A program made the position numbers and the translations under genes. A stretch of DNA of 64,000 bases from a virus. Its lineage: Duplodnaviria > Caudoviricetes. This document shows, piece after piece, positions 1 through 64,000 of this stretch. The notes below the pieces were generated by a model that was not told where the DNA came from, did not search any database, and saw only the letters and a program-made list of their open reading frames with translations. Each line of letters starts with the position of its first letter. The stretch's first letter is position 1. The stretch lies in the IMG/VR virus record IMGVR_UViG_2912838376_000002, positions 96,001-160,000 of that record; one strand, written 5' to 3'.

Positions 1-327
1 AATTTGAATGATCAGCGGAATAATCACACCTCCTGCAACTGTCACTACAAGTGACCAAATTACAGGAACCTTCTCTACAGCTGCTAAATAAAGAAAAGAT
101 ATAACCATCCCTATAATCGGTACTAAATAACCAAGTCCATCATGCTGCTTATTAAAGTAGATTGAGTAATTGATTATACTAGTTAAAAATGAAATTACCG
201 AAATTATAGTAATGTTTCGATGGAATCTTAAACGGAATATGGCACACATAATTGCATAGTTACCAATCCCTAAAATAGTCTGAGATAAAACAAACCATCC
301 TAAGTTTGCAGAATTCAAGTACTTCAC
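1..327 (-). CDS. Membrane protein, runs off window edge
   Basis: Open frame from GTG at 327 (MKYLNSANLGWFVLSQTILGIG...) with several hydrophobic segments and no stop before base 1. Confidence 0.6.
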   Translation of the reverse strand, partial: MKYLNSANLGWFVLSQTILGIGNYAIMCAIFRLRFHRNITIISVISFLTSIINYSIYFNKQHDGLGYLVPIIGMVISFLYLAAVEKVPVIWSLVVTVAGGVIIPLIIQI

Positions 328-440
328 CCCTAAACCCTTTGAATAAGTATAAGTTCTATTACTTTATTTATTCTGCCATACTCCGCATTAATATACCAAT
401 TAACTTTACATAAACGTTCTATGACATCTTTGTCATTTTT

Positions 441-1193
441 CTAAGTATTCTTTTCAATCTGCCTTTTAAGTTTTTCATTTTCTTCTCTTAGGCTTCTCAT
501 TTGTTGGTACATCTCGATCTCTTGATCAAATGACTTTACTAAATAAATAGAGTCATCATTCTTGTATCGAAATGGAATCACCCAGTAAGGGCGATTCTCT
601 TGAAAAGCTTCGAGCTCTTGCTTTAAAAGCCAGTCTTTTGGAATACTTATCGTTTTTTCTCCTCGTGCGTTGATAGTACCTCGTTCTTTGCATTCCATTA
701 AGTAGTCTTGGGTTTTAATGTCTCCTTTTGCATACCACAAAGCTCCGCTGTTCGCTTGACGTCTTGCGTCTACGATTGGTTTGTTCTTCATTGTTGGTGT
801 GGCACCCATTGACGATAATATAATAGAAGGAACTGGTTTTTCTATCGGCTTAGGAGGTTCTTCCTTTACCGGTTCATCAACTTGTATACGAGGCTTTTGA
901 ATCTTTGTTTTTTTAGTACCCTGCTTAAACAAATCAGTTTGTTTATTTGTTTTATTAAAAGCAGCGTTCCACTTCTTCGTTACATCTTTTTCAAAAGCCA
1001 TGCCCTCTTTCTTCTCACTCTTATAAGTTCGGAAAGCAGCATTACGCTCAGCTTGTTTATTCGCTTCTCTCGCTTCTAGTTTTCGTGCTCTCTCCTCTTT
1101 ACTATTCTTGTAAAGACGTACTCCATCACATAAATGACAGAGAGCTGAGTTTTCACACTTGTTATGCGTTTCTTCATTGCACTTATGCAACAA
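441..1193 (-). CDS. PD-(D/E)XK nuclease, phage Holliday-junction-resolvase-like, with N-terminal Cys cluster
   Basis: AFEKDV...RRQANSGA...KGDIKTQDYLMECK motif; N-terminal C/CHLC cluster. Confidence 0.6.
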   Translation of the reverse strand: MLHKCNEETHNKCENSALCHLCDGVRLYKNSKEERARKLEAREANKQAERNAAFRTYKSEKKEGMAFEKDVTKKWNAAFNKTNKQTDLFKQGTKKTKIQKPRIQVDEPVKEEPPKPIEKPVPSIILSSMGATPTMKNKPIVDARRQANSGALWYAKGDIKTQDYLMECKERGTINARGEKTISIPKDWLLKQELEAFQENRPYWVIPFRYKNDDSIYLVKSFDQEIEMYQQMRSLREENEKLKRQIEKNT

Positions 1194-1461
1194 GACTCAA
1201 CTCCTCATCGCAACTAGATGTTTGCTTGAAATTAGAAGCATCTTCATTTAAGCCTGTGATAGTAACTACTCTGTGTTTATAACAAACAGCTTGATATCTA
1301 GATGTGACTAGAATGTAATGATCTTTAACTTTAGATTTCTTTTTGTATTTCACATCACGAGTAAGATCTCGATTAATTTGCATCACAACACGTTTTTTAG
1401 AAGCTGTTCTTTTCCCTACACGTTGCTTATACCTCCTGACAGCGTGTTCCGTAATCGTCAT
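1183..1461 (-). CDS. Small basic hypothetical protein (TEHAxxR motif)
   Basis: ORF with RBS; overlaps next gene. Confidence 0.6.
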   Translation of the reverse strand: MTITEHAVRRYKQRVGKRTASKKRVVMQINRDLTRDVKYKKKSKVKDHYILVTSRYQAVCYKHRVVTITGLNEDASNFKQTSSCDEELSLVA

Positions 1462-1485
1462 CGTAAGTTTCTCCTTTCCTTAGTT

Positions 1486-1965
1486 TTATGACGCTCTACC
1501 TAAAGAAGAGAAAGATTCTTGTGAAACCACTAAATCCTTATCTAATTTAAGTAAGCCATTAATTGTTATTAGACGATTTTGCTTGTTAATAAGAACATCT
1601 AAAATTCCTTTAATAAACATGTATCGTTCTGTTGATTCTCGCTGCATATCATACAAAGTTAATCCTTCTTGCGTGGTAACTTTTCTTACTTCCATAACAG
1701 CGTTACGCTTTCTTTCATCTTCATTTTTCCCAGTCAAACCTACACGTTCAATTTCTTTTACCATTAAGTCGATTCTCTCTTTAGATGATTCTAAATCCGA
1801 GAATTGAATGCGAAGGGTTGAGTAGATATTGTCTATTCTTGAAAGGATGCTAATAGCCATCGCTGGGTTTACATCCGTCGGGATATGAATAGACTGTGTA
1901 TTTTGATTTAACTCTCTACGATAAGCTGCCCATTGCTCTGCGGTCATGTCTACGATTGGGTTCAT
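1486..1965 (-). CDS. Hypothetical helical protein
   Basis: 159-aa ORF, GGAGGAG RBS, tight operon spacing. Confidence 0.7.
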   Translation of the reverse strand: MNPIVDMTAEQWAAYRRELNQNTQSIHIPTDVNPAMAISILSRIDNIYSTLRIQFSDLESSKERIDLMVKEIERVGLTGKNEDERKRNAVMEVRKVTTQEGLTLYDMQRESTERYMFIKGILDVLINKQNRLITINGLLKLDKDLVVSQESFSSLGRAS

Positions 1966-1968
1966 ACA

Positions 1969-2583
1969 TTACTCCTCCTTACTTTCTTCTAATAGAGATA
2001 ATGTACGCTCTAAGATTTGCTTGTGTAGTTCTTCGACAGATAATGTACCGTCTAAAATGATCGCATTACCATCTTCCTCTTCTAACTTCATATAACGAAG
2101 ATAAAGATCACGAGCTCTTGTTAACAATTCCTTATCGCTTTCGTACTTATCGTTTTCGCCATGCTTTCCTTTTCTTTTCATTGATTCTTCTGGTTCAATA
2201 TCCAAAAAGATTTGGAAGTTAGGCTCCGGCATACGGTCCAATAAACTTGCTGTAAAATCAATATCGACACCATTCGCTGTACTGTAAACAAGTTGACTTA
2301 CTAAGTATCGATCTAAGATAAGAACATCTAACTTCTCAGCTAATTCTTCAAACCAGTTAAGCTGAGCATACTTATCCGCTGCCATAATACATTCGATTGC
2401 AAGTTGCCCTGGGTTATATTCTCCATCAAGAAACTGACGGATTAATCCACCCGTTGGTGTATCATAACGATGAAATTCAGATTGTTCTACATTGTAGCCA
2501 CGTTCATATAAGGCTTCGTGTAGTTTATCTGCTTGAGATTTCTTACCCGACTTATCTAAACCTTCTAGTGCTATAATAATCAT
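1969..2583 (-). CDS. tmk: Thymidylate kinase
   Basis: IALEGLDKSGK P-loop, LILDRY, FLDIEPE. Confidence 0.9.
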   Translation of the reverse strand: MIIIALEGLDKSGKKSQADKLHEALYERGYNVEQSEFHRYDTPTGGLIRQFLDGEYNPGQLAIECIMAADKYAQLNWFEELAEKLDVLILDRYLVSQLVYSTANGVDIDFTASLLDRMPEPNFQIFLDIEPEESMKRKGKHGENDKYESDKELLTRARDLYLRYMKLEEEDGNAIILDGTLSVEELHKQILERTLSLLEESKEE

Positions 2584-3062
2584 GCTGCTTTCACTCCTCC
2601 TGTGCTACCAAAACCGCCAGTACGAAGATCTGAAGCGTAATCATCATCAGCTGTAAGATAAGGAAGGAAAATGCCTTGAGCGATACGATCCCCATGATTC
2701 ACAACAAATGGTTCTGTTCCTTCATTACGAAGTAGGATGCGAATATGATTACCATAGAAATCAGAATCAATAACGCCAGTTGCATTTTGTAAGGTTAAGT
2801 CCTTCCCATATGCTAAGCCGCTTCTTACAAATAAAGCTAACCACTCATCTTCTTTCATATAAGCAGTTAAACCTGTATTAATAATCGCTTTTGAATTCGG
2901 TAGAATAACATAATCACCAATTGCAGCAATGTCATAACCTGCTGCGTTAAGTGTCTTACGAGTCGGTTTTAAAACCGAAAAGTTTTCGAAGTGCTCTTTA
3001 AAGTCCTCTAACACTTCAAAACCTCTAACCTTTTTGAATTTAAATAGATTTAAAATATTCAT
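2580..3062 (-). CDS. dut: Trimeric dUTPase
   Basis: AAGYD, RSG, GVIDSDF, DRIAQ, RTGGFGSTG motifs. Confidence 0.95.
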   Translation of the reverse strand: MNILNLFKFKKVRGFEVLEDFKEHFENFSVLKPTRKTLNAAGYDIAAIGDYVILPNSKAIINTGLTAYMKEDEWLALFVRSGLAYGKDLTLQNATGVIDSDFYGNHIRILLRNEGTEPFVVNHGDRIAQGIFLPYLTADDDYASDLRTGGFGSTGGVKAA

Positions 3063-3092
3063 GTTGGATGTTACCTCCTGGAGAATAACGAC

Positions 3093-5054
3093 TTAAGCCG
3101 TTTGTATCATGACCGTTTTATAATCGTCTGGAATCTCTCCCAAGAACGGACTAGGTTTTTGTCTAATCGGTTTCTGGGAACCATACTCATACTTAAAGGC
3201 AGAATGAGTTAGGTACAGTCGTTTTCCAGCTCTGGTCATAGCTACATACATTAAGCGTCGCTCTTCTTCCAAGTCTGAGAGTTTTTGCTTAGAACGATAA
3301 TGTGGGAACACATCATCTTCCGATCCAATCACGAATGTTTCAGGCCATTCTAAACCTTTAGCAGAGTGAACAGATGTTAAAGTTACAAAATCGTCCTCAT
3401 CTTCATCTGAATCCCCATCTAAAGTAATTTCGGAAACAAATTGAGCCAAGCTATTTATTTCTTTTTCTTGAGCATCCCAATGACGAGCATAATCACGTAA
3501 ATGAGTTACGTTTTCGATTCTAGCTTCATCTTCTTCTTTTTCCTTATCAAATTGACCCATAAAATCAGTCCTCTTAATAAGTGTTTGCATAAATTTAGTA
3601 GCAGAAAATTCACCGACTAATGCTAATTGACTAAGCTCTTGCATTAACGTCGCAAAGTCTTTAATCTTTGCAACTGTCGATTTATTAATCTTTGATTGTG
3701 CTGCTACTTCATCAATGTTTTGTAAAGCAACAAAGAACGGGATTCTTCTTTCATGAGCAAACGCATAGATTTTCTCAATTGTTGTTTTACCAATCTTACG
3801 ACTAGGTACATTGATAACTCTTTCAAGTGCATAATCATCTGTTAAGTTATGACTTGCACGAATATACGAAACAAGATCTTTGATTTCTTTTCTATCATAG
3901 AAAGAAGTCGTTCCTACAATCTTGTATGGAATATTCTCATCACGTAAAGCGAGTTCTAAATGCTTAGATTGGAAGTTCATTCGATAAAGAACAGCAAAGT
4001 CTTTCCAATCACATTGAGTCGCTTTTCTCATATTCACAATCATCCGAGCAACAAAATCTGCTTCCCTCGATGCATCATTGAATCGGAACACATGAATGTC
4101 ATCCCCTACTCCACTTACAGAGAATGCTTCTCTTTCTAATCTCATCTTGTTGTTACCAACTAATGAGTTGGAAGCATTAACGATTTTTTGAGTAGAACGA
4201 TAATTTTCTTGTAACAATATCAGCTGAGTCTCCGGATGGATCTTCTGATAGTTTAAGATGTTTTCAATTTTCGCTGCACGGAATGAATAAATAGATTGAT
4301 CCGCATCACCAACTAAGAAAATGTTTCCGTGTTTTTGAGATAACATTTCAATCAAATCAAATTGAATTTTGTTGGTGTCCTGAAATTCATCTATAAGTAT
4401 GTAGCGAAATGTGTTTTGATATCTTCCTAATAACTCTGGATTATTTTGAAATAAATGAACCGTTTTAAGAAGTAAGTCATCAAAATCAAAATAATTATGA
4501 ATCGCTTTTAAGTCTTCATATCGTTGATAAATATGAGAAACAGCAAGCTTCTCTTTATCTCCAGTATTTTCGGTTTGTGCTTGGCCAGGACTTATTCCGG
4601 CATTTTTCCATGTGGAAACTTGAGACATCAGATTGTAAACAATTGTCTTGTCCGCTTCTAGTCCTAATTGAACAGCTGCAGTCTTCATAATTGCCTTTTG
4701 GTCTGTATCATCCATTAGTGTAAACATATCTATTCCTAGATGATGAATGTTAGTAGATAGGATACGGTTACAGATACTATGGAATGTACCAATCCAGCTT
4801 TTAGAAGCCCGACTATCCATACCAGCTACTCGTTCCTTCATTTCTTTAGCAGATTTATTTGTAAATGTAATGGCAAGAATACGCCAAGGATCTACACCCT
4901 GCTCCAGTAAATAAGCAATACGAGTAGTTAAAACTTTTGTTTTTCCAGAACCAGCTCCAGCCAACACAAGGACTCGTCCTTCTGTTGTTAAAACTGCTCT
5001 TTGTTGGCTACTATTTAATGTACCCATCAAAGGATTCTCTACTGTAGCTAACAC
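3093..5054 (-). CDS. pcrA: UvrD/PcrA SF1 DNA helicase
   Basis: AGAGSGKT, TFTNK, DEFQD, GDADQSIY, NYRST, HSAKGLE, EERRLMYVAMTRA. Confidence 0.95.
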   Translation of the reverse strand: MLATVENPLMGTLNSSQQRAVLTTEGRVLVLAGAGSGKTKVLTTRIAYLLEQGVDPWRILAITFTNKSAKEMKERVAGMDSRASKSWIGTFHSICNRILSTNIHHLGIDMFTLMDDTDQKAIMKTAAVQLGLEADKTIVYNLMSQVSTWKNAGISPGQAQTENTGDKEKLAVSHIYQRYEDLKAIHNYFDFDDLLLKTVHLFQNNPELLGRYQNTFRYILIDEFQDTNKIQFDLIEMLSQKHGNIFLVGDADQSIYSFRAAKIENILNYQKIHPETQLILLQENYRSTQKIVNASNSLVGNNKMRLEREAFSVSGVGDDIHVFRFNDASREADFVARMIVNMRKATQCDWKDFAVLYRMNFQSKHLELALRDENIPYKIVGTTSFYDRKEIKDLVSYIRASHNLTDDYALERVINVPSRKIGKTTIEKIYAFAHERRIPFFVALQNIDEVAAQSKINKSTVAKIKDFATLMQELSQLALVGEFSATKFMQTLIKRTDFMGQFDKEKEEDEARIENVTHLRDYARHWDAQEKEINSLAQFVSEITLDGDSDEDEDDFVTLTSVHSAKGLEWPETFVIGSEDDVFPHYRSKQKLSDLEEERRLMYVAMTRAGKRLYLTHSAFKYEYGSQKPIRQKPSPFLGEIPDDYKTVMIQTA

Positions 5055-5069
5055 GCTATCTCCCCCTAT

Positions 5070-5299
5070 CTACAGTTTTGCTAATTGATAAGCAGCAAGA
5101 ACTTCTGTTGATAGTTCCCATTCGATACTGGCAGCTTCAATCGCTTCGTGATCTTCTTCGGCATAATAAAGGCCAATAACAACTTCTTTTGAACTTTTAA
5201 ACTCTATCCAGTCTTTTCCCCTGGCTCTCCATTTGGATGAGTTAATACACCTGTTGGATCAGTGTAACTTGCTATTGTAACAACTAAAAATGGAATCAT
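5070..5299 (-). pseudogene. Small ORF split by a -1 frameshift (or sequence error)
   Basis: MIPFLVVT...NGEPG stops early; -1 frame KDWIEFKSSK...LAKL runs to TAG at 5070; shift falls in GGGGAAAAG. Confidence 0.4.
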
Positions 5300-5398
5300 A
5301 TAAAGTCTCCTTTCAGTTCTGCATAGATATTAAAATGTCTATGTAATTAACTACCTATCAAACTTCCATCACAACTATCCACTTCAACTTCTTATGGA

Positions 5399-5427
5399 AA
5401 CGTAAGCAGTTAAATCGGATTCGTCAA
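5399..5427 (-). promoter_or_regulatory. Promoter TTGACG-N17-TACGTT
   Basis: Same TGCTTAYGTT -10 element as at 17189, 20647 and 25566. Confidence 0.6.
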
Positions 5428-5444
5428 TAAGTCAGCAAAAAAAA

Positions 5445-5470
5445 TAAGACGAGTATTTAAACTCGTCTTA
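5445..5470 (-). terminator. Intrinsic terminator after holin
   Basis: TAAGACGAGT/ACTCGTCTTA stem followed by U-tract on minus strand. Confidence 0.7.
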
Positions 5471-5480
5471 CAAGGTGGCA

Positions 5481-5699
5481 CTATTGCTTGGAATCTTTCG
5501 TCTTAGGCGCTACTTTATTATCTTTTACCAGTGTCATTACTGACGCTACAAAAGTAAGAACAGCCGCAATCTCCGTTTCACCTACAACAGGTAACGGTTG
5601 TTGACCTTTGGCAACCAAGTACTGGTTCAGCCAAGCTAACGCAAAGACAATAATACGAATTAATGCCCCTTTGTTATCCATAATAAATTCTTTGGACAT
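5481..5699 (-). CDS. SPP1-family phage holin
   Basis: DNKGALIRIIVFALAWLNQYL...PLPV...KDN; two TM segments; start moved to ATG 5699 behind GAGGTG. Confidence 0.8.
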   Translation of the reverse strand: MSKEFIMDNKGALIRIIVFALAWLNQYLVAKGQQPLPVVGETEIAAVLTFVASVMTLVKDNKVAPKTKDSKQ

Positions 5700-5810
5700 A
5701 TGCAACACCTCGAAAAAGAAAATATGGTACTTAGCTACCATAACGATTTACGGAAGCAAGAACCATATCATACTTTTTCTATTCCTAACTTAAACCACAT
5801 GAAACAAGTC

Positions 5811-6662
5811 TTATTGAGCCTGTGGCATGTTGAATAAGTTACCTGATTGTGGTTGCTGTGCTACTTGAGCTTGTTGCATCATACGATTATCGTGAATCGC
5901 TTTAACAGCCGCTCCAATTTCGTTAATTTTTACATTTGCAATTTCTTGTGTAAGATTAGCAGTAATCTTGAATTGCTCATAAATCTCTTTCATTTTAGCT
6001 ACTACAGCATCTTGTGAAGCCCCTGCACCTAATGATAATGTTGCCATTTGTGTTGCTAAATCACGTATTACAATCTTCTGTTGATCTGTAGCTGCATAAG
6101 GGTTCTGTTGCTGTGGTGGATTCTGATACTGCTGTTGTTGCTGATAATTCTGGTGTTGATAGTTTTGAGGAGCCTGATTAGGCCCCTTATCATCAGAATC
6201 AACTGGTAAATCTTCACCAGCGTATACATATAGTCCAAGTCCATGACCTGCAATAGCTTTCACCTTTGCACGTTGGATACTGTTATTGATGTCAAATGTT
6301 GTAGGTTTAGCGATTGGTTTATTACGGAAGTCTAATACTGGGAAAGGTTCAGAGACAGAAACACCATTTACGATAACTTCTACTTCTACAAAGTAGCCAA
6401 GAGCGGTTCTTATATATGGTACTAAAAGACCACCTGTTTCAGGCTCAGGGAAACGTTTTACATTAATCTTTGCATCAGGATGTTTTCGTTTAAGTTGTTC
6501 AACTGCATGAGCCCAACTCATATAAGAGAATCCATTTTTCTTTTCTAGGTATTTCGTTACATCCATACCTGCCATTTCCGCAAAATAGTTCTTTTCTAAT
6601 TTAACGGGTTCTTCTACAACGTCTTGCTCTACTGGTGGAGCTTCTGTAGTTACTGCTGTCAT
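5811..6662 (-). CDS. Sak/DUF1071-type single-strand annealing protein with Q-rich linker
   Basis: EKKNGFSYMSWAHA, DINNSIQRAKVKAIAGHGLGLYVYAGED; start at 6662 behind GGAGG. Confidence 0.85.
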   Translation of the reverse strand: MTAVTTEAPPVEQDVVEEPVKLEKNYFAEMAGMDVTKYLEKKNGFSYMSWAHAVEQLKRKHPDAKINVKRFPEPETGGLLVPYIRTALGYFVEVEVIVNGVSVSEPFPVLDFRNKPIAKPTTFDINNSIQRAKVKAIAGHGLGLYVYAGEDLPVDSDDKGPNQAPQNYQHQNYQQQQQYQNPPQQQNPYAATDQQKIVIRDLATQMATLSLGAGASQDAVVAKMKEIYEQFKITANLTQEIANVKINEIGAAVKAIHDNRMMQQAQVAQQPQSGNLFNMPQAQ

Positions 6663-6785
6663 TTGTTTTCCTCCTTGATTACTCTGGAACATATAAGTCC
6701 CTCCCCACATTAATTGTTGAGGGTATTCACTTTTTAAGAAAGGAAGCCCCTTTTTCAAGGAGCCTTTGCTCTAGTTGGGTAAGTC

Positions 6786-6995
6786 TTAACAATCATTCAT
6801 GATGTTCGAAAACTGCTCCGGAGTTGTATGTTTAGAAATAGAACGAATAAGACAAGCTACATTAGGTTGCTTTTTTGAAGAAGTTTCTACTTGTTTAAGT
6901 ACTTCCACATGTCCTTTTCCTTTGCACATACTACAAAAGCCACTCTTCACAATACCGGTGCCATCACACCATGAACATGAACGATCTATTAACAT
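6786..6995 (-). CDS. Small DnaJ-type zinc-finger protein
   Basis: CSWCDGTG and CSMCKGKG motifs. Confidence 0.6.
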   Translation of the reverse strand: MLIDRSCSWCDGTGIVKSGFCSMCKGKGHVEVLKQVETSSKKQPNVACLIRSISKHTTPEQFSNIMNDC

Positions 6996-6997
6996 AT

Positions 6998-7516
6998 TTA
7001 ACCCTTCCTTTCAAAAGTATATATACTGAACGGATGATCATTGTCCTCACTTTCTGCATGTCTTGCGTCTAGTTTAGCCGACCATTCCGAACTGTCTAAC
7101 ATAGGAAAGTATGAATCTGCTTCAGGGAACGAATGATGAATACGAGTAAAATAAACACGAGAAGCCATCGGTAGGAACAATTCATAAGTTTGTTGACCAC
7201 CAATAACAACGACCTCTTTATCTTTCGATTGTTCAATCATGAATTGAATGTACTCTAGGCTTTCAAAAACAAGATTCTCATCTACTAAATGAAGATGGTC
7301 CATTGTTAAGGCCATTGGGCTTCTAGTAAGTACAATATTGAATCGATCCTTTAATGGTTTATGACCAAGTGAAGCAAAGGTTTTATAACCCATAATGATG
7401 GGTTTGCCTTTTGTCTTTTTTATGAAATGCTTCATATCGTCCTTCAATCGGCAAAGTAGTTTATTTTCAAATCCAATTGCATTGTTTTCATCTGCAGCTA
7501 CAATAAGGCTAATCAT
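6998..7516 (-). CDS. folA: Dihydrofolate reductase
   Basis: ISLIVAADENNAIG, IIMGYKTF, IGG, ADSYFP. Confidence 0.95.
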   Translation of the reverse strand: MISLIVAADENNAIGFENKLLCRLKDDMKHFIKKTKGKPIIMGYKTFASLGHKPLKDRFNIVLTRSPMALTMDHLHLVDENLVFESLEYIQFMIEQSKDKEVVVIGGQQTYELFLPMASRVYFTRIHHSFPEADSYFPMLDSSEWSAKLDARHAESEDNDHPFSIYTFERKG

Positions 7517-8373
7517 ACTGCAACCTCAATTTTCATTTGTGGGTGTTTCTCATAGTTTTCTAAGCGGAAATCATCTGCTGTAAAACTATAAAAATCTGTT
7601 TTTTCGGGATTAATCCATAAAGTAGGAGCGGCATAAGGCTCTCTTTTAACAAGCTCTTCTGCCAATTCAAGGTGTTTGTTGTAGATATGGCAATCTCCGA
7701 TAACATGTAACAATTCTCCTGCTTCTTGCCCAATATGACGAGCAACCATATGCAGAAGTATTGCGTATTCACATACATTAAAAGCATTTGCTGTAATAAA
7801 GTCCTGAGATCTTTGTTTTAAAATCAGATTCGTTTTCTTTCCATCTGACCAAAATTGCAAGTGATGAGCACATGGAGGTAAATTCATTCTTCCTGTATCA
7901 TCTACGTTCCACATTTCAATTATTGCTCTACGAGTAAATGGGTCTCGTTTCAATTCTCCCAAGACATAATCCATTTGGTTGTCGTAACCGAATATAGGTT
8001 TAGATACCTGATATCCGTATGCCTCACCAATTGACCCCTTTTTCTCTAATCGAACAAAAGGAAATGTTTTTAAGAATCTAAGTCTTGTTTTTTTGAATGC
8101 CCATTGGTTCCAAATCTTTGCTCTCATATCATTTACGTTGTTAGAACGTTTGCGATAAATCCAATCTACTTCATCAAAGATAGTTTTTAATGGTAGTGGA
8201 CGAGTTGTTGGTGCTGGGAATTCTTTTGATAAATCATAACGATTAACAACACCGAAAATTCGTTTTGTTGCAATTGGTGATCCATCTTCCCATACCGCAC
8301 GATTATCTGGAGTCCATTCTTGAGCCAATATACGTTTTAAAGTATCCTTCTGATAATCATCTATTAAAGCCAA
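7513..8373 (-). CDS. thyA: Thymidylate synthase
   Basis: YGYQ, LPPCAH, QRSQD, GDCHIYNKH; TTG start at 8373 behind GGAGG. Confidence 0.95.
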   Translation of the reverse strand: MALIDDYQKDTLKRILAQEWTPDNRAVWEDGSPIATKRIFGVVNRYDLSKEFPAPTTRPLPLKTIFDEVDWIYRKRSNNVNDMRAKIWNQWAFKKTRLRFLKTFPFVRLEKKGSIGEAYGYQVSKPIFGYDNQMDYVLGELKRDPFTRRAIIEMWNVDDTGRMNLPPCAHHLQFWSDGKKTNLILKQRSQDFITANAFNVCEYAILLHMVARHIGQEAGELLHVIGDCHIYNKHLELAEELVKREPYAAPTLWINPEKTDFYSFTADDFRLENYEKHPQMKIEVAV

Positions 8374-8403
8374 TTTCCATCCTCCCTTTTCTTTTCTTGC
8401 TAT

Positions 8404-8433
8404 AACGTAAGGATTTAGAAATAGGAAAGTCAA
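8404..8433 (-). promoter_or_regulatory. Promoter TTGACT-N18-TACGTT upstream of thyA
   Basis: Same TACGTT -10 hexamer. Confidence 0.45.
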
Positions 8434-8441
8434 CCCGCGAA

Positions 8442-8861
8442 TTAGAGTAATTTCACTCGCTGAACATTCTCTTTTTCTACGTAGGAATCCAATAGAGAAA
8501 GTAAATAATCTTGAGAAGCTTTATTGATTTTTACTTCGTCATAGAATTTAACTTCTCCACCAACAAAGCTTTTTGATTGAGGAGCACGTAGGAAAAGTTC
8601 GCCTGAATTTTCTTTAGAGTTAAACACCACAATACGTGTTTCTCCAATCCCTGCATCAACTAACATCGTTGTGACAATACCAATCCCTTGTTGTTTGGTT
8701 GTAGGTTTAAATAGCTTCACCTTACGAATACCTAGTTCTGCATTTAAATAACCCGACTTGTTTTCTATGGTGAAACGTACTTCTGAATCTTTTGTGATAG
8801 TAGCAGTTGTTGACAATGTAATTCCCTCCAAATAAAAAGGCCCTCCACTAGGGAGAGCCAT
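8442..8861 (-). CDS. Hypothetical protein
   Basis: 139-aa ORF in operon orientation. Confidence 0.6.
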   Translation of the reverse strand: MALPSGGPFYLEGITLSTTATITKDSEVRFTIENKSGYLNAELGIRKVKLFKPTTKQQGIGIVTTMLVDAGIGETRIVVFNSKENSGELFLRAPQSKSFVGGEVKFYDEVKINKASQDYLLSLLDSYVEKENVQRVKLL

Positions 8862-8879
8862 GTTTGTTTTATTTATAAA

Positions 8880-9959
8880 TTAGCTAGCAAATTTGTAGTT
8901 AACACCAGCTTCAGCTGTATGTGTAATGATGACAGACTCCACTTTGATTCCTTTTAATGGCTCATCGTCTTCATCTTGGAATTTCGCTTTTACAAATTCT
9001 CCATCAACAAGCATTTTATGTGCTTCTTCAACGATATTTGCTGGGTTGAAACTCATAGAGAAGTAATCTCCGCCTTGCATATAACCACTAAGTTGAATCG
9101 TTTCACTGAACAGATTGATGCTCTTACTTCTTAATTCGATAGTCTTACCGTTATCAAGAATCACTTTAACGTCATAACGTTGTGAATCTGTTGTTAAGAT
9201 ATTTAAATCACCAATAGCAGAACGGAACGTATAACCCTCATTTAATTCAAATGCAATCGCGCGCAAGCTGTCGTAATTTAACTTTACGCGATTAGCAAAT
9301 GCTACAACATGTTTGATTTCACCGTGATACTGTTCATCAATTTTGTCTTGTAGGTAGATTTCAATTTCAGAAGCAGTTGGGTAATCAAATCGAATATGGT
9401 AATGGAATCGACCAGGACGGCTTAACATAAACTCATTTACCTTATTAAGGTCGTTTACCGTAATCGCATAGATACGTTTCTTCTGAGAAGTACCATCGAA
9501 TAATCCTAGTAAGTTTTCCTGTTTTTCTGCTTCTTCATTGCGAGGATTGAACATCTTTTCAAACTCATCCAAGATAATTAATGCTTCTTGTTCAATTTGT
9601 TCAATGAAGTCAGCAATCCCTGGGAATGCCTTTGTAACCATAATAACTGGGATGCCCTTTTTAACAACTGCTTCTGCAATAAGTTGAACAAACATGGATT
9701 TACCCATCCCTTTGTTACCACTTAAGATAATACCTAAGCTGCGTTCAAACTTATCATATGATTTTAATACTTTACTAATCTTTTCTGGATGACTTCCATA
9801 AATCTTTGATTCTGTTGATTCAAAGTTATCAATCTTCTCTAAAGAGAAACCTGCTCTTGGATTGAATTCTACTTTGTATGTAGCAGCTGGTAGTTTGTCA
9901 TAAATTTTTAAGTCATCACCGTAGATTTTATATGTACTTCCAAAGTTAATAATTTTCAT
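8880..9959 (-). CDS. AAA+ ATPase
   Basis: GNKGMGKS Walker A, IILDEFEK Walker B, SRPGRFHY; start MKIIN behind AGGAG. Confidence 0.9.
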   Translation of the reverse strand: MKIINFGSTYKIYGDDLKIYDKLPAATYKVEFNPRAGFSLEKIDNFESTESKIYGSHPEKISKVLKSYDKFERSLGIILSGNKGMGKSMFVQLIAEAVVKKGIPVIMVTKAFPGIADFIEQIEQEALIILDEFEKMFNPRNEEAEKQENLLGLFDGTSQKKRIYAITVNDLNKVNEFMLSRPGRFHYHIRFDYPTASEIEIYLQDKIDEQYHGEIKHVVAFANRVKLNYDSLRAIAFELNEGYTFRSAIGDLNILTTDSQRYDVKVILDNGKTIELRSKSINLFSETIQLSGYMQGGDYFSMSFNPANIVEEAHKMLVDGEFVKAKFQDEDDEPLKGIKVESVIITHTAEAGVNYKFAS

Positions 9960-10073
9960 TGTATATTGCTCCTTTTTCTCTCGTTGTTTTTTGTTTTTTA
10001 TTTTTGTCGTTGTTGAAAAAAGAGTCTCAAGCAACCGAAATTACCCGAGACATATTTGAAGATGTTGAGATTA

Positions 10074-11699
10074 TCAGTCCCAACGATCAAGCTTGTAAAC
10101 TGCTGTTCCTGTTTTTGTTGTTACACGAACCATTGCGTTCCAAGTTGCACCGTATTGTAATCGAACACCACAAGCAGAAGCTTCGTCGTACTCTTCAATA
10201 GTTGCACCCTTAGAATAAGCTTCAAGAGTTGAGCGAATTTCACGTAACTCTGATTTAAGGATTTCTGGGAACAATGCATTACCAGCACTATTGAATCGAT
10301 TATCTTTTGCTCCATCTAGAATAAGGAATACTGCTTTTCCTTGATGAGTATTTTCGTCATACCACATAGACGGCTGGAATGTAATTGCAGTTACTTTTTG
10401 GTAGCCTGTAGATACATTCCACTTGCTAGCATTTGAACCACCACTGTACACATACCAAGAGAAAGGATTACGTTGCTCTTCTTTATCCCATTGTAAAATA
10501 GGTGGCGCATCTTCATATGAAGCTGTAAGAATAGCTGAGAAGTTATCAACGCTCTTAACTTGGTATTCAATTTCTTCTGCTAATGGAAGAACTGTTTCCA
10601 TGAACTTTCTCCATGTCATAGTGACAGGTGGTACATTCATTTTAGGCAACTCTTTCTTATCTTTTGATTGAAGATGTGAGAAGACTCCTCCACTGCTTTT
10701 CGCAGTTTCTGTTTTACCTTTAGGAGTCCATTCTGTTTTTAATTCTTCTACTCGTGCAAATCGACGACTTAAAGATTTTTGAATTCCTAATTTCTCAACA
10801 ATCTTTTCTGCTTGAGCAATGTTACCTGCTGAAGGAGCTGCTTGTGGACGTTGGTATTGTAATGGATGCATCTTTTCAGCAAATCGACGACTAACTGTAT
10901 CGAATGACATACCAGAAGCGATATCATCAAGAAGCGTTCCAATCATTGAACTTCTAACATGACAGAAACCTGTCGGTGCCGTAGCAACAGCTAACCAAAC
11001 AATGTTTTCTTTATGGCGAGAGTTTTTAACACTATCGCGTTTTGCATGTACTTCTCTAAACCATTCAGCAGTACCTAAGCATTTCTCTGAACGATAAAGA
11101 GATTCTGTTTTTAATAGTCCTACCGCTTGATCCACAACATCAACTGAATACTCCATTAATGCTCTGATAAGCATTTTAAAGTCTTCTAATTTCTCAGCCG
11201 TAACTTGATATGCAGTACGAATTATAGAACGATTTACTAATGTTTGAGGTAATGCGACAGATAAATGAGTCCATTCGCCAGTACGAGGAATACCTAATAC
11301 TCGTGCATCTGGAATGAATACGCCATTCACTCTTGCATTTAGTACAGCTTTTTTCATTGCAGAAACTGCTGGTGCGAAGAAACTTGGTGTAATATCTTCG
11401 TTCCACATTGCAGAATTCATAGTTCCATCTTCATCGATAGTAACAAGACCACCGAAACGATTAATGAAAGTACGACAAGCGTTACAAGTGTAATGCTGAC
11501 GAGCTTCTGCAGGTAGATTATTTAAATAGATTTCATACAATTCACCAACATTTGTAGTGAACAGTTTCTTACCTGATTCAATTGCCATATCAAAGAAGTT
11601 CTTTACGCTTTGTTCAAATTGAGGATACTGATCGTTATTGCTATCCTCTTTGTTATAACCATACCCATTTAAGCTCATTTCTTTATTCATCTTTAACAC
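10074..11699 (-). CDS. Large hypothetical protein with HYTCNAC motif
   Basis: 541-aa ORF with backbone-like codon usage. Confidence 0.8.
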   Translation of the reverse strand: MLKMNKEMSLNGYGYNKEDSNNDQYPQFEQSVKNFFDMAIESGKKLFTTNVGELYEIYLNNLPAEARQHYTCNACRTFINRFGGLVTIDEDGTMNSAMWNEDITPSFFAPAVSAMKKAVLNARVNGVFIPDARVLGIPRTGEWTHLSVALPQTLVNRSIIRTAYQVTAEKLEDFKMLIRALMEYSVDVVDQAVGLLKTESLYRSEKCLGTAEWFREVHAKRDSVKNSRHKENIVWLAVATAPTGFCHVRSSMIGTLLDDIASGMSFDTVSRRFAEKMHPLQYQRPQAAPSAGNIAQAEKIVEKLGIQKSLSRRFARVEELKTEWTPKGKTETAKSSGGVFSHLQSKDKKELPKMNVPPVTMTWRKFMETVLPLAEEIEYQVKSVDNFSAILTASYEDAPPILQWDKEEQRNPFSWYVYSGGSNASKWNVSTGYQKVTAITFQPSMWYDENTHQGKAVFLILDGAKDNRFNSAGNALFPEILKSELREIRSTLEAYSKGATIEEYDEASACGVRLQYGATWNAMVRVTTKTGTAVYKLDRWD

Positions 11700-11937
11700 T
11701 CTCCTGTTTTTGTTAGTTTTTGGTTTTATATATAATAGTGAATGATTCTATATCACCCAACTGAAATTCCTTCAATAGCTTTATGTACTTCACTTGTAAC
11801 ATCATGTCTTGAGTCACATAGGAAGGTTCCATTTTGATAAGTGGTGACTACACAAACCAGTCTCCCATCTACCATGAAATGATTTACTTCTGTAGTAATA
11901 TTACTCATAACTTTTCCTCCCATATTAAAAAAGGTAA

Positions 11938-11949
11938 GGGCGTTAGCCC
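11938..11949 (-). repeat. GGGCTAACGCCC hairpin, copy 1 of 7
   Basis: Exact 12-mer also at 18015, 25689, 30515, 45677 and 58973; variant at about 37821; extended stems differ but pair. Confidence 0.8.
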
Positions 11950-11956
11950 TCACCTA

Positions 11957-13063
11957 TTAAGCTGCTTGTTGGTCAATTAATTCTTTTACATCCATTAATA
12001 CGCCGAATAATCCATCTGCAGATGTTGATTTGCATGGAACAAAGAATTCATTACAAACTTTAGCAACGTACTTACTTGCATCATGACTATTTTCTTGTGT
12101 GCTAATAATTACATAGTCAGACTTAAGAATTTGAGAACGGATTCTTTGCTTATGTTCATCCCCTGTAAGATGAGTAAGTTGAATCTCTTCTACTCCATTT
12201 AATGAGTCTTTGAAGTCATTCATACGTCCTTCTAACCCTACTAACAGGATTTTTTTGTTCAGAAAAGGTGTTTTATCAAGTCGATCTATCATGGAGAAGC
12301 CCGATTCTGATTCAGTTGCATTGTTTTGACGATATGTTAATCGTTTTGACTCAACAGAAGTTGTTTGTTCAATTTCATCTGTGTTGTATTTATATGTGGC
12401 ACGGAAACTATTTGTAATGTTATTTGTGTAGAAACGGCCATCAATAATGTCGTCTTTACTAATTTTGAAACGTTGTGCATCTTTTTCATTAATATATAAA
12501 CATGCAGGTGATTCATTTACAAAAATTGCTCCGTTGTTTGTGCTTGTAACTACTAATCGTCCACTAATTTCCTCAACGATACCCATCTTAATTTCTGCTA
12601 AGCTAGGGTTCGGAACATTTTTCCGATCCACGATACGGAATTCATAAATTGGTGAACCATCTTGAAATTGACCTTTAATACCTGTTACTTCAACTTTATT
12701 TTCATTTTCCATAGAAAGCTTACGAACTAGTTCTTCTGGAATTGGATATTTTAATTCTTCAATTACACCGCCAAATGCTTTCTTAAGAAACGTAAATACG
12801 TGTCCAACTGGATATGTATCTACCACTTCTACTGGTTCAACAACAATTGCTTCCGGTGCTAATACTTCTGTTGGCTCTAAAACAACATCTGCTTCGACAC
12901 TGCCGCCTTCATAACTCATTTTGCTTAATTCTACAAGTTGTTCAATTATTCTATAATGAGGTTTAGCCCATTCTTCATATCTGTTAAAGTTTGATAATGT
13001 AACCTGTTGTAATTCATGAACCATTTTTGCTTTTAATTCTTCAAACATTTTATCTATATACAT
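11957..13063 (-). CDS. Protein with C-terminal DUF2325-like Rossmannoid domain
   Basis: KKILLVG...SDYVIISTQENSHDAS...AKVC. Confidence 0.65.
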   Translation of the reverse strand: MYIDKMFEELKAKMVHELQQVTLSNFNRYEEWAKPHYRIIEQLVELSKMSYEGGSVEADVVLEPTEVLAPEAIVVEPVEVVDTYPVGHVFTFLKKAFGGVIEELKYPIPEELVRKLSMENENKVEVTGIKGQFQDGSPIYEFRIVDRKNVPNPSLAEIKMGIVEEISGRLVVTSTNNGAIFVNESPACLYINEKDAQRFKISKDDIIDGRFYTNNITNSFRATYKYNTDEIEQTTSVESKRLTYRQNNATESESGFSMIDRLDKTPFLNKKILLVGLEGRMNDFKDSLNGVEEIQLTHLTGDEHKQRIRSQILKSDYVIISTQENSHDASKYVAKVCNEFFVPCKSTSADGLFGVLMDVKELIDQQAA

Positions 13064-13248
13064 TTTAATTAGTCCTCCAATTTATCTAGCAACTTATGAT
13101 GCTATTATACTTTTATTTAAAATCGAATTGTCTTGAATGACATAGATGTCATTTAAGATTCATTTAAGTTAGTTTTCATGTAATTGTTTTATAAATTCAG
13201 ACAAAAGAAGAACCGCCCACTTTTCTAGTGAACGGCCTTACCTTTTGA

Positions 13249-13494
13249 CTATAGAGCAACGGGCTCTGTTTGTTCATACATATTGTATGTTGTTACTTTG
13301 CTAGACATAGCTTCGCAGTAATCATCAAATGCTTTCTTACCCTCTTTATCGCTGCTAAATTTATCAGTAGAGAATGAAACTCCACGATTAATTTTCACAC
13401 CGCGACGGATAATGAAATCATCTCGCATATCAGCATCTTGAACGATACCAGATCCTGCGAAGTGTCCACCAAAGCTTGAACGTAACATATTCAT
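13249..13494 (-). CDS. Hypothetical protein
   Basis: 81-aa ORF with GAGG RBS. Confidence 0.6.
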   Translation of the reverse strand: MNMLRSSFGGHFAGSGIVQDADMRDDFIIRRGVKINRGVSFSTDKFSSDKEGKKAFDDYCEAMSSKVTTYNMYEQTEPVAL

Positions 13495-13575
13495 ATTCGA
13501 TACCTCTCAAGATATTACAGAATGTAGCCTAATCGAGTAGGAAAATATCATGTAGGGACTAATTCTGTTTTATTT

Positions 13576-14664
13576 TTATGCCGCAGCTTGTAATTCAGGT
13601 TTTGATGCTTCTTCCGTATCACCATAACCATCTTCATCTACACGTTCACCATCTGGAAGTTCAACTTCTACTCCACGGATTTTCGCTTCAAGTTCAGCAG
13701 CTAAATCTTTGTTTTCATGTAAGAAAGCAACAAGTCTTGCTTGTCCATTGAACTTAAGTTCTACACCATTATGTTGTCGAATTTCTCCAGTTTCTTCATC
13801 AATAATACGGTACCATCCACCATTTTTATGAATGATTTCCGCAAGAATAGCTACCTGAGCTACTTCGTCAATACGGTCTACACCATGTCCATAGATAAGT
13901 GGGAACGAAGCTTCCTTGAATGGAACTGCAATTTTATTTTTTACAACTTTAATTTTTACAATGTGACCAATAATCTCATTGCCGTTCTTAATGTATTCGC
14001 CCATCGTAACTCGAATACGTTGAGAAGCATAGAATGGTAATGCACGACCACCAGAAGTTGTTGTAGGTGTACCAGCTGGGCTGAATTTACCAATAGCTTC
14101 ACGGATTTGGTTAATGAATCCTACTGTACAATTGTGCTCATAAGCAATACCTGTTAACTTCTGCATTGTTGTACTCATAAAACGAGCTAGTAGACCCATA
14201 GTTTGTTGTTCAGCAGAAGATTCTACAATTTTAGTTGGAACCATTGCAGATACAGAGTCAATTGCAATCAAACGAACTTCACCTGAGCGGATAAGACTAT
14301 CAGCAATATCTACAGCATTTTCTGCAGTTTTTGGGTTTACATAGATTAATTTATCTAAGTCTACTCCGTATTGTTGTGCTAGTTCTTTGTTCATAGCATG
14401 CTCCATATCAATGAAAGCCACATAACCTTCATTTTTACGTTGAACTTCAGCTATATGAAGAAACATCAGTGTTGTTTTTCCAGCCATTGAGTTACCAAAG
14501 TACTCAATAATACGACCATTTGCTACTCCTCCACCTAAAGCTAAGTCCATTGTTAATGAACCGCTTGAGAAAAGTTTAATAGTTGGACCTGTATTAACCG
14601 AATAACCGATTGTATCTTCTCCAAGTTGTTTGTTGATTGTAGACATTAATTTTTCAATGCTCAT
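13576..14664 (-). CDS. recA: Recombinase RecA
   Basis: SGSLTMDLALGGG, GRIIEYFG..GKTT, FINQIRE, SGGRALPFYAS, VVKNK. Confidence 0.95.
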   Translation of the reverse strand: MSIEKLMSTINKQLGEDTIGYSVNTGPTIKLFSSGSLTMDLALGGGVANGRIIEYFGNSMAGKTTLMFLHIAEVQRKNEGYVAFIDMEHAMNKELAQQYGVDLDKLIYVNPKTAENAVDIADSLIRSGEVRLIAIDSVSAMVPTKIVESSAEQQTMGLLARFMSTTMQKLTGIAYEHNCTVGFINQIREAIGKFSPAGTPTTTSGGRALPFYASQRIRVTMGEYIKNGNEIIGHIVKIKVVKNKIAVPFKEASFPLIYGHGVDRIDEVAQVAILAEIIHKNGGWYRIIDEETGEIRQHNGVELKFNGQARLVAFLHENKDLAAELEAKIRGVEVELPDGERVDEDGYGDTEEASKPELQAAA

Positions 14665-14993
14665 TTATTGTCCTCCGTCGTGTTGTATTTTGTGAGAATC
14701 TCCTGTGCACGCACTAGGACTTCCACATCTTCATACAACCCGAACTGCTTTGCAGAGTCCCTTTCACTCCTAGCACGCTTTTCTACCTTATTAATAAGGC
14801 TTCCAAGATCAAGAGATTCTTCTTGTTTCATAGCTTGTTTAGTAAAGTATTCAAACTCCTCACTTAAACAAATAGAAATTTGTTCTACTGCTTCTTCATG
14901 CGGTAACGTTTGTAAATAAGAGTTATAAAGGCCCATCAGGAATTGATGAAGCCCTTGTTTTAACTCTGATCGTAATCGTCGTTGAGTACTCAT
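14661..14993 (-). CDS. Hypothetical protein
   Basis: 110-aa ORF overlapping recA start. Confidence 0.65.
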   Translation of the reverse strand: MSTQRRLRSELKQGLHQFLMGLYNSYLQTLPHEEAVEQISICLSEEFEYFTKQAMKQEESLDLGSLINKVEKRARSERDSAKQFGLYEDVEVLVRAQEILTKYNTTEDNK

Positions 14994-15023
14994 ATAATCA
15001 CCTCAAGAAACGAATACCCTACC

Positions 15024-15584
15024 CTAGAATGGTAGAGCATCGTCACTAATATTCACGCCACCAGCGAACATCTCAGGGTTGTATTGCCCTTGTTGTCCTT
15101 GTGGTTGGTATGGAGGTTGTTGGAATTGTTGCTGACCTTGTTGACCGTAAGGGTTTTGACCTTGGAACTGCTGTTGCTGTCCTGGTGGTTGGTATGGGTT
15201 TTGTCCCTGGAATTGTTGTTGCTGTTGGAACTGTTGTTGACCTTGTTGTTGGAATTGCTGTTGTTGGCCGCCATTACCTTGTCCACCGTCATTATTAGAA
15301 GAAAGGAATTTGATTTGGTCTGCACGAAGCTCCCAATATGTTGTTTTATCCTTTTTAGAAGACTTCATCTTACCTTCTACTAATACTAAAGAACCCTTTT
15401 TAGTGTACTGTTGTACGTTTTCACCTAATTTACCCCAAGCTGATACATTAAAGAAATCGGTAGTTTTCTTATCTCCGAATCCGTCATCTACTGCGATAGC
15501 AAAACGACAAACTTTGTTTTCACCATATGTTTCACTCTCAGGATCACGAGTTAAACGACCTACTGCTACTTGTTTTTGATACAT
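15024..15584 (-). CDS. ssb: Single-stranded DNA-binding protein with Q-rich linker
   Basis: GRLTRDPE, TDFFNVSAWGK, KGSLVLVEG, acidic DDALPF tip. Confidence 0.95.
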   Translation of the reverse strand: MYQKQVAVGRLTRDPESETYGENKVCRFAIAVDDGFGDKKTTDFFNVSAWGKLGENVQQYTKKGSLVLVEGKMKSSKKDKTTYWELRADQIKFLSSNNDGGQGNGGQQQQFQQQGQQQFQQQQQFQGQNPYQPPGQQQQFQGQNPYGQQGQQQFQQPPYQPQGQQGQYNPEMFAGGVNISDDALPF

Positions 15585-15605
15585 AATAAATTACCTCCGG
15601 ATTTT

Positions 15606-16106
15606 TTAATTTGATATATATGTTTCATTCGCTACATAGTCATGAAGCGGTTTTAACAACGAAAATACAGCGTCTTTGTTAGACATCTTCTTCTCTTTAA
15701 AATCTTGAACAAACTCTACTTCGATTAAAGAGACTCCTTCATTACATGCAGTCGCTGCGCTTAACTCATTTGCGAGTTTTTCTTGAGCGAATTTAATTTG
15801 TTCCACTGAAGGGTAAGGCATTGCTGAAGAACATCTGCTATAGATGTAGTTCCTGCACCCAACAGCACAAACATAATCTCGATCGTAATGATTTTCTTCA
15901 TATTTAATACCTAACTTCTCAAGCGTAGGAATTAATGATTTTGGTACATTCGCCCCAGTCGTTCTTTCACGCCGGTTATGAATGTATAAAGCTTTGAATT
16001 CAATAATGTACTTATCACGACCATAACGATGATTCGAATAGTCATAACGTGGTTCATGATAAGTAAACAAGATGCTTCCAACGCTCAATTTCTTATGCAT
16101 TGCCAT
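15606..16106 (-). CDS. Hypothetical protein
   Basis: 166-aa ORF. Confidence 0.65.
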   Translation of the reverse strand: MAMHKKLSVGSILFTYHEPRYDYSNHRYGRDKYIIEFKALYIHNRRERTTGANVPKSLIPTLEKLGIKYEENHYDRDYVCAVGCRNYIYSRCSSAMPYPSVEQIKFAQEKLANELSAATACNEGVSLIEVEFVQDFKEKKMSNKDAVFSLLKPLHDYVANETYISN

Positions 16107-16119
16107 CGCTATATCACCC

Positions 16120-16704
16120 CTATTGTTTCTGAGTAGATTTAGATTCTCTTCTTATTTTGTTGTAGCAGCGGCGACAAACACTTGAGTATGACTCATTGCC
16201 ACCTACCTGTACGACTTCTCCCTCAAAGACAGGAATGCTGTTTATTAAACGCACATTTCGATTTGCTTTGTTCTCACAATGAATGCATTGGTTCTTAATT
16301 TCACGAATACTATCTGCTGATTCCACTAATCGTTTACTTCCTTCGAATAGCTGACCTTGGAAATCTGTCATTAACCCATAAGCAATAACGTTAATCCCAA
16401 AATCATCTGCTAAATGTGAAAGTGTATCGATCATATCCTTGTCCATGAATTGAACTTCATCTACAAATAACCAGTCAGGTTTTTTCAGCATTGCTATCTG
16501 AATTAACTCCGTGAAATGAGTAATTGGTGTACAATCCATCTCAATACTTAGGGCACGAGACTTAATCTTTGTATCCCTTGTATCCTGAGAACTCTTGACG
16601 ATCTCGAAGTTCTTTCCTTGTTGTTCGAAATTAAATGCGGTCATAATCAACTGTGCTGACTTTGAGCTGTTCATGCTTCCGTAATAAAAAACTACCTTGG
16701 CCAT
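16120..16704 (-). CDS. tdk: Thymidine kinase
   Basis: YGSMNSSKS, VDEVQF, YGLMTDFQGQLFEGS, Zn-binding Cys pairs. Confidence 0.95.
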   Translation of the reverse strand: MAKVVFYYGSMNSSKSAQLIMTAFNFEQQGKNFEIVKSSQDTRDTKIKSRALSIEMDCTPITHFTELIQIAMLKKPDWLFVDEVQFMDKDMIDTLSHLADDFGINVIAYGLMTDFQGQLFEGSKRLVESADSIREIKNQCIHCENKANRNVRLINSIPVFEGEVVQVGGNESYSSVCRRCYNKIRRESKSTQKQ

Positions 16705-16729
16705 TTAGACCCTCTCCCTCTTACTAAAA

Positions 16730-17170
16730 TCAATGTTGTTTTGTTGATCCAATCTTATTTAGGCGTTGCTCTTCAGCAATCAGAATGTGTGTCCAATTCT
16801 TTTCATACGTTTTTAAGAAGTCAAAATACGCTTTCTGTTCATCGGAGGTTGGAGTAAGTTCAAAGATATGAACTAAAGCATTAATCACATCAAGAGACTC
16901 TTCTTTATTGTCATCATTGAAGACAAATAAAAAGTGCGTTTCTCCCTGCTCTATCTTCATCTGCAATGCTGTTAAAAGCAGACTAGCGACAGTTTTTTCA
17001 CTAGCATTCGGGAAGAGACGCCTACATGTTTCGATTGAAATATGATTATCGTTAGTAAAGTCATCGTCTTTGAAAATAGAAGTATCTTTTAAGTCTGTTA
17101 CCGCTAAAATAAAATGATTTCGATGAAATGCAGTTAAGTTGCTTTCATGAATTGTTGATAAATTGATCAA
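16730..17170 (-). CDS. Hypothetical protein
   Basis: 146-aa ORF, TTG start, GAGGAG RBS. Confidence 0.6.
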   Translation of the reverse strand: MINLSTIHESNLTAFHRNHFILAVTDLKDTSIFKDDDFTNDNHISIETCRRLFPNASEKTVASLLLTALQMKIEQGETHFLFVFNDDNKEESLDVINALVHIFELTPTSDEQKAYFDFLKTYEKNWTHILIAEEQRLNKIGSTKQH

Positions 17171-17188
17171 TTAAATAACTCCTCTCAG

Positions 17189-17217
17189 AACGTAAGCACT
17201 TAAAAATTAAAAATCAA
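17189..17217 (-). promoter_or_regulatory. Promoter TTGATT-N17-TACGTT
   Basis: AAGTGCTTACGTT; lies upstream of the tdk-ssb-recA run. Confidence 0.6.
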
Positions 17218-17383
17218 GACAAAAAGAGCCTTCTCAAGTAGTTTTTTCTACAAGAAAAGGCTCCTTATATAAAACAAAAAAACCGCTACATTTAGCGGTT
17301 CTCCGTATCCCTTTTTAAGTGTAGAGATAAACACGTTTCGTAACAAATTTAAATGTAATTTGAGGGAGAGAATTATTATTATA

Positions 17384-17472
17384 TGGCAGAGAGGACGAGA
17401 TTCGAACTCGCGCACGTTTTACCGCCTACTCCCTTAGCAGGGGAGCCCCTTAAGCCACTTGGGTACCTCTCT
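17384..17472 (-). tRNA. tRNA-Ser(GCT)
   Basis: Cloverleaf, long variable arm, encoded CCA. Confidence 0.95.
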
Positions 17473-17612
17473 GTAGTATTATGGTTGCATTAGTTACCTA
17501 GAACTAGTTCATATCCTAACCAGTAAATAGTTGTTGTATTTCTAGTCTTATAAACTCTAGGGATTAAGTTGTTAAAGAATGACTTCAACTAATATCACCT
17601 CTAATATAATTC

Positions 17613-17687
17613 TGGTGAAGGTGGTGGGGAATTGACCCCACGGTCTCTGCTCTTTACCAGTCAGTCTCCAATTTCCGGTTCACCTTC
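17613..17687 (-). tRNA. Atypical tRNA-like RNA, anticodon undefined
   Basis: GAAGGTG/CACCTTC acceptor plus ACCA and a T-arm-like hairpin; anticodon arm non-canonical. Confidence 0.55.
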
Positions 17688-17696
17688 ATATATAAT

Positions 17697-17770
17697 TGGC
17701 AGGAGCAGTAGGAATCGAACCCACAACGGAGGTTTTGGAGACCTCTGTTTTACCTTTAAACTATACTCCT
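17697..17770 (-). tRNA. tRNA-Trp(CCA)
   Basis: Cloverleaf, loop CTCCAAA, encoded CCA. Confidence 0.95.
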
Positions 17771-17773
17771 ATG

Positions 17774-17860
17774 TGGTGGGAAAGGCAGGACTTGAACCTG
17801 CAATGTATCTTACGTCACGGTTTTACAGACCGCTTGCTTCACCAATTTGCATACTCGCCC
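17774..17860 (-). tRNA. tRNA-Tyr(GTA)
   Basis: Loop CTGTAAA, long variable arm, CCA. Confidence 0.9.
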
Positions 17861-17874
17861 ATATATAATATGAG

Positions 17875-18004
17875 TAGAACAATCAACAACTCACAGCTTA
17901 TCTTTCAGCGTAGTTTGTAGCAGACTGATCACCTACGCTTATTCAATACCCTAATTTATTCATACAAAGTCTGCACCACGAGGTCCTCGTATGAATTTGT
18001 TCTA
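17875..18004 (-). ncRNA. Candidate structured RNA with loop-loop complementarity
   Basis: Closing stem TAGAACAA/TTGTTCTA; two inner hairpins whose loops carry GCAGACT and AGTCTGC. Confidence 0.45.
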
Positions 18005-18179
18005 AAAAGGTTGAGGGCGTTAGCCCTCGTTGGTGTCATACATGTGTGTGTGAAAAATAATGTGAGTAGAGCATCGGAATACTTCTACTCTGTTCGCTAA
18101 GGAACGTAAAAACAATGTGTGTCCTGTTAACTGTACGCCTCCGAAGGGACACTTCTTTTAAGGGGAGACGCACAGCAGA

Positions 18180-18253
18180 TGCCGATGATAGGACTCGAAC
18201 CTACAACCTCCTGATTACAAGTCAGGCGCACTAGCCAATTGTGCTACACCGGC
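18180..18253 (-). tRNA. tRNA-Thr(TGT)
   Basis: Loop CTTGTAA; no encoded CCA. Confidence 0.95.
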
Positions 18254-18262
18254 ATATAAAAA

Positions 18263-18339
18263 TGGCGAGGGTGACGGGACTCGAACCCGCGACCTCTTGC
18301 GTGACAGGCAAGCGAACACTCCAACTGTTCTACACCCCC
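18263..18339 (-). tRNA. tRNA-Asp(GTC)
   Basis: Loop CTGTCAC, CCA. Confidence 0.95.
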
Positions 18340-18370
18340 ATAATAGAGGGGCCTAAGCCCCTGTTTGATA

Positions 18371-18916
18371 TTAGTGATACAATGATTTGTGTACAGACAA
18401 GATATTAATCTTATCTTCTTCTGTGATAAGACCTTTTGCAAATGCATCTTCTACATGTTGATCTGTAGCATGCCAGTAGAATCGTGCGCTCGCTAAGTAG
18501 CGTACAATATCAAATGAAGTTCCAGTTACTCCATGCAAAGTTGCTTGCGTTTTGTCTATGTCGTAATGTTGAGAACGAGGACCAGATGCACCAACTAAGT
18601 AATGTCCATCTAGCATTTCTTGTGTAATTAAGTCGCCTACTTTGATCGTAGACAGGTCTCCTTGATAAGTCCCTCGCTGCAATTTATTCCCCGAAAGGTT
18701 TGTATAACTTGCACCTAGTCGCACATGAGGTACGAATTGATTAGCATATTCATCATAAACTTGTTCAGGGTATGAAGGCATCTGCCAATCTTGCACCATA
18801 GGATTTTGATTAAAATCATACTCATAGCGCCAAGGAATCTCAATTCGCTTTGTAATTACTTTCGTTTCTCGATCATACTCTAGCACTAAATCATAAAGGT
18901 TTGTCAATAATATCAA
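18371..18916 (-). CDS. Hypothetical protein inside tRNA array with XkdX-like C-terminus
   Basis: 181-aa ORF, AGGAG RBS; ends VEDAFAKGLITEEDKINIL. Confidence 0.65.
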   Translation of the reverse strand: MILLTNLYDLVLEYDRETKVITKRIEIPWRYEYDFNQNPMVQDWQMPSYPEQVYDEYANQFVPHVRLGASYTNLSGNKLQRGTYQGDLSTIKVGDLITQEMLDGHYLVGASGPRSQHYDIDKTQATLHGVTGTSFDIVRYLASARFYWHATDQHVEDAFAKGLITEEDKINILSVHKSLYH

Positions 18917-18955
18917 ACTCCTTCTAGTTGTATTAGAAACTTATAAAAGTTCTAA

Positions 18956-19028
18956 CGCCCCTACCAGGATTCGAACCTGGACTCTAAGCTTAGAAGGTTC
19001 ATGTGCTATCCTATTACACCATAGGGGC
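18956..19028 (-). tRNA. tRNA-Arg(TCT)
   Basis: Loop CTTCTAA, GTTCGAATC T-arm. Confidence 0.9.
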
Positions 19029-19057
19029 AAAGTGAAACACCTAAACATAAACAAAAG

Positions 19058-19131
19058 TCCGGATGACACGATTCGAACATGCGACCCCTTGCTCCCAAAG
19101 CAAGTGCTCTACCAAGCTGAGCTACATCCGG
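19058..19131 (-). tRNA. tRNA-Pro(TGG)
   Basis: Loop TTTGGGA. Confidence 0.9.
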
Positions 19132-19135
19132 ATGA

Positions 19136-19211
19136 TGGTGGAACTGACAGGACTTGAACCTGCGACATCCTGCGTGCAAGGCAGGCGCTCTCCCAGCTGA
19201 GCTACAATCCC
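19136..19211 (-). tRNA. tRNA-Ala(TGC)
   Basis: Loop CTTGCAC, CCA. Confidence 0.9.
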
Positions 19212-19215
19212 AAGA

Positions 19216-19289
19216 CGGGTTTTACTAGGATTCGAACCTAGGAATTCTGTGGCCATTCAGTGCACCAACCTCTTCTTGCTTTAAAACCC
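19216..19289 (-). tRNA. Atypical tRNA-like RNA
   Basis: GGGTTTT/AAAACCC acceptor, perfect CTAGG-TTCGAAT-CCTAG T-arm, aberrant D and anticodon arms. Confidence 0.55.
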
Positions 19290-19299
19290 ATAATATAAT

Positions 19300-19374
19300 T
19301 GGCTGGGAATGATAGATTCGAACTACCGCATCAGAGAGTCAAAGTCCCTTGCCTTACCGCTTGGCTAATTCCCA
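19300..19374 (-). tRNA. tRNA-Gln(TTG)
   Basis: Loop CTTTGAC, CCA. Confidence 0.95.
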
Positions 19375-19384
19375 ATATAATAAA

Positions 19385-19458
19385 TGGCTCTTGATTGACT
19401 CGAACAATCGACTTCTACCTTATGAGGGTAGCGCTCTAACCAACTGAGCTAAAGAGCC
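19385..19458 (-). tRNA. tRNA with CAT anticodon (Met elongator or Ile2)
   Basis: Loop CTCATAA. Confidence 0.85.
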
Positions 19459-19461
19459 AGG

Positions 19462-19536
19462 CACCGAAGGCAGGAGTCGAACCTACACGCCACCGATTGT
19501 TACATCGTTGAGTCTGCCTGTTGAACTTACTTCGGT
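19462..19536 (-). tRNA. Atypical tRNA-like RNA
   Basis: ACCGAAG/CTTCGGT acceptor, GTAGG-TTCGACT-CCTGC T-arm, non-canonical CGAT-GTAACA-ATCG anticodon arm. Confidence 0.55.
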
Positions 19537-19537
19537 A

Positions 19538-19611
19538 TGGTGCTAGAAAGAAAAATCAGAAGAACAACTTCCTCTGAACCAAGAGACGGCTTGGACCCTC
19601 CCGAATCTAGC
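19538..19611 (-). tRNA. Degenerate tRNA-like RNA
   Basis: GCTAGA/TCTAGC acceptor plus ACCA and tRNA length, but no T-loop consensus. Confidence 0.4.
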
Positions 19612-19622
19612 ATAATATGAGA

Positions 19623-19696
19623 TGACGTATGCCGGATTCGAACCGGCGAATATCGGATAGAAAGTCCGATGACTTAGGCCTCTTGTCGAATACGCC
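19623..19696 (-). tRNA. tRNA-Glu(TTC)
   Basis: Loop CTTTCTA. Confidence 0.9.
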
Positions 19697-19821
19697 ATGA
19701 AAGATATAATCACAATCCGACACCCATTAGCGAAAGAAAATACCGAATGGGGATTCAGTAACACAAAATATAAAATAAAGGAGTGATTGAATGAGACATG
19801 GATGCCGGATTCTAATTACGG

Positions 19822-19896
19822 TTGCTAACGCTCTGGAATCGAACCAGATTTGCAAGGGTTATGAGCCCAAGTGAGATTGCCAACCTCCCGCCAGCT
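19822..19896 (-). tRNA. Divergent initiator-like tRNA-Met(CAT)
   Basis: GGG/CCC anticodon stem, loop CTCATAA, unpaired first position. Confidence 0.65.
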
Positions 19897-19909
19897 ATAA
19901 TATATAAGA

Positions 19910-19983
19910 TGGAACTTGTAGGACTCGAACCTACGACCGGACGGTTATGAGCCGTCTGCTCTGACCAACTGAGCTAAAGATCC
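19910..19983 (-). tRNA. tRNA-Ile2(CAT)
   Basis: Closely resembles Bacillus Ile2 (GACGGCTCATAACCGTC). Confidence 0.85.
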
Positions 19984-19990
19984 ATAAATA

Positions 19991-20062
19991 AGCACCTTAC
20001 GGGAATCGAACCCGTACCGTCTGATTGGAAGTCAGAAATCATAGCCATTAGACCAAAAGTGC
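19991..20062 (-). tRNA. tRNA-Gly(TCC)
   Basis: Loop CTTCCAA, U discriminator. Confidence 0.9.
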
Positions 20063-20068
20063 ATGATA

Positions 20069-20143
20069 AGCAGAAGACAGGATTTGAACCTGCGAGATAA
20101 TTGGGTTGCAGCCAATCGCGTTAAGCCACTTCGCCACATCTGC
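20069..20143 (-). tRNA. tRNA-Cys(GCA)
   Basis: Loop CTGCAAC, U discriminator. Confidence 0.9.
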
Positions 20144-20152
20144 ATAATAAAA

Positions 20153-20334
20153 TGGCGTGCATGGTCGGAATCGAACCGCCCTTCTGGACTATGACCTCCT
20201 GCTCTGATACAGTGGCTTACCATAGTCAATCTCCTCACCAATCTAACCGTAACGACTTATCGTTCATCTATGTTTCAGAATACATAGGGCCCCAATAAGC
20301 TTTCGAGAAAGATTCGTTTCTACCTGAGCTGCAC
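20153..20334 (-). ncRNA. 182-nt RNA with tRNA acceptor, T-arm and CCA around an expanded body
   Basis: 5' GTGCA pairs with 3' TGCAC-G-CCA; GGTTCGATTCC T-loop; three inner hairpins. Confidence 0.6.
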
Positions 20335-20340
20335 ATAATA

Positions 20341-20428
20341 TGGCGGAGGGTGAGGGACTCGAACCCCCATCGGTTTTACCCTACGACAGTTTTCAAGACT
20401 GTTCTCTTACCAATTAGAGTAACCCTCC
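20341..20428 (-). tRNA. tRNA-Ser(TGA)
   Basis: Loop CTTGAAA, long variable arm, CCA. Confidence 0.95.
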
Positions 20429-20436
20429 ACATTAGA

Positions 20437-20516
20437 TACGGACGGAGAGACTCGAACTCTCACGCCGAAGCACTAGATCCTAAGTCTAGCGTGTCTGCCA
20501 ATTCCACCACGTCCGC
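20437..20516 (-). tRNA. tRNA-Leu(TAG)
   Basis: Loop CTTAGGA, variable arm. Confidence 0.95.
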
Positions 20517-20522
20517 ATAATT

Positions 20523-20597
20523 TGGCTCTGACGGTAGGATTCGAACCTACGACCTTTCGGTTAACAGCCGAGCGCACTACCACTGTGCTACGCCAGA
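20523..20597 (-). tRNA. tRNA-Asn(GTT)
   Basis: Loop CTGTTAA, CCA. Confidence 0.95.
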
Positions 20598-20646
20598 ATA
20601 ATAATATTTAACAACATAAGTACTTATACTGTGATTTTGTTTTCAT

Positions 20647-20675
20647 AACATAAGCACTTCTTTTTTATTTGTCAA
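20647..20675 (-). promoter_or_regulatory. tRNA-array promoter TTGACA-N17-TATGTT
   Basis: AAGTGCTTATGTT, 50 bp upstream of the first tRNA. Confidence 0.7.
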
Positions 20676-20690
20676 CATTTACTTTAATTA

Positions 20691-21011
20691 ATTGCTACCT
20701 ACACAGCCTAGCAGTGATTGAAGGTGTGCATAAAGACCATTTTACTGTTATCTAGGGTTTTTATAATCGTTTATCTTTGTGTTTTAAACTTTATAAAATA
20801 AGAACTTTGAACCCTAATCCTTACACTTTAAACCTTGAACTTTGAGCTTTTCTCACCTGTTTTGATTATTTCTTAATCAAATTTTAATTCGTCCTATACG
20901 AATATTCTCTTTGTAAGTACGCCCATGTATTGGTCATAAATGTTGGAGCTGGGAATTTAACGTCCCCCGGCAAGACGTATACACGTTTTAACGTTCCGTG
21001 TAAGTAGCAAT
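20691..21011 (-). ncRNA. Candidate 320-nt RNA with heptad repeats
   Basis: 14-bp closing stem 20691-20704/20998-21011; seven tandem AA(A/G)G-type heptamers at 20802-20850. Confidence 0.6.
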
Positions 21012-21023
21012 ATTAGTTATAGA

Positions 21024-21650
21024 TTAAGCAGAAATCTCAATGAAAGTAGTGGCATTCGCCTCTGACTTAACTGAGTCTACTTCAATCAAGAATGCATTAA
21101 TTTCTGTTTCAAGCTTCTCAATCTCTTTACGGATTTCGATTGGATCAACCACTTTTGGATTGTAACGTTTTAAGAAGTTTTCCGTAATTTCTTCAACTTC
21201 TGCAGCATGATTCTTACGATCTTTAGAACCAAGGTCTGCTTCTAAACGCTTATCTAAGCGATTCTCCATTTGTTGCTTCTCAATCTCCATCTTTTGATTG
21301 ACTACAGCTAATTGACGTTTTAATTCATTAAGAAGTGATTGCTTGTATTCGATGAATTCTTGTTGATCAATCGCTTCTGCAATTGTCATTTCAACACCAG
21401 CAATATTCACTTTCGTCGTTGCGTTCGCCAAGATTAGCTTTGATTTGATTTCGTTGCGGCGCTTAATTAAGTCCGTTACAGACTGATAACCAGCTGCAGC
21501 AAGTTCTTCAAATTCTTTTGTTGATTGATACCCTTTTGGTTTTTCTTCACCAATTTGGTATGTTACGTATTGCTTGTCATTAATAGAAGAAAGAATACGT
21601 TTATTTAACATTTTTAACTCTGCTAATGCACGATGTAATGATAATTTCAT
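21024..21650 (-). CDS. Long coiled-coil protein, DIP1984/DUF6847-like
   Basis: LHRALAELKMLNKRI...MTIAEAI...VDP...EVDSVKSEANATT pattern; family call from memory. Confidence 0.7.
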   Translation of the reverse strand: MKLSLHRALAELKMLNKRILSSINDKQYVTYQIGEEKPKGYQSTKEFEELAAAGYQSVTDLIKRRNEIKSKLILANATTKVNIAGVEMTIAEAIDQQEFIEYKQSLLNELKRQLAVVNQKMEIEKQQMENRLDKRLEADLGSKDRKNHAAEVEEITENFLKRYNPKVVDPIEIRKEIEKLETEINAFLIEVDSVKSEANATTFIEISA

Positions 21651-21904
21651 ATATATTGCCTCCCTTTATTCTCATAGGTAAATTAAGGGCTCCTACCACT
21701 CCCTTAATACTAGTGAACTATCACTAGGGTCTTCCTCCTCACAGCGAAAACCATCCTAATATCTATTGAAAAAAACGTTGAATGCAATTACTAGATTACT
21801 AATTCAACCCTATGAGTAAAGAAAGTCAATACCTTTTTTAAAATTTTTAAAAGTTTTTTTGCAAATAAAAAAGCAGACACAAAATGTGCCTACCTTTTCG
21901 AGAA

Positions 21905-22888
21905 TTAATATCTTGTTAGATTCGCATAAGATAGAGAAACCCAACCATCATGCACTCTCGCCCATCCACCGCTAATATCGTAGATGTTCCATGTGTCTCC
22001 ACTTGAGATAGTACGAATAATATCTCCGTCTGTCGAAGGTTTAGTGCGGACGTTTAAGTTTGCAGTAGTTGTGATTTTTCCGATTGGATTACGTTTTCCT
22101 GCTAAGTCTTCAGGTGTTCCATTAGAAGAACCTCCTGCAGGTGTAAACTTAACATAAGCAGGTCCTGCTGATACCCACTGGTTTCCTCCAACGTTGTACA
22201 TGCCGTTAGATAATCCCCAAGTCTGGTATGTTTCGCCTTTCTTCACAGTTTTAACAACTCTTGAATCAAAGCTAGCAGATTCACGAACGTTTAATTCTGC
22301 AACAAGAATCTCAACAACACCAATACCATCTGTAGAAGGTGGTGGTGTTACTGGCGGCGCTACAGTTGAACCATTAAGTTCAGCTTGTACTGCTGCTAAG
22401 AAACTATTCCATCGTCCTTCATCTAGGATACGGTGCGGACAATTCTTAACTGTTCTAGAATTACCGTTTTTAACACCAATCTCTGTCCAACTCTTATGAG
22501 TACGAACACGATCAATTCCCCATCCGCGCTCTCTTAGTAATTGAGCAACGAATTTAATAGCTAATGCTTCAGCTTTTGTATATCTTGAACCGCCAGATAA
22601 TGAGTAACAGATTTCAACACCGATAGATTTTCGGTTTCCGTTACCACCACCATCACCACAATGCCAAGCATTACGATCAACCGGAATACCTTGAATAACT
22701 TCGATATCATCTACTGCGAAGTGGAATGAAACCTCGTTATTGTTTCCGATCATGTAGTTTACCTCGTTCTTAGCAGGCGCATCATTATAAGTGTTATGCA
22801 CTGTAATGTACTCTGCTTTCATAGAATAAGGACACTTGATTGGGTATTTGCTTGTAGCCACAAGATTTTGTTTAACTGAAATGGCCAT
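21905..22888 (-). CDS. N-acetylmuramoyl-L-alanine amidase (endolysin) with two SH3b domains
   Basis: ITVHNT, SFHFAVDD, AWHCGDG, SIGVEIC, KNCPH; LNVR repeats. Confidence 0.95.
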   Translation of the reverse strand: MAISVKQNLVATSKYPIKCPYSMKAEYITVHNTYNDAPAKNEVNYMIGNNNEVSFHFAVDDIEVIQGIPVDRNAWHCGDGGGNGNRKSIGVEICYSLSGGSRYTKAEALAIKFVAQLLRERGWGIDRVRTHKSWTEIGVKNGNSRTVKNCPHRILDEGRWNSFLAAVQAELNGSTVAPPVTPPPSTDGIGVVEILVAELNVRESASFDSRVVKTVKKGETYQTWGLSNGMYNVGGNQWVSAGPAYVKFTPAGGSSNGTPEDLAGKRNPIGKITTTANLNVRTKPSTDGDIIRTISSGDTWNIYDISGGWARVHDGWVSLSYANLTRY

Positions 22889-22961
22889 AGTCGTACACCT
22901 CCGTATAGATTGGAATGCACGACTAAATTAACCACTTCCTAAATTTGGCTCAAGGTTAAAC

Positions 22962-25526
22962 TTAAGCTACTTTATTGAACTCTCCTAAACGAAGAGAGAT
23001 AACATATCCATGTTGCTCTTGTGTTGCTCCTTCAATGCCTAATAGAGTTGCTGAATGTTGGTTGCCGTCCAACAATAGAGCTTCAGTCATAGGCACTTGC
23101 CCTTGTGCTACAACTGCTCCGTTTTTACCTACCATTGTTACTAGTTTATTTGTTACAGGGCCGTTTCCTAATTGTAACTCACTCTTTAGGTCAATTCGTT
23201 TGCCGACGGATTGTGCCCAAGATTGCGGTGAGTAGCCCGTCGCAAATCGAATAACTGTTTCAGTCTGAGTTAAATTGCCTGCACCGTCTTGTAAATTGCC
23301 CATTACTTGAACGGTTTGTTTTTGCTCAGTTTGTGTATGGATCCCTGTTTCTTTTAGTGTTTGATTAATAACACCTGCAACTAATCCATTTGCCGCTTCT
23401 GTCAACTCTTGACGAGAAGTTGGTAATACTTGCGTTTGATTACGAATTTCTTGAACAGCTCCACCCATATCTTTTGCTTGAGAATGAACTAGTTCTTGAT
23501 ATCCTTGTGTGTAGTTAGTACCTGCAGTAGGATTGATTAATTGTTTCGCTTCTACAGGATTGTATTCTTTATTCATTAACGCTTCCGCAGATACCGTTTC
23601 TTGTGGAGCGTTTACTACTGGTGCATTTTCAACTACTGGAGTTGTTTGAGTTTCTACAGGAGTAGCTTCTGTCTTAACAGCTGCATGTGCATTAGCTAAT
23701 TCTTGTTGTCTCTCAGCATATACTTCTTCATTAATTGGTAAGAAACTTGTTACTTCACGAGCTTCCCCTTCTTTTTCATAAGGGAATAATGCTACTTCTT
23801 CTAATCGATCAAAGACTAAGAATAGTGATTTACGTTGAGTTCCTTGGTCAACTAATAAGTTAACGTCTGTAATACGAGCTAACCATTTAGAATTACGCAT
23901 TGTTTCTTTTGTTAGTGTGTTTGATGCTGTTGCCATTTCAAATACATCATACATTAATGAAACACGTTTCAGTTGTTCTTCTGGACGAGTGAATAATCCT
24001 AAGTGAACAACTTGTCCAACCATTGCTTTAGCAGCTTCTAAGCTAAACATAGATTCTGCCATTGGGTGTAATGGTAATGCAATTTCATTAGTTAAAGGGA
24101 AATCAGATGGGACTTCACCTTTAGTTACTACTTCTACTGATGTTTGTTCAGTTTGTGTTTCTGCTGCAGGTGTTTGAGAAACTGGCGCCGGCTGCACAGT
24201 TTGTTCAATAACACTAGCATCTAATTTAAATTGAGCGTATGTTTTTCCATCTTGCTCTTTCATCGTGTAATCAAGAATAGTAGCCATGTAGTTGTTTGGT
24301 TTAAGAGCTGTTTTCTCGTCAACACCAACTACAACTGTACCGTTAGCATTCTGCGTAAATAATCGAGCTATTCCATCTGCAGAACTAATTCCGTATTTTT
24401 GAGCCATTACAGCTTCTTTTTGATTTGCGAATGTACCAACAAAGCTTGGATGAAGCATGAAACTAGATACGATAAATGGTTTCTCTTCCACTTCTTCTTG
24501 TGTTGTTGGTTCTACTACTTGAACAGGTTTCTCTTTAGCTACAACCTCTTTAGATTCAGCTTCTTTAACGTGTTCTGGAACTTCACCTTTTTCTAAAAGA
24601 TTTGTAACGTTCTTTACAACCCAGTGATCCTTCTCTAATAATTGAAGGTTTTTATATGTAACATTTGTGTAACGAGCACGAGAACGCTTAGTTACTTCTC
24701 CAAATGAAACTACATCACAAGTAATGAATCCATCGTTCTTAAGATGTTTCTGTACATGCTCTGGGAATTGCTCTAACTTAATTGTCTTAGCAATAGCAAC
24801 TACTTCATCATCTAAGCAAAGCATTAACATGAATGAACGCTTCTCGCGGAAGATAACACCACCACGCTCAATGATTTGATTCATGTGTTCTTCTTCTTTA
24901 GCTGTAGAAATAAGACCAAACTCTTCTACATACTCAGTTTCATCTACTGGTGCTTCTACTGTTTTTACTGTTTCTTCCGTTACCGGTTCTACTTTTACTG
25001 TTGGTTCTTCAATTGGTGTGTCGATTGGTAATTCTACTTGCTCAGCTTCTTCTAATTCTGTTTTAGTTTCGCCTTCCATATCTTCAACAGTTTGAATCTC
25101 TTCAGTATTCATGTCAGCTGCTTCGTATTTTACAGCCGCTTCATCTTCTTTAACTTTAAGAAGTTCTTCTGCTAATTTAGATTCTTCTTCTTTAGCTTCT
25201 TGTTCCATTTGTTGATTGTATAGAGCAGCTGCGTTGTTTTGGTCTAGTTCTGCTCCTAATACTGTTTCCTCTGTTACAGGAAGAACAACATCCTCTGTAA
25301 CTGTTTCAACTGGTGCTACTGTTTTTTCTACATCTGGCACTACTACAGTGTTAGATGATAATGCACTTAGGTATTGTTCAATAACTGTTAACATGCGTTG
25401 CTTAACAGCATTGTCCTCTTCGATGTTTACTCGTTTTAATAAGTGATCAAATTCTTGTACGTTCATTAATATTCTCTCCTTTTCATATGAATCGATTTGT
25501 TTTTGAATTGAATTTACTGTTTTCAT
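22962..25526 (-). CDS. Large acidic hypothetical protein
   Basis: 854-aa ORF with E/T/V/P-rich linkers, GAGGAG RBS. Confidence 0.85.
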   Translation of the reverse strand: MKTVNSIQKQIDSYEKERILMNVQEFDHLLKRVNIEEDNAVKQRMLTVIEQYLSALSSNTVVVPDVEKTVAPVETVTEDVVLPVTEETVLGAELDQNNAAALYNQQMEQEAKEEESKLAEELLKVKEDEAAVKYEAADMNTEEIQTVEDMEGETKTELEEAEQVELPIDTPIEEPTVKVEPVTEETVKTVEAPVDETEYVEEFGLISTAKEEEHMNQIIERGGVIFREKRSFMLMLCLDDEVVAIAKTIKLEQFPEHVQKHLKNDGFITCDVVSFGEVTKRSRARYTNVTYKNLQLLEKDHWVVKNVTNLLEKGEVPEHVKEAESKEVVAKEKPVQVVEPTTQEEVEEKPFIVSSFMLHPSFVGTFANQKEAVMAQKYGISSADGIARLFTQNANGTVVVGVDEKTALKPNNYMATILDYTMKEQDGKTYAQFKLDASVIEQTVQPAPVSQTPAAETQTEQTSVEVVTKGEVPSDFPLTNEIALPLHPMAESMFSLEAAKAMVGQVVHLGLFTRPEEQLKRVSLMYDVFEMATASNTLTKETMRNSKWLARITDVNLLVDQGTQRKSLFLVFDRLEEVALFPYEKEGEAREVTSFLPINEEVYAERQQELANAHAAVKTEATPVETQTTPVVENAPVVNAPQETVSAEALMNKEYNPVEAKQLINPTAGTNYTQGYQELVHSQAKDMGGAVQEIRNQTQVLPTSRQELTEAANGLVAGVINQTLKETGIHTQTEQKQTVQVMGNLQDGAGNLTQTETVIRFATGYSPQSWAQSVGKRIDLKSELQLGNGPVTNKLVTMVGKNGAVVAQGQVPMTEALLLDGNQHSATLLGIEGATQEQHGYVISLRLGEFNKVA

Positions 25527-25565
25527 AATCTACTTACTCCTCTCACGATCTGATTGACTTAGATG

Positions 25566-25594
25566 AACGTAAGCAGTTGTTTCTAAAAATGCAA
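25566..25594 (-). promoter_or_regulatory. Promoter TTGCAT-N17-TACGTT
   Basis: AACTGCTTACGTT. Confidence 0.6.
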
Positions 25595-25809
25595 TAACAT
25601 GGGCAATAGTTTTTTTGGCAATAAATTAGGCAAAAGAAAAAGCCCTTCGGCAAAAGGACTCTTTCGTTTAACTAATTAAAAAAAGAGAGGGCGTTAGCCC
25701 TCCCTCTTAAGAATGGTTTCTTACTTTTCTTTTACAGGTAATACATACATCAGAATAATAATCTACTTTGTGCTTTTTTCTAAGCTTGCAAATAACTGAC
25801 GTTACCTTT

Positions 25810-26652
25810 TTACACATTTTTGGCACCTCCTTCCGTTACTGGTCTAACTGGTAATAATGTAGCTCTTGATGAATGAGTAAGAGCGTTAAAATTTGTATAG
25901 TGATGATATAGTCTTCTTTCTGCAAAGATCTGATTTAGGTATCCCATCGTAATCAATGCAGCCATTTCATTTGATTGCATTCTTTGTGGTTGAGAAACAA
26001 TATTCTGCCCACAACTTTGTGAAGGTAAGAGACTTTCATTGTCTTCTAATATGTCTGGATAAACTCCGGCAACCGGTGCAAGCATCGTATCGTTATGATG
26101 TAATCCAACTACACAATGACCTGCGTATCCTGAACGGATTTTTTCTTCATCTGTTCCTTCAAGTAATACACCGTCAACTCCACAATCTATGTAGATGATG
26201 TTATGGTCTTTCAAAAAGTATTCGTGCATAATTTTTCTCGAAGCATGATTATCAACTGCGCCAATTAATACACGGAACAAAACACGAGAAGAATCAAGAA
26301 CATATGTCTCCTGGTTAGAACGGAAACAATTCGATAATTCTTCAACAGACTCTACATATTCTTCACGATGATAGATAGGAAACTGATAAGACATTCCATA
26401 TCTCTCTGCTAATACCTTCGCTTTATTCTTATCTAAATCTCTAGGTAAGAATGGTTGTCTTTGTAAGTTTTTTTCTTCAACTCTATCTAAATCAACTAAC
26501 GTATAATCAAATGTTGTATGACTTGAATTTTTAGTCAAAGAGGATATTAACTTAGCTAATCGCTGAGTTATATATCCCCCATTTCCTCCACAACCAACTT
26601 GTACAATATCAAAATGCATTGTTCTACTTGGATAAAATTCTAGCGCTCTCAT
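25810..26652 (-). CDS. ThiF/E1-like activating enzyme, PRTRC type
   Basis: VGCGGNGG, DLDRVEEKNLQRQ, NKAKVLAERY, GAVDN, catalytic-type SC. Confidence 0.9.
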   Translation of the reverse strand: MRALEFYPSRTMHFDIVQVGCGGNGGYITQRLAKLISSLTKNSSHTTFDYTLVDLDRVEEKNLQRQPFLPRDLDKNKAKVLAERYGMSYQFPIYHREEYVESVEELSNCFRSNQETYVLDSSRVLFRVLIGAVDNHASRKIMHEYFLKDHNIIYIDCGVDGVLLEGTDEEKIRSGYAGHCVVGLHHNDTMLAPVAGVYPDILEDNESLLPSQSCGQNIVSQPQRMQSNEMAALITMGYLNQIFAERRLYHHYTNFNALTHSSRATLLPVRPVTEGGAKNV

Positions 26653-26656
26653 TTAA

Positions 26657-27151
26657 TCACCCATTCTTTGCGCCTTTTACGATAGGCACAATTAGTTTTT
26701 TATCTGCATCAACATCCATATGGCAACGTTCTTTAGAAAGTTCAGGGTAATCTAATTCCAACCATTCACGAACTTGTTCTAAAGTCATATCGTTTTCTGG
26801 TGGATTATATTGCTGTGCAGCATAGGCGATATTCCAAGTTGTATCTACTTTTATATTCTTTTTATCTACTGGCTTAGTAGTCTTCTTATCTTTCCCCTTT
26901 GCCTTGCCTGCTGCTGGTTTCTTTTCTTCCTTATTAACTTGAACTACAGGTGGCTTTTCTTCTTTCACTTGAACGACTACAGGTTGTTCAGTCTGTGCTA
27001 CATTATCAAAAGGGTTGTTACTACTAGGGTTATCAAATAAATTTGTACCTGCTGTTGTTTGAAATAGCCCATCAAATTTTTTAGATTCTGTTGGATCTAA
27101 GAAGTCGTTCTGTGATAAATCAATCTTGAATAAGTCGTTTTTCTCTGTCAT
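26657..27151 (-). CDS. Prokaryotic ubiquitin-like protein with long disordered N-terminus and free C-terminal Gly
   Basis: LEQVREWLELDYPEL...VKGAKNG, resembling the PRTRC protein C / Prok_Ub YPEL...KG pattern. Confidence 0.7.
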   Translation of the reverse strand: MTEKNDLFKIDLSQNDFLDPTESKKFDGLFQTTAGTNLFDNPSSNNPFDNVAQTEQPVVVQVKEEKPPVVQVNKEEKKPAAGKAKGKDKKTTKPVDKKNIKVDTTWNIAYAAQQYNPPENDMTLEQVREWLELDYPELSKERCHMDVDADKKLIVPIVKGAKNG

Positions 27152-27188
27152 ATAAATACCCTCTTCCTATTGAATTAATATTGGCGAT

Positions 27189-27914
27189 CTATTTTACTGG
27201 GAAATACACATTAACGAATCTTTGAACTAAGTCCACTGATGTATAATCTTCTTCGATTAATTTGTCATAATTAAAATGGGGTTGTCCCTGCGTCTCACTA
27301 AAGATTTGTCGCAAAGGCCAACCCCATTTATTTTTATTCTCTAAATTGTAGTAGTGATCTGTGAATGCTGCAGAAAGCCAGTTATGAATAAACGATGACA
27401 TCTGAGCTAAATCCTGCATTTCTGTTAAAAAGAAGAAACACATTTCTCCGTCCTTTTGTACATGCGAGAAAGGAAAACGATACAACTTAGTTGTGTCACG
27501 AAATACTTTATCTCGGAACGCATAACATCTTTTATTCTCAAGAAGATATTTATCTCCATTCGGTCTAAATACAAAAACAAACAATAAGTTTGGAAATGGA
27601 ATTTGCTTATACTTTGTTGAATGATATGTTAAGTTATGTTTGAATTCTTTCTTCTCCATGAATAAAACAATCTTTCCATCTGGTAAAGCCATGTATTTTA
27701 CAGTGCCAGGTGGTAGTGCTGGTGTTTCAAAAACAGGTATATCCAACTTCTTTGTATTTGTTTTTGTTTCATAGCAGTTCTTCTGTACAAATTCAAATAG
27801 TGTGTTGTGGTCTATATGGAATGAGCGCTGTGCTCCGTTCTTCTCGTATTCGACAAGTGGTAATTTTTCGTCTCCAATTGTAATTTTAATCATTTTGTAA
27901 TTCTCTCCCTTCAA
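27189..27914 (-). CDS. Prokaryotic E2 family D-like protein (PRTRC protein B-like)
   Basis: IPFPNLLFVF...LYRFPFSHVQKDGEMC. Confidence 0.75.
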   Translation of the reverse strand: MKGENYKMIKITIGDEKLPLVEYEKNGAQRSFHIDHNTLFEFVQKNCYETKTNTKKLDIPVFETPALPPGTVKYMALPDGKIVLFMEKKEFKHNLTYHSTKYKQIPFPNLLFVFVFRPNGDKYLLENKRCYAFRDKVFRDTTKLYRFPFSHVQKDGEMCFFFLTEMQDLAQMSSFIHNWLSAAFTDHYYNLENKNKWGWPLRQIFSETQGQPHFNYDKLIEEDYTSVDLVQRFVNVYFPVK

Positions 27915-28449
27915 CTAATGAGTTAATAGAATCGTTGACATCCCTAAGTTCTATTAGGAATTCAATCGTATCGTTTATATCAAGACCTCCATTGTCTTGC
28001 ATGCCTATCATGAAAGTACCAGGTTGGTTTGCGAAAGTAGAATGAACAGGGTCATCGCTACATGCAATTTTAGAATCTGGTAAGTAAACAAACTCAACTA
28101 AATTTCCGCAACTTGTATTTGTAAGTACTTCAATATTTCTTGTGAATTCAATAAAAGTTGGTTGATTCGCATAAGGTAATAATGAAGGAACACGTATAGC
28201 CCCAGCTATATAGTAATTCCATCCGTCTGCAAGCTCTTCAGAAACTTCATGAGGTACATCAATCCAATCAAAATCAAAATCGAATAGGTAAGGTAATGCC
28301 TCTTGCAATTCGTGTATGTATAAATCGCATTCCTCTGAAGTGCATTGTTTTAAGAACTCAATTAATCCATCATCTGTAATGTCATACGCTTTAATTAGAG
28401 TTTGAACGAACAGGTTTCGTTTAGCTTCTAATACGGGAAACTTTAACAT
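27886..28449 (-). CDS. Hypothetical protein in Ubl cassette 1
   Basis: Overlapping ORF chain. Confidence 0.7.
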   Translation of the reverse strand: MLKFPVLEAKRNLFVQTLIKAYDITDDGLIEFLKQCTSEECDLYIHELQEALPYLFDFDFDWIDVPHEVSEELADGWNYYIAGAIRVPSLLPYANQPTFIEFTRNIEVLTNTSCGNLVEFVYLPDSKIACSDDPVHSTFANQPGTFMIGMQDNGGLDINDTIEFLIELRDVNDSINSLVEGRELQND

Positions 28450-29090
28450 GCGTCCACCTGCTTTCTCCTTTGTATTTCATCTACTAATTCTTTATAGAAT
28501 TCATAATATTCTTCAGCAAATTTTGAATAAGCGCCCATAAATCTAGGTCCGAATTCCTCAGTGGTATGGAATTCAAAATCGCACCAAAGTATATACGTAT
28601 ACTCCATATGTTTTTCAAATTGTGTATACCTAGATGAATATCCTCCGAAAAACTGACTTGCAAAATACGTTTCGTAAAATTCTTTAAAACTCATACATAC
28701 GTCACCTAAATTATGAAACATATCATCTATTCGAACCTTTAGTTCAGTTTCCTCAGCTTCTGTAAATAAATGAAGATGATCTAACAATAAACCGAAATGA
28801 AAAATACCAGCTACCTCAATCGGACAATGATCTTGAACATTTCCTTGAATGTTTCCAATACAACGGCCGAAAGCTTCATTGGGATAATCTAAACACGTTG
28901 AACTCGTTAGATTCTCTAATACTTCGGGTATATAATTACAAAAAGACATCTGCTCACCCAAACTAATATAAGTGGGCTCTACAATGTCTCTTGGGTATTC
29001 AACAAAATTATTTATATGTGTTTGAGTTTTAACATAGGAATAATAACGAAGTGTATCTCTGTAGTATCCTGCTTCAAGATTATTAATCAT
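28443..29090 (-). CDS. Hypothetical protein in Ubl cassette 1
   Basis: Overlapping ORF chain. Confidence 0.7.
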   Translation of the reverse strand: MINNLEAGYYRDTLRYYSYVKTQTHINNFVEYPRDIVEPTYISLGEQMSFCNYIPEVLENLTSSTCLDYPNEAFGRCIGNIQGNVQDHCPIEVAGIFHFGLLLDHLHLFTEAEETELKVRIDDMFHNLGDVCMSFKEFYETYFASQFFGGYSSRYTQFEKHMEYTYILWCDFEFHTTEEFGPRFMGAYSKFAEEYYEFYKELVDEIQRRKQVDAC

Positions 29091-29491
29091 ATAAAATCAC
29101 AATCCTCAGCTAAATGTTCTTTTAATTTCGAAGCTTGTTCCTCCACTCCTAAACTCCTACCGAATTCATAATAGTAATCACGGCCATTGCTAGTAGTTGG
29201 TTCTTCAATGAGTTCTTCGAGGTCATGAGAAATGTGCTCACAAGCCATCTCTAATACTTCATGAGATGTTTTGTCTATCATTTCTTGTGGAAGTTCCCCT
29301 TCTGTAAATAAGATCTTATATATAGAAGAAATTTCATCGTATTGCTGTAGCCATTCCGTAGGAGCAGCTTTATCCTGATTACTTTCAAACGTTTCGATAA
29401 GAGCATTTACATTAATTTTATCCGAAGGAATCCTAGTTACAATAACATTGCTTAACTGATTTATTCCATGCAAAGTCGGTTTCATAAACAA
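29087..29491 (-). CDS. Hypothetical protein in Ubl cassette 1
   Basis: GGAGG RBS; ATGA overlap. Confidence 0.7.
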   Translation of the reverse strand: MFMKPTLHGINQLSNVIVTRIPSDKINVNALIETFESNQDKAAPTEWLQQYDEISSIYKILFTEGELPQEMIDKTSHEVLEMACEHISHDLEELIEEPTTSNGRDYYYEFGRSLGVEEQASKLKEHLAEDCDFI

Positions 29492-29525
29492 CCCTCCAAT
29501 AAAAAATTATTTCTTCCTACTTGTA

Positions 29526-29819
29526 TCAATCTAGTTTTTCTAGATATTCTTTGATCTCTTTTATTAATTGATTCACTTCCTTGGGATGTACTTGTATTTT
29601 TCCATTTACCAATGAAATATTACGTCTTGATATTTTCCCAGTTATAATACAAGCCTCACTATACCGTTGTAGAACAAGCATTTCATTTACTACAGTAAAT
29701 TCTACAGGCACTGCTTGAATTTCCCATACGTTTGCTAATTCTCTAGGAATACCTATACGTCCTTTATTGTCTACATATTGAATAATGCCTGTGAATTTCA
29801 TACTTCCTCCCGTTAACAA
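29526..29819 (-). CDS. AbrB-family transition-state regulator
   Basis: MKFTGIIQYVDNKGRIGIPREL...ACIITG...GKI. Confidence 0.8.
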   Translation of the reverse strand: MLTGGSMKFTGIIQYVDNKGRIGIPRELANVWEIQAVPVEFTVVNEMLVLQRYSEACIITGKISRRNISLVNGKIQVHPKEVNQLIKEIKEYLEKLD

Positions 29820-29820
29820 C

Positions 29821-29967
29821 CTAATGTCTTTCTTTATAAATCAATTTTTGAGCAAAGTGCAGTAATTCAATTTCAATATTTTGAGGTCGAACACCCTGGT
29901 CCAACAGCTGGTTTACATGAGTCTCCATTTGTTTTTTTAATGACTCCATTATCTCTTCTGCCTTCAT
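29821..29967 (-). CDS. 48-aa hypothetical protein
   Basis: MKAEEIMESLKKQMETH...KERH behind GGAGG. Confidence 0.5.
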   Translation of the reverse strand: MKAEEIMESLKKQMETHVNQLLDQGVRPQNIEIELLHFAQKLIYKERH

Positions 29968-30063
29968 GATTATTCCTCCTAATTAGAATTCATATCATAT
30001 TAAGCATTTGAAATGAAATTATTCAATTTTATACTTACAAAAAAGAAGACCCTTAGAGTCTTC

Positions 30064-30486
30064 TTAGTGTTCAAGATTTACGATACCTACATAAGATCTA
30101 TCAGCTATAGTTGGTATTACTTTAAGCCCTTGGAAGGTTTCTTCGACTCCGTTGTATTGGATATCGTTATATCTTCTTACATGATGATGGTCGTCACGAT
30201 TAAGAAATATAGCATTCGGATGCATTCGGTGACTACGAACAAAATCATGATACAATCCTGATAGTCTGTTCATAGTATCTCTGCTACGTTCATTTTCTCT
30301 TTCCATAATCATGTACTCCATTATGTTGTCTGGTTCTCTCATGTAAGGAGAACGCAAACTATGATTCACATACGTTGTTTCAAACGGTTGATATGGCTCA
30401 GACAGATACTCCATCTCAAAATATCTCGGTCCTGTATTTACATAAAGTCCCGGAGGAGTAATTTTTAATTCACTAAGCGAAACCAT
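30064..30486 (-). CDS. Hypothetical protein
   Basis: 140-aa ORF with RBS. Confidence 0.65.
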   Translation of the reverse strand: MVSLSELKITPPGLYVNTGPRYFEMEYLSEPYQPFETTYVNHSLRSPYMREPDNIMEYMIMERENERSRDTMNRLSGLYHDFVRSHRMHPNAIFLNRDDHHHVRRYNDIQYNGVEETFQGLKVIPTIADRSYVGIVNLEH

Positions 30487-30847
30487 TTTAAATCACCCTT
30501 TTTAAAATGAGAAGGGGCGTTAGCCCCATCCATTGTTTTGAGAAGAACAATACAAATCTAGTTGAAGATAAATCATATATATATGTTCTTCTATACTCTA
30601 CTCACTCTTTGTTGCTTGATTTGATCTTTGTTGTAAAATAAGCAATTATCTATATAAATTCAAGGGTAATTTCTGGAATTAATATTTTTTTCTAAAAGCG
30701 AACACAAACAAAAAAGCGACCCTATTAACGGATCGCTTGATAATTCATTTACTCGTAGACTTATTATATGTTAAAGAAATTACTCTTGAAGTATTTTAAA
30801 TTAGATTCCCCTAGAATTCAGTTTATTCCACTAAACGTTAAACAGAA

Positions 30848-30997
30848 TTACCAAGTGTCTCCTCTGTTCATATACTGAACATATTCATAAGATTTCTCTT
30901 CAGACAGGTTATTGTTTTCAGTATGCAGTAGACTTAATCCAAATGCGAATGTACCAGTTAATGCAATACTCAATACCAATATTTTTAGTTTTTTCAT
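30848..30997 (-). CDS. Phr signalling peptide precursor
   Basis: MKKLKILVLSIALTGTFAFG signal, ends VQYMNRGDTW; TAATG overlap with rap. Confidence 0.85.
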   Translation of the reverse strand: MKKLKILVLSIALTGTFAFGLSLLHTENNNLSEEKSYEYVQYMNRGDTW

Positions 30998-32094
30998 TAT
31001 TTTAACGCTCCTTTTTCAAAGTATTGTTTTTTAACATTAATACTGCGATGATAATACTCACTTGCTTTAACTGTATTATTTTCGTCATAGTATTTTGTAG
31101 CTAGTTTTTCGGTATATTCTTGCATGCACTCCAATAGGTTTTCTTTCTCAAAATAAGAAAGTCCTTCTTGAACGACTACCTCTAATTCGGCAGCAGGTAC
31201 ATTTTCATTTAACTTCTGTAGGATTCTAAATCTATGTAGATATTCTGCATTGTTTATTTTATGGCAAACATCTAGCCCTCTTTCAATTAATTCTTTAGAT
31301 TGCTCATTATTACCTAACTTATAATTCTCTTCTGCTTCTGAAAATAAAGCTTTGAAATGGTTAGGAATATTAAGAGTAACCTCCGAAAGATGTCTAATTG
31401 CTAAAGCAGACAAGTTTTGGCTCGCATATAACCAGCCTAGATTGCTTCTTACTCGTAGGATTAATTTCTTCTCGTCCATTTTATTTAAAATATTAATAGA
31501 TGAGTTAAAACTTTCTTCGGCTAGTTCGTATTGTTTTAAATCTACACAAGCTAGACCATACACATTTTCACAAGATGCAACATTTATATCATATCCTTTA
31601 TGTTTAGAAAAAATTTCTTTAGCTTTATCTGCATATTTAATGGCTACTAAAGGCTGATACGTCTGATAATTAAAAGTTGAAAATCTATAATAAAACTCTG
31701 CACGTTCTAATATGTCTGGGATATTATCTAACATCTCTTCAGCTTTTAAATAATGCTCTTTTGCTTCAGAAAAATTTGTGAGGACAGTTGAATGTATTGC
31801 TTTGAAGAAATGATAATAGTAATTTAACATTTGATCACTTGGAGCATTTAGCTCTTCAATTCGGTCGAAACTGTCTTTCCCGATTCCAAAATCATCAGTT
31901 AGTAATTTATATCTAAAATCCAATAAAGAATAGTATAGCAATAGATTCTGATCCTGTTCAGCTAAAGCATTAATTTGAGTATCTATCTCTTTTTTTAACT
32001 GAGTGGCTTTTAAAATCTGTTGCGCCCTCATCTCTTGATACCATTCATTAAGTAGCTTGGTTACTTTTTCATTACTAACTTTGTAATCTTGCAT
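30997..32094 (-). CDS. Rap-family TPR regulator
   Basis: KLLNEWY, QDQNLLLYYSLLDFRY, YYYHFFKAIH, ERAEFYY, KGALK end. Confidence 0.95.
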   Translation of the reverse strand: MQDYKVSNEKVTKLLNEWYQEMRAQQILKATQLKKEIDTQINALAEQDQNLLLYYSLLDFRYKLLTDDFGIGKDSFDRIEELNAPSDQMLNYYYHFFKAIHSTVLTNFSEAKEHYLKAEEMLDNIPDILERAEFYYRFSTFNYQTYQPLVAIKYADKAKEIFSKHKGYDINVASCENVYGLACVDLKQYELAEESFNSSINILNKMDEKKLILRVRSNLGWLYASQNLSALAIRHLSEVTLNIPNHFKALFSEAEENYKLGNNEQSKELIERGLDVCHKINNAEYLHRFRILQKLNENVPAAELEVVVQEGLSYFEKENLLECMQEYTEKLATKYYDENNTVKASEYYHRSINVKKQYFEKGALK

Positions 32095-32175
32095 ATGCCA
32101 CCCTCAACCCCTTTTATTTATTTATAGTAAGAATACCATATTTAGTAAAAACGAGTAGGTAATTTTATATATTTA

Positions 32176-32664
32176 TCAACAATTTTCAGACAATTTACTT
32201 TTGCCGTGATTTTGCAAATCATACTGATATGAACCTTCATACTTGTCCCCTGAAAAATCTACGATAGTTAATGTATGAATATGAGGAAAATCCTCTTTTA
32301 ACAGTTCATAAATTTCCTCAATAGACGAATAAAAAGGCTGATCCTTTCTTGAACGATAACTGTTCAAATGGACTTCGCCTTTTCCGTCACCTATATTTAT
32401 AAATTTAAAGAAGATACGCTTAACATTTTTTTCAGGATCTTTGTACTTAAAACGATAATCTCCGTCTACGACATATGTTTCAATTCCTTCTTTATCTAAT
32501 CGACGAATATTCTCCTCCATACTAAGCCCCATCCAACTAGCTATCATTCTTCCGTATATATAAAAATCAGCTTCACAATTTATAGACATTTTTACCGCTT
32601 CTAATAAATCATCCGTCGGTAAGTCAGTAGGTTTTGAAGCATATTCCCGCCACATTCTATACAT
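32176..32664 (-). CDS. Hypothetical protein
   Basis: 162-aa ORF. Confidence 0.65.
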   Translation of the reverse strand: MYRMWREYASKPTDLPTDDLLEAVKMSINCEADFYIYGRMIASWMGLSMEENIRRLDKEGIETYVVDGDYRFKYKDPEKNVKRIFFKFINIGDGKGEVHLNSYRSRKDQPFYSSIEEIYELLKEDFPHIHTLTIVDFSGDKYEGSYQYDLQNHGKSKLSENC

Positions 32665-32957
32665 ATAAAAACCCCCACTTAATTATACTTCTATATTTAA
32701 TACAGCTATTTCTTTTTACGTGGTAATCCATATTTCGTACTTTGGCTTAGGCAACCTTTTGCAATTTTCTTTGCTTCAGCTGAAGATATTTTAACTTTTA
32801 CGCCCATCGTTACCGCCTCCTTAATTCCTCATTATGCCCATTTGCAGAAAAATTATACATGCTGTACTACTTCCCCATCCCCCAACATATGATTTTTATA
32901 TCTAGTACAAAAAGAATGTGTCCCAAACTTAAAATACGATTTTAGGAGTGAAATAGG

Positions 32958-33593
32958 ATGAGTAAAGTAAAAGAGAGGAAGATAAGAAGTGACAAACGTA
33001 AGGACGTGAAGCCGACTGTTGAACTCAGTTTGTATGATTGCGTTTCTCGAATCTCATACATTACTAATACACCAATGAAAGATGTTGGTGAGATATTCTG
33101 TACGCATGGTTTGTATTCTAAAAAAGTTATTGATTACTTGTCCAAAAAGTTCAGAAGAGGCTACAAATTTAAGGATACTATATATATGGGTAATAGAGAA
33201 TTAATGTCTGAACGAGTTAGAAAACATTCAAAATCAACAACAAGAATTACAATGCGTTTTAGACAAGAAACATACGATCATCTAGCTGATTTAGCATATG
33301 CATTAGATACAACTGTTTCAACAGCTACAGCTATTTTGCTCGATGCTGCTGTTAGAAATACGGATATCGTCAACGAATACGTAACTAGGTTTGTTGAAGA
33401 AACCTTAGACGATAATAGAAAAGACCAGCTTAAGAAAGTTCTTACTTACATAAGAAAAGAAAATCCTTATGAAACAAACGAAATTACATTAGCTCAGCTA
33501 ATTAGCTACATCCTAGATGGTTTTAAAGGACATTCAAAACACATCAAGCAGACAATAGAAAGCTGGTTAGACAATGTAACTGAGAGGGACTAA
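32958..33593 (+). CDS. Putative DNA-binding protein (RHH-like repeats)
   Basis: RKIRSDKRKDVKPTV and RITMRFRQETYDHLADLAYAL; the only plus-strand backbone gene. Confidence 0.65.
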   Translation: MSKVKERKIRSDKRKDVKPTVELSLYDCVSRISYITNTPMKDVGEIFCTHGLYSKKVIDYLSKKFRRGYKFKDTIYMGNRELMSERVRKHSKSTTRITMRFRQETYDHLADLAYALDTTVSTATAILLDAAVRNTDIVNEYVTRFVEETLDDNRKDQLKKVLTYIRKENPYETNEITLAQLISYILDGFKGHSKHIKQTIESWLDNVTERD

Positions 33594-34012
33594 GCTCCCT
33601 CTTTTTCTTCGTTTCTTCCCCAATAAGCATCGGGGCCCTGTAGCAATCTTTCCATTAATTGTTCAAACTCGCCCCGATTAATAAAGCCTCTGAAGGTAAT
33701 AGATTCGAAATCTTCGATGCTACCGTCTTCATGTTTATAGCATGTCCACCATTCGTCTCCGCCATTCACTTGATTTACAAATAATAATCGACCATATGCA
33801 AAAGCCGAACGAATAGACCAATTCCCTTGTTTCATCTTCTGTTCTAATTCTTCAAGACTTTGGCAAGTATAAAGACCGTAATCATAGTCGAGTTCCATCA
33901 TTGGATCGTCTTCAAAATCACAACCACCAATCTTCAACCAACTATTCTTCTGACACTTCGCCTTTACTTCTTCTACTGTAAACATAGCTTGGCTCATATT
34001 ATTTTCCTCCAA
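33590..34012 (-). CDS. Hypothetical protein
   Basis: Contains LLFVNQVNGGDEWWT. Confidence 0.7.
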   Translation of the reverse strand: MEENNMSQAMFTVEEVKAKCQKNSWLKIGGCDFEDDPMMELDYDYGLYTCQSLEELEQKMKQGNWSIRSAFAYGRLLFVNQVNGGDEWWTCYKHEDGSIEDFESITFRGFINRGEFEQLMERLLQGPDAYWGRNEEKEGA

Positions 34013-34454
34013 TTATTCTTCTAAGGGACATATCTATTTTAAATTGCAAGCGCCTTTGTTCTTCTTCTTTTTTATACTGTGTCATAATCTCATGAGCTTT
34101 CTTCCATGAATATACATACGCGGGATCTCCACCATATGCACGACTAATCACGCCTGTACTGTCTTTATAAAGATGGGATTTATTAAACCAAGGTAAAAAT
34201 TCTTGAATGGTTGTCCCTCTTCTACAAACTCGTAATCGCTTAGGTGTCATAGTCCAATATGTTTTATAGATATAAGGACGTAAATATCTTTTTAACAAGT
34301 GAAAAGCGTAACGAGGTTTTGTTAAGTTTTCGAAAATAATAATTGTCTTCTGAACCTTATCTTTTTCTTTGCCAAGTGTTTTTAAATCTACTCGGAACTT
34401 TTCTTCTTTGGTTAACAACAGTCGCCGCCATCCTAAGTTTTGTAATTCGTTCAT
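33999..34454 (-). CDS. Basic hypothetical protein
   Basis: 151-aa ORF. Confidence 0.6.
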   Translation of the reverse strand: MNELQNLGWRRLLLTKEEKFRVDLKTLGKEKDKVQKTIIIFENLTKPRYAFHLLKRYLRPYIYKTYWTMTPKRLRVCRRGTTIQEFLPWFNKSHLYKDSTGVISRAYGGDPAYVYSWKKAHEIMTQYKKEEEQRRLQFKIDMSLRRIIGGK

Positions 34455-34524
34455 TGTATGATTCTCTCCCTTCTACAAATAAAATAAGAGCAGGCATAGC
34501 CTACTCATTAACTAAGTACATAAT

Positions 34525-34643
34525 CATTGTTCACTACAAGAAAGGTGCGGTATGGAGGTAGATCGTCGTAGTTAACCGCACCCTTCTCATGAGACAAACA
34601 TTAACAGTTTGAAGGACGCCAACCCTTCTTGTAGTAAACAATG
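34525..34643. repeat. 119-bp element with 17/18-bp terminal inverted repeats
   Basis: CATTGTTCACTACAAGAA ... TTCTTGTAGTAAACAATG; inner GGTGCGGT/ACCGCACC stem. Confidence 0.65.
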
Positions 34644-34664
34644 TAGAGAAAGCAGGCTTATAGC

Positions 34665-35147
34665 CTACTCTCCAATTAAATGCATACGTAATTGAGTAAG
34701 AACCTCACCCAGCCAATTCTTACCTTGCCATGTACTTTTGTTTTGTGCACGAGGATCTGTCTCTAATAATCCAATTCCCCAAATTTTATCGTATGGACTT
34801 GCTTCAACAAGTTCAGTCCCTTTTGTAGATTTTAATACTTCAAGCATTTCGATGTTTTGGGTAAATTTTAAATAATTTGCTCGATAGACAATCTCTTTAC
34901 AATTATCATTCCATAATTCCGCATTAAAAGGAGTTACTTGGCGTCCTAATTCTTTATGTTTACGTGGATCATACCCTGCATCTAGAATTAGTTGAGCGGT
35001 CTTGATATCTCCCATCAACATTGCTTTGTGGTACATCATATATTGCTCTGCACAAGTAAAGACTTGTCCATTCTCCATAAACATAGATTTATGCCATTGT
35101 GAAAATGTTGATTTATTTTGCCAAAAGAACGTGAATTTTTCAGTCAT
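34665..35147 (-). CDS. NADAR-family (YbiA-like) N-glycosidase
   Basis: FSQW, AEQYMMYHKA, KFTQN, LVEASPYDKIWGIG, GKNWLG. Confidence 0.95.
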   Translation of the reverse strand: MTEKFTFFWQNKSTFSQWHKSMFMENGQVFTCAEQYMMYHKAMLMGDIKTAQLILDAGYDPRKHKELGRQVTPFNAELWNDNCKEIVYRANYLKFTQNIEMLEVLKSTKGTELVEASPYDKIWGIGLLETDPRAQNKSTWQGKNWLGEVLTQLRMHLIGE

Positions 35148-35199
35148 TACTACTCTCTCCCTTTGATTAAGTAAGAGCAGGCTTTCACCTGCTCAATTA

Positions 35200-35511
35200 C
35201 TATTGATCTTCTTTTTTCTTTGTAAAGATATAGTAGCCATTGATACTATTGTTCGTATTTTCATTAGTGTTAACAGAAACACTTATAACTTCTAAACTAG
35301 GATTATCTGTTAGAAGCTTTTCATATCTCGGAGGAAGATCAGCTTTTCCATTTTCATGTGGAATGTAATAAAGCTTGTCTTTTATTAACATCTTATAATC
35401 AATACTAATAACTTGATCATCCTGCTTCTGCATATACGGATCGTTATTACATCCTGTTAAAATGGTTGCTGCTAATCCTACAGTTAATACGGTTGCGATT
35501 AATTTCTTCAT
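35200..35511 (-). CDS. Lipoprotein
   Basis: Signal peptide with LTGC lipobox. Confidence 0.75.
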   Translation of the reverse strand: MKKLIATVLTVGLAATILTGCNNDPYMQKQDDQVISIDYKMLIKDKLYYIPHENGKADLPPRYEKLLTDNPSLEVISVSVNTNENTNNSINGYYIFTKKKEDQ

Positions 35512-36245
35512 ACTGCAGCACCTCTATTTAAGTAAACAAATTGTTCTACATATTCACGGTCTTTAGAAATCATAGGAGTCTCATGATCTACTGACCATTT
35601 ACTTCTTAAAGCACCATTCTTTTCGTAGAATTCTTTAATAATGCACACACCACGTTTTTGCCATACAGGTAAGTCATTCCAGTTGATGTTTTTCTCAGTC
35701 ATTAACTTGTCCTGCATATCCTTACCATTAAGGCCCTGTAACTCTTTATGTGGGAAGTTAGCTTGAGCAACCATTGAGATACTATTCTTTGAAGCATCTT
35801 GTTGTCTCCAAATAAAATAGTTTGCTACTTCATCCTGTGGCAATACCTGTGCACGACCATCAAATGTAGCAAGCGGTTTGTCTGGATACTTCGCTCTCAT
35901 AACTTCATTAAACTTTGCAGTTGCCATAGAAGCTGAAACAGAAGCTATCTTTTGAAGGTTATTTTCAAACCAAGATTGAGTTGTAAGCTTGTCATAGTTC
36001 GTAATAAGAATACTAATCTCATCCGACTGATGATAAACCAATTTTGCACCCATGATGTTTTGAGCTAAGTACTTGCATGTTTCCCAAAATGCTTCTGCTA
36101 GATCTTGATCAAAAGGCTTAGTACAACCTTTTGTGTATGTATGAAAGTGTGCTCCATCAATCCTTACAATTACGGGCATTCTTTCAGGCAACTTAATACG
36201 ATATGCATTCTCGTATTTCTTCATGCGATCCCCAAATTTGTCCAT
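35508..36245 (-). CDS. Thg1-like 3'-5' nucleotidyltransferase
   Basis: RMKKYE, VRIDGAHFH, QSDEIS, FDGR, WRQQDA. Confidence 0.95.
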   Translation of the reverse strand: MDKFGDRMKKYENAYRIKLPERMPVIVRIDGAHFHTYTKGCTKPFDQDLAEAFWETCKYLAQNIMGAKLVYHQSDEISILITNYDKLTTQSWFENNLQKIASVSASMATAKFNEVMRAKYPDKPLATFDGRAQVLPQDEVANYFIWRQQDASKNSISMVAQANFPHKELQGLNGKDMQDKLMTEKNINWNDLPVWQKRGVCIIKEFYEKNGALRSKWSVDHETPMISKDREYVEQFVYLNRGAAV

Positions 36246-36248
36246 TGA

Positions 36249-36530
36249 TTACCCTCTCCATTCCACTCTTTCAAAACGATTAACTTTTCCATATGCTTCT
36301 TTCAAGAAAGCAATGCGGTCTTCGCCATCTGCTTCTACGAATTCTTGCATATCCCATGCTAATAACGCTTGAGATGTGATTTCTTGAATATATTTGATTA
36401 ATCTAGTAGGAGCATCATCATTTTGAATAACCTCAAGTGCATTTGATGATTCTTCTAAAATCACATTTAGTAATGCCTCAAGATTTCCTTTGTCGATACC
36501 GTAAATAACCGGTGTTAATGGTGACTTCAT
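36249..36530 (-). CDS. Hypothetical protein
   Basis: GGAGG RBS. Confidence 0.65.
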   Translation of the reverse strand: MKSPLTPVIYGIDKGNLEALLNVILEESSNALEVIQNDDAPTRLIKYIQEITSQALLAWDMQEFVEADGEDRIAFLKEAYGKVNRFERVEWRG

Positions 36531-36557
36531 TATGATTCCTCCTTGAGATTTCTTGCT

Positions 36558-36794
36558 CTAGCCATTGATTTTGGCCCAATTTGGATTGTCTGTTTCTAAT
36601 ACCTCTGTTAACAAGTCACGAATTTCTCTAATTTTCTTTTTATCTATGATAAATACAGAGCCCGTATCATTTTCATGTTCATCATAAAAAGAAAAACAAA
36701 GTCCTTCTCCAATACCTGATCCGGAGACTCCTACATTCATAGAGTCTCCTTCTTGTTTTATAAAGTTAGGTGATAACTCATCTTTAATTTCCAT
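36558..36794 (-). CDS. Hypothetical protein
   Basis: 78-aa ORF in operon. Confidence 0.55.
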   Translation of the reverse strand: MEIKDELSPNFIKQEGDSMNVGVSGSGIGEGLCFSFYDEHENDTGSVFIIDKKKIREIRDLLTEVLETDNPNWAKING

Positions 36795-36799
36795 TGATT

Positions 36800-37783
36800 T
36801 TACCCCGCAAATTCATAAGTATGTATTGACACATTAAATACTTTAGTAGCTTCTTCTAAGATGCCTGTTACTACATTCCAGTCTCCACCTGCTCTTGCAC
36901 AACCCATAAACTTAGGTACACCAATCTTTAGCTGAGATAAGGAACGTTCTCTTAACAAGCGGTCAGTCAAGTAACTGAACAAAGCTTTTTTCAAAGCTTC
37001 ATAGTTCGTATATAGTTGTCGATCTGCTCCGTAGTAAAGTTGCCCATACAAGTTAACGATTTCTATATTTTTTCCGTTATTGTGGACAGCTGCATGAGTA
37101 TATGTACCTAACTTTTCTTCAGGAGAAAATGGAGAAGCACAATCTACCTCATACACAATCGGAAATTCTGCTCGAATTTGTTTAGCAATACCGCTTCCCA
37201 TCGTAGACTGACAATTGGCTTGATGCATTACTACGTCACAATCTGAACGCAAGATATCACCTTTATGTTGAATGATTAATTCTTTCGGATTAATTTGTAC
37301 CATTTTCTTCTCCTTCTTTATGGCATAGTCTACACAGTTGCCTGTACCACCTGTTGTACCGTCCCATACAGCGATTAATTCATCACATTGATTAACCATG
37401 TACTCATTACGTTTTTGCATCAGGTAAGGCTTATATAGTTGTTTAGAAACGTATGTAACAACATCAGCTTGTTCCACAATACTCTTCCACTGATCTTGCG
37501 ATGGTTTTGGCCATTGACTAGAATGTGCAGTACATGGAATAGCCGATTCTAAAGTAATGTTATATCCTTGTCTTTTTAATTTAAGGACAACTAACGCATA
37601 AATCGTGTCTCCACCCAATGCCATACCACTTATTGCATGTACCTGTTTCCCTTGATTTAAATGGGAAAGAAGATGTTCTCGTAGTTTAGTAGCGATAGCA
37701 AGGTTACCTGGTGAAAAATAATCGTACCCATATAATTTATTTGGACGATGTGCAGTTACTGCGATTGTAATTTTTTCTGTCAT
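36800..37783 (-). CDS. YspA/SLOG domain fused to macro domain
   Basis: AVTAHRP, ISGMALGGD, QKRNEYMV, WDGTTGGT; then GDIL..HQANCQSTMGSGIA..GCARAGGDW. Confidence 0.85.
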   Translation of the reverse strand: MTEKITIAVTAHRPNKLYGYDYFSPGNLAIATKLREHLLSHLNQGKQVHAISGMALGGDTIYALVVLKLKRQGYNITLESAIPCTAHSSQWPKPSQDQWKSIVEQADVVTYVSKQLYKPYLMQKRNEYMVNQCDELIAVWDGTTGGTGNCVDYAIKKEKKMVQINPKELIIQHKGDILRSDCDVVMHQANCQSTMGSGIAKQIRAEFPIVYEVDCASPFSPEEKLGTYTHAAVHNNGKNIEIVNLYGQLYYGADRQLYTNYEALKKALFSYLTDRLLRERSLSQLKIGVPKFMGCARAGGDWNVVTGILEEATKVFNVSIHTYEFAG

Positions 37784-37843
37784 AGCTAAATCTCTCCTTT
37801 AATTAAATTCAAAAAAAGGAGGGGGCGTTAGCACCCCTGGGAA

Positions 37844-38182
37844 TCAATTTTGTTTGATTGCTATGTTAATAGCTTTTTTGAAGTTGAATCTGTATTTGCT
37901 ATTCATAAAACCTATTAAGTAGTCATGATAGTCCGGTTCGATGTTCTTAAGATATGCTAATTCTCCATTAAGTTCTAAAGCATATCCTCTATCTCGTTGT
38001 CCTCGATAGAATTGGAATAACATCGTTTTAATTCTTCGCTTACGCTTATGACCAACTGTAAGGTTATGATCTTTGTTGTACATAATGCCAAGGTTCCAAT
38101 TCTTTCCCGATTTTGAACCATATCTCGTTTTTGAATCCTTAATAGTGAATGGAGTTCCTTCTTGGGTTAATATTCCTTTAAC
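37844..38182 (-). pseudogene. 3' half of split retron-type reverse transcriptase
   Basis: Open frame VKGILTQEGTPFTIKDSKTRYGSKSGKNWNLGIMYNKDHNLTVGHKRK...; in frame with the 5' half when joined at ACTAATT. Confidence 0.85.
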
Positions 38183-38759
38183 TAATTGTCTTTTTACAAA
38201 AAAGTTCTGGAATAAAATTAATATAAATGCCTATTACACAGGGGCTTCTTTTTCATTATTACAACATAGTTGCAGACTAACGAGGATAACTTTTACAGTT
38301 TATTTTAGAATCAATTACAAAATAGTCTTGGACTATCTGTTCATAAGTTGATATGCATTGTATTTCCTCGTCACTGTTTCATTTAGCACATTGAAAATTT
38401 TCTCTGCATTCTTTAATGTTAGCAACGTATTCTACTAATAAATGATATCTTTCTTTTGCAGAAGTTTAATATATGAACCTAACTGTGTTCTAACTTCATT
38501 ATTTTTTGGTTTCCTCTTCCAAAATTAAATCTTCTTTCTGATACTTTTTCTCCAAACTCTTCTTTTTCGAATATTTCTCTAAGGATAGAGAATATTCTTC
38601 TTGCCAGTCATTTTCATATTTGTTTTACCGACAAGTTGCAGCTCTATTCAAACTATTCAGGTTTGCTCGGATATGATTTAGATTTTTTATGCGTACAATA
38701 TATGTTCTTATGAAAAAACGGATACCTTATGAAAAGGTATCCGTTTTACTTCTTATTTT

Positions 38760-38930
38760 GATATAAATTACGCAATTCTGGTTTTATTGAAATACTAGTA
38801 CGCACCATTTTTGCTTATTGTTCTGCATCTTCCAAATTAGAAGCATGACCTAATTGTAATAACACCCCTATTGCAACTGTACCTGTCCAATTATGTCCAC
38901 TAGAACAATGGAAATGGCATCCACCACATT
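38760..38930 (-). pseudogene. Protein-tyrosine-phosphatase-like remnant
   Basis: FHCSSGHNWTGTVAIGVLLQLG...EQ*AKMVRTSISIKPELR; degenerate HCxxGxxR loop and internal stop. Confidence 0.55.
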
Positions 38931-38985
38931 GAGATTAGCCTCCAGGTTACTAGGAAAATCATTACTAATATAATTTACTAATTTA

Positions 38986-39975
38986 TCATGTGCTTGTTTT
39001 TTTATAGTTACTTTCCTTTTCTCGCAACAAAATATTTGGTACAACACGTATATAAATAAGCTCACTTATAAGTTCAACAATAGTTTGAGTAACAATTACA
39101 GCTGCTACTAGAGTGCTTATATCGGGCAATGCTAATCCTAAAGGAAGTACTACTAAAGAGTTTCGAGTAAAACTACTAAAAATAAGTGTTCTTCCTGATC
39201 CAACATCTAATTTAAATAATTTGGCAATATATTTAGCAATGATTGGCATAATTACCATGAATGCAATATATACAGGAATAACTTGAATAACCTGATCTAT
39301 AAATTCAGGAAGTTTTCCTATTTGGGATGCAACAACTACAAATAAAGTCCAAGCCATAAAAGGAACAGGTAACCAAGCCGATATGTTTAAAGCCTGTTCT
39401 CCTACTGGAGATTTCCGAGCTACTATTTGCACTAGTATAGCTATACCAAGAGGTAGAATAATAAGCCCAAGAAAAGCCTCAATAAAAGGACCTGGTTCCA
39501 CAATTTTTGCTGTGTCACTCCCCATAAATAACCATAAATAGAAAGGTAATAGTAACATTTGTACAATAAAGAGTATAGGTGTAGAAATTAAAATTAGTTT
39601 TTCATTTCCTTTACCTAAAGAAGTAAAGACAATCACATAATCAATACAGGGTGTCAATAATACTAAATAAACACCAATTAATAACGGTGGATTATCTGGT
39701 AAAAAGCTAGCTAGAATCCATACCACTATTGGAACCACTATAAAATTAGTAGTTAATAACGCACTAATAAATCTAGAATTTCCAAATGCATCTTTCAATG
39801 ACATAAATGGTATTTGTGAAAACATACTATACATCAATAAGGCGATAGCAAATGATATAGCGGATTCTAAACTACCTCCACTGTTTGGCCAGATAAACCC
39901 AAGTATAGCAGCTACTATTAGCACTATAAAATATAGAGACACTTGCTTTTCTTCAAGTTTTTCTCGTGTAATCAT
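38986..39975 (-). CDS. Acr3/BASS-family transporter (arsenic-resistance-like)
   Basis: About 10 TM segments, LLTPCIDYVIVFT, TRNSLVVLPL. Confidence 0.85.
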   Translation of the reverse strand: MITREKLEEKQVSLYFIVLIVAAILGFIWPNSGGSLESAISFAIALLMYSMFSQIPFMSLKDAFGNSRFISALLTTNFIVVPIVVWILASFLPDNPPLLIGVYLVLLTPCIDYVIVFTSLGKGNEKLILISTPILFIVQMLLLPFYLWLFMGSDTAKIVEPGPFIEAFLGLIILPLGIAILVQIVARKSPVGEQALNISAWLPVPFMAWTLFVVVASQIGKLPEFIDQVIQVIPVYIAFMVIMPIIAKYIAKLFKLDVGSGRTLIFSSFTRNSLVVLPLGLALPDISTLVAAVIVTQTIVELISELIYIRVVPNILLREKESNYKKTST

Positions 39976-40255
39976 AAAAAAATCTCCTTTATTTAATTCA
40001 TTTACCTCAATACGCATTTAAAGTAGTAATAACCTTTTCACTAACACAATGTACTGTTTGAGCTAAAACGAAAATTATGATAAAAATAGTAAGAATGGGA
40101 GTAGTATAAGTATACTAATTTCAAATTTTGAATTTCTCCTTAAACTAAAAAAGATATATGTGCACAACATCCTCTTACTTATGTAATGTACATTAAGATA
40201 CTCATATCCGCATTATGGATATTGACTCCGAATTTAGAAAGGAGGTCCCTTTAAA

Positions 40256-40804
40256 GTGAATAAGGAAGAATGGGAAGCGATTCAATCCAATAATAAAAAA
40301 TATGATGGATATTTTTACTATACTCTTTCTACGACTAAAACCGTCTGTCGTCCATCATGTACATCTAGAACCCCAAATCCAAAACATGTTTCTATTTATA
40401 AAAATCTAGATTTAGCAATTGCAGCAGGATTTAGACCTTGTATAAGATGTAAACCTGATTTAAAAAATTGGAAAGGCTATAAAGAAGAAGTATCAAAAGA
40501 AACTTTGCTATATATCCAAAAGAATTACAAAAGTAAATTTAGCTTAAAACAAATAGGGGATGCTTTAGAGAAAAACCCTTACTATATACATCGGAGTTTT
40601 AAAGCAATTAATGGTATTACCCCTCTGAAATACTTGCATACATTAAGAATCGAAGAAGCTAAAGGATTATTAAATAATAAGCACCTTCTTGTAACAGATA
40701 TTGCACTAGAGGTGGGGTATAATGACAGCACTCAATTTTCGGTGAAATTCAAGGAATTCACAGGATTATCACCCACTAGTTACAGGGATTCATTTGTTAA
40801 ATAA
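40256..40804 (+). CDS. adaA: AdaA-like protein (Ada Zn domain plus AraC HTH)
   Basis: CRPSCTSR, GFRPCIRCKP, IALEVGY..F. Confidence 0.85.
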   Translation: MNKEEWEAIQSNNKKYDGYFYYTLSTTKTVCRPSCTSRTPNPKHVSIYKNLDLAIAAGFRPCIRCKPDLKNWKGYKEEVSKETLLYIQKNYKSKFSLKQIGDALEKNPYYIHRSFKAINGITPLKYLHTLRIEEAKGLLNNKHLLVTDIALEVGYNDSTQFSVKFKEFTGLSPTSYRDSFVK

Positions 40805-40836
40805 TATGGGACAGATTACATAAGTTCTACATATTT

Positions 40837-40880
40837 AATAAGAGCCTTATTACATTTTATAATGTGATAAGGCTCTTATT
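40837..40880. terminator. Bidirectional terminator
   Basis: AATAAGAGCCTTAT/ATAAGGCTCTTATT between convergent genes. Confidence 0.75.
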
Positions 40881-40892
40881 TTTTAATACATT

Positions 40893-41828
40893 CTATTTCT
40901 GTAATCCATTAATAATTGTATCTGTATTCCATTTCATCATTTTCAAGTAAGTATCTCCATCCTCACCTGATTTACCAAGCGAGTCTGTAAAAATTGTACC
41001 AGCAATCGGTACATTTGTTTCTTTTGAAACAGTTTCCATGCTACGTCGATCTACACTTGTTTCAACAAATAAAGCCGGAACTTTGTTTGTTTGAATTAAA
41101 CTTACAACATCTCTAATTTGATCTGGCGTACCTTGATTCTCTGAGTTAATTTCCCAAATGTATCCCGTCTTAATGCCATATGCTTTTCCAAAATATTTAA
41201 ATGCACCTTCACTAGAGATTAAGAAACGCTTTTCTTCAGGGATTTGATGAATTCTATTCACTGTCTCATCATGCAACTTTTGAAGTTCGGCTACATACTT
41301 TTCGGCATTTTTAGTATAGAACTCTTTATTTTTAGGATCTTCTTTAATTAATGCCTTTTTCACATTTTCAGCGTATACAATACCATTTTTAATATTCATC
41401 CATGCATGTGGGTCTGGCTCTTTTTCTAATCCTTTTGTTTCTAAATAAATAGCTTCTACACCTTCACTTACTTTATAAACAGGTGCATCTTTCGCTGATT
41501 TATTTGCCGTTTTTAATAGCTTTTTAAACCACGCTCCACCTTCTTCTAGGTTTAGCCCATTGTAAAATACCATATCTGCATCTGTCATTTTCATAACATC
41601 TTTTGGTAGTGGATCATACTCATGCGGGTTAGCTCCGATTGGAACAAGACTATGAATCTCAACTTTATCTCCACCAATTTGCTTCACCATATCATATATA
41701 ATGGAGTATGTGGTTACAACTTTTAATTTTCCATTCCCCTCTTCTTTTCCATTTGTGTTACTCGAACACGCTGTTAATGCAAATACGAAAATACAAAGTA
41801 TCGATAATAAAACATTTTTAAATTTCAT
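40893..41828 (-). CDS. mntA: Mn/Zn ABC transporter substrate-binding lipoprotein
   Basis: LTAC lipobox, NPHEYDP, DPHAW, SEGAFKYF, FTDS. Confidence 0.92.
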   Translation of the reverse strand: MKFKNVLLSILCIFVFALTACSSNTNGKEEGNGKLKVVTTYSIIYDMVKQIGGDKVEIHSLVPIGANPHEYDPLPKDVMKMTDADMVFYNGLNLEEGGAWFKKLLKTANKSAKDAPVYKVSEGVEAIYLETKGLEKEPDPHAWMNIKNGIVYAENVKKALIKEDPKNKEFYTKNAEKYVAELQKLHDETVNRIHQIPEEKRFLISSEGAFKYFGKAYGIKTGYIWEINSENQGTPDQIRDVVSLIQTNKVPALFVETSVDRRSMETVSKETNVPIAGTIFTDSLGKSGEDGDTYLKMMKWNTDTIINGLQK

Positions 41829-41845
41829 CTTTATCCTCCAATCAA

Positions 41846-42712
41846 TTATGACAACTCTGCTCTATTTTTTCTAATTTTGATAGCTCGCCAAAACAAACCT
41901 TGTGACGGTGAGAAAAAGAATGCTAATGCGAACAAGAATGTTGCGACAAGAACAATTGTTGCACCTGAAGCAAGATTATAAGAGAAACTAAAATATAACC
42001 CTACTACAGATGAAAGCGCACCAATGCTTGCTGCTAAATAAATCATGACCCATAAACGGTTTGTTAATAAATACGCTGTAGCCGCTGGTGTAATAAGCAT
42101 CGCAACGACTAGAATAATTCCAACAGTTTGAAGTGAAGCTACTGTAACCATTGTAAGGAGAATCATTAAGCCATAATGAATCCATTTATTCGGTAATCCA
42201 TAGCTTTGCGCCATCGTTGGATCAAACGTGGATACGAGTAATTCTTTGTAAAACAACATTACAAGACCAATAATGACCACTCCAATAATCAATGTCATCC
42301 ACATATCAGAAGAACGAACCGATAAGACATTCCCGAATAAAATATGATACAAATCAGAACTACTCTTCATAAAGGTAATTAAAATAATCCCTACAGCGAA
42401 AACAGATGTAAACATAATTCCTATCGCCATATCATGTTTAATACGACTATTTTGACTTACAAATCCGATTCCTACTGCAGTAATAACACCTGTTAAAACC
42501 GCTCCTATAAAATAGTTCATTCCAATCATATAAGAAAGCGCTACTCCTGGAAGAACAGCATGCGAAATGGCATCTCCCATTAAAGCCATACCTCGTAAAA
42601 TAATAAAACAGCCAATTACGCCGCAAATAACTCCTACCATAACGGAAGTTAATAACGCTTTCTGCAGAAAACCGTACTGCATTAATGCATCTATAAATTC
42701 TACAATCTTCAT
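41846..42712 (-). CDS. mntC: Mn/Zn ABC transporter permease
   Basis: GDAISHAVLPG, ILFG, QTVGIILVVAMLITPA. Confidence 0.92.
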   Translation of the reverse strand: MKIVEFIDALMQYGFLQKALLTSVMVGVICGVIGCFIILRGMALMGDAISHAVLPGVALSYMIGMNYFIGAVLTGVITAVGIGFVSQNSRIKHDMAIGIMFTSVFAVGIILITFMKSSSDLYHILFGNVLSVRSSDMWMTLIIGVVIIGLVMLFYKELLVSTFDPTMAQSYGLPNKWIHYGLMILLTMVTVASLQTVGIILVVAMLITPAATAYLLTNRLWVMIYLAASIGALSSVVGLYFSFSYNLASGATIVLVATFLFALAFFFSPSQGLFWRAIKIRKNRAELS

Positions 42713-43458
42713 GATGAATGTACCTCCGCTGCATTATTAAACAATATGCCGTGATTTACATACGCTTTTGACATAACAGTTGGTTCTAATACTTGCCTTA
42801 CTTCTCCGTAATGAATTAAGCTCTTATTCAATAATAGTAATTTATCAAAATAGGACTCCGCTTTACTTAAATCATGATGTACAACAACAATTGTTTTCCC
42901 TTCTTTACGTAATTCTCTAAGAATTTTAATAATTGTCTCTTCACTCGTTACATCAATTCCAACAAACGGTTCATCTAAGAAAAATATCTCCGCCTTTTGT
43001 GCTAATGCTCTCGCTAAAAAAACACGTTGTTGTTGTCCACCTGACAACTCACCGATTTGGCGATTTTTAAACTCTTCCATTCTGACTTTTTTTAGACATT
43101 CAAATGCCCAATCCCGATGTTCTTTCTTTGGTCTTTTCATCATTCCTAAAGATGGATACGTTCCGATTAGTACCACATCTAAAACTGTAATCGGGAAATC
43201 CCAATCTATATCACTTCTTTGCGGTACATATGCAACACGCTTTCTAACGCTTCGAATATCCTCACCAAGAATTCGTACATATCCCTTATCATTTGGGATT
43301 AAATCTAAAATAGCTTTCATTAAAGTAGATTTCCCTGCTCCATTTGGGCCAATAATTCCAACTAGCTTTCCCTTTTCAATCTCAAAAGAAACATTTTGAA
43401 CCACTTGATTCCCTTGATATGATATAAATAAATCTTTGACAACTATAGCCTCAACCAT
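42709..43458 (-). CDS. mntB: Mn/Zn ABC transporter ATPase
   Basis: GPNGAGKST, LSGGQQQR, LDEPF, VHHDL. Confidence 0.92.
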   Translation of the reverse strand: MVEAIVVKDLFISYQGNQVVQNVSFEIEKGKLVGIIGPNGAGKSTLMKAILDLIPNDKGYVRILGEDIRSVRKRVAYVPQRSDIDWDFPITVLDVVLIGTYPSLGMMKRPKKEHRDWAFECLKKVRMEEFKNRQIGELSGGQQQRVFLARALAQKAEIFFLDEPFVGIDVTSEETIIKILRELRKEGKTIVVVHHDLSKAESYFDKLLLLNKSLIHYGEVRQVLEPTVMSKAYVNHGILFNNAAEVHSS

Positions 43459-43498
43459 TTTTTATGCATTCCCCTTTCTTTTTTTCGTTTATATAATT

Positions 43499-43600
43499 AT
43501 TTTGCACAAAGGCAACTTTTTAACAAAAAAATATATGTTGTATCACATTATACATATAATGTAAATTCTATTCCATATCCAAGTTTCCCTAGTGAAACTT
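43499..43600. promoter_or_regulatory. Two MntR-box-like palindromes
   Basis: TTTGCACAAAGGCAACT (about 43501) and AAGTTTCCCTAGTGAAACTT (43581-43600) upstream of the mnt operon. Confidence 0.6.
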
Positions 43601-43804
43601 TTTTATATGAGTCAAATTATATAAGCTCGGTGAAAATTTGTAAACTGATTTTAACTATTTTATGAACATATTGTGAAAACTTATCCCTCAAGAATAAAAA
43701 ATATCATACTTTTCTTAAATTATTTCGACACATATATTAGCCAATTCTATTAGTAATAAATAATAAACATATTATTTATTACTAATAGAATTGAGAGCAT
43801 ACAA

Positions 43805-44164
43805 TTGTGCAACCCAAATGATTTAGATGTGAAAGCCAAGTTTATGCGTGGCTTTGCTGATAAAACAAGATTACAAATTCTTAAATGTATGATGGATGGT
43901 GAAAAAACAGTATCTGAAATTGTAGAAATCATTCAAGGAAATCAGTCGAATATATCCCAACATCTAAACTGCTTAAAAGGATGTGGCATCATTCTTGGTA
44001 GACAAAAAGGAAAATATGTCTACTATTCCTTACGCAATACGCAAATCGAACAGTTACTCACAATGTTCGATATTGTTTTTCATAAAGTACAAAACAAAGT
44101 AGCAGCATGTGATAAAAACGATGCTTGTTTATCTCAAAAAGGAGAGGACTGTCCTGACAGATAA
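43805..44164 (+). CDS. ArsR/SmtB-family metal-responsive repressor
   Basis: ADKTRLQIL, VSEIV, QSNISQHL, GKYVYYSL. Confidence 0.9.
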   Translation: MCNPNDLDVKAKFMRGFADKTRLQILKCMMDGEKTVSEIVEIIQGNQSNISQHLNCLKGCGIILGRQKGKYVYYSLRNTQIEQLLTMFDIVFHKVQNKVAACDKNDACLSQKGEDCPDR

Positions 44165-44450
44165 GAAAGAGAATAAAAAACAAACAAATTGCTGTCAGGA
44201 TTCCACTTTAATACTTAAAAAAGAAGAGTTAACAAAAGAGATTTCTTGTTGTAGCAGTGAAAACGAAACAGTACAAGAAGAAATAACTAAAGAAACTTTG
44301 GCATGTTGTTCCTCTAAAAAAGAAATTCCTATTATCTCAGGTATTAAGGAAACCTCTTGTTGCAGTGGTAACAACGATTCTATAACAAAACGTTACTCCA
44401 ACACCTATACTGAATTCTTAATAGATGTACTAATATTTATTAATAACTAA
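44154..44450 (+). pseudogene. Cys-Cys-repeat N-terminal fragment, probably of a heavy-metal P1B ATPase
   Basis: Four CC motifs directly after arsR, then an early stop; no ATPase body. Confidence 0.55.
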
Positions 44451-44498
44451 AAGCTCCTAACATATTAGTCATATATAACATGTTAAGAGCTTTTAGTT
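44445..44498. terminator. Terminator-like hairpin
   Basis: AACTAAAAGCTC...GAGCTTTTAGTT. Confidence 0.6.
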
Positions 44499-44550
44499 TA
44501 AATGTACCACTTTGTTTTGTATTGTACTATTTTCTTTTAAGTTCACAGCG

Positions 44551-45306
44551 TTAGTCTACAACTTTGTTGTAATTATACACTAATTCAACTATTTCTTCAT
44601 GCCTAAATGGTTGTTTGCTACTAATTAGCAAGTCATCAGCATACCTAGTGTAAATAAAGGATTCCCCACTTCTTTTTGCCAATGCGTTGTTGATTTGAGT
44701 ATCTATACTAATCATCAACCAATTTGTAAGTATCGGAGAAAGCGGAGTTCCTTGCGGTAATTCATTTTCATGACAGGCTAAACCACATAAACTACTAATA
44801 AAACTCTTATAATCTGTTTCAGTCATTAAGCTGAATGGATACAGCTTTTTTAATTGGATAGTAATAACTTGTTCAGAACAATTGTTAAAGAATTTCTCTA
44901 AATCCATTTTGAGAAACCAATTTGATTTATTCCGTTGGTGACATTGTATTGCTTTTAAACAGTCACGGTTTGGGATGTATGCATAAGCTGAATCATGTGG
45001 TACTATACCAATGCTTTCTAAATCAAATTTAATTTCTCTCATAAAAGATTTGAGTTTTTCTTCTGGTGCTTTAATTGTTCTAAATCCACCAGTCATTTTA
45101 GGTAGATTAAAAATCGAATACTTAATAGCCGACTGATTATTGGTTAACCAGTCTTTTATTTTCTTTGTTAGTCCGAGTATTTGTTTATTTATTGCTTCGA
45201 ACTCACGGTACTGCTCAATTGTTATTTCTTCGGATTTTAATTTGGTAGTACTAAAACGCTGATACTTTGAATCATTTTGATTCTTTGTGTTGTGTGTATA
45301 GTACAT
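44551..45306 (-). pseudogene. 5' part of split retron-type reverse transcriptase
   Basis: PKMTGGFRTIKAP, HDSAYAY, LKMDLEKFF, LPQGTPLSP, YTRYADDL; stops 8 codons after the junction; start MYYT at 45306. Confidence 0.9.
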
Positions 45307-45335
45307 ATCAATACCCTTTCTTTTTTTATCTTCTT

Positions 45336-45593
45336 GTTTAATAGTTCTTCGAAAGCATGTTCGTATATTTGACGAAGTATAGTGCAGTTCTCTGGATCTA
45401 ACTCCAGCTCCTGGAGCTGAGATGTTGCGCAGCCTCATCCGGGGCACCTGAAGCTCCCCCGGAGATGGGTGCAGCGCCAGCTGTTACTGGCCGTCTGGGT
45501 CCAGATGCACATTTCTCTCTCTAAAAGTGTGTTTCTCTTGCTCATTTGCTAAGAGATTTTAATTTGTCAGATTAAAATTTACAACTATTAAAC
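45336..45593 (-). ncRNA. Retron msr-msd RNA
   Basis: 11-bp a1/a2 inverted repeat 45336-45346/45583-45593, G right after the 5' arm, two msr-like hairpins, GC-rich branched msd; directly upstream of RT. Confidence 0.8.
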
Positions 45594-45696
45594 TTAATCC
45601 TAAAACGCTTTAGCTAATACAATCTTTTAAAAGTGTTTTGTCAATTAGTATTTTATGGACAACAAAAAAAAAGTAGGGGCGTTAGCCCCTACTAAA

Positions 45697-47703
<2,007 letters not shown>

Positions 47704-47721
47704 TTATATAGCCTGCTGCTT

Positions 47722-48921
47722 TTAGTGAGCCTTGAAATTGTACAGTGGTTTAATAATCTCTGCAATCTCTAATGAGTCTTTCGTATGCTCAACGATTTCA
47801 GCCATAGGTTTATATGCCATAGGGCTTTCATCTACTGTTGATTGTACTACAGATGTAGTCCATACATCCTTCATTGTTTCCTTGTATTCTTCAAGAGACA
47901 CCAACTCTTTTGCTTTGCTTCGAGACATTAATCTCCCTGCTCCGTGTGGGCCTGAAAAATTCCAATCAGGATTTCCTTTACCATAAGCTATAATACTACC
48001 ATCACGCATATTTAAAGGAATAATAACGCGCTCTCCTGCTTGAGCAGAAATAGCACCTTTGCGTAGAATCATATTATCCATATCAATGTAATTGTGAATA
48101 GTCGTAAACGAGTCTGCAACTTTCCAGTTCATTCTCGTAACAATTTCATTAACCATTGCTTTACGGTTTAACAAAGCATAATGTTGGGCAATTTTCATAT
48201 CGTTCATATAATCTTTAAATCCTTGACCTTCTAAGTAGGCAAGATCCTTTTGGATTTTTGGTTTCTTCACCATACTTAACGCCTCTTGGATTTCGGATTG
48301 GCGGCCGGCTGCTATTAATTCAGCAATAATACGGTCTTTCTCATCCTTAACATTTATTAACTCATCATAAGCCCGATTTTGATAATGTTCTGCAATTTGT
48401 TTACCTAGATTACGAGAACCAGAATGAATAACAAGTACAACTTTATCATCTAATTCGTTCAATTCAACGAAATGATTACCTCCCCCAAGAGTACCAATTG
48501 AATCTTTAGCACGATCTAATTTAAAGGGTGCTCTTACGTCACGAAAGTTCACTTGTTTTGAAAGTGGATGGCGTTGACTACTAGAACGAACATTGAAACC
48601 GCTCGGTACGTACTTGCGAATAATTTCGTCTAACTGGTCAAAATTAATTTCTGTTTTGTTTTTATCAATAATTGCAACTTCCATCCCACACCCGATGTCA
48701 ACTCCGACAAGATTTGGGACAATTTTATCAGTGATTGTCATTGTGGTACCAATTGTACAACCTGCTCCTGCATGAGTATCGGGCATAATGCGGATATTAC
48801 TACCCTCAGCAAAAGGCTGGTTACATAATTCAATAATCTGACCCATAGCTGTATCTTCTACGTTGTCTGTGAAAACTTTAGCGCTGTTATATTTACCTCT
48901 TAGTTCTAACATTGTATTCAC
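47722..48921 (-). CDS. rtcB: RNA ligase RtcB
   Basis: MPDTHAG, GVDIGCG, GGGNHFVE, HSGSR, HNY, HGAGR, DESPMAYK. Confidence 0.95.
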   Translation of the reverse strand: MNTMLELRGKYNSAKVFTDNVEDTAMGQIIELCNQPFAEGSNIRIMPDTHAGAGCTIGTTMTITDKIVPNLVGVDIGCGMEVAIIDKNKTEINFDQLDEIIRKYVPSGFNVRSSSQRHPLSKQVNFRDVRAPFKLDRAKDSIGTLGGGNHFVELNELDDKVVLVIHSGSRNLGKQIAEHYQNRAYDELINVKDEKDRIIAELIAAGRQSEIQEALSMVKKPKIQKDLAYLEGQGFKDYMNDMKIAQHYALLNRKAMVNEIVTRMNWKVADSFTTIHNYIDMDNMILRKGAISAQAGERVIIPLNMRDGSIIAYGKGNPDWNFSGPHGAGRLMSRSKAKELVSLEEYKETMKDVWTTSVVQSTVDESPMAYKPMAEIVEHTKDSLEIAEIIKPLYNFKAH

Positions 48922-48939
48922 TCCCCTTTTTTGTACTAA

Positions 48940-49179
48940 TTATTTCTGTGGGCAATATGGTTTTCCTTCTTGATTCAAAACTGGGGCAATTACTTTAGCA
49001 TAAGCTTCGCCTGTTTGCATATATTGACATCCAGTTTCTTTATCTTTAAAAATAGTTATATCACCACTAACTCTATCCTCACCAATTACTTCTAACCTAC
49101 CTAGTGAAGCACCTGCTGAACTTTCACATGCTCCTAATAGCATAACTCCAAGTAATACAATACCAATTGATTTTTTCAT
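48940..49179 (-). CDS. Small lipoprotein
   Basis: LGAC lipobox, DKETGCQY motif. Confidence 0.75.
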   Translation of the reverse strand: MKKSIGIVLLGVMLLGACESSAGASLGRLEVIGEDRVSGDITIFKDKETGCQYMQTGEAYAKVIAPVLNQEGKPYCPQK

Positions 49180-49228
49180 AGATATTCTCCTTATGAAAAT
49201 AAAAGCGGTTTTTACGCCGCTTTATTCT

Positions 49229-49885
49229 TTAGATATTTACAGAAAGTGCTTTTACTACGTCACTAACAAATGCCGGATCAAAACCTGGTTTCACTTCAAT
49301 AGAAGCTTCACCAATTTTAATGCGTAAGAAATCATCTTTATCTGTGTTGATATTATCTTGTTTGTTTGTTGACTTCTTAATAGGTTCTCCCGCTGAATTT
49401 AATAACGGTAAAACTAACTGAGTAGTTTTCACTTCTTGTGTTTTTGCTGCAGCTTTACCACGAATTAGGTCAGCCACTGTTTCTTCTACTGTTTTATCTA
49501 CAGATCTAGCACCGTGTACTTCTCGTAAAAGTGCGATGTCTTGAATAAAGTAGATACGGTGTTTGTATTTATTTCTACCGAATTTGTGCCCATACTTTTC
49601 TAAAAGAACAGAGTATCGACATAAAGTTCTATTCGAAATATTAAGCAGCTGAGTAACATCTTTCGCGAAATACTGCTTATCTGTTACCTCTTTCTTTTTA
49701 GCTTGTGCTACTCGGTAACTTTTAGTACCAGTATCTTCAATCCCAAGTTTCTTCATCCAATAAACAAGATTAGATTCGTGGAAGTCCTTACCATTGCAAA
49801 AATGATACTTACTTTCCCCGCTAGCTAAATATTCCGCAATTCTTTTCTTCCATAACCTTGTTTTGTTTCTAACTACTTTCGCCAT
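49229..49885 (-). CDS. IS66 TnpA-like protein with internal MerR-like HTH
   Basis: WKKRIAEYLASGES..FC..LVYWMKKL; KDVTQLLNISNRTLCRY; IKIGEASIEVKPGFDPAFVSDVVKAL. Confidence 0.6.
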   Translation of the reverse strand: MAKVVRNKTRLWKKRIAEYLASGESKYHFCNGKDFHESNLVYWMKKLGIEDTGTKSYRVAQAKKKEVTDKQYFAKDVTQLLNISNRTLCRYSVLLEKYGHKFGRNKYKHRIYFIQDIALLREVHGARSVDKTVEETVADLIRGKAAAKTQEVKTTQLVLPLLNSAGEPIKKSTNKQDNINTDKDDFLRIKIGEASIEVKPGFDPAFVSDVVKALSVNI

Positions 49886-49938
49886 TACATATCTCCTCGT
49901 GTATTAGTAAGCAGAAGCGGATTTTACTCCGCTCTTAT

Positions 49939-50115
49939 TTAATTTGAATTTCTAATAAGTTTAACAGTGATATCAAGTAGGACAGCTGAAAAGAACACAA
50001 TGCTCAAGGAAAGAACTAGTTTAGTTATTTCAGTTGGTTTCTCTGTATAACATATTGCTTCTATAACGAGTACTAAAGCCCAAACTAGAAGCAATTTCTT
50101 TTCTTTTTTGAGCAT
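49939..50115 (-). CDS. 58-aa membrane protein
   Basis: MLKKEKKLLLVWALVLVIEA...; two hydrophobic segments; starts just after the dnaE stop. Confidence 0.45.
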   Translation of the reverse strand: MLKKEKKLLLVWALVLVIEAICYTEKPTEITKLVLSLSIVFFSAVLLDITVKLIRNSN

Positions 50116-50117
50116 AT

Positions 50118-53100
50118 TTACGCCACTCCTAATTGAACATTATCTTTCTCAATTTGCTTCCAGATATCTTTGTTGATTTTCTTCGGAATCGTAATCGAAT
50201 TAACAATAAAATCTTTTTGGTTTCGTTGCCAGTTCATCTGACCTTTTATACCAACCTTCATTATCATTCCTGCAACTAACCCCTCTTTTACCTGCTCATA
50301 ATGGGATGGGAACAGTGTTAAACTACGTTCACCCTCTAATGTATCAACTCGTAAGAAAGCCATGTTGTCGCCCTTCTTCGTGCGTATAACGCGTGCTTCT
50401 GTAAGAGCTACCATTGTTGTGTGAGTAGCATCATCTAACCCTTCCCAATCTGTAGGTTCAGCTAATCGATCAAGAACATGTCCGCTAATGTATAAACCAA
50501 GGACTTCACGCTCTTTTTCGAACTTGATACGGTCTGTATACTTTGTAATCTGTTCAATTAGTTCTGCATCTGGTGCTTCACCACGAACATCATACATATG
50601 GGCTAAATACTCAAAGCGGTTATTACATAACCCTTCAGATAAAGTATCAAAAGCACCTGAGTAACATAATGATGCAATTGCTTTCTTATTGAAGTTCTTC
50701 TTAGGAATACGATTGATTACATCTTTTGCTGATGTAAATGGACCACCAACTGCAACAGAACCTACTACAATATCAAGATCAGGAGTAGCTTCAATTTCAT
50801 CTGCTTCTTCTTGTGAGATTATAGTTTCTAATCCATCCGCATCACGAATAGCAGGAGCCATTCGTGGTTTTCGTTCTTCAAGAATTGCTTCTAGCGTTGC
50901 TTCTCCAAGGCCTTTAATAGCACCTAGTCCAAATCGAATTGCATTCTCACCATCAATCGTAAATCCAATTTCTGAACGATTAATATCTGGAGGTAATACT
51001 TCAATTCCCATATCTCGAATTACTTTTACTAATTTAACAACCTTATCTTCCTCTGTGTAGAATACTTGAAGTAATGCAGTCATGTACTCTAGAGGATAAT
51101 TAGCTTTAAGGTAAGCAGTTTGATAAGCGATATATGCGTAACATGCAGCATGAGAACGGTTAAATGCATAACCCGCGAACGGACGTATATCATCACAAAT
51201 CTTTGTAGCTACCTGAGCTGGTACGTTATTCAGTGTTAATCGATTATGAAGTTCTTCTAGTGCTGGCTCTAAGATTTCTATCTTTTTTTTGCCGACCGCT
51301 TTACGAAGAACATCTGCCTCCCCTTTTGAGTATCCTGCCATCTCAGTAGAAACCTGCATTACTTGTTCTTGGTAAATCATAATAGAGAACGTATTGCGTG
51401 TGATTTCATCAAAAGCAGGATGAACTTCAGGTACTTCTTCATGACCATTCGCCAATGCAGTATATTTAGGAATATAATCCATCGGACCCGGGCGATATAA
51501 TGATACGCCTGCAATTAATGTTTCAAAATCTACCTTGTTTAGACCCATAAACATTTTCTTCATTCCATCAGATTCAATCTGGAATATTCCATCCGTTTCT
51601 CCTCTTTGAATCATATCGAATGTTTTTTGGTCTTCTGGTATCAGATTATCTACATCAATTAAATAACCGTATCGATCTTCAACCATTCTTCGGCAAAGTT
51701 CAACTACTGATAAGTTTTTAAGTCCTAAGAAGTCAAACTTAATATATCCCTTAGCTTCTAAAGTAGGACCATCATATCCCGCAACACTTTCTCCGCCTTT
51801 TCCTCTTACAAGTGCTACTTCATTTGTAATTGGTTCAGCAGTAATAAGCATTCCGCAAGCATGAATACCTTGAGTACGTGGCATACTTTCTACTTCTAGA
51901 GCTAATTCAAATAATCTTGGATACTTTTTAGCATAAGCCTTCACTTCTTTAATCTCTTCTAAAGCTTCAGAGATGGGCATTACTTTACCTTGATGAGAAG
52001 GAATATATTTGTTTACTTCATTGATTTCATTGTGGTCAATACCAAGTGCTCGACCAATATCTTTTAATGCTGACTTAGTAGACAAAGTACCAAACGTTGC
52101 AATCTGTGCTACTTTATCTGCACCATATTTCTTAGTTACATATTCAATTACTTCGTGTCGTCTTAAATAATCGAAATCGGTATCTATATCTGGGAAACCA
52201 GGGCGTTCCGGATTAATAAAACGTTCAAATAATAGATTGTAACGAATCGGATCTAAGTTAGTAATACCTGTGACGTATGCTACAAGCGAACCTGCAGCTG
52301 AACCCCGACCAGGACCTACTAAAATACCATTACGTTTTGCATAGTTAATATAATCCCAAACTATCAACATATAAGCACTGATGTTTTTGTTTTTGATTAC
52401 TTCTAGCTCATAATCAAGTCTTCGTTTATATTTTCTATACATTTTGTAGAAGTTTTTCCCGACAAAGTTACCCTCTGCAATCTTCTCCATTAAGCCTTTA
52501 TTTGAAATATGAGCAAGATAACTATCGAAATCAAAGTCCTCTGGAACTTCAAACTCTGGATACTTAATGCTTGATTCATCTAAATCAACATGACAAGAAT
52601 GAGCTATGTTATAAGCATTAATCAGTGCTTCTTCTGGCATTCCCATCGCTAACATTTCTTCAGCAGAATAGAATACACAATGCTCATAAACGTCGATATC
52701 TGATTCATCTTCATCTTTACCTTTATTAATAGAGGTAATTGCTTTATGAACTGGACGATCTTCAGGACGTAACATATGTGCATCTGAAGTTGCTACTAGA
52801 GGAACGCCTAGTTCTTTTGACCACTCTATCAAAATATTATTTACAAAGATTTGTTCTTCCATTGTGCTAGGTTGAATTTCTAGATAAAACTCGTCAAAAC
52901 ACTTTTGGTAGAACTTAATATGGTTCTTTGCAACACGGAATTTACCTCTACGAATTAATTGTGGAATTGTTCCACCAAGACAAGATGAAGTTGCAATAAT
53001 TCCTTTACCATACTTCTTAATGTCACCATAATCGAATCGAGGTTTTCCGTAGAACCCTTCTACAGAACCAATCGTTGTTAATTTAATTAGGTTTTGATAA

Positions 53101-53675
53101 CCTTCATTGTTTTTAGCAATCATAAGCAAGTGAGCTATTCTAGGAGACCATTCAAATAAACGCTTTTGTTTGTCATCTTGCTTTCCTGATAAATACCAAC
53201 GAGTAGATTTTTTCAGTGCGTCAAACGCTACTGGATCCTTTTCATATAACTTCGCCAAGAACTCAATATGTTCAGGCTTCGTAGTTTTACCCTTAGTGAA
53301 TGAGTCTCTTTGCTTCTTTTCAAAAGCTATATACTCTTCACTTTCTAATTTAGCTAGTTCTTCTTTTGTACGATACGCAACATCAGTGTAGTTGATTCTA
53401 TCAAAATCTGCTTTTTTCCACTGTTTTCTAGGGGCGATGTATCCTTCCATTCCAAGAACCGGATGAATACCTGCTGCCTTACATTTTTTGTAGAACTGAA
53501 TATGTGCGAAACACGTACCATGATCACTTACACCAATTGAATCCATACCAAATTCTTGAGCTAATTTTATCATTGGATCAATACGACAGAATCCATCTAA
53601 CAAACTACCTTCTGGTGTATGTAAATGTAAATGTGCGAAAGGTACTATTCTGTGATTCGTGAGTGTCATCGTCAT
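50118..53675 (-). CDS. dnaE: DNA polymerase III alpha subunit (DnaE type)
   Basis: HLHLHT PHP, GRGSAAGSL, FERF, PDIDTDF, KFDFLGL, YQEQVM, YAFNRSH. Confidence 0.97.
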   Translation of the reverse strand: MTMTLTNHRIVPFAHLHLHTPEGSLLDGFCRIDPMIKLAQEFGMDSIGVSDHGTCFAHIQFYKKCKAAGIHPVLGMEGYIAPRKQWKKADFDRINYTDVAYRTKEELAKLESEEYIAFEKKQRDSFTKGKTTKPEHIEFLAKLYEKDPVAFDALKKSTRWYLSGKQDDKQKRLFEWSPRIAHLLMIAKNNEGYQNLIKLTTIGSVEGFYGKPRFDYGDIKKYGKGIIATSSCLGGTIPQLIRRGKFRVAKNHIKFYQKCFDEFYLEIQPSTMEEQIFVNNILIEWSKELGVPLVATSDAHMLRPEDRPVHKAITSINKGKDEDESDIDVYEHCVFYSAEEMLAMGMPEEALINAYNIAHSCHVDLDESSIKYPEFEVPEDFDFDSYLAHISNKGLMEKIAEGNFVGKNFYKMYRKYKRRLDYELEVIKNKNISAYMLIVWDYINYAKRNGILVGPGRGSAAGSLVAYVTGITNLDPIRYNLLFERFINPERPGFPDIDTDFDYLRRHEVIEYVTKKYGADKVAQIATFGTLSTKSALKDIGRALGIDHNEINEVNKYIPSHQGKVMPISEALEEIKEVKAYAKKYPRLFELALEVESMPRTQGIHACGMLITAEPITNEVALVRGKGGESVAGYDGPTLEAKGYIKFDFLGLKNLSVVELCRRMVEDRYGYLIDVDNLIPEDQKTFDMIQRGETDGIFQIESDGMKKMFMGLNKVDFETLIAGVSLYRPGPMDYIPKYTALANGHEEVPEVHPAFDEITRNTFSIMIYQEQVMQVSTEMAGYSKGEADVLRKAVGKKKIEILEPALEELHNRLTLNNVPAQVATKICDDIRPFAGYAFNRSHAACYAYIAYQTAYLKANYPLEYMTALLQVFYTEEDKVVKLVKVIRDMGIEVLPPDINRSEIGFTIDGENAIRFGLGAIKGLGEATLEAILEERKPRMAPAIRDADGLETIISQEEADEIEATPDLDIVVGSVAVGGPFTSAKDVINRIPKKNFNKKAIASLCYSGAFDTLSEGLCNNRFEYLAHMYDVRGEAPDAELIEQITKYTDRIKFEKEREVLGLYISGHVLDRLAEPTDWEGLDDATHTTMVALTEARVIRTKKGDNMAFLRVDTLEGERSLTLFPSHYEQVKEGLVAGMIMKVGIKGQMNWQRNQKDFIVNSITIPKKINKDIWKQIEKDNVQLGVA

Positions 53676-54337
53676 TCTTCTTCGTCCTCGTCTTCATCAT
53701 CTTCGTATTCATCATCTTCGTATTCATCAATACCATTAATATTTGCTACTATGCTATTGATATATGACACAACATTTGTTTCACTTTTAAACTTATAGAG
53801 ACCACCTGGATTCTCATCCATCTTGTTACAAATCCCATAATAGTTGTACTCATTTTCTCGTGTCATATTTTCAAAGAGATAGATTGCGACTAATGCGCTT
53901 AATTCAACAAGGCCGTCGTATTCGTAAACATACTCATCCGATGAATCAAGATACGCTGATGAAAACATATATGCTTGCTCTACTATGAAGAAGTCATGAA
54001 ACTGTAAAGGCAATGTAGAATTCCCATTGTGACGATACTTAAACATTTCTTCACGCTTAACTCTACCTTCAGCGGTTAATTCTTTCTTTTTCCTTAGATA
54101 AACAGTTAACACTTCGCACAATAAAGGAAAGTTATTAATCATTCTGTGATTGCTTATGTCATAACAAGATGAAGCTTCCCTTTTAAACAATTTAGGTACA
54201 ACCATTTCCTTGCCAACATCTAAAACCTTCATAGAAGAGATGAGAACGTCTTTACCTGCGTCTATTTGTGTTAATTGCTTCGTTGCTAATTGATTAATCC
54301 CATACAAAAGGGATTGGATAAGAAACTTATCGTCCAT
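53672..54337 (-). CDS. Hypothetical protein with acidic tail
   Basis: ATGA overlap with dnaE. Confidence 0.7.
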   Translation of the reverse strand: MDDKFLIQSLLYGINQLATKQLTQIDAGKDVLISSMKVLDVGKEMVVPKLFKREASSCYDISNHRMINNFPLLCEVLTVYLRKKKELTAEGRVKREEMFKYRHNGNSTLPLQFHDFFIVEQAYMFSSAYLDSSDEYVYEYDGLVELSALVAIYLFENMTRENEYNYYGICNKMDENPGGLYKFKSETNVVSYINSIVANINGIDEYEDDEYEDDEDEDEEE

Positions 54338-54393
54338 CTACTTCTCTCCTTCCGGAAAACAAGGGTAGCCGTAACTACCCTATATTTTCTTCA

Positions 54394-54747
54394 TTACCAG
54401 CCAGTTCTCGAATGTTGAATATTCTCCGTAGAACTATTGATGTCTCGCATCATTTGCTCTAAGTGGCTAATAACTTGATTGATTTGAACTTGTTGTCCAT
54501 CAATACGGTAGGCGAATGCTCGTAATCCTTCACGAGTAATTGGAGTAGTTGCATTTGATGCATCGATAATTTCTTTTTCAATAACATCCGAACCATCTAC
54601 AACACTTTTTAGCATTTGTAGTGCGAATTGTACTTTATCAGCAACGTGACGAATATCTTGTGCTACAAATCTTGCATTTGTATTTCCCCAGTCAGATGCT
54701 AATAAATTGCTTCCACCGGGTTGTGGGTTGTAATTATTCATATTCAT
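54394..54747 (-). CDS. Helical hypothetical protein
   Basis: GGAGG RBS. Confidence 0.7.
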   Translation of the reverse strand: MNMNNYNPQPGGSNLLASDWGNTNARFVAQDIRHVADKVQFALQMLKSVVDGSDVIEKEIIDASNATTPITREGLRAFAYRIDGQQVQINQVISHLEQMMRDINSSTENIQHSRTGW

Positions 54748-54756
54748 ATCCTCCGA

Positions 54757-55176
54757 TTACTTCTGATAACGATCTGTTAGTTCATCCAGCTTCTTACAAT
54801 GACCACTCACAACATCTGTTAATTGGTCAATTTCATCAGTGTACTTATCAACATCAGCAATATTACGTTGAACCTCTTGCATGTTGTCACCGATTGTCTG
54901 AACTTTTGCCGTTACCTCATCCGTAATAGAAGCTAATGAGTTTTTAATATGAATTGGTGCTTCTGGACCAATCTGTTGTGCTAAACGAGACATCAGCTGC
55001 GGAATCTGTTGTAAGATTTTTTCAGCTGAACGTAATTCACGTCCACAAGAGTTTAATTCCGAGTCAATTTTATCCGTTGCGCGGTCAATTTGAGCCTGAA
55101 CAGTCATACGAATCTCTACTGCTATATCGTCAACATCATTACATAATTGACGTACTGCACTTTTCCCTACTATCAT
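54757..55176 (-). CDS. Coiled-coil hypothetical protein
   Basis: GGAGG RBS, heptad pattern. Confidence 0.7.
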   Translation of the reverse strand: MIVGKSAVRQLCNDVDDIAVEIRMTVQAQIDRATDKIDSELNSCGRELRSAEKILQQIPQLMSRLAQQIGPEAPIHIKNSLASITDEVTAKVQTIGDNMQEVQRNIADVDKYTDEIDQLTDVVSGHCKKLDELTDRYQK

Positions 55177-55250
55177 CTATGTTTTTCCTCCAGTATGTTC
55201 ATTGTTTAATAGTAAGAAGCGGGAAGAACCCGCCTCATATAACTAGGCTA

Positions 55251-56045
55251 TTAAACTAAGCCTGCAACTACTTTACCTTCTTCTACTTTGAACGCAAGTT
55301 CGAAACCTTCTTCTTCAACTAAGTAAGAAGCAAGTGAAGTTAAGATGAAAGCTGTGTATTCGTGAGCGTATTCTACAGGCTCTGTAAAACCTAATTCATT
55401 CGCTTTTGCATAGAAAGAACTTGCGAATAAAACTTCATATACTTCAATTACTTTAGGATCTAAGCTGATTACCTGGCCAGCAGCATCGTCATGAATGATA
55501 TCATCAACAATTGTATTAAGAATGCCTTTGATTTTATCTTCAGTTGTTTTAGCGGCTTGTTGCTCTTCTACTTGTCCTTTGATATGAGCAGAAAGGTTAA
55601 ATGCTGGCTTAGCTTCAGCTTGAGCTTTAATACCTTCTACAAGTTTTTTGTAATTAAGTTGCTCTTTAATAGAAGCAGATACATCAACTTGTGGTTCTTG
55701 CTTGATGTAAGGAATAATTACTGGGTTAATCTCTGCTTTTGGAGCTTGTTGACGAATAAAGTTAGAAAGTTCTTGAGCAGAGAATTGAGAAACTGATTTT
55801 ACAGCAGGTGCAAGCTCTTGTTTTACTTCTTCGCGAGCAACTTCTTCTACAGAAGAGAATAATGTTTCAAGTAATGCCTCAACAATAAGACGAGGGCCTA
55901 CTTCGTTAAGTGCTGCAACAATTTCTTCGCCTTGTGGATGAACTTCCATTAATGCCTTGAAGTCTAATACTTCTTGTGGAGTTGCATGGATTAATGACTT
56001 TGCTACTGATTCGATATATTCCTTAGTTAATGTTAATGTTTTCAT
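55251..56045 (-). CDS. Hypothetical protein
   Basis: GGAGG RBS, highly biased codons. Confidence 0.8.
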   Translation of the reverse strand: MKTLTLTKEYIESVAKSLIHATPQEVLDFKALMEVHPQGEEIVAALNEVGPRLIVEALLETLFSSVEEVAREEVKQELAPAVKSVSQFSAQELSNFIRQQAPKAEINPVIIPYIKQEPQVDVSASIKEQLNYKKLVEGIKAQAEAKPAFNLSAHIKGQVEEQQAAKTTEDKIKGILNTIVDDIIHDDAAGQVISLDPKVIEVYEVLFASSFYAKANELGFTEPVEYAHEYTAFILTSLASYLVEEEGFELAFKVEEGKVVAGLV

Positions 56046-56070
56046 AATTAAATTCCTCCTGAGTTATCTC

Positions 56071-56337
56071 TTAGTGTGTTTGAGTATTTGTTACGGGTTT
56101 TACATAGCGTTCGATACCTACAATGTCAAACACATGAAGCTCTACTCTAGTTGAGAAATGCTTAATAACGTTTAGGACGTCTTCTTGTGTTTTTAAAGTA
56201 CTAGGATCTAAGATGTACTTACTTCCTCCAATAAGGAAATCAGATACATCAGGAACAACTACATCTGGTACTACATCCGGAAGAATACCTTCTACCGGTT
56301 CTAATTCTTCAGTTGTCAACCTGTTCATCTCCCTCAT
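56071..56337 (-). CDS. Hypothetical protein
   Basis: 88-aa ORF. Confidence 0.6.
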   Translation of the reverse strand: MREMNRLTTEELEPVEGILPDVVPDVVVPDVSDFLIGGSKYILDPSTLKTQEDVLNVIKHFSTRVELHVFDIVGIERYVKPVTNTQTH

Positions 56338-56369
56338 GATTTGGTTTACTGTTTCTTGGTTTTTGTAGT

Positions 56370-56880
56370 CTTTTAGATTACCGACTGTCTTTCTGTCTTT
56401 GGTGACTGTCTTTTATGAAACAGTCGATAACCTAAATCGATAACAAAAACTTTATAGATGACATCTACTCAGGTACTTATACTTTTGGTTAGCTGCCGAG
56501 TTGTAGTAGATCATAATATACCTACCCTACTGCCGAAGATAAGACTTCAACATGTAGGATAGGATAAATGTAATGACACTTTTACTTTTGTATAAGTACC
56601 TGAGAGATTATGAGTCACCGCTGTTTTTACATAAGGTTTCCCTTCATACGAACACAATGCTAATCCTGCCCAACACTGTATTGTCCGTAAGCTACGTTCT
56701 CGTAAGAACCAGGACTCCACCCGACCTTTTTCTGCAAGAGGTAGTCGTCACCCCTCTAAGACTCCTCTCCCGGACGTAAACAGCGGAAATTCCTTGACTG
56801 ATGGAGAGTACGCTGATTTTATGCATTGGCTCAGCTCACCTTACCTCTTATTTCAAGTCGATTTAAGGGCGCTCGACTAT
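56370..56880 (-). ncRNA. Candidate large structured RNA (about 500 nt; strand inferred)
   Basis: Perfect 15-bp stem 56468-56482/56590-56604, 9-bp stem 56618-56626/56778-56786, further hairpins, no credible ORF. Confidence 0.55.
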
Positions 56881-56981
56881 TATTCTTTTTTCGCTTGTAC
56901 AAACACAACCATTTAAAAACGAAAAGTCAATAGGTCAGGAGAAAATAGTATTCTTAAATTTTTGGGTAAATAAAAAAGACG

Positions 56982-57401
56982 CTATTCAGCGCCTTCTTCT
57001 GGTAGTATATTAATCTCTCTAACTAATACACGAAAAGGTTCATATCCATGCGGTACAATAATATCTGTGCCTGCTTTTGATAGAAACCTGCATTCTCTTT
57101 TTAAAGCAAACAGTTTTCCACTTGCAATTACAACGTCACCTTTCTTGGCTCCGAGATTTCTCCATAGAACACCAGGTACTAAAATTAGTAATTCACCAAG
57201 ACCATCTTCAAGTGTTACATAGGAAAGATCTCCTTCTGTTTGGTCATTGTATTTATACATGTCAAAAACAAGTTTGATTTTTCCACCACAAACCACTTCT
57301 TGTCCGTCTTCTCCATCTTTCTGAAGAATGTAGGAGAATCCACTAATATGTGGTTGTATCTGTTTCATTAACTTAGCTGCTTCTTCATTTGTTAATTGCA
57401 T
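56982..57401 (-). CDS. Stand-alone OB-fold protein resembling the DnaE OB domain
   Basis: VVCGGKI...YVTLEDGLGELLILV...GDVVIASGKL. Confidence 0.6.
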   Translation of the reverse strand: MQLTNEEAAKLMKQIQPHISGFSYILQKDGEDGQEVVCGGKIKLVFDMYKYNDQTEGDLSYVTLEDGLGELLILVPGVLWRNLGAKKGDVVIASGKLFALKRECRFLSKAGTDIIVPHGYEPFRVLVREINILPEEGAE

Positions 57402-58078
57402 GTATATTCGCCCCTTTCATATTTATCTAAGAGTTGGTTAACAAGCCCGTCTGTGATCTTATTATGCTCTCTTGGTATGTGCTTTAACTCTACATTAGGG
57501 ATACTATCTAATTTGCTAATTAAATCTAAAACATATTCTTTAAATACTCTTTGCTGTGGTAATTTTTGTTGAATGTGTTGAACCATTGATGCACAATCAG
57601 TTAGAAATATTATTCTTTTAGCTGAAGCCCTATACTTCTCAACAAATAGTAACGCTTGAAGCAATCCATGATACTCAGCAAATGTAGAATTAATATCAAT
57701 CTTTTCACCAGAAGGTAACTGAATAGAATCACCAATAAAAGAAGATTCATGTGTTAACATCTTCTGATCACCATAAATAGCAAATGCACTTGCAGCGATA
57801 GATTCCTGACTAACATCATGATTATTTCTTACACCACCATCAGTAAAAACAATAATAGTTTCATAGTTCTTTCTGAATGCTTTTCTTGTTTTTAACTCTT
57901 CTAACAGAGCGCCTACATCATAGCCATTTTCTTTAAGTTCTTTCAATAGCATATCTTGCTTTTTAGAAATTTCTTTTGCTTTGTCTTGCTCCCCGCGTTC
58001 CATATGTTCTTCAAAAGAAAAAAACAGATGGCTAAAATCCTGAGCCATCTGCTGATTTGAATTAAGCAATAAATTCAT
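57392..58078 (-). CDS. Ribonuclease HI-family protein
   Basis: VFTDGG, AEYHGL, LTDC, HIPREHNKITD. Confidence 0.85.
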   Translation of the reverse strand: MNLLLNSNQQMAQDFSHLFFSFEEHMERGEQDKAKEISKKQDMLLKELKENGYDVGALLEELKTRKAFRKNYETIIVFTDGGVRNNHDVSQESIAASAFAIYGDQKMLTHESSFIGDSIQLPSGEKIDINSTFAEYHGLLQALLFVEKYRASAKRIIFLTDCASMVQHIQQKLPQQRVFKEYVLDLISKLDSIPNVELKHIPREHNKITDGLVNQLLDKYERGEYTCN

Positions 58079-58937
58079 CGATTACACTCTTCTTATTTAG
58101 GAACGTACGAGTAGTACCTTGCTGTGTGTCAAAAGTAACTGCAAAGTATTTTAAGCCGGGAAGCTCTTCGTTTTCTGTATTAGCTGTTAATAAGATATTG
58201 GCAAACTTAAATAGTTCAGTAGCAGCAGTAATGTTTGTCATGATATTTTGTGGATGTGATACAGCTGCTTCATCACAACTTAATTCAGTTGGAAGCTTAT
58301 CTCCACCTTCAAGAATCTCTGGAAACATTTCTGTAACCGTCGGTGTGCGGAACCAATTGTTGTCACCATATGCATCTTGGTTATAGATTTTCCCAGGAAC
58401 AAAACCACAAACAACCTGACCGTTTAAGAATTCATTACCACTACTTAAAGAATAGATACCACGCATTTTCTTTTTCAAGTTTTGAACTGCTTCATGAATG
58501 AAGACACGAGTTTTGTTATTATCCACGCAATCAACAATAACTGGAATCTGAGTGTTAATGTCATTACAACTAGCAATTACGATATCTTCTAACATCTTAG
58601 TAGAAGTAATGTATTGGTCTAGGAATCGGATATTTGTCTGGAAAGCAACTCCGTATCTAGTAGATAAAACTTCTGCTTTGTTACTATCAAGATCTTTTTC
58701 TACAAAGTTTTGGCGATTAAGGTTAGATAAACTAACTTCATCTTGGTCTATGATAAGTAATTTATGCTCGGGTAATCGCTCAATGCGACGTAGTTTATTA
58801 GTAATAGAGATTTGTCGTGCTAAGTTTGGAATAAAGTAACCACCTGTACCACCAGCGCCAACAACAACAAAAACTTTTGCCATTTGATAGCTAGTATTTA
58901 ACGTAAAGGTTGGTTCTAAATTTAATTGGAATGCCAT
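58062..58937 (-). CDS. ThiF/E1-like activating enzyme, PRTRC type
   Basis: VGAGGTGG, DQDEVSLSNLNRQNF, NKAEVL, DCVDN, ELSC; start MAFQL at 58937. Confidence 0.9.
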   Translation of the reverse strand: MAFQLNLEPTFTLNTSYQMAKVFVVVGAGGTGGYFIPNLARQISITNKLRRIERLPEHKLLIIDQDEVSLSNLNRQNFVEKDLDSNKAEVLSTRYGVAFQTNIRFLDQYITSTKMLEDIVIASCNDINTQIPVIVDCVDNNKTRVFIHEAVQNLKKKMRGIYSLSSGNEFLNGQVVCGFVPGKIYNQDAYGDNNWFRTPTVTEMFPEILEGGDKLPTELSCDEAAVSHPQNIMTNITAATELFKFANILLTANTENEELPGLKYFAVTFDTQQGTTRTFLNKKSVIDEFIA

Positions 58938-58996
58938 TATTTTTCTCCCTTCCTGTATAGCATAAAGTGTCGGGGCGTTAGCCCCGCACACATTTA

Positions 58997-60187
58997 TTAA
59001 ATTGCATTTTGTTTCATACCATGAATGGTAGATTCAATTACTTGTGAATAACCATGTCGTTCATATTCCGAACACAAATCATAAATATTGTCTCGAATAT
59101 CTAATTTGTTTTTTTCATCAGCTAAGTTCATAAACTGAATCACTTCAGCACCTTCAAAACCTGAACCTGTAATTGTATGACCTGACATTAATACCGAAGA
59201 AAGATCTTCTTCAAAAGCTGGGTTAAATGCATTCGGATCGTGTTCAAAATCCCATCCGATTTGGTCAAGTCCTCCATCGAAACGGGAGACATATCTGTTG
59301 CTACGGGGAAAGGTTCCTCGTCCGCCTATTGTAGGTATCGCTGGTACAATTCTTTTTGCAGTATGTTGATCCATCCATTCAGCAGGATAGTCAAGTTTCT
59401 TGAATGGTCCTTTAAACATATGATGTTCTTGATTGATAGAAGTTATTGGTTCTAAAGTTTCATCTTCAAAAGTAATAACTTCTGTCGTAGTCGTCGTTGC
59501 CATTGGCCATTCAAATAATACATCCGGACTAATTTCAATTTTTGCATCACCACTTACATAACGGAATGCAAATTTTGGTTGTTGATTTGTAATATAGCCC
59601 CATACTCCATAAAACTGTGTAGCATTTTCATTCGCATTATCTGTGCTACTAAAGTATGCGTTCATGGTATGGTGACTGTGTGTTTCGCAAAGAATACAGA
59701 GATTAGTTCTTAACCAGTCTACTACCGGATCTTTGTGAAACTCAGAAAGACCACCTTGGTTTTCTTGACGTGGCACATAAACAACAAGTTGTCCTTCAGA
59801 CATTAATCCTTTAACTGGTGAGTTATCAGAATACACATCTGGTAAACGTTTATTGTCTTTGTTCCAGAAGAACAATAGTGATGCTTCTGTTTTATCTTTT
59901 TCATAAACATCTAAATAGAAGCTTAGTGCCATTTGTAAAAATTTAAATGGAATCTTTGGAACAAGAAGTTCTGGGCCTTCTTCCATTGTCTTTAAACCTG
60001 GAATTGGTTTCTTGTATTCTTGAACCTTTACTTTAAAAATAGCAATTGGTGTTTTCTCAACACGGAATAATCCGTTTGCTGCAGTAACGTAATTAATCTT
60101 TTTCAAAGTGTCTGTGTTGTAATGGTCATTGTAAGCAAGATACCCTGTTACTTGACTCGCTAGTAGATTTGTAAGATTAAGTGTCAT
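58997..60187 (-). CDS. JAB/MPN metallopeptidase (PRTRC protein A-like)
   Basis: TEA...ETHSHHTMNAYFSSTD JAMM motif. Confidence 0.85.
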   Translation of the reverse strand: MTLNLTNLLASQVTGYLAYNDHYNTDTLKKINYVTAANGLFRVEKTPIAIFKVKVQEYKKPIPGLKTMEEGPELLVPKIPFKFLQMALSFYLDVYEKDKTEASLLFFWNKDNKRLPDVYSDNSPVKGLMSEGQLVVYVPRQENQGGLSEFHKDPVVDWLRTNLCILCETHSHHTMNAYFSSTDNANENATQFYGVWGYITNQQPKFAFRYVSGDAKIEISPDVLFEWPMATTTTTEVITFEDETLEPITSINQEHHMFKGPFKKLDYPAEWMDQHTAKRIVPAIPTIGGRGTFPRSNRYVSRFDGGLDQIGWDFEHDPNAFNPAFEEDLSSVLMSGHTITGSGFEGAEVIQFMNLADEKNKLDIRDNIYDLCSEYERHGYSQVIESTIHGMKQNAI

Positions 60188-60343
60188 TATCTTTTCTCCC
60201 GTTCTTTTCTTTTTCTATCAAAGATAGTTTTATACACTAGTATAAATCAGAAAACAACAGATTCCCCTACTAACAATGGTAATACACTATAATCTAGGGG
60301 AATCTATTAATTTCTAATAAATTAACGTATATTCCATTAAAAA

Positions 60344-61105
60344 TTAACGGAATATCCCCGGTAAATATGTTTTGATTGCAGTGTCTACATCCATTGTCCC
60401 AGCTGGTTTTAACGAGTCAAACGGATAAGAGTACGCCTCCCCTGCTTCTTTTGCAGCTTTTAGCTTATTCGCTTCGTTCATCATGTGATAAATAGCCGAT
60501 TCTGTATTTTCGGTGTTCCCATTAGGATGTGTCCATTCAAATGGTTTTACACGATTACCTGATAAATCATAGTTAAACGGCTGTGAAAAGAATCGAGCCG
60601 GAATACTTTGAATTGATTTAGGAACAGGTACCTCAGGTAGAGTTCTACCCCAACAAATACCATGACTCGTACCAATATTACAAAACGGTGCATGTAATAC
60701 CTTATCTTTTAATGACAGAAGTTCATGTTTTAGAACGTAAGTTATTGAGTGAGTTAATTTCTTTTTACCGTTTGGATCTGTCATTACTTCGAAAACCCAC
60801 AACATAGGTGGAATTGGTAGAGTAACTTCAGTAGGTAACCCACTACTACGCCCAATATCAAATTTAACAACACGCTCTGTTGGTGGTGTCGTTAGCACAT
60901 ATCCTTCATAGTGATTTTTACGATAATACTTAACAACTCCCCATTGAGAAGGAAGCAACGGTGTTTCCATTGCTTGTTCTTTCATGAAGATTTGCTGAAT
61001 TGTTTCGATGTTTGTATTTTTAATTGCTTTGATACCATCTTTGTTAACCGTCTCTACAGTTACTTTTTCTGGCTCTAAGACAATCGTAGTTTTTGGTGTA
61101 ACCAT
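60344..61105 (-). CDS. Prokaryotic E2 family D-like protein
   Basis: LPIPPMLWVF...HAPFCNIGTSHGICWG...FFSQPFN. Confidence 0.8.
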   Translation of the reverse strand: MVTPKTTIVLEPEKVTVETVNKDGIKAIKNTNIETIQQIFMKEQAMETPLLPSQWGVVKYYRKNHYEGYVLTTPPTERVVKFDIGRSSGLPTEVTLPIPPMLWVFEVMTDPNGKKKLTHSITYVLKHELLSLKDKVLHAPFCNIGTSHGICWGRTLPEVPVPKSIQSIPARFFSQPFNYDLSGNRVKPFEWTHPNGNTENTESAIYHMMNEANKLKAAKEAGEAYSYPFDSLKPAGTMDVDTAIKTYLPGIFR

Positions 61106-61120
61106 ATTTTCTCCTCCAAG

Positions 61121-62701
61121 TTATCCTGTGTAATGTTGCATTGTAAGAATTGCTCTTTGCCTTGACATCTCTCTGTGTCTGAAAGAATAAATCGTGTAGA
61201 GTCCAGCGTTCAATTGAAGGGCTTTAAAGATCTTATCAATATCAGTATTGATATAAATTTCACTTATTCCCTCTTCATTCATTCGAATGCCCGCATGATT
61301 GCCTGTGTTATCTTTAAGAATAAGATAACCATTTGGATGTCTACCCGTTTTCTTTAGAAGTTCTCTATTGAATGACAGATTGCTTTTCTCAAATTGATAC
61401 TCAGCAGCATGAATAAACACTGGTCCTGTCTCCTTGTCTTCTTCATTCTCGAAATATGTAGAAGAAGCCATGAAATCGTCGATGATTTTCTTGTAATCCA
61501 ATGTTTGATCTTCCTTGATAGTGTCAATAATAGACTTAAGAGTTTCATTTTCTTCTAATTGAATATCTTCCACTGGGTTATCTAAAGAATCCACTAGATT
61601 CTTACAGATTCCCATATCTTCCACTAATTCCTCAGGGATAAGTGCAAGGAAGTCTTCATAAGAAGCCTTAACAAAGATGTTGTTGTTGATAATGAATGGG
61701 TTTGCCCCTTCTAAACTACGCGGTGATTCATCGTCATAACCCGTGTATTGACCAACACCTAAATACTTTAACACTTCCGTATCAGTTGGAAGTGTTTCAG
61801 AAATCATAATTGGCTTAGCTACATAACTAGAATCATCGCTTATATCGTGCGACGAATAGATATGTACGGACGAACCAATATACATTAAGTCATCTAGTGT
61901 AGGTGTTTTAACAAATACCTGACGGTTATGTTCTTTACATAGTTCACGTAATTCATCATCCTCAATCAACGCAACCGGGATAACAATTTTGGAAAGAATC
62001 TCTTTAAGATGAATAATTCCAAAACGAATATGTTCTTCACGAAGAGATGCTTGAAGTCGTTCATCAAAAGCTTTAACTGCTTTGTTTAATGTTTTATAAT
62101 CCTCACGAAGATCATCGATATATTTCTTTTCTGAATTCACTCGACTTATTAAACTACTAAAATACTGAAATTCAGTAGTAACTCCAACAGGCTTACCACT
62201 TCTGTCTTTTGGTAGGAATAGTGGCCCTGTAGCTGGAATCTCATTCGTTCTAAAAACAAGACTTTTATCTTCCCCTGCTGTACATACATCACTAATTCGT
62301 GGGTTGTAGTTATTAGCACGGAATCTTCTCCAGAAATCATAGTTATATGACTGAAGAAACGAGTCCCTAAAACGAGCCATGTTTTTATATTTATTATAGG
62401 CCTCTATCATTTCTGATGTGTTTTCATCCATTTTTAAAGTGAAGACATCACCATGAACCACATCACCATTAACTTGCTCATGAGCAATGTTGTAGTAATC
62501 CGAAAGACCTTGCATTATTTTATTTGTTACCTCAAAGAAAAACTGCTTCGATTGCTCCAAATCATTAGTAGGAAGTTGTTCCAGTTTTCCCTGAAGTTCT
62601 TCAATAATCTCACTAAACTCGTTACCTCTGAGGTGTGATTTTAAAGTGAATAATATATTGAATATTCCTCGGCGAAATTGGACATCATTATTAATAATCA
62701 T
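61121..62701 (-). CDS. Large hypothetical protein in Ubl cassette 2
   Basis: 526-aa ORF, AGGAG RBS. Confidence 0.8.
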   Translation of the reverse strand: MIINNDVQFRRGIFNILFTLKSHLRGNEFSEIIEELQGKLEQLPTNDLEQSKQFFFEVTNKIMQGLSDYYNIAHEQVNGDVVHGDVFTLKMDENTSEMIEAYNKYKNMARFRDSFLQSYNYDFWRRFRANNYNPRISDVCTAGEDKSLVFRTNEIPATGPLFLPKDRSGKPVGVTTEFQYFSSLISRVNSEKKYIDDLREDYKTLNKAVKAFDERLQASLREEHIRFGIIHLKEILSKIVIPVALIEDDELRELCKEHNRQVFVKTPTLDDLMYIGSSVHIYSSHDISDDSSYVAKPIMISETLPTDTEVLKYLGVGQYTGYDDESPRSLEGANPFIINNNIFVKASYEDFLALIPEELVEDMGICKNLVDSLDNPVEDIQLEENETLKSIIDTIKEDQTLDYKKIIDDFMASSTYFENEEDKETGPVFIHAAEYQFEKSNLSFNRELLKKTGRHPNGYLILKDNTGNHAGIRMNEEGISEIYINTDIDKIFKALQLNAGLYTIYSFRHREMSRQRAILTMQHYTG

Positions 62702-62719
62702 CCAAACTCTCCTTTCCCA

Positions 62720-63067
62720 TTAAATATAATCAACATCGAAGGAGAAGACATTTGGCGTTTTATCAAGTTCGGATAAGTATCCACGATAATTCTTGTTATG
62801 TGCCTGTATGGTCTGATCCATGCTATTGATGGAATTTGATGTTGTGTTATTTAAGATTGCTCCGAACTCTTCGAATGTTGATGGTGCCATTAAATTACTA
62901 ACTACTGATGTAACTTCAGATGGCCAGAAGTTAGACTCTTGAACTACTTCAAAACTTTGCATAACCCTCATTGGTAAAGGTAGTAGGGGAGATACTTTAT
63001 CTTCTGAAGTGGTTTCAGTTTCAACAACAGATTCAGCTTGAACAGTTAAAACAACTGGTTCTTCCAT
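62720..63067 (-). CDS. Hypothetical protein in Ubl cassette 2
   Basis: 115-aa ORF. Confidence 0.65.
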   Translation of the reverse strand: MEEPVVLTVQAESVVETETTSEDKVSPLLPLPMRVMQSFEVVQESNFWPSEVTSVVSNLMAPSTFEEFGAILNNTTSNSINSMDQTIQAHNKNYRGYLSELDKTPNVFSFDVDYI

Positions 63068-63207
63068 TCTGCAAACCTCTCAATCTATTAAATTCAAACA
63101 AAATATGAGGGAAACCAGTGTATTAAACTAGTTTCCCCTATAAAATAATTTATTTCATTTGTTTTTAGTGGATAGAAGGAAAAAATGTTAGTTTCCCCTT
63201 AAATCTA

Positions 63208-63957
63208 CTAAGCTACTTTAGCTAAACCAATAGTAAACTTACGGACAAACGGAACAACATTACCTTTAGTTCCGGCTTTTGCAGTGAAAGTAACAACGTT
63301 TCCTTCACGAGTAATAGTCGGATTCTTTAGCTCTGGGAAGTTTTCAATCATAGCTGCTTCCAGTGCTTTCATATCAGTATCTGCTGGTACATCTAGTTTA
63401 GTGTCCGCATAGATAACTTCTAACATATCAGAACCTTTAGTTCCTGCTTTTGCCGTGAATGTGATTGTGTTCCCTTCACGAGTTACCGTAGGGTTCTTTA
63501 ATTCAGGGAAGTTCTCGATCATTGCAGCTTCTAAAGCCTTCATGTCTGTATCCGCTGGAACTTCTAACTTCGTATCTGCATAGATAACATCTAGCATGTC
63601 AGCACCCTTAGTACCAGCTTTTGCTGTAAATGTTACTGTGTTCCCCTCACGAGTGATTGTTGGGTTTTTTAGTTCTGGAAAGTTCTCGATCATCGCTGCT
63701 TCTAATGCTTTCATGTCTGTGTTGGCTGGAACCTCCAATTTAGTATCTGCGTAAACTACATCTAACATTTCCATAGTATCTGCTCCTTTTGTACCTGCTT
63801 TAGCTGTAAAAGTAATCGTATTGCCTTCTCGCGTGATTGTTGGATTCTTCAATTCTGGAAAATTCTCAATCATCGCTGCTTCTAACGCCTTCATATCAGT
63901 GTCAGCTGGTACCTCTAATTTTGTATCTGCATAAATTACGTCTAACATGTTTGTCAT
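63208..63957 (-). CDS. Polyubiquitin-like precursor: four 55-aa Prok_Ub/PRTRC-C units plus a 17-aa tail
   Basis: Four MLDVIYAD...NFPEL...AKAGTKG units, linkers ADTME/AD/SD, tail NVVPFVRKFTIGLAKVA; AAGGAG RBS. Confidence 0.85.
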   Translation of the reverse strand: MTNMLDVIYADTKLEVPADTDMKALEAAMIENFPELKNPTITREGNTITFTAKAGTKGADTMEMLDVVYADTKLEVPANTDMKALEAAMIENFPELKNPTITREGNTVTFTAKAGTKGADMLDVIYADTKLEVPADTDMKALEAAMIENFPELKNPTVTREGNTITFTAKAGTKGSDMLEVIYADTKLDVPADTDMKALEAAMIENFPELKNPTITREGNVVTFTAKAGTKGNVVPFVRKFTIGLAKVA

Positions 63958-64000
63958 TTAATTACTCCTTCATCGAAACCATTAGTTTTGGTTTTTTCAA

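Follow-up and report, generated by a model that had tools for sequence, protein, structure and literature searches.

Introduction

Several described systems resemble parts of the locus analysed here. Like the RNA of this locus, the bacterial non-coding RNA OLE is large and ornate and adjoins a dedicated protein gene, it is found mainly in Bacillota and its function was long unknown; its partner proteins are OapA, OapB and OapC. Type III toxin-antitoxin systems of the ToxIN type share with our locus the format of a protein plus repetitive-RNA cassette in phages, plasmids and chromosomes, and, as we propose for the present pair, several proteins per RNA. In ToxIN-like systems the RNA repeats lie 5' of the toxin gene with a terminator in between, and the tandem repeats of ~34-45 nt are processed into units. 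TRAP on the trp leader and HutP on the hut leader are homo-oligomers that recognise short purine-rich repeats, in phase, on single-stranded RNA; TRAP is a small beta-wheel protein whose targets in an mRNA leader are triplets spaced by 2-3 nt, while HutP sites on the hut leader recur every 7 nt. Phage tRNA regions, where phage copies of the present RNA also occur, encode other non-coding RNAs such as rnaC and rnaD of T4. In T5 such a region contains RNAX (NC_005859). ROOL and GOLLD, which occur in phages and prophages, are likewise ornate RNAs next to tRNA genes, as stated in part of PMC9241854, and they form oligomeric RNA-only cages according to part of PMC12286853, where OLE is also named.

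Here we describe a gene and a downstream RNA in a 64,000-nucleotide stretch of DNA (hereafter the window), which covers positions 96,001 to 160,000 of the Caudoviricetes record IMGVR_UViG_2912838376_000002. The complete record has 244,829 bp and 36% GC.

Results

An RNA between a phrog_1491 gene and a tRNA cluster

As shown in Table 1, a gene for a 208-aa protein is separated from a cluster of tRNA genes by 426 nt in which we found no ORF of at least 30 aa on either strand and no terminator-like site. The RNA-bearing region is AT-rich (31% GC). A preliminary description of the window had noticed that a 14-bp stem starting 12 nt after the stop codon encloses a series of heptads, and its coordinates for gene, stem and heptads (20850-20802) all agreed with the sequence. 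The arms 21011-20998 and 20704-20691 do pair over 14 bp, including one G-U, and the closing helix, P1, is real and longer than had been claimed, since it extends to 16 bp. When the mononucleotides of the 426-nt gap were shuffled 200 times, the gapless long-range stem averaged 10.5 bp (sd 1.4) and reached at least 16 bp twice, and the fold of 333 nt gave z = -4.0, with no equally stable structure among 100 shuffles.

The proposed family is defined by a P1 ending in ...CG/(G)GC-UG, a P3 of the form CCnnG/CnnGG, phased heptads, and a position 3' of a phrog_1491 gene on the same strand. The window RNA shows all features of this family, namely the 16-bp P1, P3, P3b, P4 and the track, and it matched both a covariance model of the 3' domain, R1 (20704-20771, 36.1 bits, E 3e-5), and an nhmmer profile of the track plus 3' domain (E 2.6e-23), which detects a single copy in its own genome. 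The probable 5' pseudoknot listed in Table 1 was read by eye on the alignment rows of the window and of three relatives (L008, L013 and L018). ARAGORN found no tmRNA, and a nucleotide search with 20600-21700 against GenBank phages gave no match. The promoter-like site between the RNA and the first tRNA gene is also kept in the closest relative (L008).

Table 1. Positions of the gene, the RNA and its parts, and the neighbouring features in the window
Feature	Position	Strand	Basis or remark
Amidase endolysin gene	21905-22888	minus	ORF and profile matches
Partner-protein gene, 208 aa, phrog_1491, T5.085 homologue	21024-21650	minus	ORF; stop codon TAA at 21026-21024
ORF-less stretch, 426 nt, between the 208-aa gene and the tRNAs	20598-21023		ORF list
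Structured RNA, 321 nt between the outer ends of P1	20691-21011	minus	Pairing, fold, family conservation
P1, 5' arm, 16 nt	20996-21011	minus	Inner-end family signature ...CG, then AAAAC-like bases; covariation
P2, 5' strand, long-range pseudoknot with the loop of hairpin P4	20979-20984	minus	Family helix is A4 columns 48-55 with 643-651
5' domain, probable H-type pseudoknot of two interleaved short helices	20951-20978	minus	Suggested by eye, not counted
Variable region with two local hairpins (20887-20903 and 20862-20880)	20862-20903	minus	Least conserved part
Heptad track 1, seven to eight phased U-Y-A-A-R-G-N units	20800-20852	minus	Encloses the heptads first noticed at 20802-20850
Track 2, looser A-rich heptad continuation ending in a conserved A-rich run into P3	20758-20799	minus	
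3' domain (P3, P3b, hairpin P4, P2 3' strand)	20707-20756	minus	R1 model and pairing
P3	20752-20756 with 20707-20711	minus	
P3b	20744-20747 with 20712-20715	minus	
Hairpin P4	20736-20739 with 20722-20725	minus	
P2, 3' strand	20726-20731	minus	
P1, 3' arm, 16 nt	20691-20706	minus	Near-invariant GGCUG directly before it (20704-20708 overlaps the arm)
Promoter-like site, consensus -35 hexamer, 17-nt spacer	20647-20675	minus	Interval between RNA and first tRNA; outside the RNA
Cluster of 18 tRNA genes directly 3' of the RNA region	17384-20597	minus	Context, outside the module

The partner protein

The 208-aa protein is a full-length match to phrog_1491 (E 4e-61): its residues 2-207 align with positions 4-210 of the 211-position profile. 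It had no match in Pfam, NCBIfam or PADLOC (in PADLOC, none at E below 0.005), the PDB sequence search gave nothing significant (best E 0.036, to 3kdq), and no recognisable RNA-binding domain was found by Pfam and fold searches. A tblastn search of 50,697 GenBank phage records detected homologues in 746 of them, none reaching 60% identity; among these are T5 (T5.085) and phages of Salmonella, Pseudomonas, Vibrio, Bacillus, Klebsiella, Erwinia and Lactococcus. An AlphaFold2 model based on a 59-sequence alignment (mean pLDDT 90.4) predicts long helical hairpins, the ends of which join in a small four-stranded sheet, and is thus consistent with the earlier designation of the product as a coiled-coil protein. 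The best fold match was again 3kdq, whose function is unknown (Z 9.8, rmsd 8.0 over 151 residues), the remainder being generic helical bundles, and in a protein-atlas search the only results were hypothetical viral clusters and one weak pointer to DUF6847. With a pI of 5.69 (family median 5.72) the protein is mildly acidic; its conserved basic residues are R7, K13, R18, R64, R65, K69, K97 and K146.

In public records phrog_1491 and T5.085 carry the label 'tail fiber protein'. This label is probably wrong, and none of our tests lends it support; the features that touch on it are the missing Pfam domain, the helical-hairpin model and the fold match to 3kdq. In T5, moreover, T5.085 lies among early, nucleotide-metabolism and tRNA genes, and the bacterial homologues lie among housekeeping genes.

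Conservation of the RNA structure

In 41 of 70 unique downstream regions, a crude gapless search revealed a long-range helix, which has 11-21 bp and a common junction signature (5' ...CG, 3' GC-UG...). Five of the 41 deviate slightly from the signature and were added by hand, and the closing-helix sequences differ considerably among the 41 regions. These regions form the MAFFT alignment A4, whose 41 rows were picked for a detectable stem, the other 29 of the 70 being left out. For P1, P2 and P3 together, 86.0% of the cells in the 41 RNAs were paired compared with 61.0% in shuffles, a percentage that for P1 arises partly by construction because the rows were chosen by their stem, whereas P2 and P3 are without such bias. 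Cells with two-sided changes numbered 273 against 87.5 in shuffles, and the covariation score was 0.607 against 0.195, a value reached by none of 500 shuffles and compared with 0.09-0.17 in slid controls. Two-sided changes were observed at 12 of the 14 pairs of P1 and at all 8 pairs of P2. On the MAFFT alignments RNAalifold recovered P1 and P3 only, and P2, P3b and P4 come from a structure given by hand. In a model-fitted alignment (A6; 64 distinct sequences selected independently of P1), which leans toward the structure fitted to it, pairing amounted to 98.1% for P3, with many pair types, 81.5% for P3b and 67.8% for P4, and this last figure makes the register of P4 uncertain. The 3' strand of P3 is followed by one C and then by the 3' arm of P1, so the two helices abut.

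When the window was compared with its closest relative (L008; protein 69% identical), the gene had 68.6% DNA identity, and the RNA had 95% in the 5' domain, 91% in the 3' domain, 73% in the track and 55% in the variable middle; the RNA core is thus more conserved than the gene. In T5 the closing helix of the folded RNA has 20 bp, and z is -5.7 for the fold. Judged by these pairing patterns, the stretch after the gene is a real structured RNA, and the frequent G-U pairs in P1 place it on the gene's strand.

The heptad array

In track 1 we counted 29 of 42 lag-7 matches, compared with a genome mean of 11.0 (sd 3.0), and no other 49-nt segment of the 244,829-bp genome reaches this score. The heptads at 20850-20802 stand as they were first written, and their 7-nt periodicity is the genome maximum for segments of this length; Tandem Repeats Finder reported periods of 7 and 14 at the track. 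Across the family, the consensus U-Y-A-A-R-G-N is repeated seven to eight times, with the U conserved in 83-100% of the RNAs (at least 93% in 6 of 7 units) and the first A in 93-100%, each at every seventh column. Over the 56 track columns 28 of the 41 RNAs are free of indels, and two others (L009 and L022) are each short by exactly 7 nt, which is one whole unit. In downstream regions (71 viral, 76 bacterial), strictly phased U-N-A-R runs had a median length of 4 units and reached 9, against medians of 1-2 and a maximum of 4 in upstream and shuffled controls. Retention of the closing stem and of the 7-nt periodicity in homologues had been proposed as a test of the initial reading, and both are retained far past expectation. 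No conserved helix was found inside the tracks in the family alignment, and thermodynamic folding gave them a mean unpaired probability of 0.41-0.46, which is not clearly single-stranded.

We also asked whether the heptads might be complements of anticodon loops or T-loops, Shine-Dalgarno mimics or Hfq A-R-N triplets; the consensus supports none of the three.

Co-occurrence of gene and RNA in phages

Single-protein scans of viral and metagenome contigs found no relative, whereas an alignment query of viral contigs yielded 149 relatives, from which 80 loci were kept. The nhmmer profile, for which 40 of the 86 viral or GenBank loci had served as training rows, gave one match per locus, on the same strand and 3' of the gene, in 83 of the 86; it missed L064, L084 and L076, the last being a contig that stops at the gene. 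R1 put the 3' domain where it was expected in 68 of the 70 sources, L084 included, and 65 of these matches had E < 0.01, while L064 gave a weak match only (E 0.8) and R1 missed L006 and L037, though nhmmer detects both tracks. The RNA was present in all of the four most divergent GenBank homologues examined, which are from Lactococcus phiL47, a Clostridioides phage, a T4-like Acinetobacter phage and Salmonella 7-11. For a scan of the large collections that starts from the RNA, sequence patterns would be too unspecific, and the best of them recovered only 28 to 30 of 71 known members.

The annotated records of T5, BM15, Kioshi, phiPsa374 and Thalassa show a gap of 360-490 nt right 3' of the homologue, and the same A-rich central track lies within each of these five gaps; at the gap end we observed a terminator-like hairpin in phiPsa374, Thalassa and two Bacillus phages. 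An unannotated gap of 290-490 nt follows the gene in 8 of 10 GenBank phage records examined, and the RNA accounts for it, as in T5, where it sits in the unannotated gap after T5.085. In 41 loci the RNA starts 5-85 nt past the stop codon. In KLEB27-3, it lies 1.5 kb 3' of the gene, in an unannotated gap behind three intervening ORFs, and its retention despite this distance argues for action in trans. Of 81 unique loci from viral contigs and GenBank phages, 57 contain tRNA genes; these share the strand of the 208-aa gene's homologue in every case, and in 50 loci one lies within 1 kb. Since this link holds for virulent phages only, we regard it as context and not as a defining feature.

A mobile cassette in bacterial chromosomes

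The same alignment query retrieved 77 loci in bacterial genomes, mostly Bacillales (Bacillus pumilus group, B. haynesii, B. paralicheniformis, Lysinibacillus, Solibacillus, Exiguobacterium, Brevibacillus, Paenibacillus, others and MAGs). The RNA lies 3' of the gene on the same strand in 75 of the 77, a tRNA gene is found in only 7, and the module is surrounded in B. altitudinis and Lysinibacillus by housekeeping genes, with no prophage genes among them. When whole bacterial genomes were scanned with R1, each of the three gave a single match, beside the gene. A promoter-like site precedes the gene in Lysinibacillus (L148), and terminator-like hairpins stand just past the RNA both there and in B. 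altitudinis (L120).

Within three groups, both flanks of the module are common to 11, 8 and 6 species, and in 383 locus pairs the module is common and the flanks are different. Between B. haynesii (L094) and B. altitudinis (L120), for example, similarity is confined to ~0.9 kb, from the start codon at 2501 to the end of the RNA at ~3404/3386. Of 49 genomes of one bacterial genus, 28 have the gene and the RNA, 20 have neither and one has the RNA only, with a transposase-like or insertion-sequence-like remnant in the gene's place; in this count, two RNAs lost to a strict filter were recovered locally. As these genome comparisons indicate, the bacterial gene and RNA are an accessory chromosomal cassette of ~0.9 kb with its own promoter-like and terminator-like sites, and the two are inherited as one unit. 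The two-part module is well supported, because the cassette boundaries fall at the start codon and the RNA end and because gene and RNA are present or absent jointly within one genus.

Discussion

We propose, with a probability that we put at about one half, that the gene and the 321-nt RNA make up a self-contained two-part module that forms a dedicated ribonucleoprotein, with the protein on the heptads. The RNA would be produced as the 3' part of the gene's own transcript, and its compact core of P1, pseudoknot P2 and P3 grips both ends of an A-rich strand of ~100 nt, on which seven to eight U-Y-A-A-R-G-N heptads in strict phase give way to looser ones. Most likely, the helical protein would bind this array in several copies, one protomer per heptad, the probable contact being a conserved basic 'head' (R7, K13, R18, R64, R65, K69 and K97) around the small beta-sheet, and the outcome would be an assembly of defined size. 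We infer that the heptads are repeated protein-binding sites from their strict phase, the loss of a whole unit, the closed scaffold and the mobility of the cassette. Of the two-part ribonucleoprotein put forward in the preliminary description, the two-part module is borne out by co-inheritance and by the conserved RNA, whereas binding of the protein to the RNA, and with it the suggested ring or filament, autoregulatory loop or RNA-antitoxin pair, stays hypothetical.

Several observations speak against the ribonucleoprotein reading. A pI of 5.69 is unusual for an RNA coat, the protein has no recognisable RNA-binding domain, and the tracks, though devoid of a conserved helix, did not come out as clearly single-stranded in thermodynamic folding. 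Co-inheritance also fits a cis-acting 3'-UTR element, or a solo RNA with a protein helper, and one genome retains the RNA without the gene.

The same points enter into the other explanations. The RNA could act alone or with a universal host partner such as the ribosome, tRNA or an RNase, for example as a ROOL/GOLLD-like RNA-only assembly, a decoy or a sponge, the protein being a mere helper, chaperone or regulator. This is an unlikely reading but one to be taken seriously, given a large RNA with multiple pseudoknots, an acidic protein without an RNA-binding domain, a genome with an orphan RNA, and phage copies that lie in tRNA clusters (57 of 81 unique loci), where ROOL and GOLLD also lie according to part of PMC9241854. 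It agrees poorly with the joint gain, loss and transfer of gene and RNA and with the 7 of 77 bacterial loci that have a tRNA gene, and since the hosts are both Gram-positive and Gram-negative, the host partner would have to be universal. That the pair is a conflict cassette, which would also form a ribonucleoprotein, either as a toxin-antitoxin or abortive-infection pair of a type III-like kind, with the RNA neutralising the protein, or as an anti-defence module, seems to us somewhat less probable still. Such a cassette would be small and autonomous and would occur in phages and chromosomes, as the module does; the repetitive RNA, the patchy occurrence in one genus (28 of 49 genomes), the movement between genera without flanks and the position of phage copies in accessory, tRNA-rich regions fit as well. 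The layout is opposite to that of ToxIN, however, with the RNA downstream and no terminator between gene and RNA, the repeats have 7 nt instead of ~36 nt, PADLOC gave no match at E below 0.005, and the predicted fold is helical, unlike that of a small beta-rich endoribonuclease. Syntenic, stable retention across 11, 8 and 6 species of three groups also counts against a conflict role.

A cis-acting 3'-UTR element that serves stability, termination or autoregulation, without function in trans, would explain why the RNA begins 5-85 nt past the stop codon in 41 loci, apparently on the gene's own transcript, and why the cassette consists of gene plus RNA. We nevertheless consider it improbable: a core of 260-430 nt with pseudoknots and seven to eight phased heptads far exceeds the needs of known 3'-UTR stabilisers, this core is more conserved than the coding sequence, and in KLEB27-3 three ORFs and 1.5 kb split the RNA from the gene. 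Contiguous 7-bp direct repeats are also a format of DNA binding, with the omega repressor of pSM19035 as an example, so the heptads might be a DNA element, that is, iterated protein-binding sites of an operator or centromere, with the flanking helices incidental. The array, however, lies inside helices kept by compensatory changes, including many G-U pairs that would be A-C mismatches on the opposite strand, and its orientation relative to the gene is invariant, which makes a DNA element very improbable. Finally, a chance low-complexity spacer with a processing hairpin before the tRNA cluster might be suspected in an AT-rich region (31% GC) where the stem alone was matched in 2 of 200 shuffles; this is barely credible, as co-occurrence, covariation and the presence/absence data in the genus refute it and the bacterial copies have no nearby tRNA cluster.

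If the proposed ribonucleoprotein is true, the pair would constitute a new class of large structured RNA plus a dedicated protein family, whose breadth is illustrated by 746 of 50,697 GenBank phage records with a protein homologue and by many bacterial chromosomes. The module is unannotated in T5 and in culturable Bacillus, Lysinibacillus and Exiguobacterium, and so is directly testable. Strictly phased heptads within a closed RNA scaffold are an unusual design that may point to multivalent, counted binding. A more speculative extension, which we offer tentatively and regard as rather doubtful, is that the RNA serves as a 'ruler': a closed scaffold whose seven to eight phased heptads would set the copy number of the helical protein and so template an assembly of defined size, in phages (including T5) and in bacteria, here mainly Bacillota, with a possible tie to tRNA supply or tRNA conflict in virulent phages. 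To our knowledge, no RNA-templated protein assembly of defined size is known in bacteria.

Comparison with known systems

Rfam 15 (including ROOL, GOLLD, OLE, RNase P, tmRNA and 6S) gave no match at E up to 1 in 12 module-bearing loci (the window, 5 phage and 6 bacterial), and we found nothing on the RNA, phrog_1491 or T5.085 in the main text of open papers. On these searches, together with those of Pfam and PADLOC, the RNA-protein pair seems to be previously undescribed. The phage K lncRNAs lnc001 and lnc002, as presented in part of PMC9241854, are unrelated, with no nhmmer match at E up to 10 and no R1 match. The RNA studied here is unannotated in T5, does not coincide with RNAX in position, and has a conserved partner gene and the heptad array as its defining features.

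ROOL and GOLLD are larger and without a dedicated protein, whereas the present RNA travels with one and its bacterial copies usually have no tRNA nearby. From ToxIN the module differs in that the RNA is 3' of the gene in all loci, with no terminator between the two in the window, and in a repeat period of 7 or 14 nt inside a closed scaffold; compared with the ToxN and AbiQ toxins, the protein has no Pfam or PADLOC match and is helical in its model. TRAP and HutP are small beta-rich rings that act on mRNA leaders in the control of termination, whereas here a scaffold RNA follows the gene and the protein is modelled as helical hairpins. The comparison with TRAP made in the preliminary description is an analogy only, as the period, here 7 nt, and the protein fold both differ, and unlike TRAP the protein has no Pfam match and its RNA lies 3' of the gene. 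The present RNA has no Rfam match to OLE and differs from it in its soluble, helical partner without a Pfam family, in its length of ~320 nt, in its phased heptad array and in its additional occurrence in phages that infect Gram-negative hosts.

The module at other loci

The heptad-track RNA was found in the 440-nt gap that follows T5.085, the partner-gene homologue of phage T5 (L003:4630-5072), for which a promoter is the sole annotation in the reference T5 record; the name 'tail fiber protein' carried by T5.085 itself looks to be without foundation. In Bacillus phage KLEB27-3 the RNA lies at L002:6133-6337, inside a 1.1-kb unannotated gap (L002:5533-6642), and there the partner gene and the RNA are 1.5 kb apart with three small annotated ORFs intervening. 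The genome of Paenibacillus xylaniclasticus carries the module twice (L098 and L099), and at the first of these loci it is immediately followed by a skipping-rope RNA (RF02924; L098:3522-3650), which scored 54.1 bits, above the gathering score. We also observed the 3' domain of the RNA without a partner gene at L171:1225-1720 (E 1.4e-8) in G044, one genome of the 49-genome genus survey, where the position of the partner gene is taken by a short ORF similar to a transposase end; this orphan locus is probably in decay.

Surroundings of the module in the window

As listed in the table, the neighbourhood of the module on the minus strand holds further features, among which the 854-aa protein had no match when Pfam and PHROG were searched, and no family match was found for the 181-aa ORF. 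Read by eye, the sequence ahead of the partner gene (window 21651-21830, minus strand) looks like a 5' leader, about 170 nt long, that includes a strong hairpin; upstream of this apparent leader, the endolysin gene is closed by a terminator-like hairpin. The promoter scan flagged no site in the same interval.

Further features around the module in the window
Feature	Position	Strand	Remarks
Acidic, low-complexity protein, 854 aa	22962-25526	-	Upstream of the endolysin gene
ORF, 181 aa	18371-18916	-	Within the tRNA cluster
tRNA-like match	19462-19536	-	Sub-threshold, 26.5 bits vs gathering score 29; flanked by two tRNA genes

Association with tRNA genes and comparison with phage K

In the RNA at L050:3124-3550, on a viral contig, the variable region contains a tRNA-like gene (3213-3287; 'tRNA-???' by ARAGORN), and a tRNA-Lys(UUU) gene begins 6 nt past the 3' end of the RNA. 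Processing of the tRNA-like insert would split this RNA into two pieces, unless its halves are kept joined by the closing helix. Staphylococcus phage K (L088 and L089) is reported to have two abundant lncRNAs that adjoin tRNA genes (PMC9241854); these lncRNAs were considered as relatives of the heptad-track RNA and rejected as unrelated, and one region gave a near-threshold match to DUF3800-I (43.4 bits vs 44.2).

Follow-up and report, generated by a model that had tools for sequence, protein, structure and literature searches.

The window analysed here, a stretch of 64,000 nt from a ~245-kb Bacillus cereus-group phage record, very probably carries a non-autonomous Tn7-like transposon with metal-homeostasis cargo that was inserted into a retron-type reverse transcriptase (RT) gene. 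The island that interrupts the gene is a non-autonomous, partly decayed Tn7-like element, in which both transposon ends are kept and tnsA, tnsB, tnsC and most of tnsD have been lost. The split of the RT gene is an ordinary recent knockout with gain of cargo, and not a programmed switch, as neither the element nor the phage supplies a site-specific excision. The features are collected in Table 1.

Table 1 Features of the island, the interrupted RT gene and its surroundings, in window coordinates.
Feature	Position	Strand	Description or basis
Intrinsic-terminator hairpin and T-run	37811..37835	-	3' of RT gene; repeat D9
RT 3' part	37844..38179	-	111 codons and stop; thumb-like region with KTRYGSK...NWNLGIMYN block
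Target-site duplication CTAAT, left copy	38182..38186	+	sequence; single copy in L006
Non-autonomous Tn7-like transposon	38187..44579		6,393 bp, termini TGT...ACA
L-type end	38187..38335	+	terminal TGT and three spaced ~22-nt TnsB-type repeats; motif scans
tnsD pseudogene remnant	38391..38678	-	residues 344-460 of 526-aa L014 TnsD; 5 stops in 96 codons
Tyrosine-phosphatase cargo gene remnant	38749..38913	-	C-terminal 59 residues, one stop
SBF/ACR3-related permease	38986..40017	-	PF01758, 1e-19
Ada zinc-binding and AraC-type HTH regulator	40256..40804	+	PF02805, 1.4e-24; PF12833, 2.1e-19
MntABC-type metal ABC importer	40893..43458	-	PF00005, PF00950, PF01297
MntABC-type lipoprotein	40893-41828	-
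MntABC-type permease	41846-42712	-
MntABC-type ATPase	42709-43458	-
Perfect palindrome, 24+24 nt	43742..43793		inverted repeat I2, 100% complementary
Cargo pair, ArsR/SmtB-family repressor and Cys-Cys-rich ORF	43805..44450	+
ArsR/SmtB-family repressor	43805-44164	+	PF01022, 4e-16
Cys-Cys-rich ORF	44109-44450	+	113 aa; overlaps ArsR/SmtB-family gene
R-type end	44500..44579	-	terminal ACA (plus strand); one strong and two weak TnsB-type repeats
RT 5' part	44579..45306	-	242 codons and first two bases of Val243; ORF list, sequence
Target-site duplication CTAAT, right copy	44580..44584	+	sequence; contigs of three runs join 38180 to 44579
Empty B.th.I3 group II intron site	44630..44631	-	directly 3' of GATGACT (YADD codons)
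Candidate retron ncRNA (msr-msd)	45336..45593	-	258 nt; fold statistics, inverted repeats

The interrupted RT gene and its empty site

The original prediction, that 6,398 nt of island split the RT gene in frame, held, and all its statements on the sequence agreed when checked. The 5' part reads ...RHEEIVEL followed by V (GTG) and then enters the island as YNYNKVVD (9 more codons, stop at 44551-44553); the 3' part restarts as (GTT)V-KGILTQEGTPF...NWNLG...KQN before its stop. Both parts were found to be free of stops and frameshifts, as had been claimed, and joining them gives the expected 354-aa protein (242 codons, the shared V and 111 codons). The alignment of the joined protein is continuous, its halves tiling an intact 354-aa homologue (P0001) with no column missing or doubled, at 98% identity for the 5' part and 96% for the 3' part. 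Identity to the IMG/VR locus L006 is 100% for residues 1-225, and in the 3' part the two sequences agree save for one E/K difference upstream. As the pieces are undecayed, the insertion is recent; this and the retron-type nature of the RT support the suggestion of a recent retron knockout.

The empty site was found in relatives: in L006, where AATTAGT occurs only once and the sequence is continuous across the junction, and in contigs of three (X1, X3 and X4) of the four sequencing runs compared, which skip exactly 6,398 nt and contain seven ambiguous letters; no contig of the fourth run (X13) aligned. The observation is solid because of these empty sites, the repeat alone being trivial by chance. 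This 7-nt repeat (plus strand ACTAATT, 38181-38187 and 44579-44585), which had been taken for a 7-bp core, is indeed present, and is best read as a 5-bp duplication flanked by one terminal transposon base per side, the 6,393 bp of the transposon and 5 bp of duplication making up the 6,398. Taken alone, the CTAAT insertion fits 5 as well as 7 bp. A tns-less member of the same family (L015, 19997-36164), inserted independently, has another 5-bp repeat, AATAC, on its two sides, and it is this difference from CTAAT that identifies the flanking repeat as a 5-bp target duplication and not as a conserved att core.

Transposon ends and decayed remnants

The two bases of the 7-nt repeat that are not part of CTAAT come from the TGT...ACA termini, the transposon starting with this T and ending with this A. 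The GC content of the island (38188-44578) is 32.0%, against 36.4% in the remaining window. Among the 49 ORFs of at least 150 aa in the window, only 2 have plus-strand orientation, the Ada/AraC regulator of the island being one of them; arsR and the Cys-rich ORF also lie on the plus strand in the island, but are shorter than 150 aa.

A motif scan with the 23-nt repeat gave two occurrences at up to 3 mismatches, where 0.00 were expected. At 5-8 mismatches, copies within 38000-45000 were confined to the island ends, with two weak exceptions of 8 mismatches, one internal to the island at 42955 and one in the adjacent RT sequence at 44709. The repeats of the L-type end (38192-38214, 38257-38279 and 38313-38335) are spaced by 65 and 56 nt, and this end shares 75.9% identity over 163 nt with the end of a tnsABCD element in a Bacillus sp. 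HNR-4 plasmid (L014), whose first two repeats are 66 nt apart and whose third, weaker and recognised by eye, is ~56 nt beyond. The homologous end in L014 adjoins tnsD, tnsC, tnsB and tnsA, with products that contain the TnsA N and C domains, Mu-transpos_C, TniB and TnsD/TniQ (Pfam). At the R-type end the strong repeat is at 44552-44574 and the weak ones at 44520-44542 and 44500-44522, and ~60 bp comprising three 20-nt-spaced repeats are missing relative to B. cereus SB1 p1. The layout of the ends is asymmetric: the left one has three sites spaced apart, and the right one, as judged from the SB1 copy, which is fuller, has its sites packed.

An ORF-free 0.8 kb of the island was found to contain the tnsD and phosphatase pseudogene remnants. 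In tblastn searches the tnsD remnant had 36% identity (E 5e-7), with DNA matches to L014 tnsD as well, and the phosphatase remnant 71% identity (E 8e-22), its region (38684-38914) matching L014 28352-28592 by blastn. The order of the remnants, the tnsD fragment and then the phosphatase gene, is colinear with the L014 element. As the phosphatase gene is directly upstream of tnsA in L014, the interval between the two remnants has lost ~7.6 kb, namely most of tnsD together with tnsC, tnsB and tnsA. TnsA, TnsB and TnsC were not detected by tblastn with the L014 proteins, the 8 island ORFs (11 proteins scanned with Pfam) included no recombinase or transposase, and neither an rve-type nor a serine recombinase was found across the whole 244,829-bp record. 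A single tyrosine recombinase is encoded in the record (G000:50368-50838).

Tn7-like elements with TnsABCD and arsenic cargo are documented for the B. cereus group (PMC2359905, PMC8649781 and PMC8725734), among them two TnsABCD sets of B. cereus ATCC 10987, in its island BCEGI-1 (PMC2359905), and elements with arsenate-resistance cargo (PMC8649781). With Tn7 and such elements the island shares its TGT...ACA termini, the duplication of 5 bp of target, the arrays of ~22-nt repeats (left spaced, right packed), metal/arsenic-type cargo and an end homologous to the one adjoining tnsD. It differs in lacking tnsA, tnsB and tnsC and in keeping tnsD solely as a dead fragment, so that it cannot move itself, in a right end down to one strong site, and in its location inside a phage gene and not at a TnsD-type attachment site. 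In the island's family the cargo has the packed end on one side and tnsA on the other; in Tn7 it is placed beyond tnsE. The laboratory mini-Tn7 constructs consist of ends and cargo and are moved by TnsABCD given in trans, and the same principle, mobilisation by proteins from elsewhere in the cell, is proposed for the island, which differs from mini-Tn7 in being natural, made by internal deletion and decay, and in keeping pseudogene remnants.

Origin of the split gene

Movement of the island would probably have depended on TnsABC and a target selector that an autonomous relative provided in trans in the host cell, presumably while phage DNA was resident or replicating there. Insertion generated the CTAAT duplication and cut the RT after the YADD motif and ahead of the thumb-like C-terminal region, leaving a truncated protein of 242 native residues with a tail of 10 residues (V243 kept, then 9 encoded by the island); a retron cut at this point is expected to be inactive. 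An autonomous partner whose ends match was not found, the closest tns-bearing element having only 76% identity at its end. The right end has one strong TnsB-type site against four in the SB1 copy, and by analogy with Tn7 a one-site right end should transpose poorly, so that its contraction may post-date the insertion, or the analogy may fail. Among species-representative genomes the exact 19-nt right terminus had 5 single matches only, in unrelated taxa, and in IMG/VR none of the 56 pattern matches was accompanied by another repeat within 220 nt, so that no donor or second phage copy is known. None of the PLSDB plasmids covered >59% of the island, and the island-bearing allele was in none of the indexed sequencing runs (best share 0.27 among 20 runs).

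An unlikely alternative order of events is that an autonomous Tn7-like element (~14 kb or more) inserted itself and that deletions in the phage, for example under packaging-size pressure, afterwards removed tnsABC(D) and some of its right end. The ~60 bp of packed right-end repeats missing relative to the SB1 copy and the single deletion joint between the tnsD and phosphatase remnants would be explained, and a full set of end sites would account for efficient insertion. However, the decayed remnants, with five stops in that of tnsD and one in that of the phosphatase, stand beside undecayed RT halves, so that the decay looks older than the insertion, and tns-less members are known elsewhere (L015). 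That a bacterial fragment was misjoined into the phage contig during assembly is scarcely credible: although separate bacterial contigs of X3 and X4 match the mntABC part at about 94% identity and the whole island-bearing allele is absent from the indexed runs, both junctions are exact, with a 5-bp target duplication and matched transposon termini, which mis-joins do not yield.

The other suggestion was a skin-like switch. In such a switch, resembling skin and SPbeta of Bacillus subtilis, a site-specific recombinase acting on the 7-bp core would under some condition excise the island precisely and restore the RT, metal cargo being traded for retron activity. Skin and SPbeta split genes and are developmentally excised by their own site-specific recombinase at att cores; the island shares with them the in-frame split by a multi-kb insert and the restoration of the frame on rejoining, and has neither a recombinase of its own nor an att core. 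The frame is restored exactly when the intact halves are joined at the repeat, but a recent insertion explains intact halves equally well, and the one tyrosine recombinase is ~84 kb distant with no link to the island ends. Since the ends are of Tn7 type, with TnsB-type repeats and homology to the ends of Tn7-like elements, the flanking repeat is not constant between family insertions and the record has no rve or serine recombinase, such a switch is very improbable. Precise excision would restore the RT as a matter of sequence arithmetic, but no mechanism for it is encoded, and cut-and-paste excision of the Tn7 type leaves the donor with a double-strand break that is not resealed.

Cargo genes and the retron locus

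The SBF/ACR3-related permease has 85% aa identity to the L014 gene, and its relatives are named 'arsenic resistance protein' in RefSeq (annotation in L001 and L014). The mntABC part is 91% identical to pE33L54. The palindrome, likely an operator, is placed where the promoters of the ABC operon and arsR diverge. The Cys-rich ORF had no Pfam or NCBIfam match.

Judged from its sequence, the RT is retron-type. The 5' part matches RVT_1 (PF00078, 6.6e-19), and both halves match NF038233 colinearly (positions 8-191 and 207-285 of 289), with 125.6 and 44.5 bits that are below the NCBIfam curated cut-off of 235 bits. In PADLOC the matching profiles were RT_II-A, RT_I-A, XI and XII, retron RT models scoring best, and the 3' part covered positions 212-293 of 304 in RT_II-A. 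Perfect inverted repeats of 11 nt, GTTTAATAGTT (45593-45583) and AACTATTAAAC (45346-45336), bound the candidate ncRNA, with a G after the 5' arm and 30 nt from the end of the 3' arm to the RT start codon. Its fold has z = -3.67 (0 of 100 shuffles fold equally well), and the position of the a1/a2-like repeats and the following G is conserved across relatives. The best profile matches to retron RT models are shared with Retron-Sen2/St85 (type II-A) and other retron RTs; a candidate ncRNA upstream on the same strand, closed by inverted repeats, is also common to Retron-Sen2/St85. In contrast to the latter, the element is phage-borne and its RT has NLG in the block aligned with the retron 'VTG' region. 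No effector gene of the retron was identified.

The same RT gene family includes the host of B.th.I3, which Tourasse and Kolsto (2008; PMC2504315) present as a 'newly described retroelement' of B. thuringiensis israelensis ATCC 35646 (RBTH_06733 and RBTH_06731). The window contains the target AGGTATGCTGATGACT as published, and flanking 25-nt repeats are common to both, whereas the window allele is intron-free and split by the transposon 17 codons further on. The B.th.I3 site is occupied in L006, L007 and DNA contigs of X3 and X4, in L006 and L007 by a 1,866-nt group II intron. No msr/msd was found by these authors, whereas a1/a2-like repeats and the G were found here. The 25-bp repeats of that paper are members of a terminator family and not transposon ends. 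The terminator 3' of the RT gene is one of these '25-bp direct repeats', with its partner at 45665-45689 after the ligase gene, and the family has 12-14 similar copies in the 245-kb record.

An interrupted reverse transcriptase gene and its empty site

The 5' part of the reverse transcriptase (RT) gene starts with MYYTHNTKNQ..., passes the YADD motif and reaches ...RHEEIVELV, after which the frame enters foreign island sequence and runs for nine codons to a stop. The RT frame is picked up again at 38182-38180 (V-KGILTQEGTPF...KNWNLGIMYN...KQN-stop), and the rejoined protein has 354 aa, from 242 and 111 codons plus one valine codon common to both halves. Every sequence detail of the original prediction of a gene split in frame, including this length, was correct.

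A protein search with the RT 5' half disclosed 313 proteins at E ≤ 1e-10 among 574 candidates. The best match, P0001, is an intact homologue of 354 aa encoded on a 235,716-bp contig; it is 98% identical and represents 36 member sequences. The joined protein aligns continuously with intact homologues, as both halves tile P0001 (98% identity for the 5' half and 96% for the 3' half) and four more full-length relatives with neither gap nor overlap, and their matches to profile NF038233 are colinear (positions 8-191 and 207-285). Relatives with an empty island site, which had been proposed as a further check, were also found. The IMG/VR relatives L006 and L007 encode the same RT (100% identity over residues 1-225), and their DNA crosses the junction with a single AATTAGT. 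Contigs from three (X1, X3 and X4) of the four public sequencing runs compared over 37600-45600 join 38180 to 44579 ('skips 6398', with 7 ambiguous letters), and the fourth run, X13, yielded no contig. The island-bearing allele was found nowhere else among the 24 listed runs: 20 contain part of the stretch, and the best share of sampled words was 0.27. In a megablast search, 36800-46000 matched none of 50,697 phage records.

The island breaks the gene 17 codons past YADD and removes the whole C-terminal third of the RT. This third holds blocks that are invariant in an alignment of ten relatives, e.g. KTRxGS and NWNLGIMYNK, and the interruption would be expected to abolish activity.

Features of the split gene, the island and their surroundings (window coordinates)
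Feature	Position	Strand	Remarks
RT gene, 5' part	45306-44579	-	
RT gene, 3' part	38179-37844	-	
Empty intron site in RT gene	44630/44631		
Candidate retron ncRNA	45336-45593	-	between ligase terminator and RT; G+C-rich, strong predicted fold
ncRNA inverted repeat arms	45593-45583 / 45346-45336		perfect, 11 nt
25-nt repeats	37811-37835; 45665-45689		terminator-hairpin family
Island	38187-44579		6,393 bp
Island termini	38187-38189; 44577-44579		TGT; ACA
Second copy of right-end 23-nt repeat	38257-38279		3 mismatches
Weaker repeat copies, left	38192-38214; 38313-38335		
Weaker repeat copies, right	44520-44542; 44500-44522		
tnsD remnant	38391-38678		matches TnsD residues 344-460, 36% identity, E 5e-7; 5 stops in 96 codons
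Tyrosine phosphatase remnant	38749-38913		C-terminus matched; the L014 gene is directly upstream of tnsA
Cargo: SBF/ACR3-related permease			
Cargo: Ada-Zn/AraC regulator			
Cargo: ZnuA/MntA-type lipoprotein, ABC-3 permease, ABC ATPase			
Cargo: ArsR repressor			
Cargo: 113-aa Cys-rich ORF	44109-44450	+	overlaps arsR end; without Pfam or NCBIfam family
Palindrome	43742-43793		perfect, 24+24 nt
SLOG-macro gene	36800-37783	-	gene after RT
Thg1-like tRNA-His guanylyltransferase	35511-36245	-	
NAD-dependent DNA ligase	45700-47667	-	
RtcB RNA ligase	47725-48921	-	

A Tn7-like transposon without tns genes and its proposed route of insertion

The island is a tns-less Tn7-like transposon, an element of a known kind in a mildly unusual location. 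On the plus strand its boundaries read ACTAAT[TGTCTTTTTACAAAAAAGTTCTGGAATA ... TAGTCTACAACTTTGTTGTAATTATACA]CTAATT, and its ends contain a repeat with the core TTACAAnAnAGT. For the 23-nt form of this repeat in the right end, two matches at ≤3 mismatches occur in the window, against 0.00 expected from shuffles. Together with the weaker copies, the predicted arrays of TnsB-type sites of ~22 nt are asymmetric, with three spaced copies at the left and one strong plus two weak copies at the right.

The left-end 165 nt of the island were matched in only two PLSDB records. The homologous end in a Bacillus sp. HNR-4 plasmid (L014) is 75.9% identical over 163 nt, has the same TGT start and matching spacing of the first two repeats, and adjoins genes annotated as TnsD, an ATP-binding protein, a Mu-transposase-C-domain protein and TnsA. 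Pfam analysis of the L014 proteins confirmed the TnsA N and C domains, Mu-transpos_C, TniB/AAA_22 and TnsD/TniQ; beyond the tns genes the L014 cargo concerns arsenic, mercury and copper. An IS110-family insertion cuts the tnsD gene of L014 itself (21732-23658), leaving 119 aa with the TniQ N-terminus apart from a remainder of 526 aa. The right-end 185 nt of the island share 92% identity with plasmid p1 of B. cereus SB1 (L002), at a site where the end is fuller, with four repeats at 20-nt spacing and the same final ...GTAATTATACA; the island lacks ~60 nt of this array. When the whole island was compared with PLSDB, 8 records were matched, none covering ≥80% of it and the best covering 59%. An exact 19-mer of the right terminus had five single matches in unrelated taxa among species-representative genomes, which were treated as chance, and a degenerate terminus pattern had 56 matches in IMG/VR, with a second repeat within 220 nt in none of the 56.

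The ORF-less 0.8 kb at the left side of the island is colinear with the L014 element. Between the tnsD and tyrosine phosphatase remnants, ~7.6 kb of L014 comprising the rest of tnsD, tnsC, tnsB and tnsA are missing, and in the island-bearing record neither TnsA, TnsB or TnsC (tblastn) nor an rve-type transposase was detected. Tn7-like transposons normally carry genes for the DDE transposase TnsB and the AAA+ protein TnsC, and in most cases also for TnsA and TnsD/TniQ; as only the stop-ridden tnsD remnant is left, the island was assigned as a non-autonomous derivative.

The repeat at the island borders, originally described as a 7-bp core, is present but consists of a 5-bp target duplication, CTAAT, plus one transposon base on each side. 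CTAAT occurs on both sides of the island as against a single copy in L006. Judged from the window sequence alone, the duplication could be 7 bp, with the element ending in GT...AC, or 5 bp, with ends TGT...ACA; the shorter one was chosen on the evidence of the family. The terminal T and A travel with the element although the flanks differ, at the left end in L014, the right end in L002, and both the right and the second left end in L015 (the B. pseudomycoides plasmid pN451-2.1), and the 16-kb L015 member at 19997-36164, which has no annotated tns genes, has AATAC on both sides. Elements in L014, L002 and L015 likewise have TGT...ACA termini within other flanking sequence, except for TGC at one left end in L015. 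The duplication of Tn7 is likewise 5 bp. The L015 member carries dioxygenase, MFS and SDR cargo and is followed in tandem, from 36171 onward, by a second tns-less member that is broken by an IS1182-family element. Tns-less derivatives of this Bacillus Tn7-like family recur, therefore, in the island and twice in L015.

Seven ORFs were found in the island, and Pfam recognised no recombinase or transposase among them. The 113-aa ORF contains four CC pairs (NCCQDS, SCCSSE, ACCSSK and SCCSGN) and may be a metallothionein-like metal binder; the palindrome sits where the ABC-importer operon and arsR diverge and is probably the operator of an ArsR-type repressor. Identity of the island with a group II intron was rejected on account of the internal genes, which lie on both strands, and of an Rfam search (36000-47000, E up to 1) whose five weak matches did not include any intron or retron family.

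The split gene had been read either as a recent knockout or as a skin-like switch trading metal-homeostasis cargo for retron activity. A recent insertion is supported by the RT halves, which are not decayed. The in-frame halves would suit a switch as well, yet no recombinase is found among the island ORFs, the remaining stretch contains pseudogene remnants, and no att core is conserved, the flanks being CTAAT at the island and AATAC in L015, while the single flanks in L014 and L002 differ again. A serine recombinase was not detected in the record, and the one tyrosine recombinase is ~84 kb from the island; with rve, TnsA, TnsB and TnsC likewise missing from the record, the island cannot move itself. 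Tn7-type transposition is cut-and-paste and the donor is not resealed, so that precise excision would need a rare 5-bp recombination or replacement via an intact relative. The switch found no support, and the knockout is supported.

As for the route of this knockout, the tnsD and phosphatase remnants are decayed and the RT halves are not, which suggests that the element was already non-autonomous on entering the phage. An autonomous relative in the host would then have supplied the transposition proteins in trans, as is done with mini-Tn7 elements in the laboratory. Against transposition in trans stands the weak right end, though this end may have contracted after insertion. The rival course, that an autonomous element inserted and afterwards shrank in place, is kept beside it as much less probable; the difference in decay between remnants and RT halves speaks for earlier loss of the tns genes.

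Probable retron identity, a second mobile element and relatives of the gene

All 25 best PADLOC models listed for the RT 5' half are retron RT models (best 9.5e-36), and the 3' half matches RT_II-A and RT_I-A. The best NCBIfam model is retron_St85_RT, far above group II maturase and Drt2/Drt3a; the NF038233 scores of the two halves, 125.6 and 44.5 bits, are below the curated cut-off of 235. The candidate ncRNA region, which has no Rfam match, folds at -92.7 kcal/mol (z = -3.67), and none of 100 shuffles folded as well. It is bounded by the perfect, a1/a2-like inverted repeats, with a G directly after the 5' arm, and its 3' arm ends 30 nt before the RT start codon. An a1/a2 pair and guanosine of this kind beside the RT are characteristic of retrons. 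Of the 27 IMG/VR relatives examined, 13 have a perfect repeat, 10-13 nt long, in this geometry, and for 12 of these 13 at most 1 of 50 shuffles reached equal length; 11 others have only 8-9 nt, not above shuffles, and three have none. The arms vary in sequence among loci yet remain complementary, and 12 of the 13 sequences compared have a G after the 5' arm. MAFFT aligned the 5' part of the 13 regions but not the variable middle, and this msr-like part contains a conserved block with a small hairpin that appears by eye to co-vary. Judged from these features, retron is a reasonable label for the RT and the predicted ncRNA.

In L006 (9676-11541) and L007 (1197-3062; both approximate) the RT gene carries a 1,866-nt group II intron directly after GATGACT, the YADD codons. 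Rfam models RF01999 (113 bits) and RF00029 (59.7 bits) recognised the intron, whose encoded maturase has 420 aa (TIGR04416, 408 bits). Two different mobile elements have thus struck the same RT gene 17 codons apart. An RNA-run contig (X1 record 3) passes the intron site without the intron, and the DNA run X3, of the same organism label, has it, which hints weakly at splicing of the intron and transcription of the RT gene in such lysogens. Tourasse and Kolsto described the same interruption in 2008, as intron B.th.I3 of B. thuringiensis israelensis (PMC2504315). In that paper the host retroelement has the target AGGTATGCTGATGACT and flanking 25-bp direct repeats, both the same as for the window gene (PMC2504315). 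Indeed, the interrupted gene is this previously noted retron-like phage gene. The 2008 authors did not find an msr/msd and proposed a new retroelement, possibly a transposable one (PMC2504315), whereas an msr-msd-like ncRNA was found here. The 25-nt repeats belong to a family of terminator hairpins (GGGGCGTTAGCCCC type plus a T-run) with 12-14 copies at ≤6 mismatches across the record, and on this account are no evidence of mobility.

When IMG/VR was scanned with ten aligned full-length RT relatives, at least 589 stretches were matched, at least 550 of them encoding an RT relative, and the best 80 were taken. More than 550 viral contigs, with loci L074-L151 among them and many of 45-130 kb, encode RTs that are 32-57% identical and share the blocks YTRYADD and NWNLGIM. 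An upstream protein of ~221 aa and unknown function is common to distant relatives and is not adjacent in the window; of the 65 loci whose RT ORF could be recognised, 37 have, just upstream of the ncRNA region, an ORF of 215-235 aa from one phrog_37075-like family, and this protein is a candidate partner of the RT. No effector gene was identified beside the RT. The SLOG-macro neighbour was not adopted as effector, given the terminator between it and the RT, and none of the 40 distant relatives listed has an ORF of its size on the downstream side of the RT.

Taken jointly, the gene might belong to a large, phage-borne and apparently effector-less retron clade that makes msDNA for the phage and is a repeated landing place for mobile DNA, a reading that we advance tentatively and give somewhat less than an even chance. 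If it held, the group II intron that some phages have at YADD and the Tn7-like element here would be the landing events, and the latter hop would be a natural instance in which a transposon carried host metal-uptake genes into a phage of ~245 kb. The 2008 retroelement (PMC2504315) is clarified in that it has a msr-msd-like ncRNA, its repeats are ordinary phage terminators and the gene is widespread in phage contigs. The natural, presumably null allele, with the intact and intron-bearing alleles, provides a ready comparison for the function of a phage-encoded retron.

The phage genome and the neighbouring genes

The whole record is 244,829 bp and was rated by CheckV as 100% complete, in the linear class. 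The genes near the split RT are nearly all on the minus strand and serve phage replication and nucleotide metabolism (ORF survey, PHROG), including a 1,185-aa DNA polymerase, RtcB, an NAD-dependent ligase, a Thg1-like tRNA-His guanylyltransferase, a UvsX-like recombinase, thymidylate synthase and an endolysin. The phage label follows from the IMG/VR and CheckV class and the PHROG hits; a profile search of the 244,829 bp for Terminase_6N gave no match. Since the cargo DNA matches plasmids of the Bacillus cereus group (PLSDB) and the closest intact RT carries the name 'Bacillus cereus group sp. N6', the host is taken to be a member of this group or near it.

A gene knocked out by a transposon is, alone, ordinary biology. 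A Tn7-family element documented inside a large Bacillus phage genome offers a concrete route for phage uptake of host genes, here delivering a Mn/Zn-type ABC importer, an ACR3-like permease and three metal-type regulators or binders. No published account of such a phage insertion was found in a literature search that was not aimed at that question.

The genes for the Thg1-like enzyme, RtcB and the ligase lie close together and resemble a module of RNA-repair style surrounding the retron. The gene that follows the RT, kept in L006 and L007, encodes a YpsA-type SLOG domain fused to a macro domain; the protein has weak DarG and ShosA-type profile matches and could be an ADP-ribose-removing counter-defence protein.
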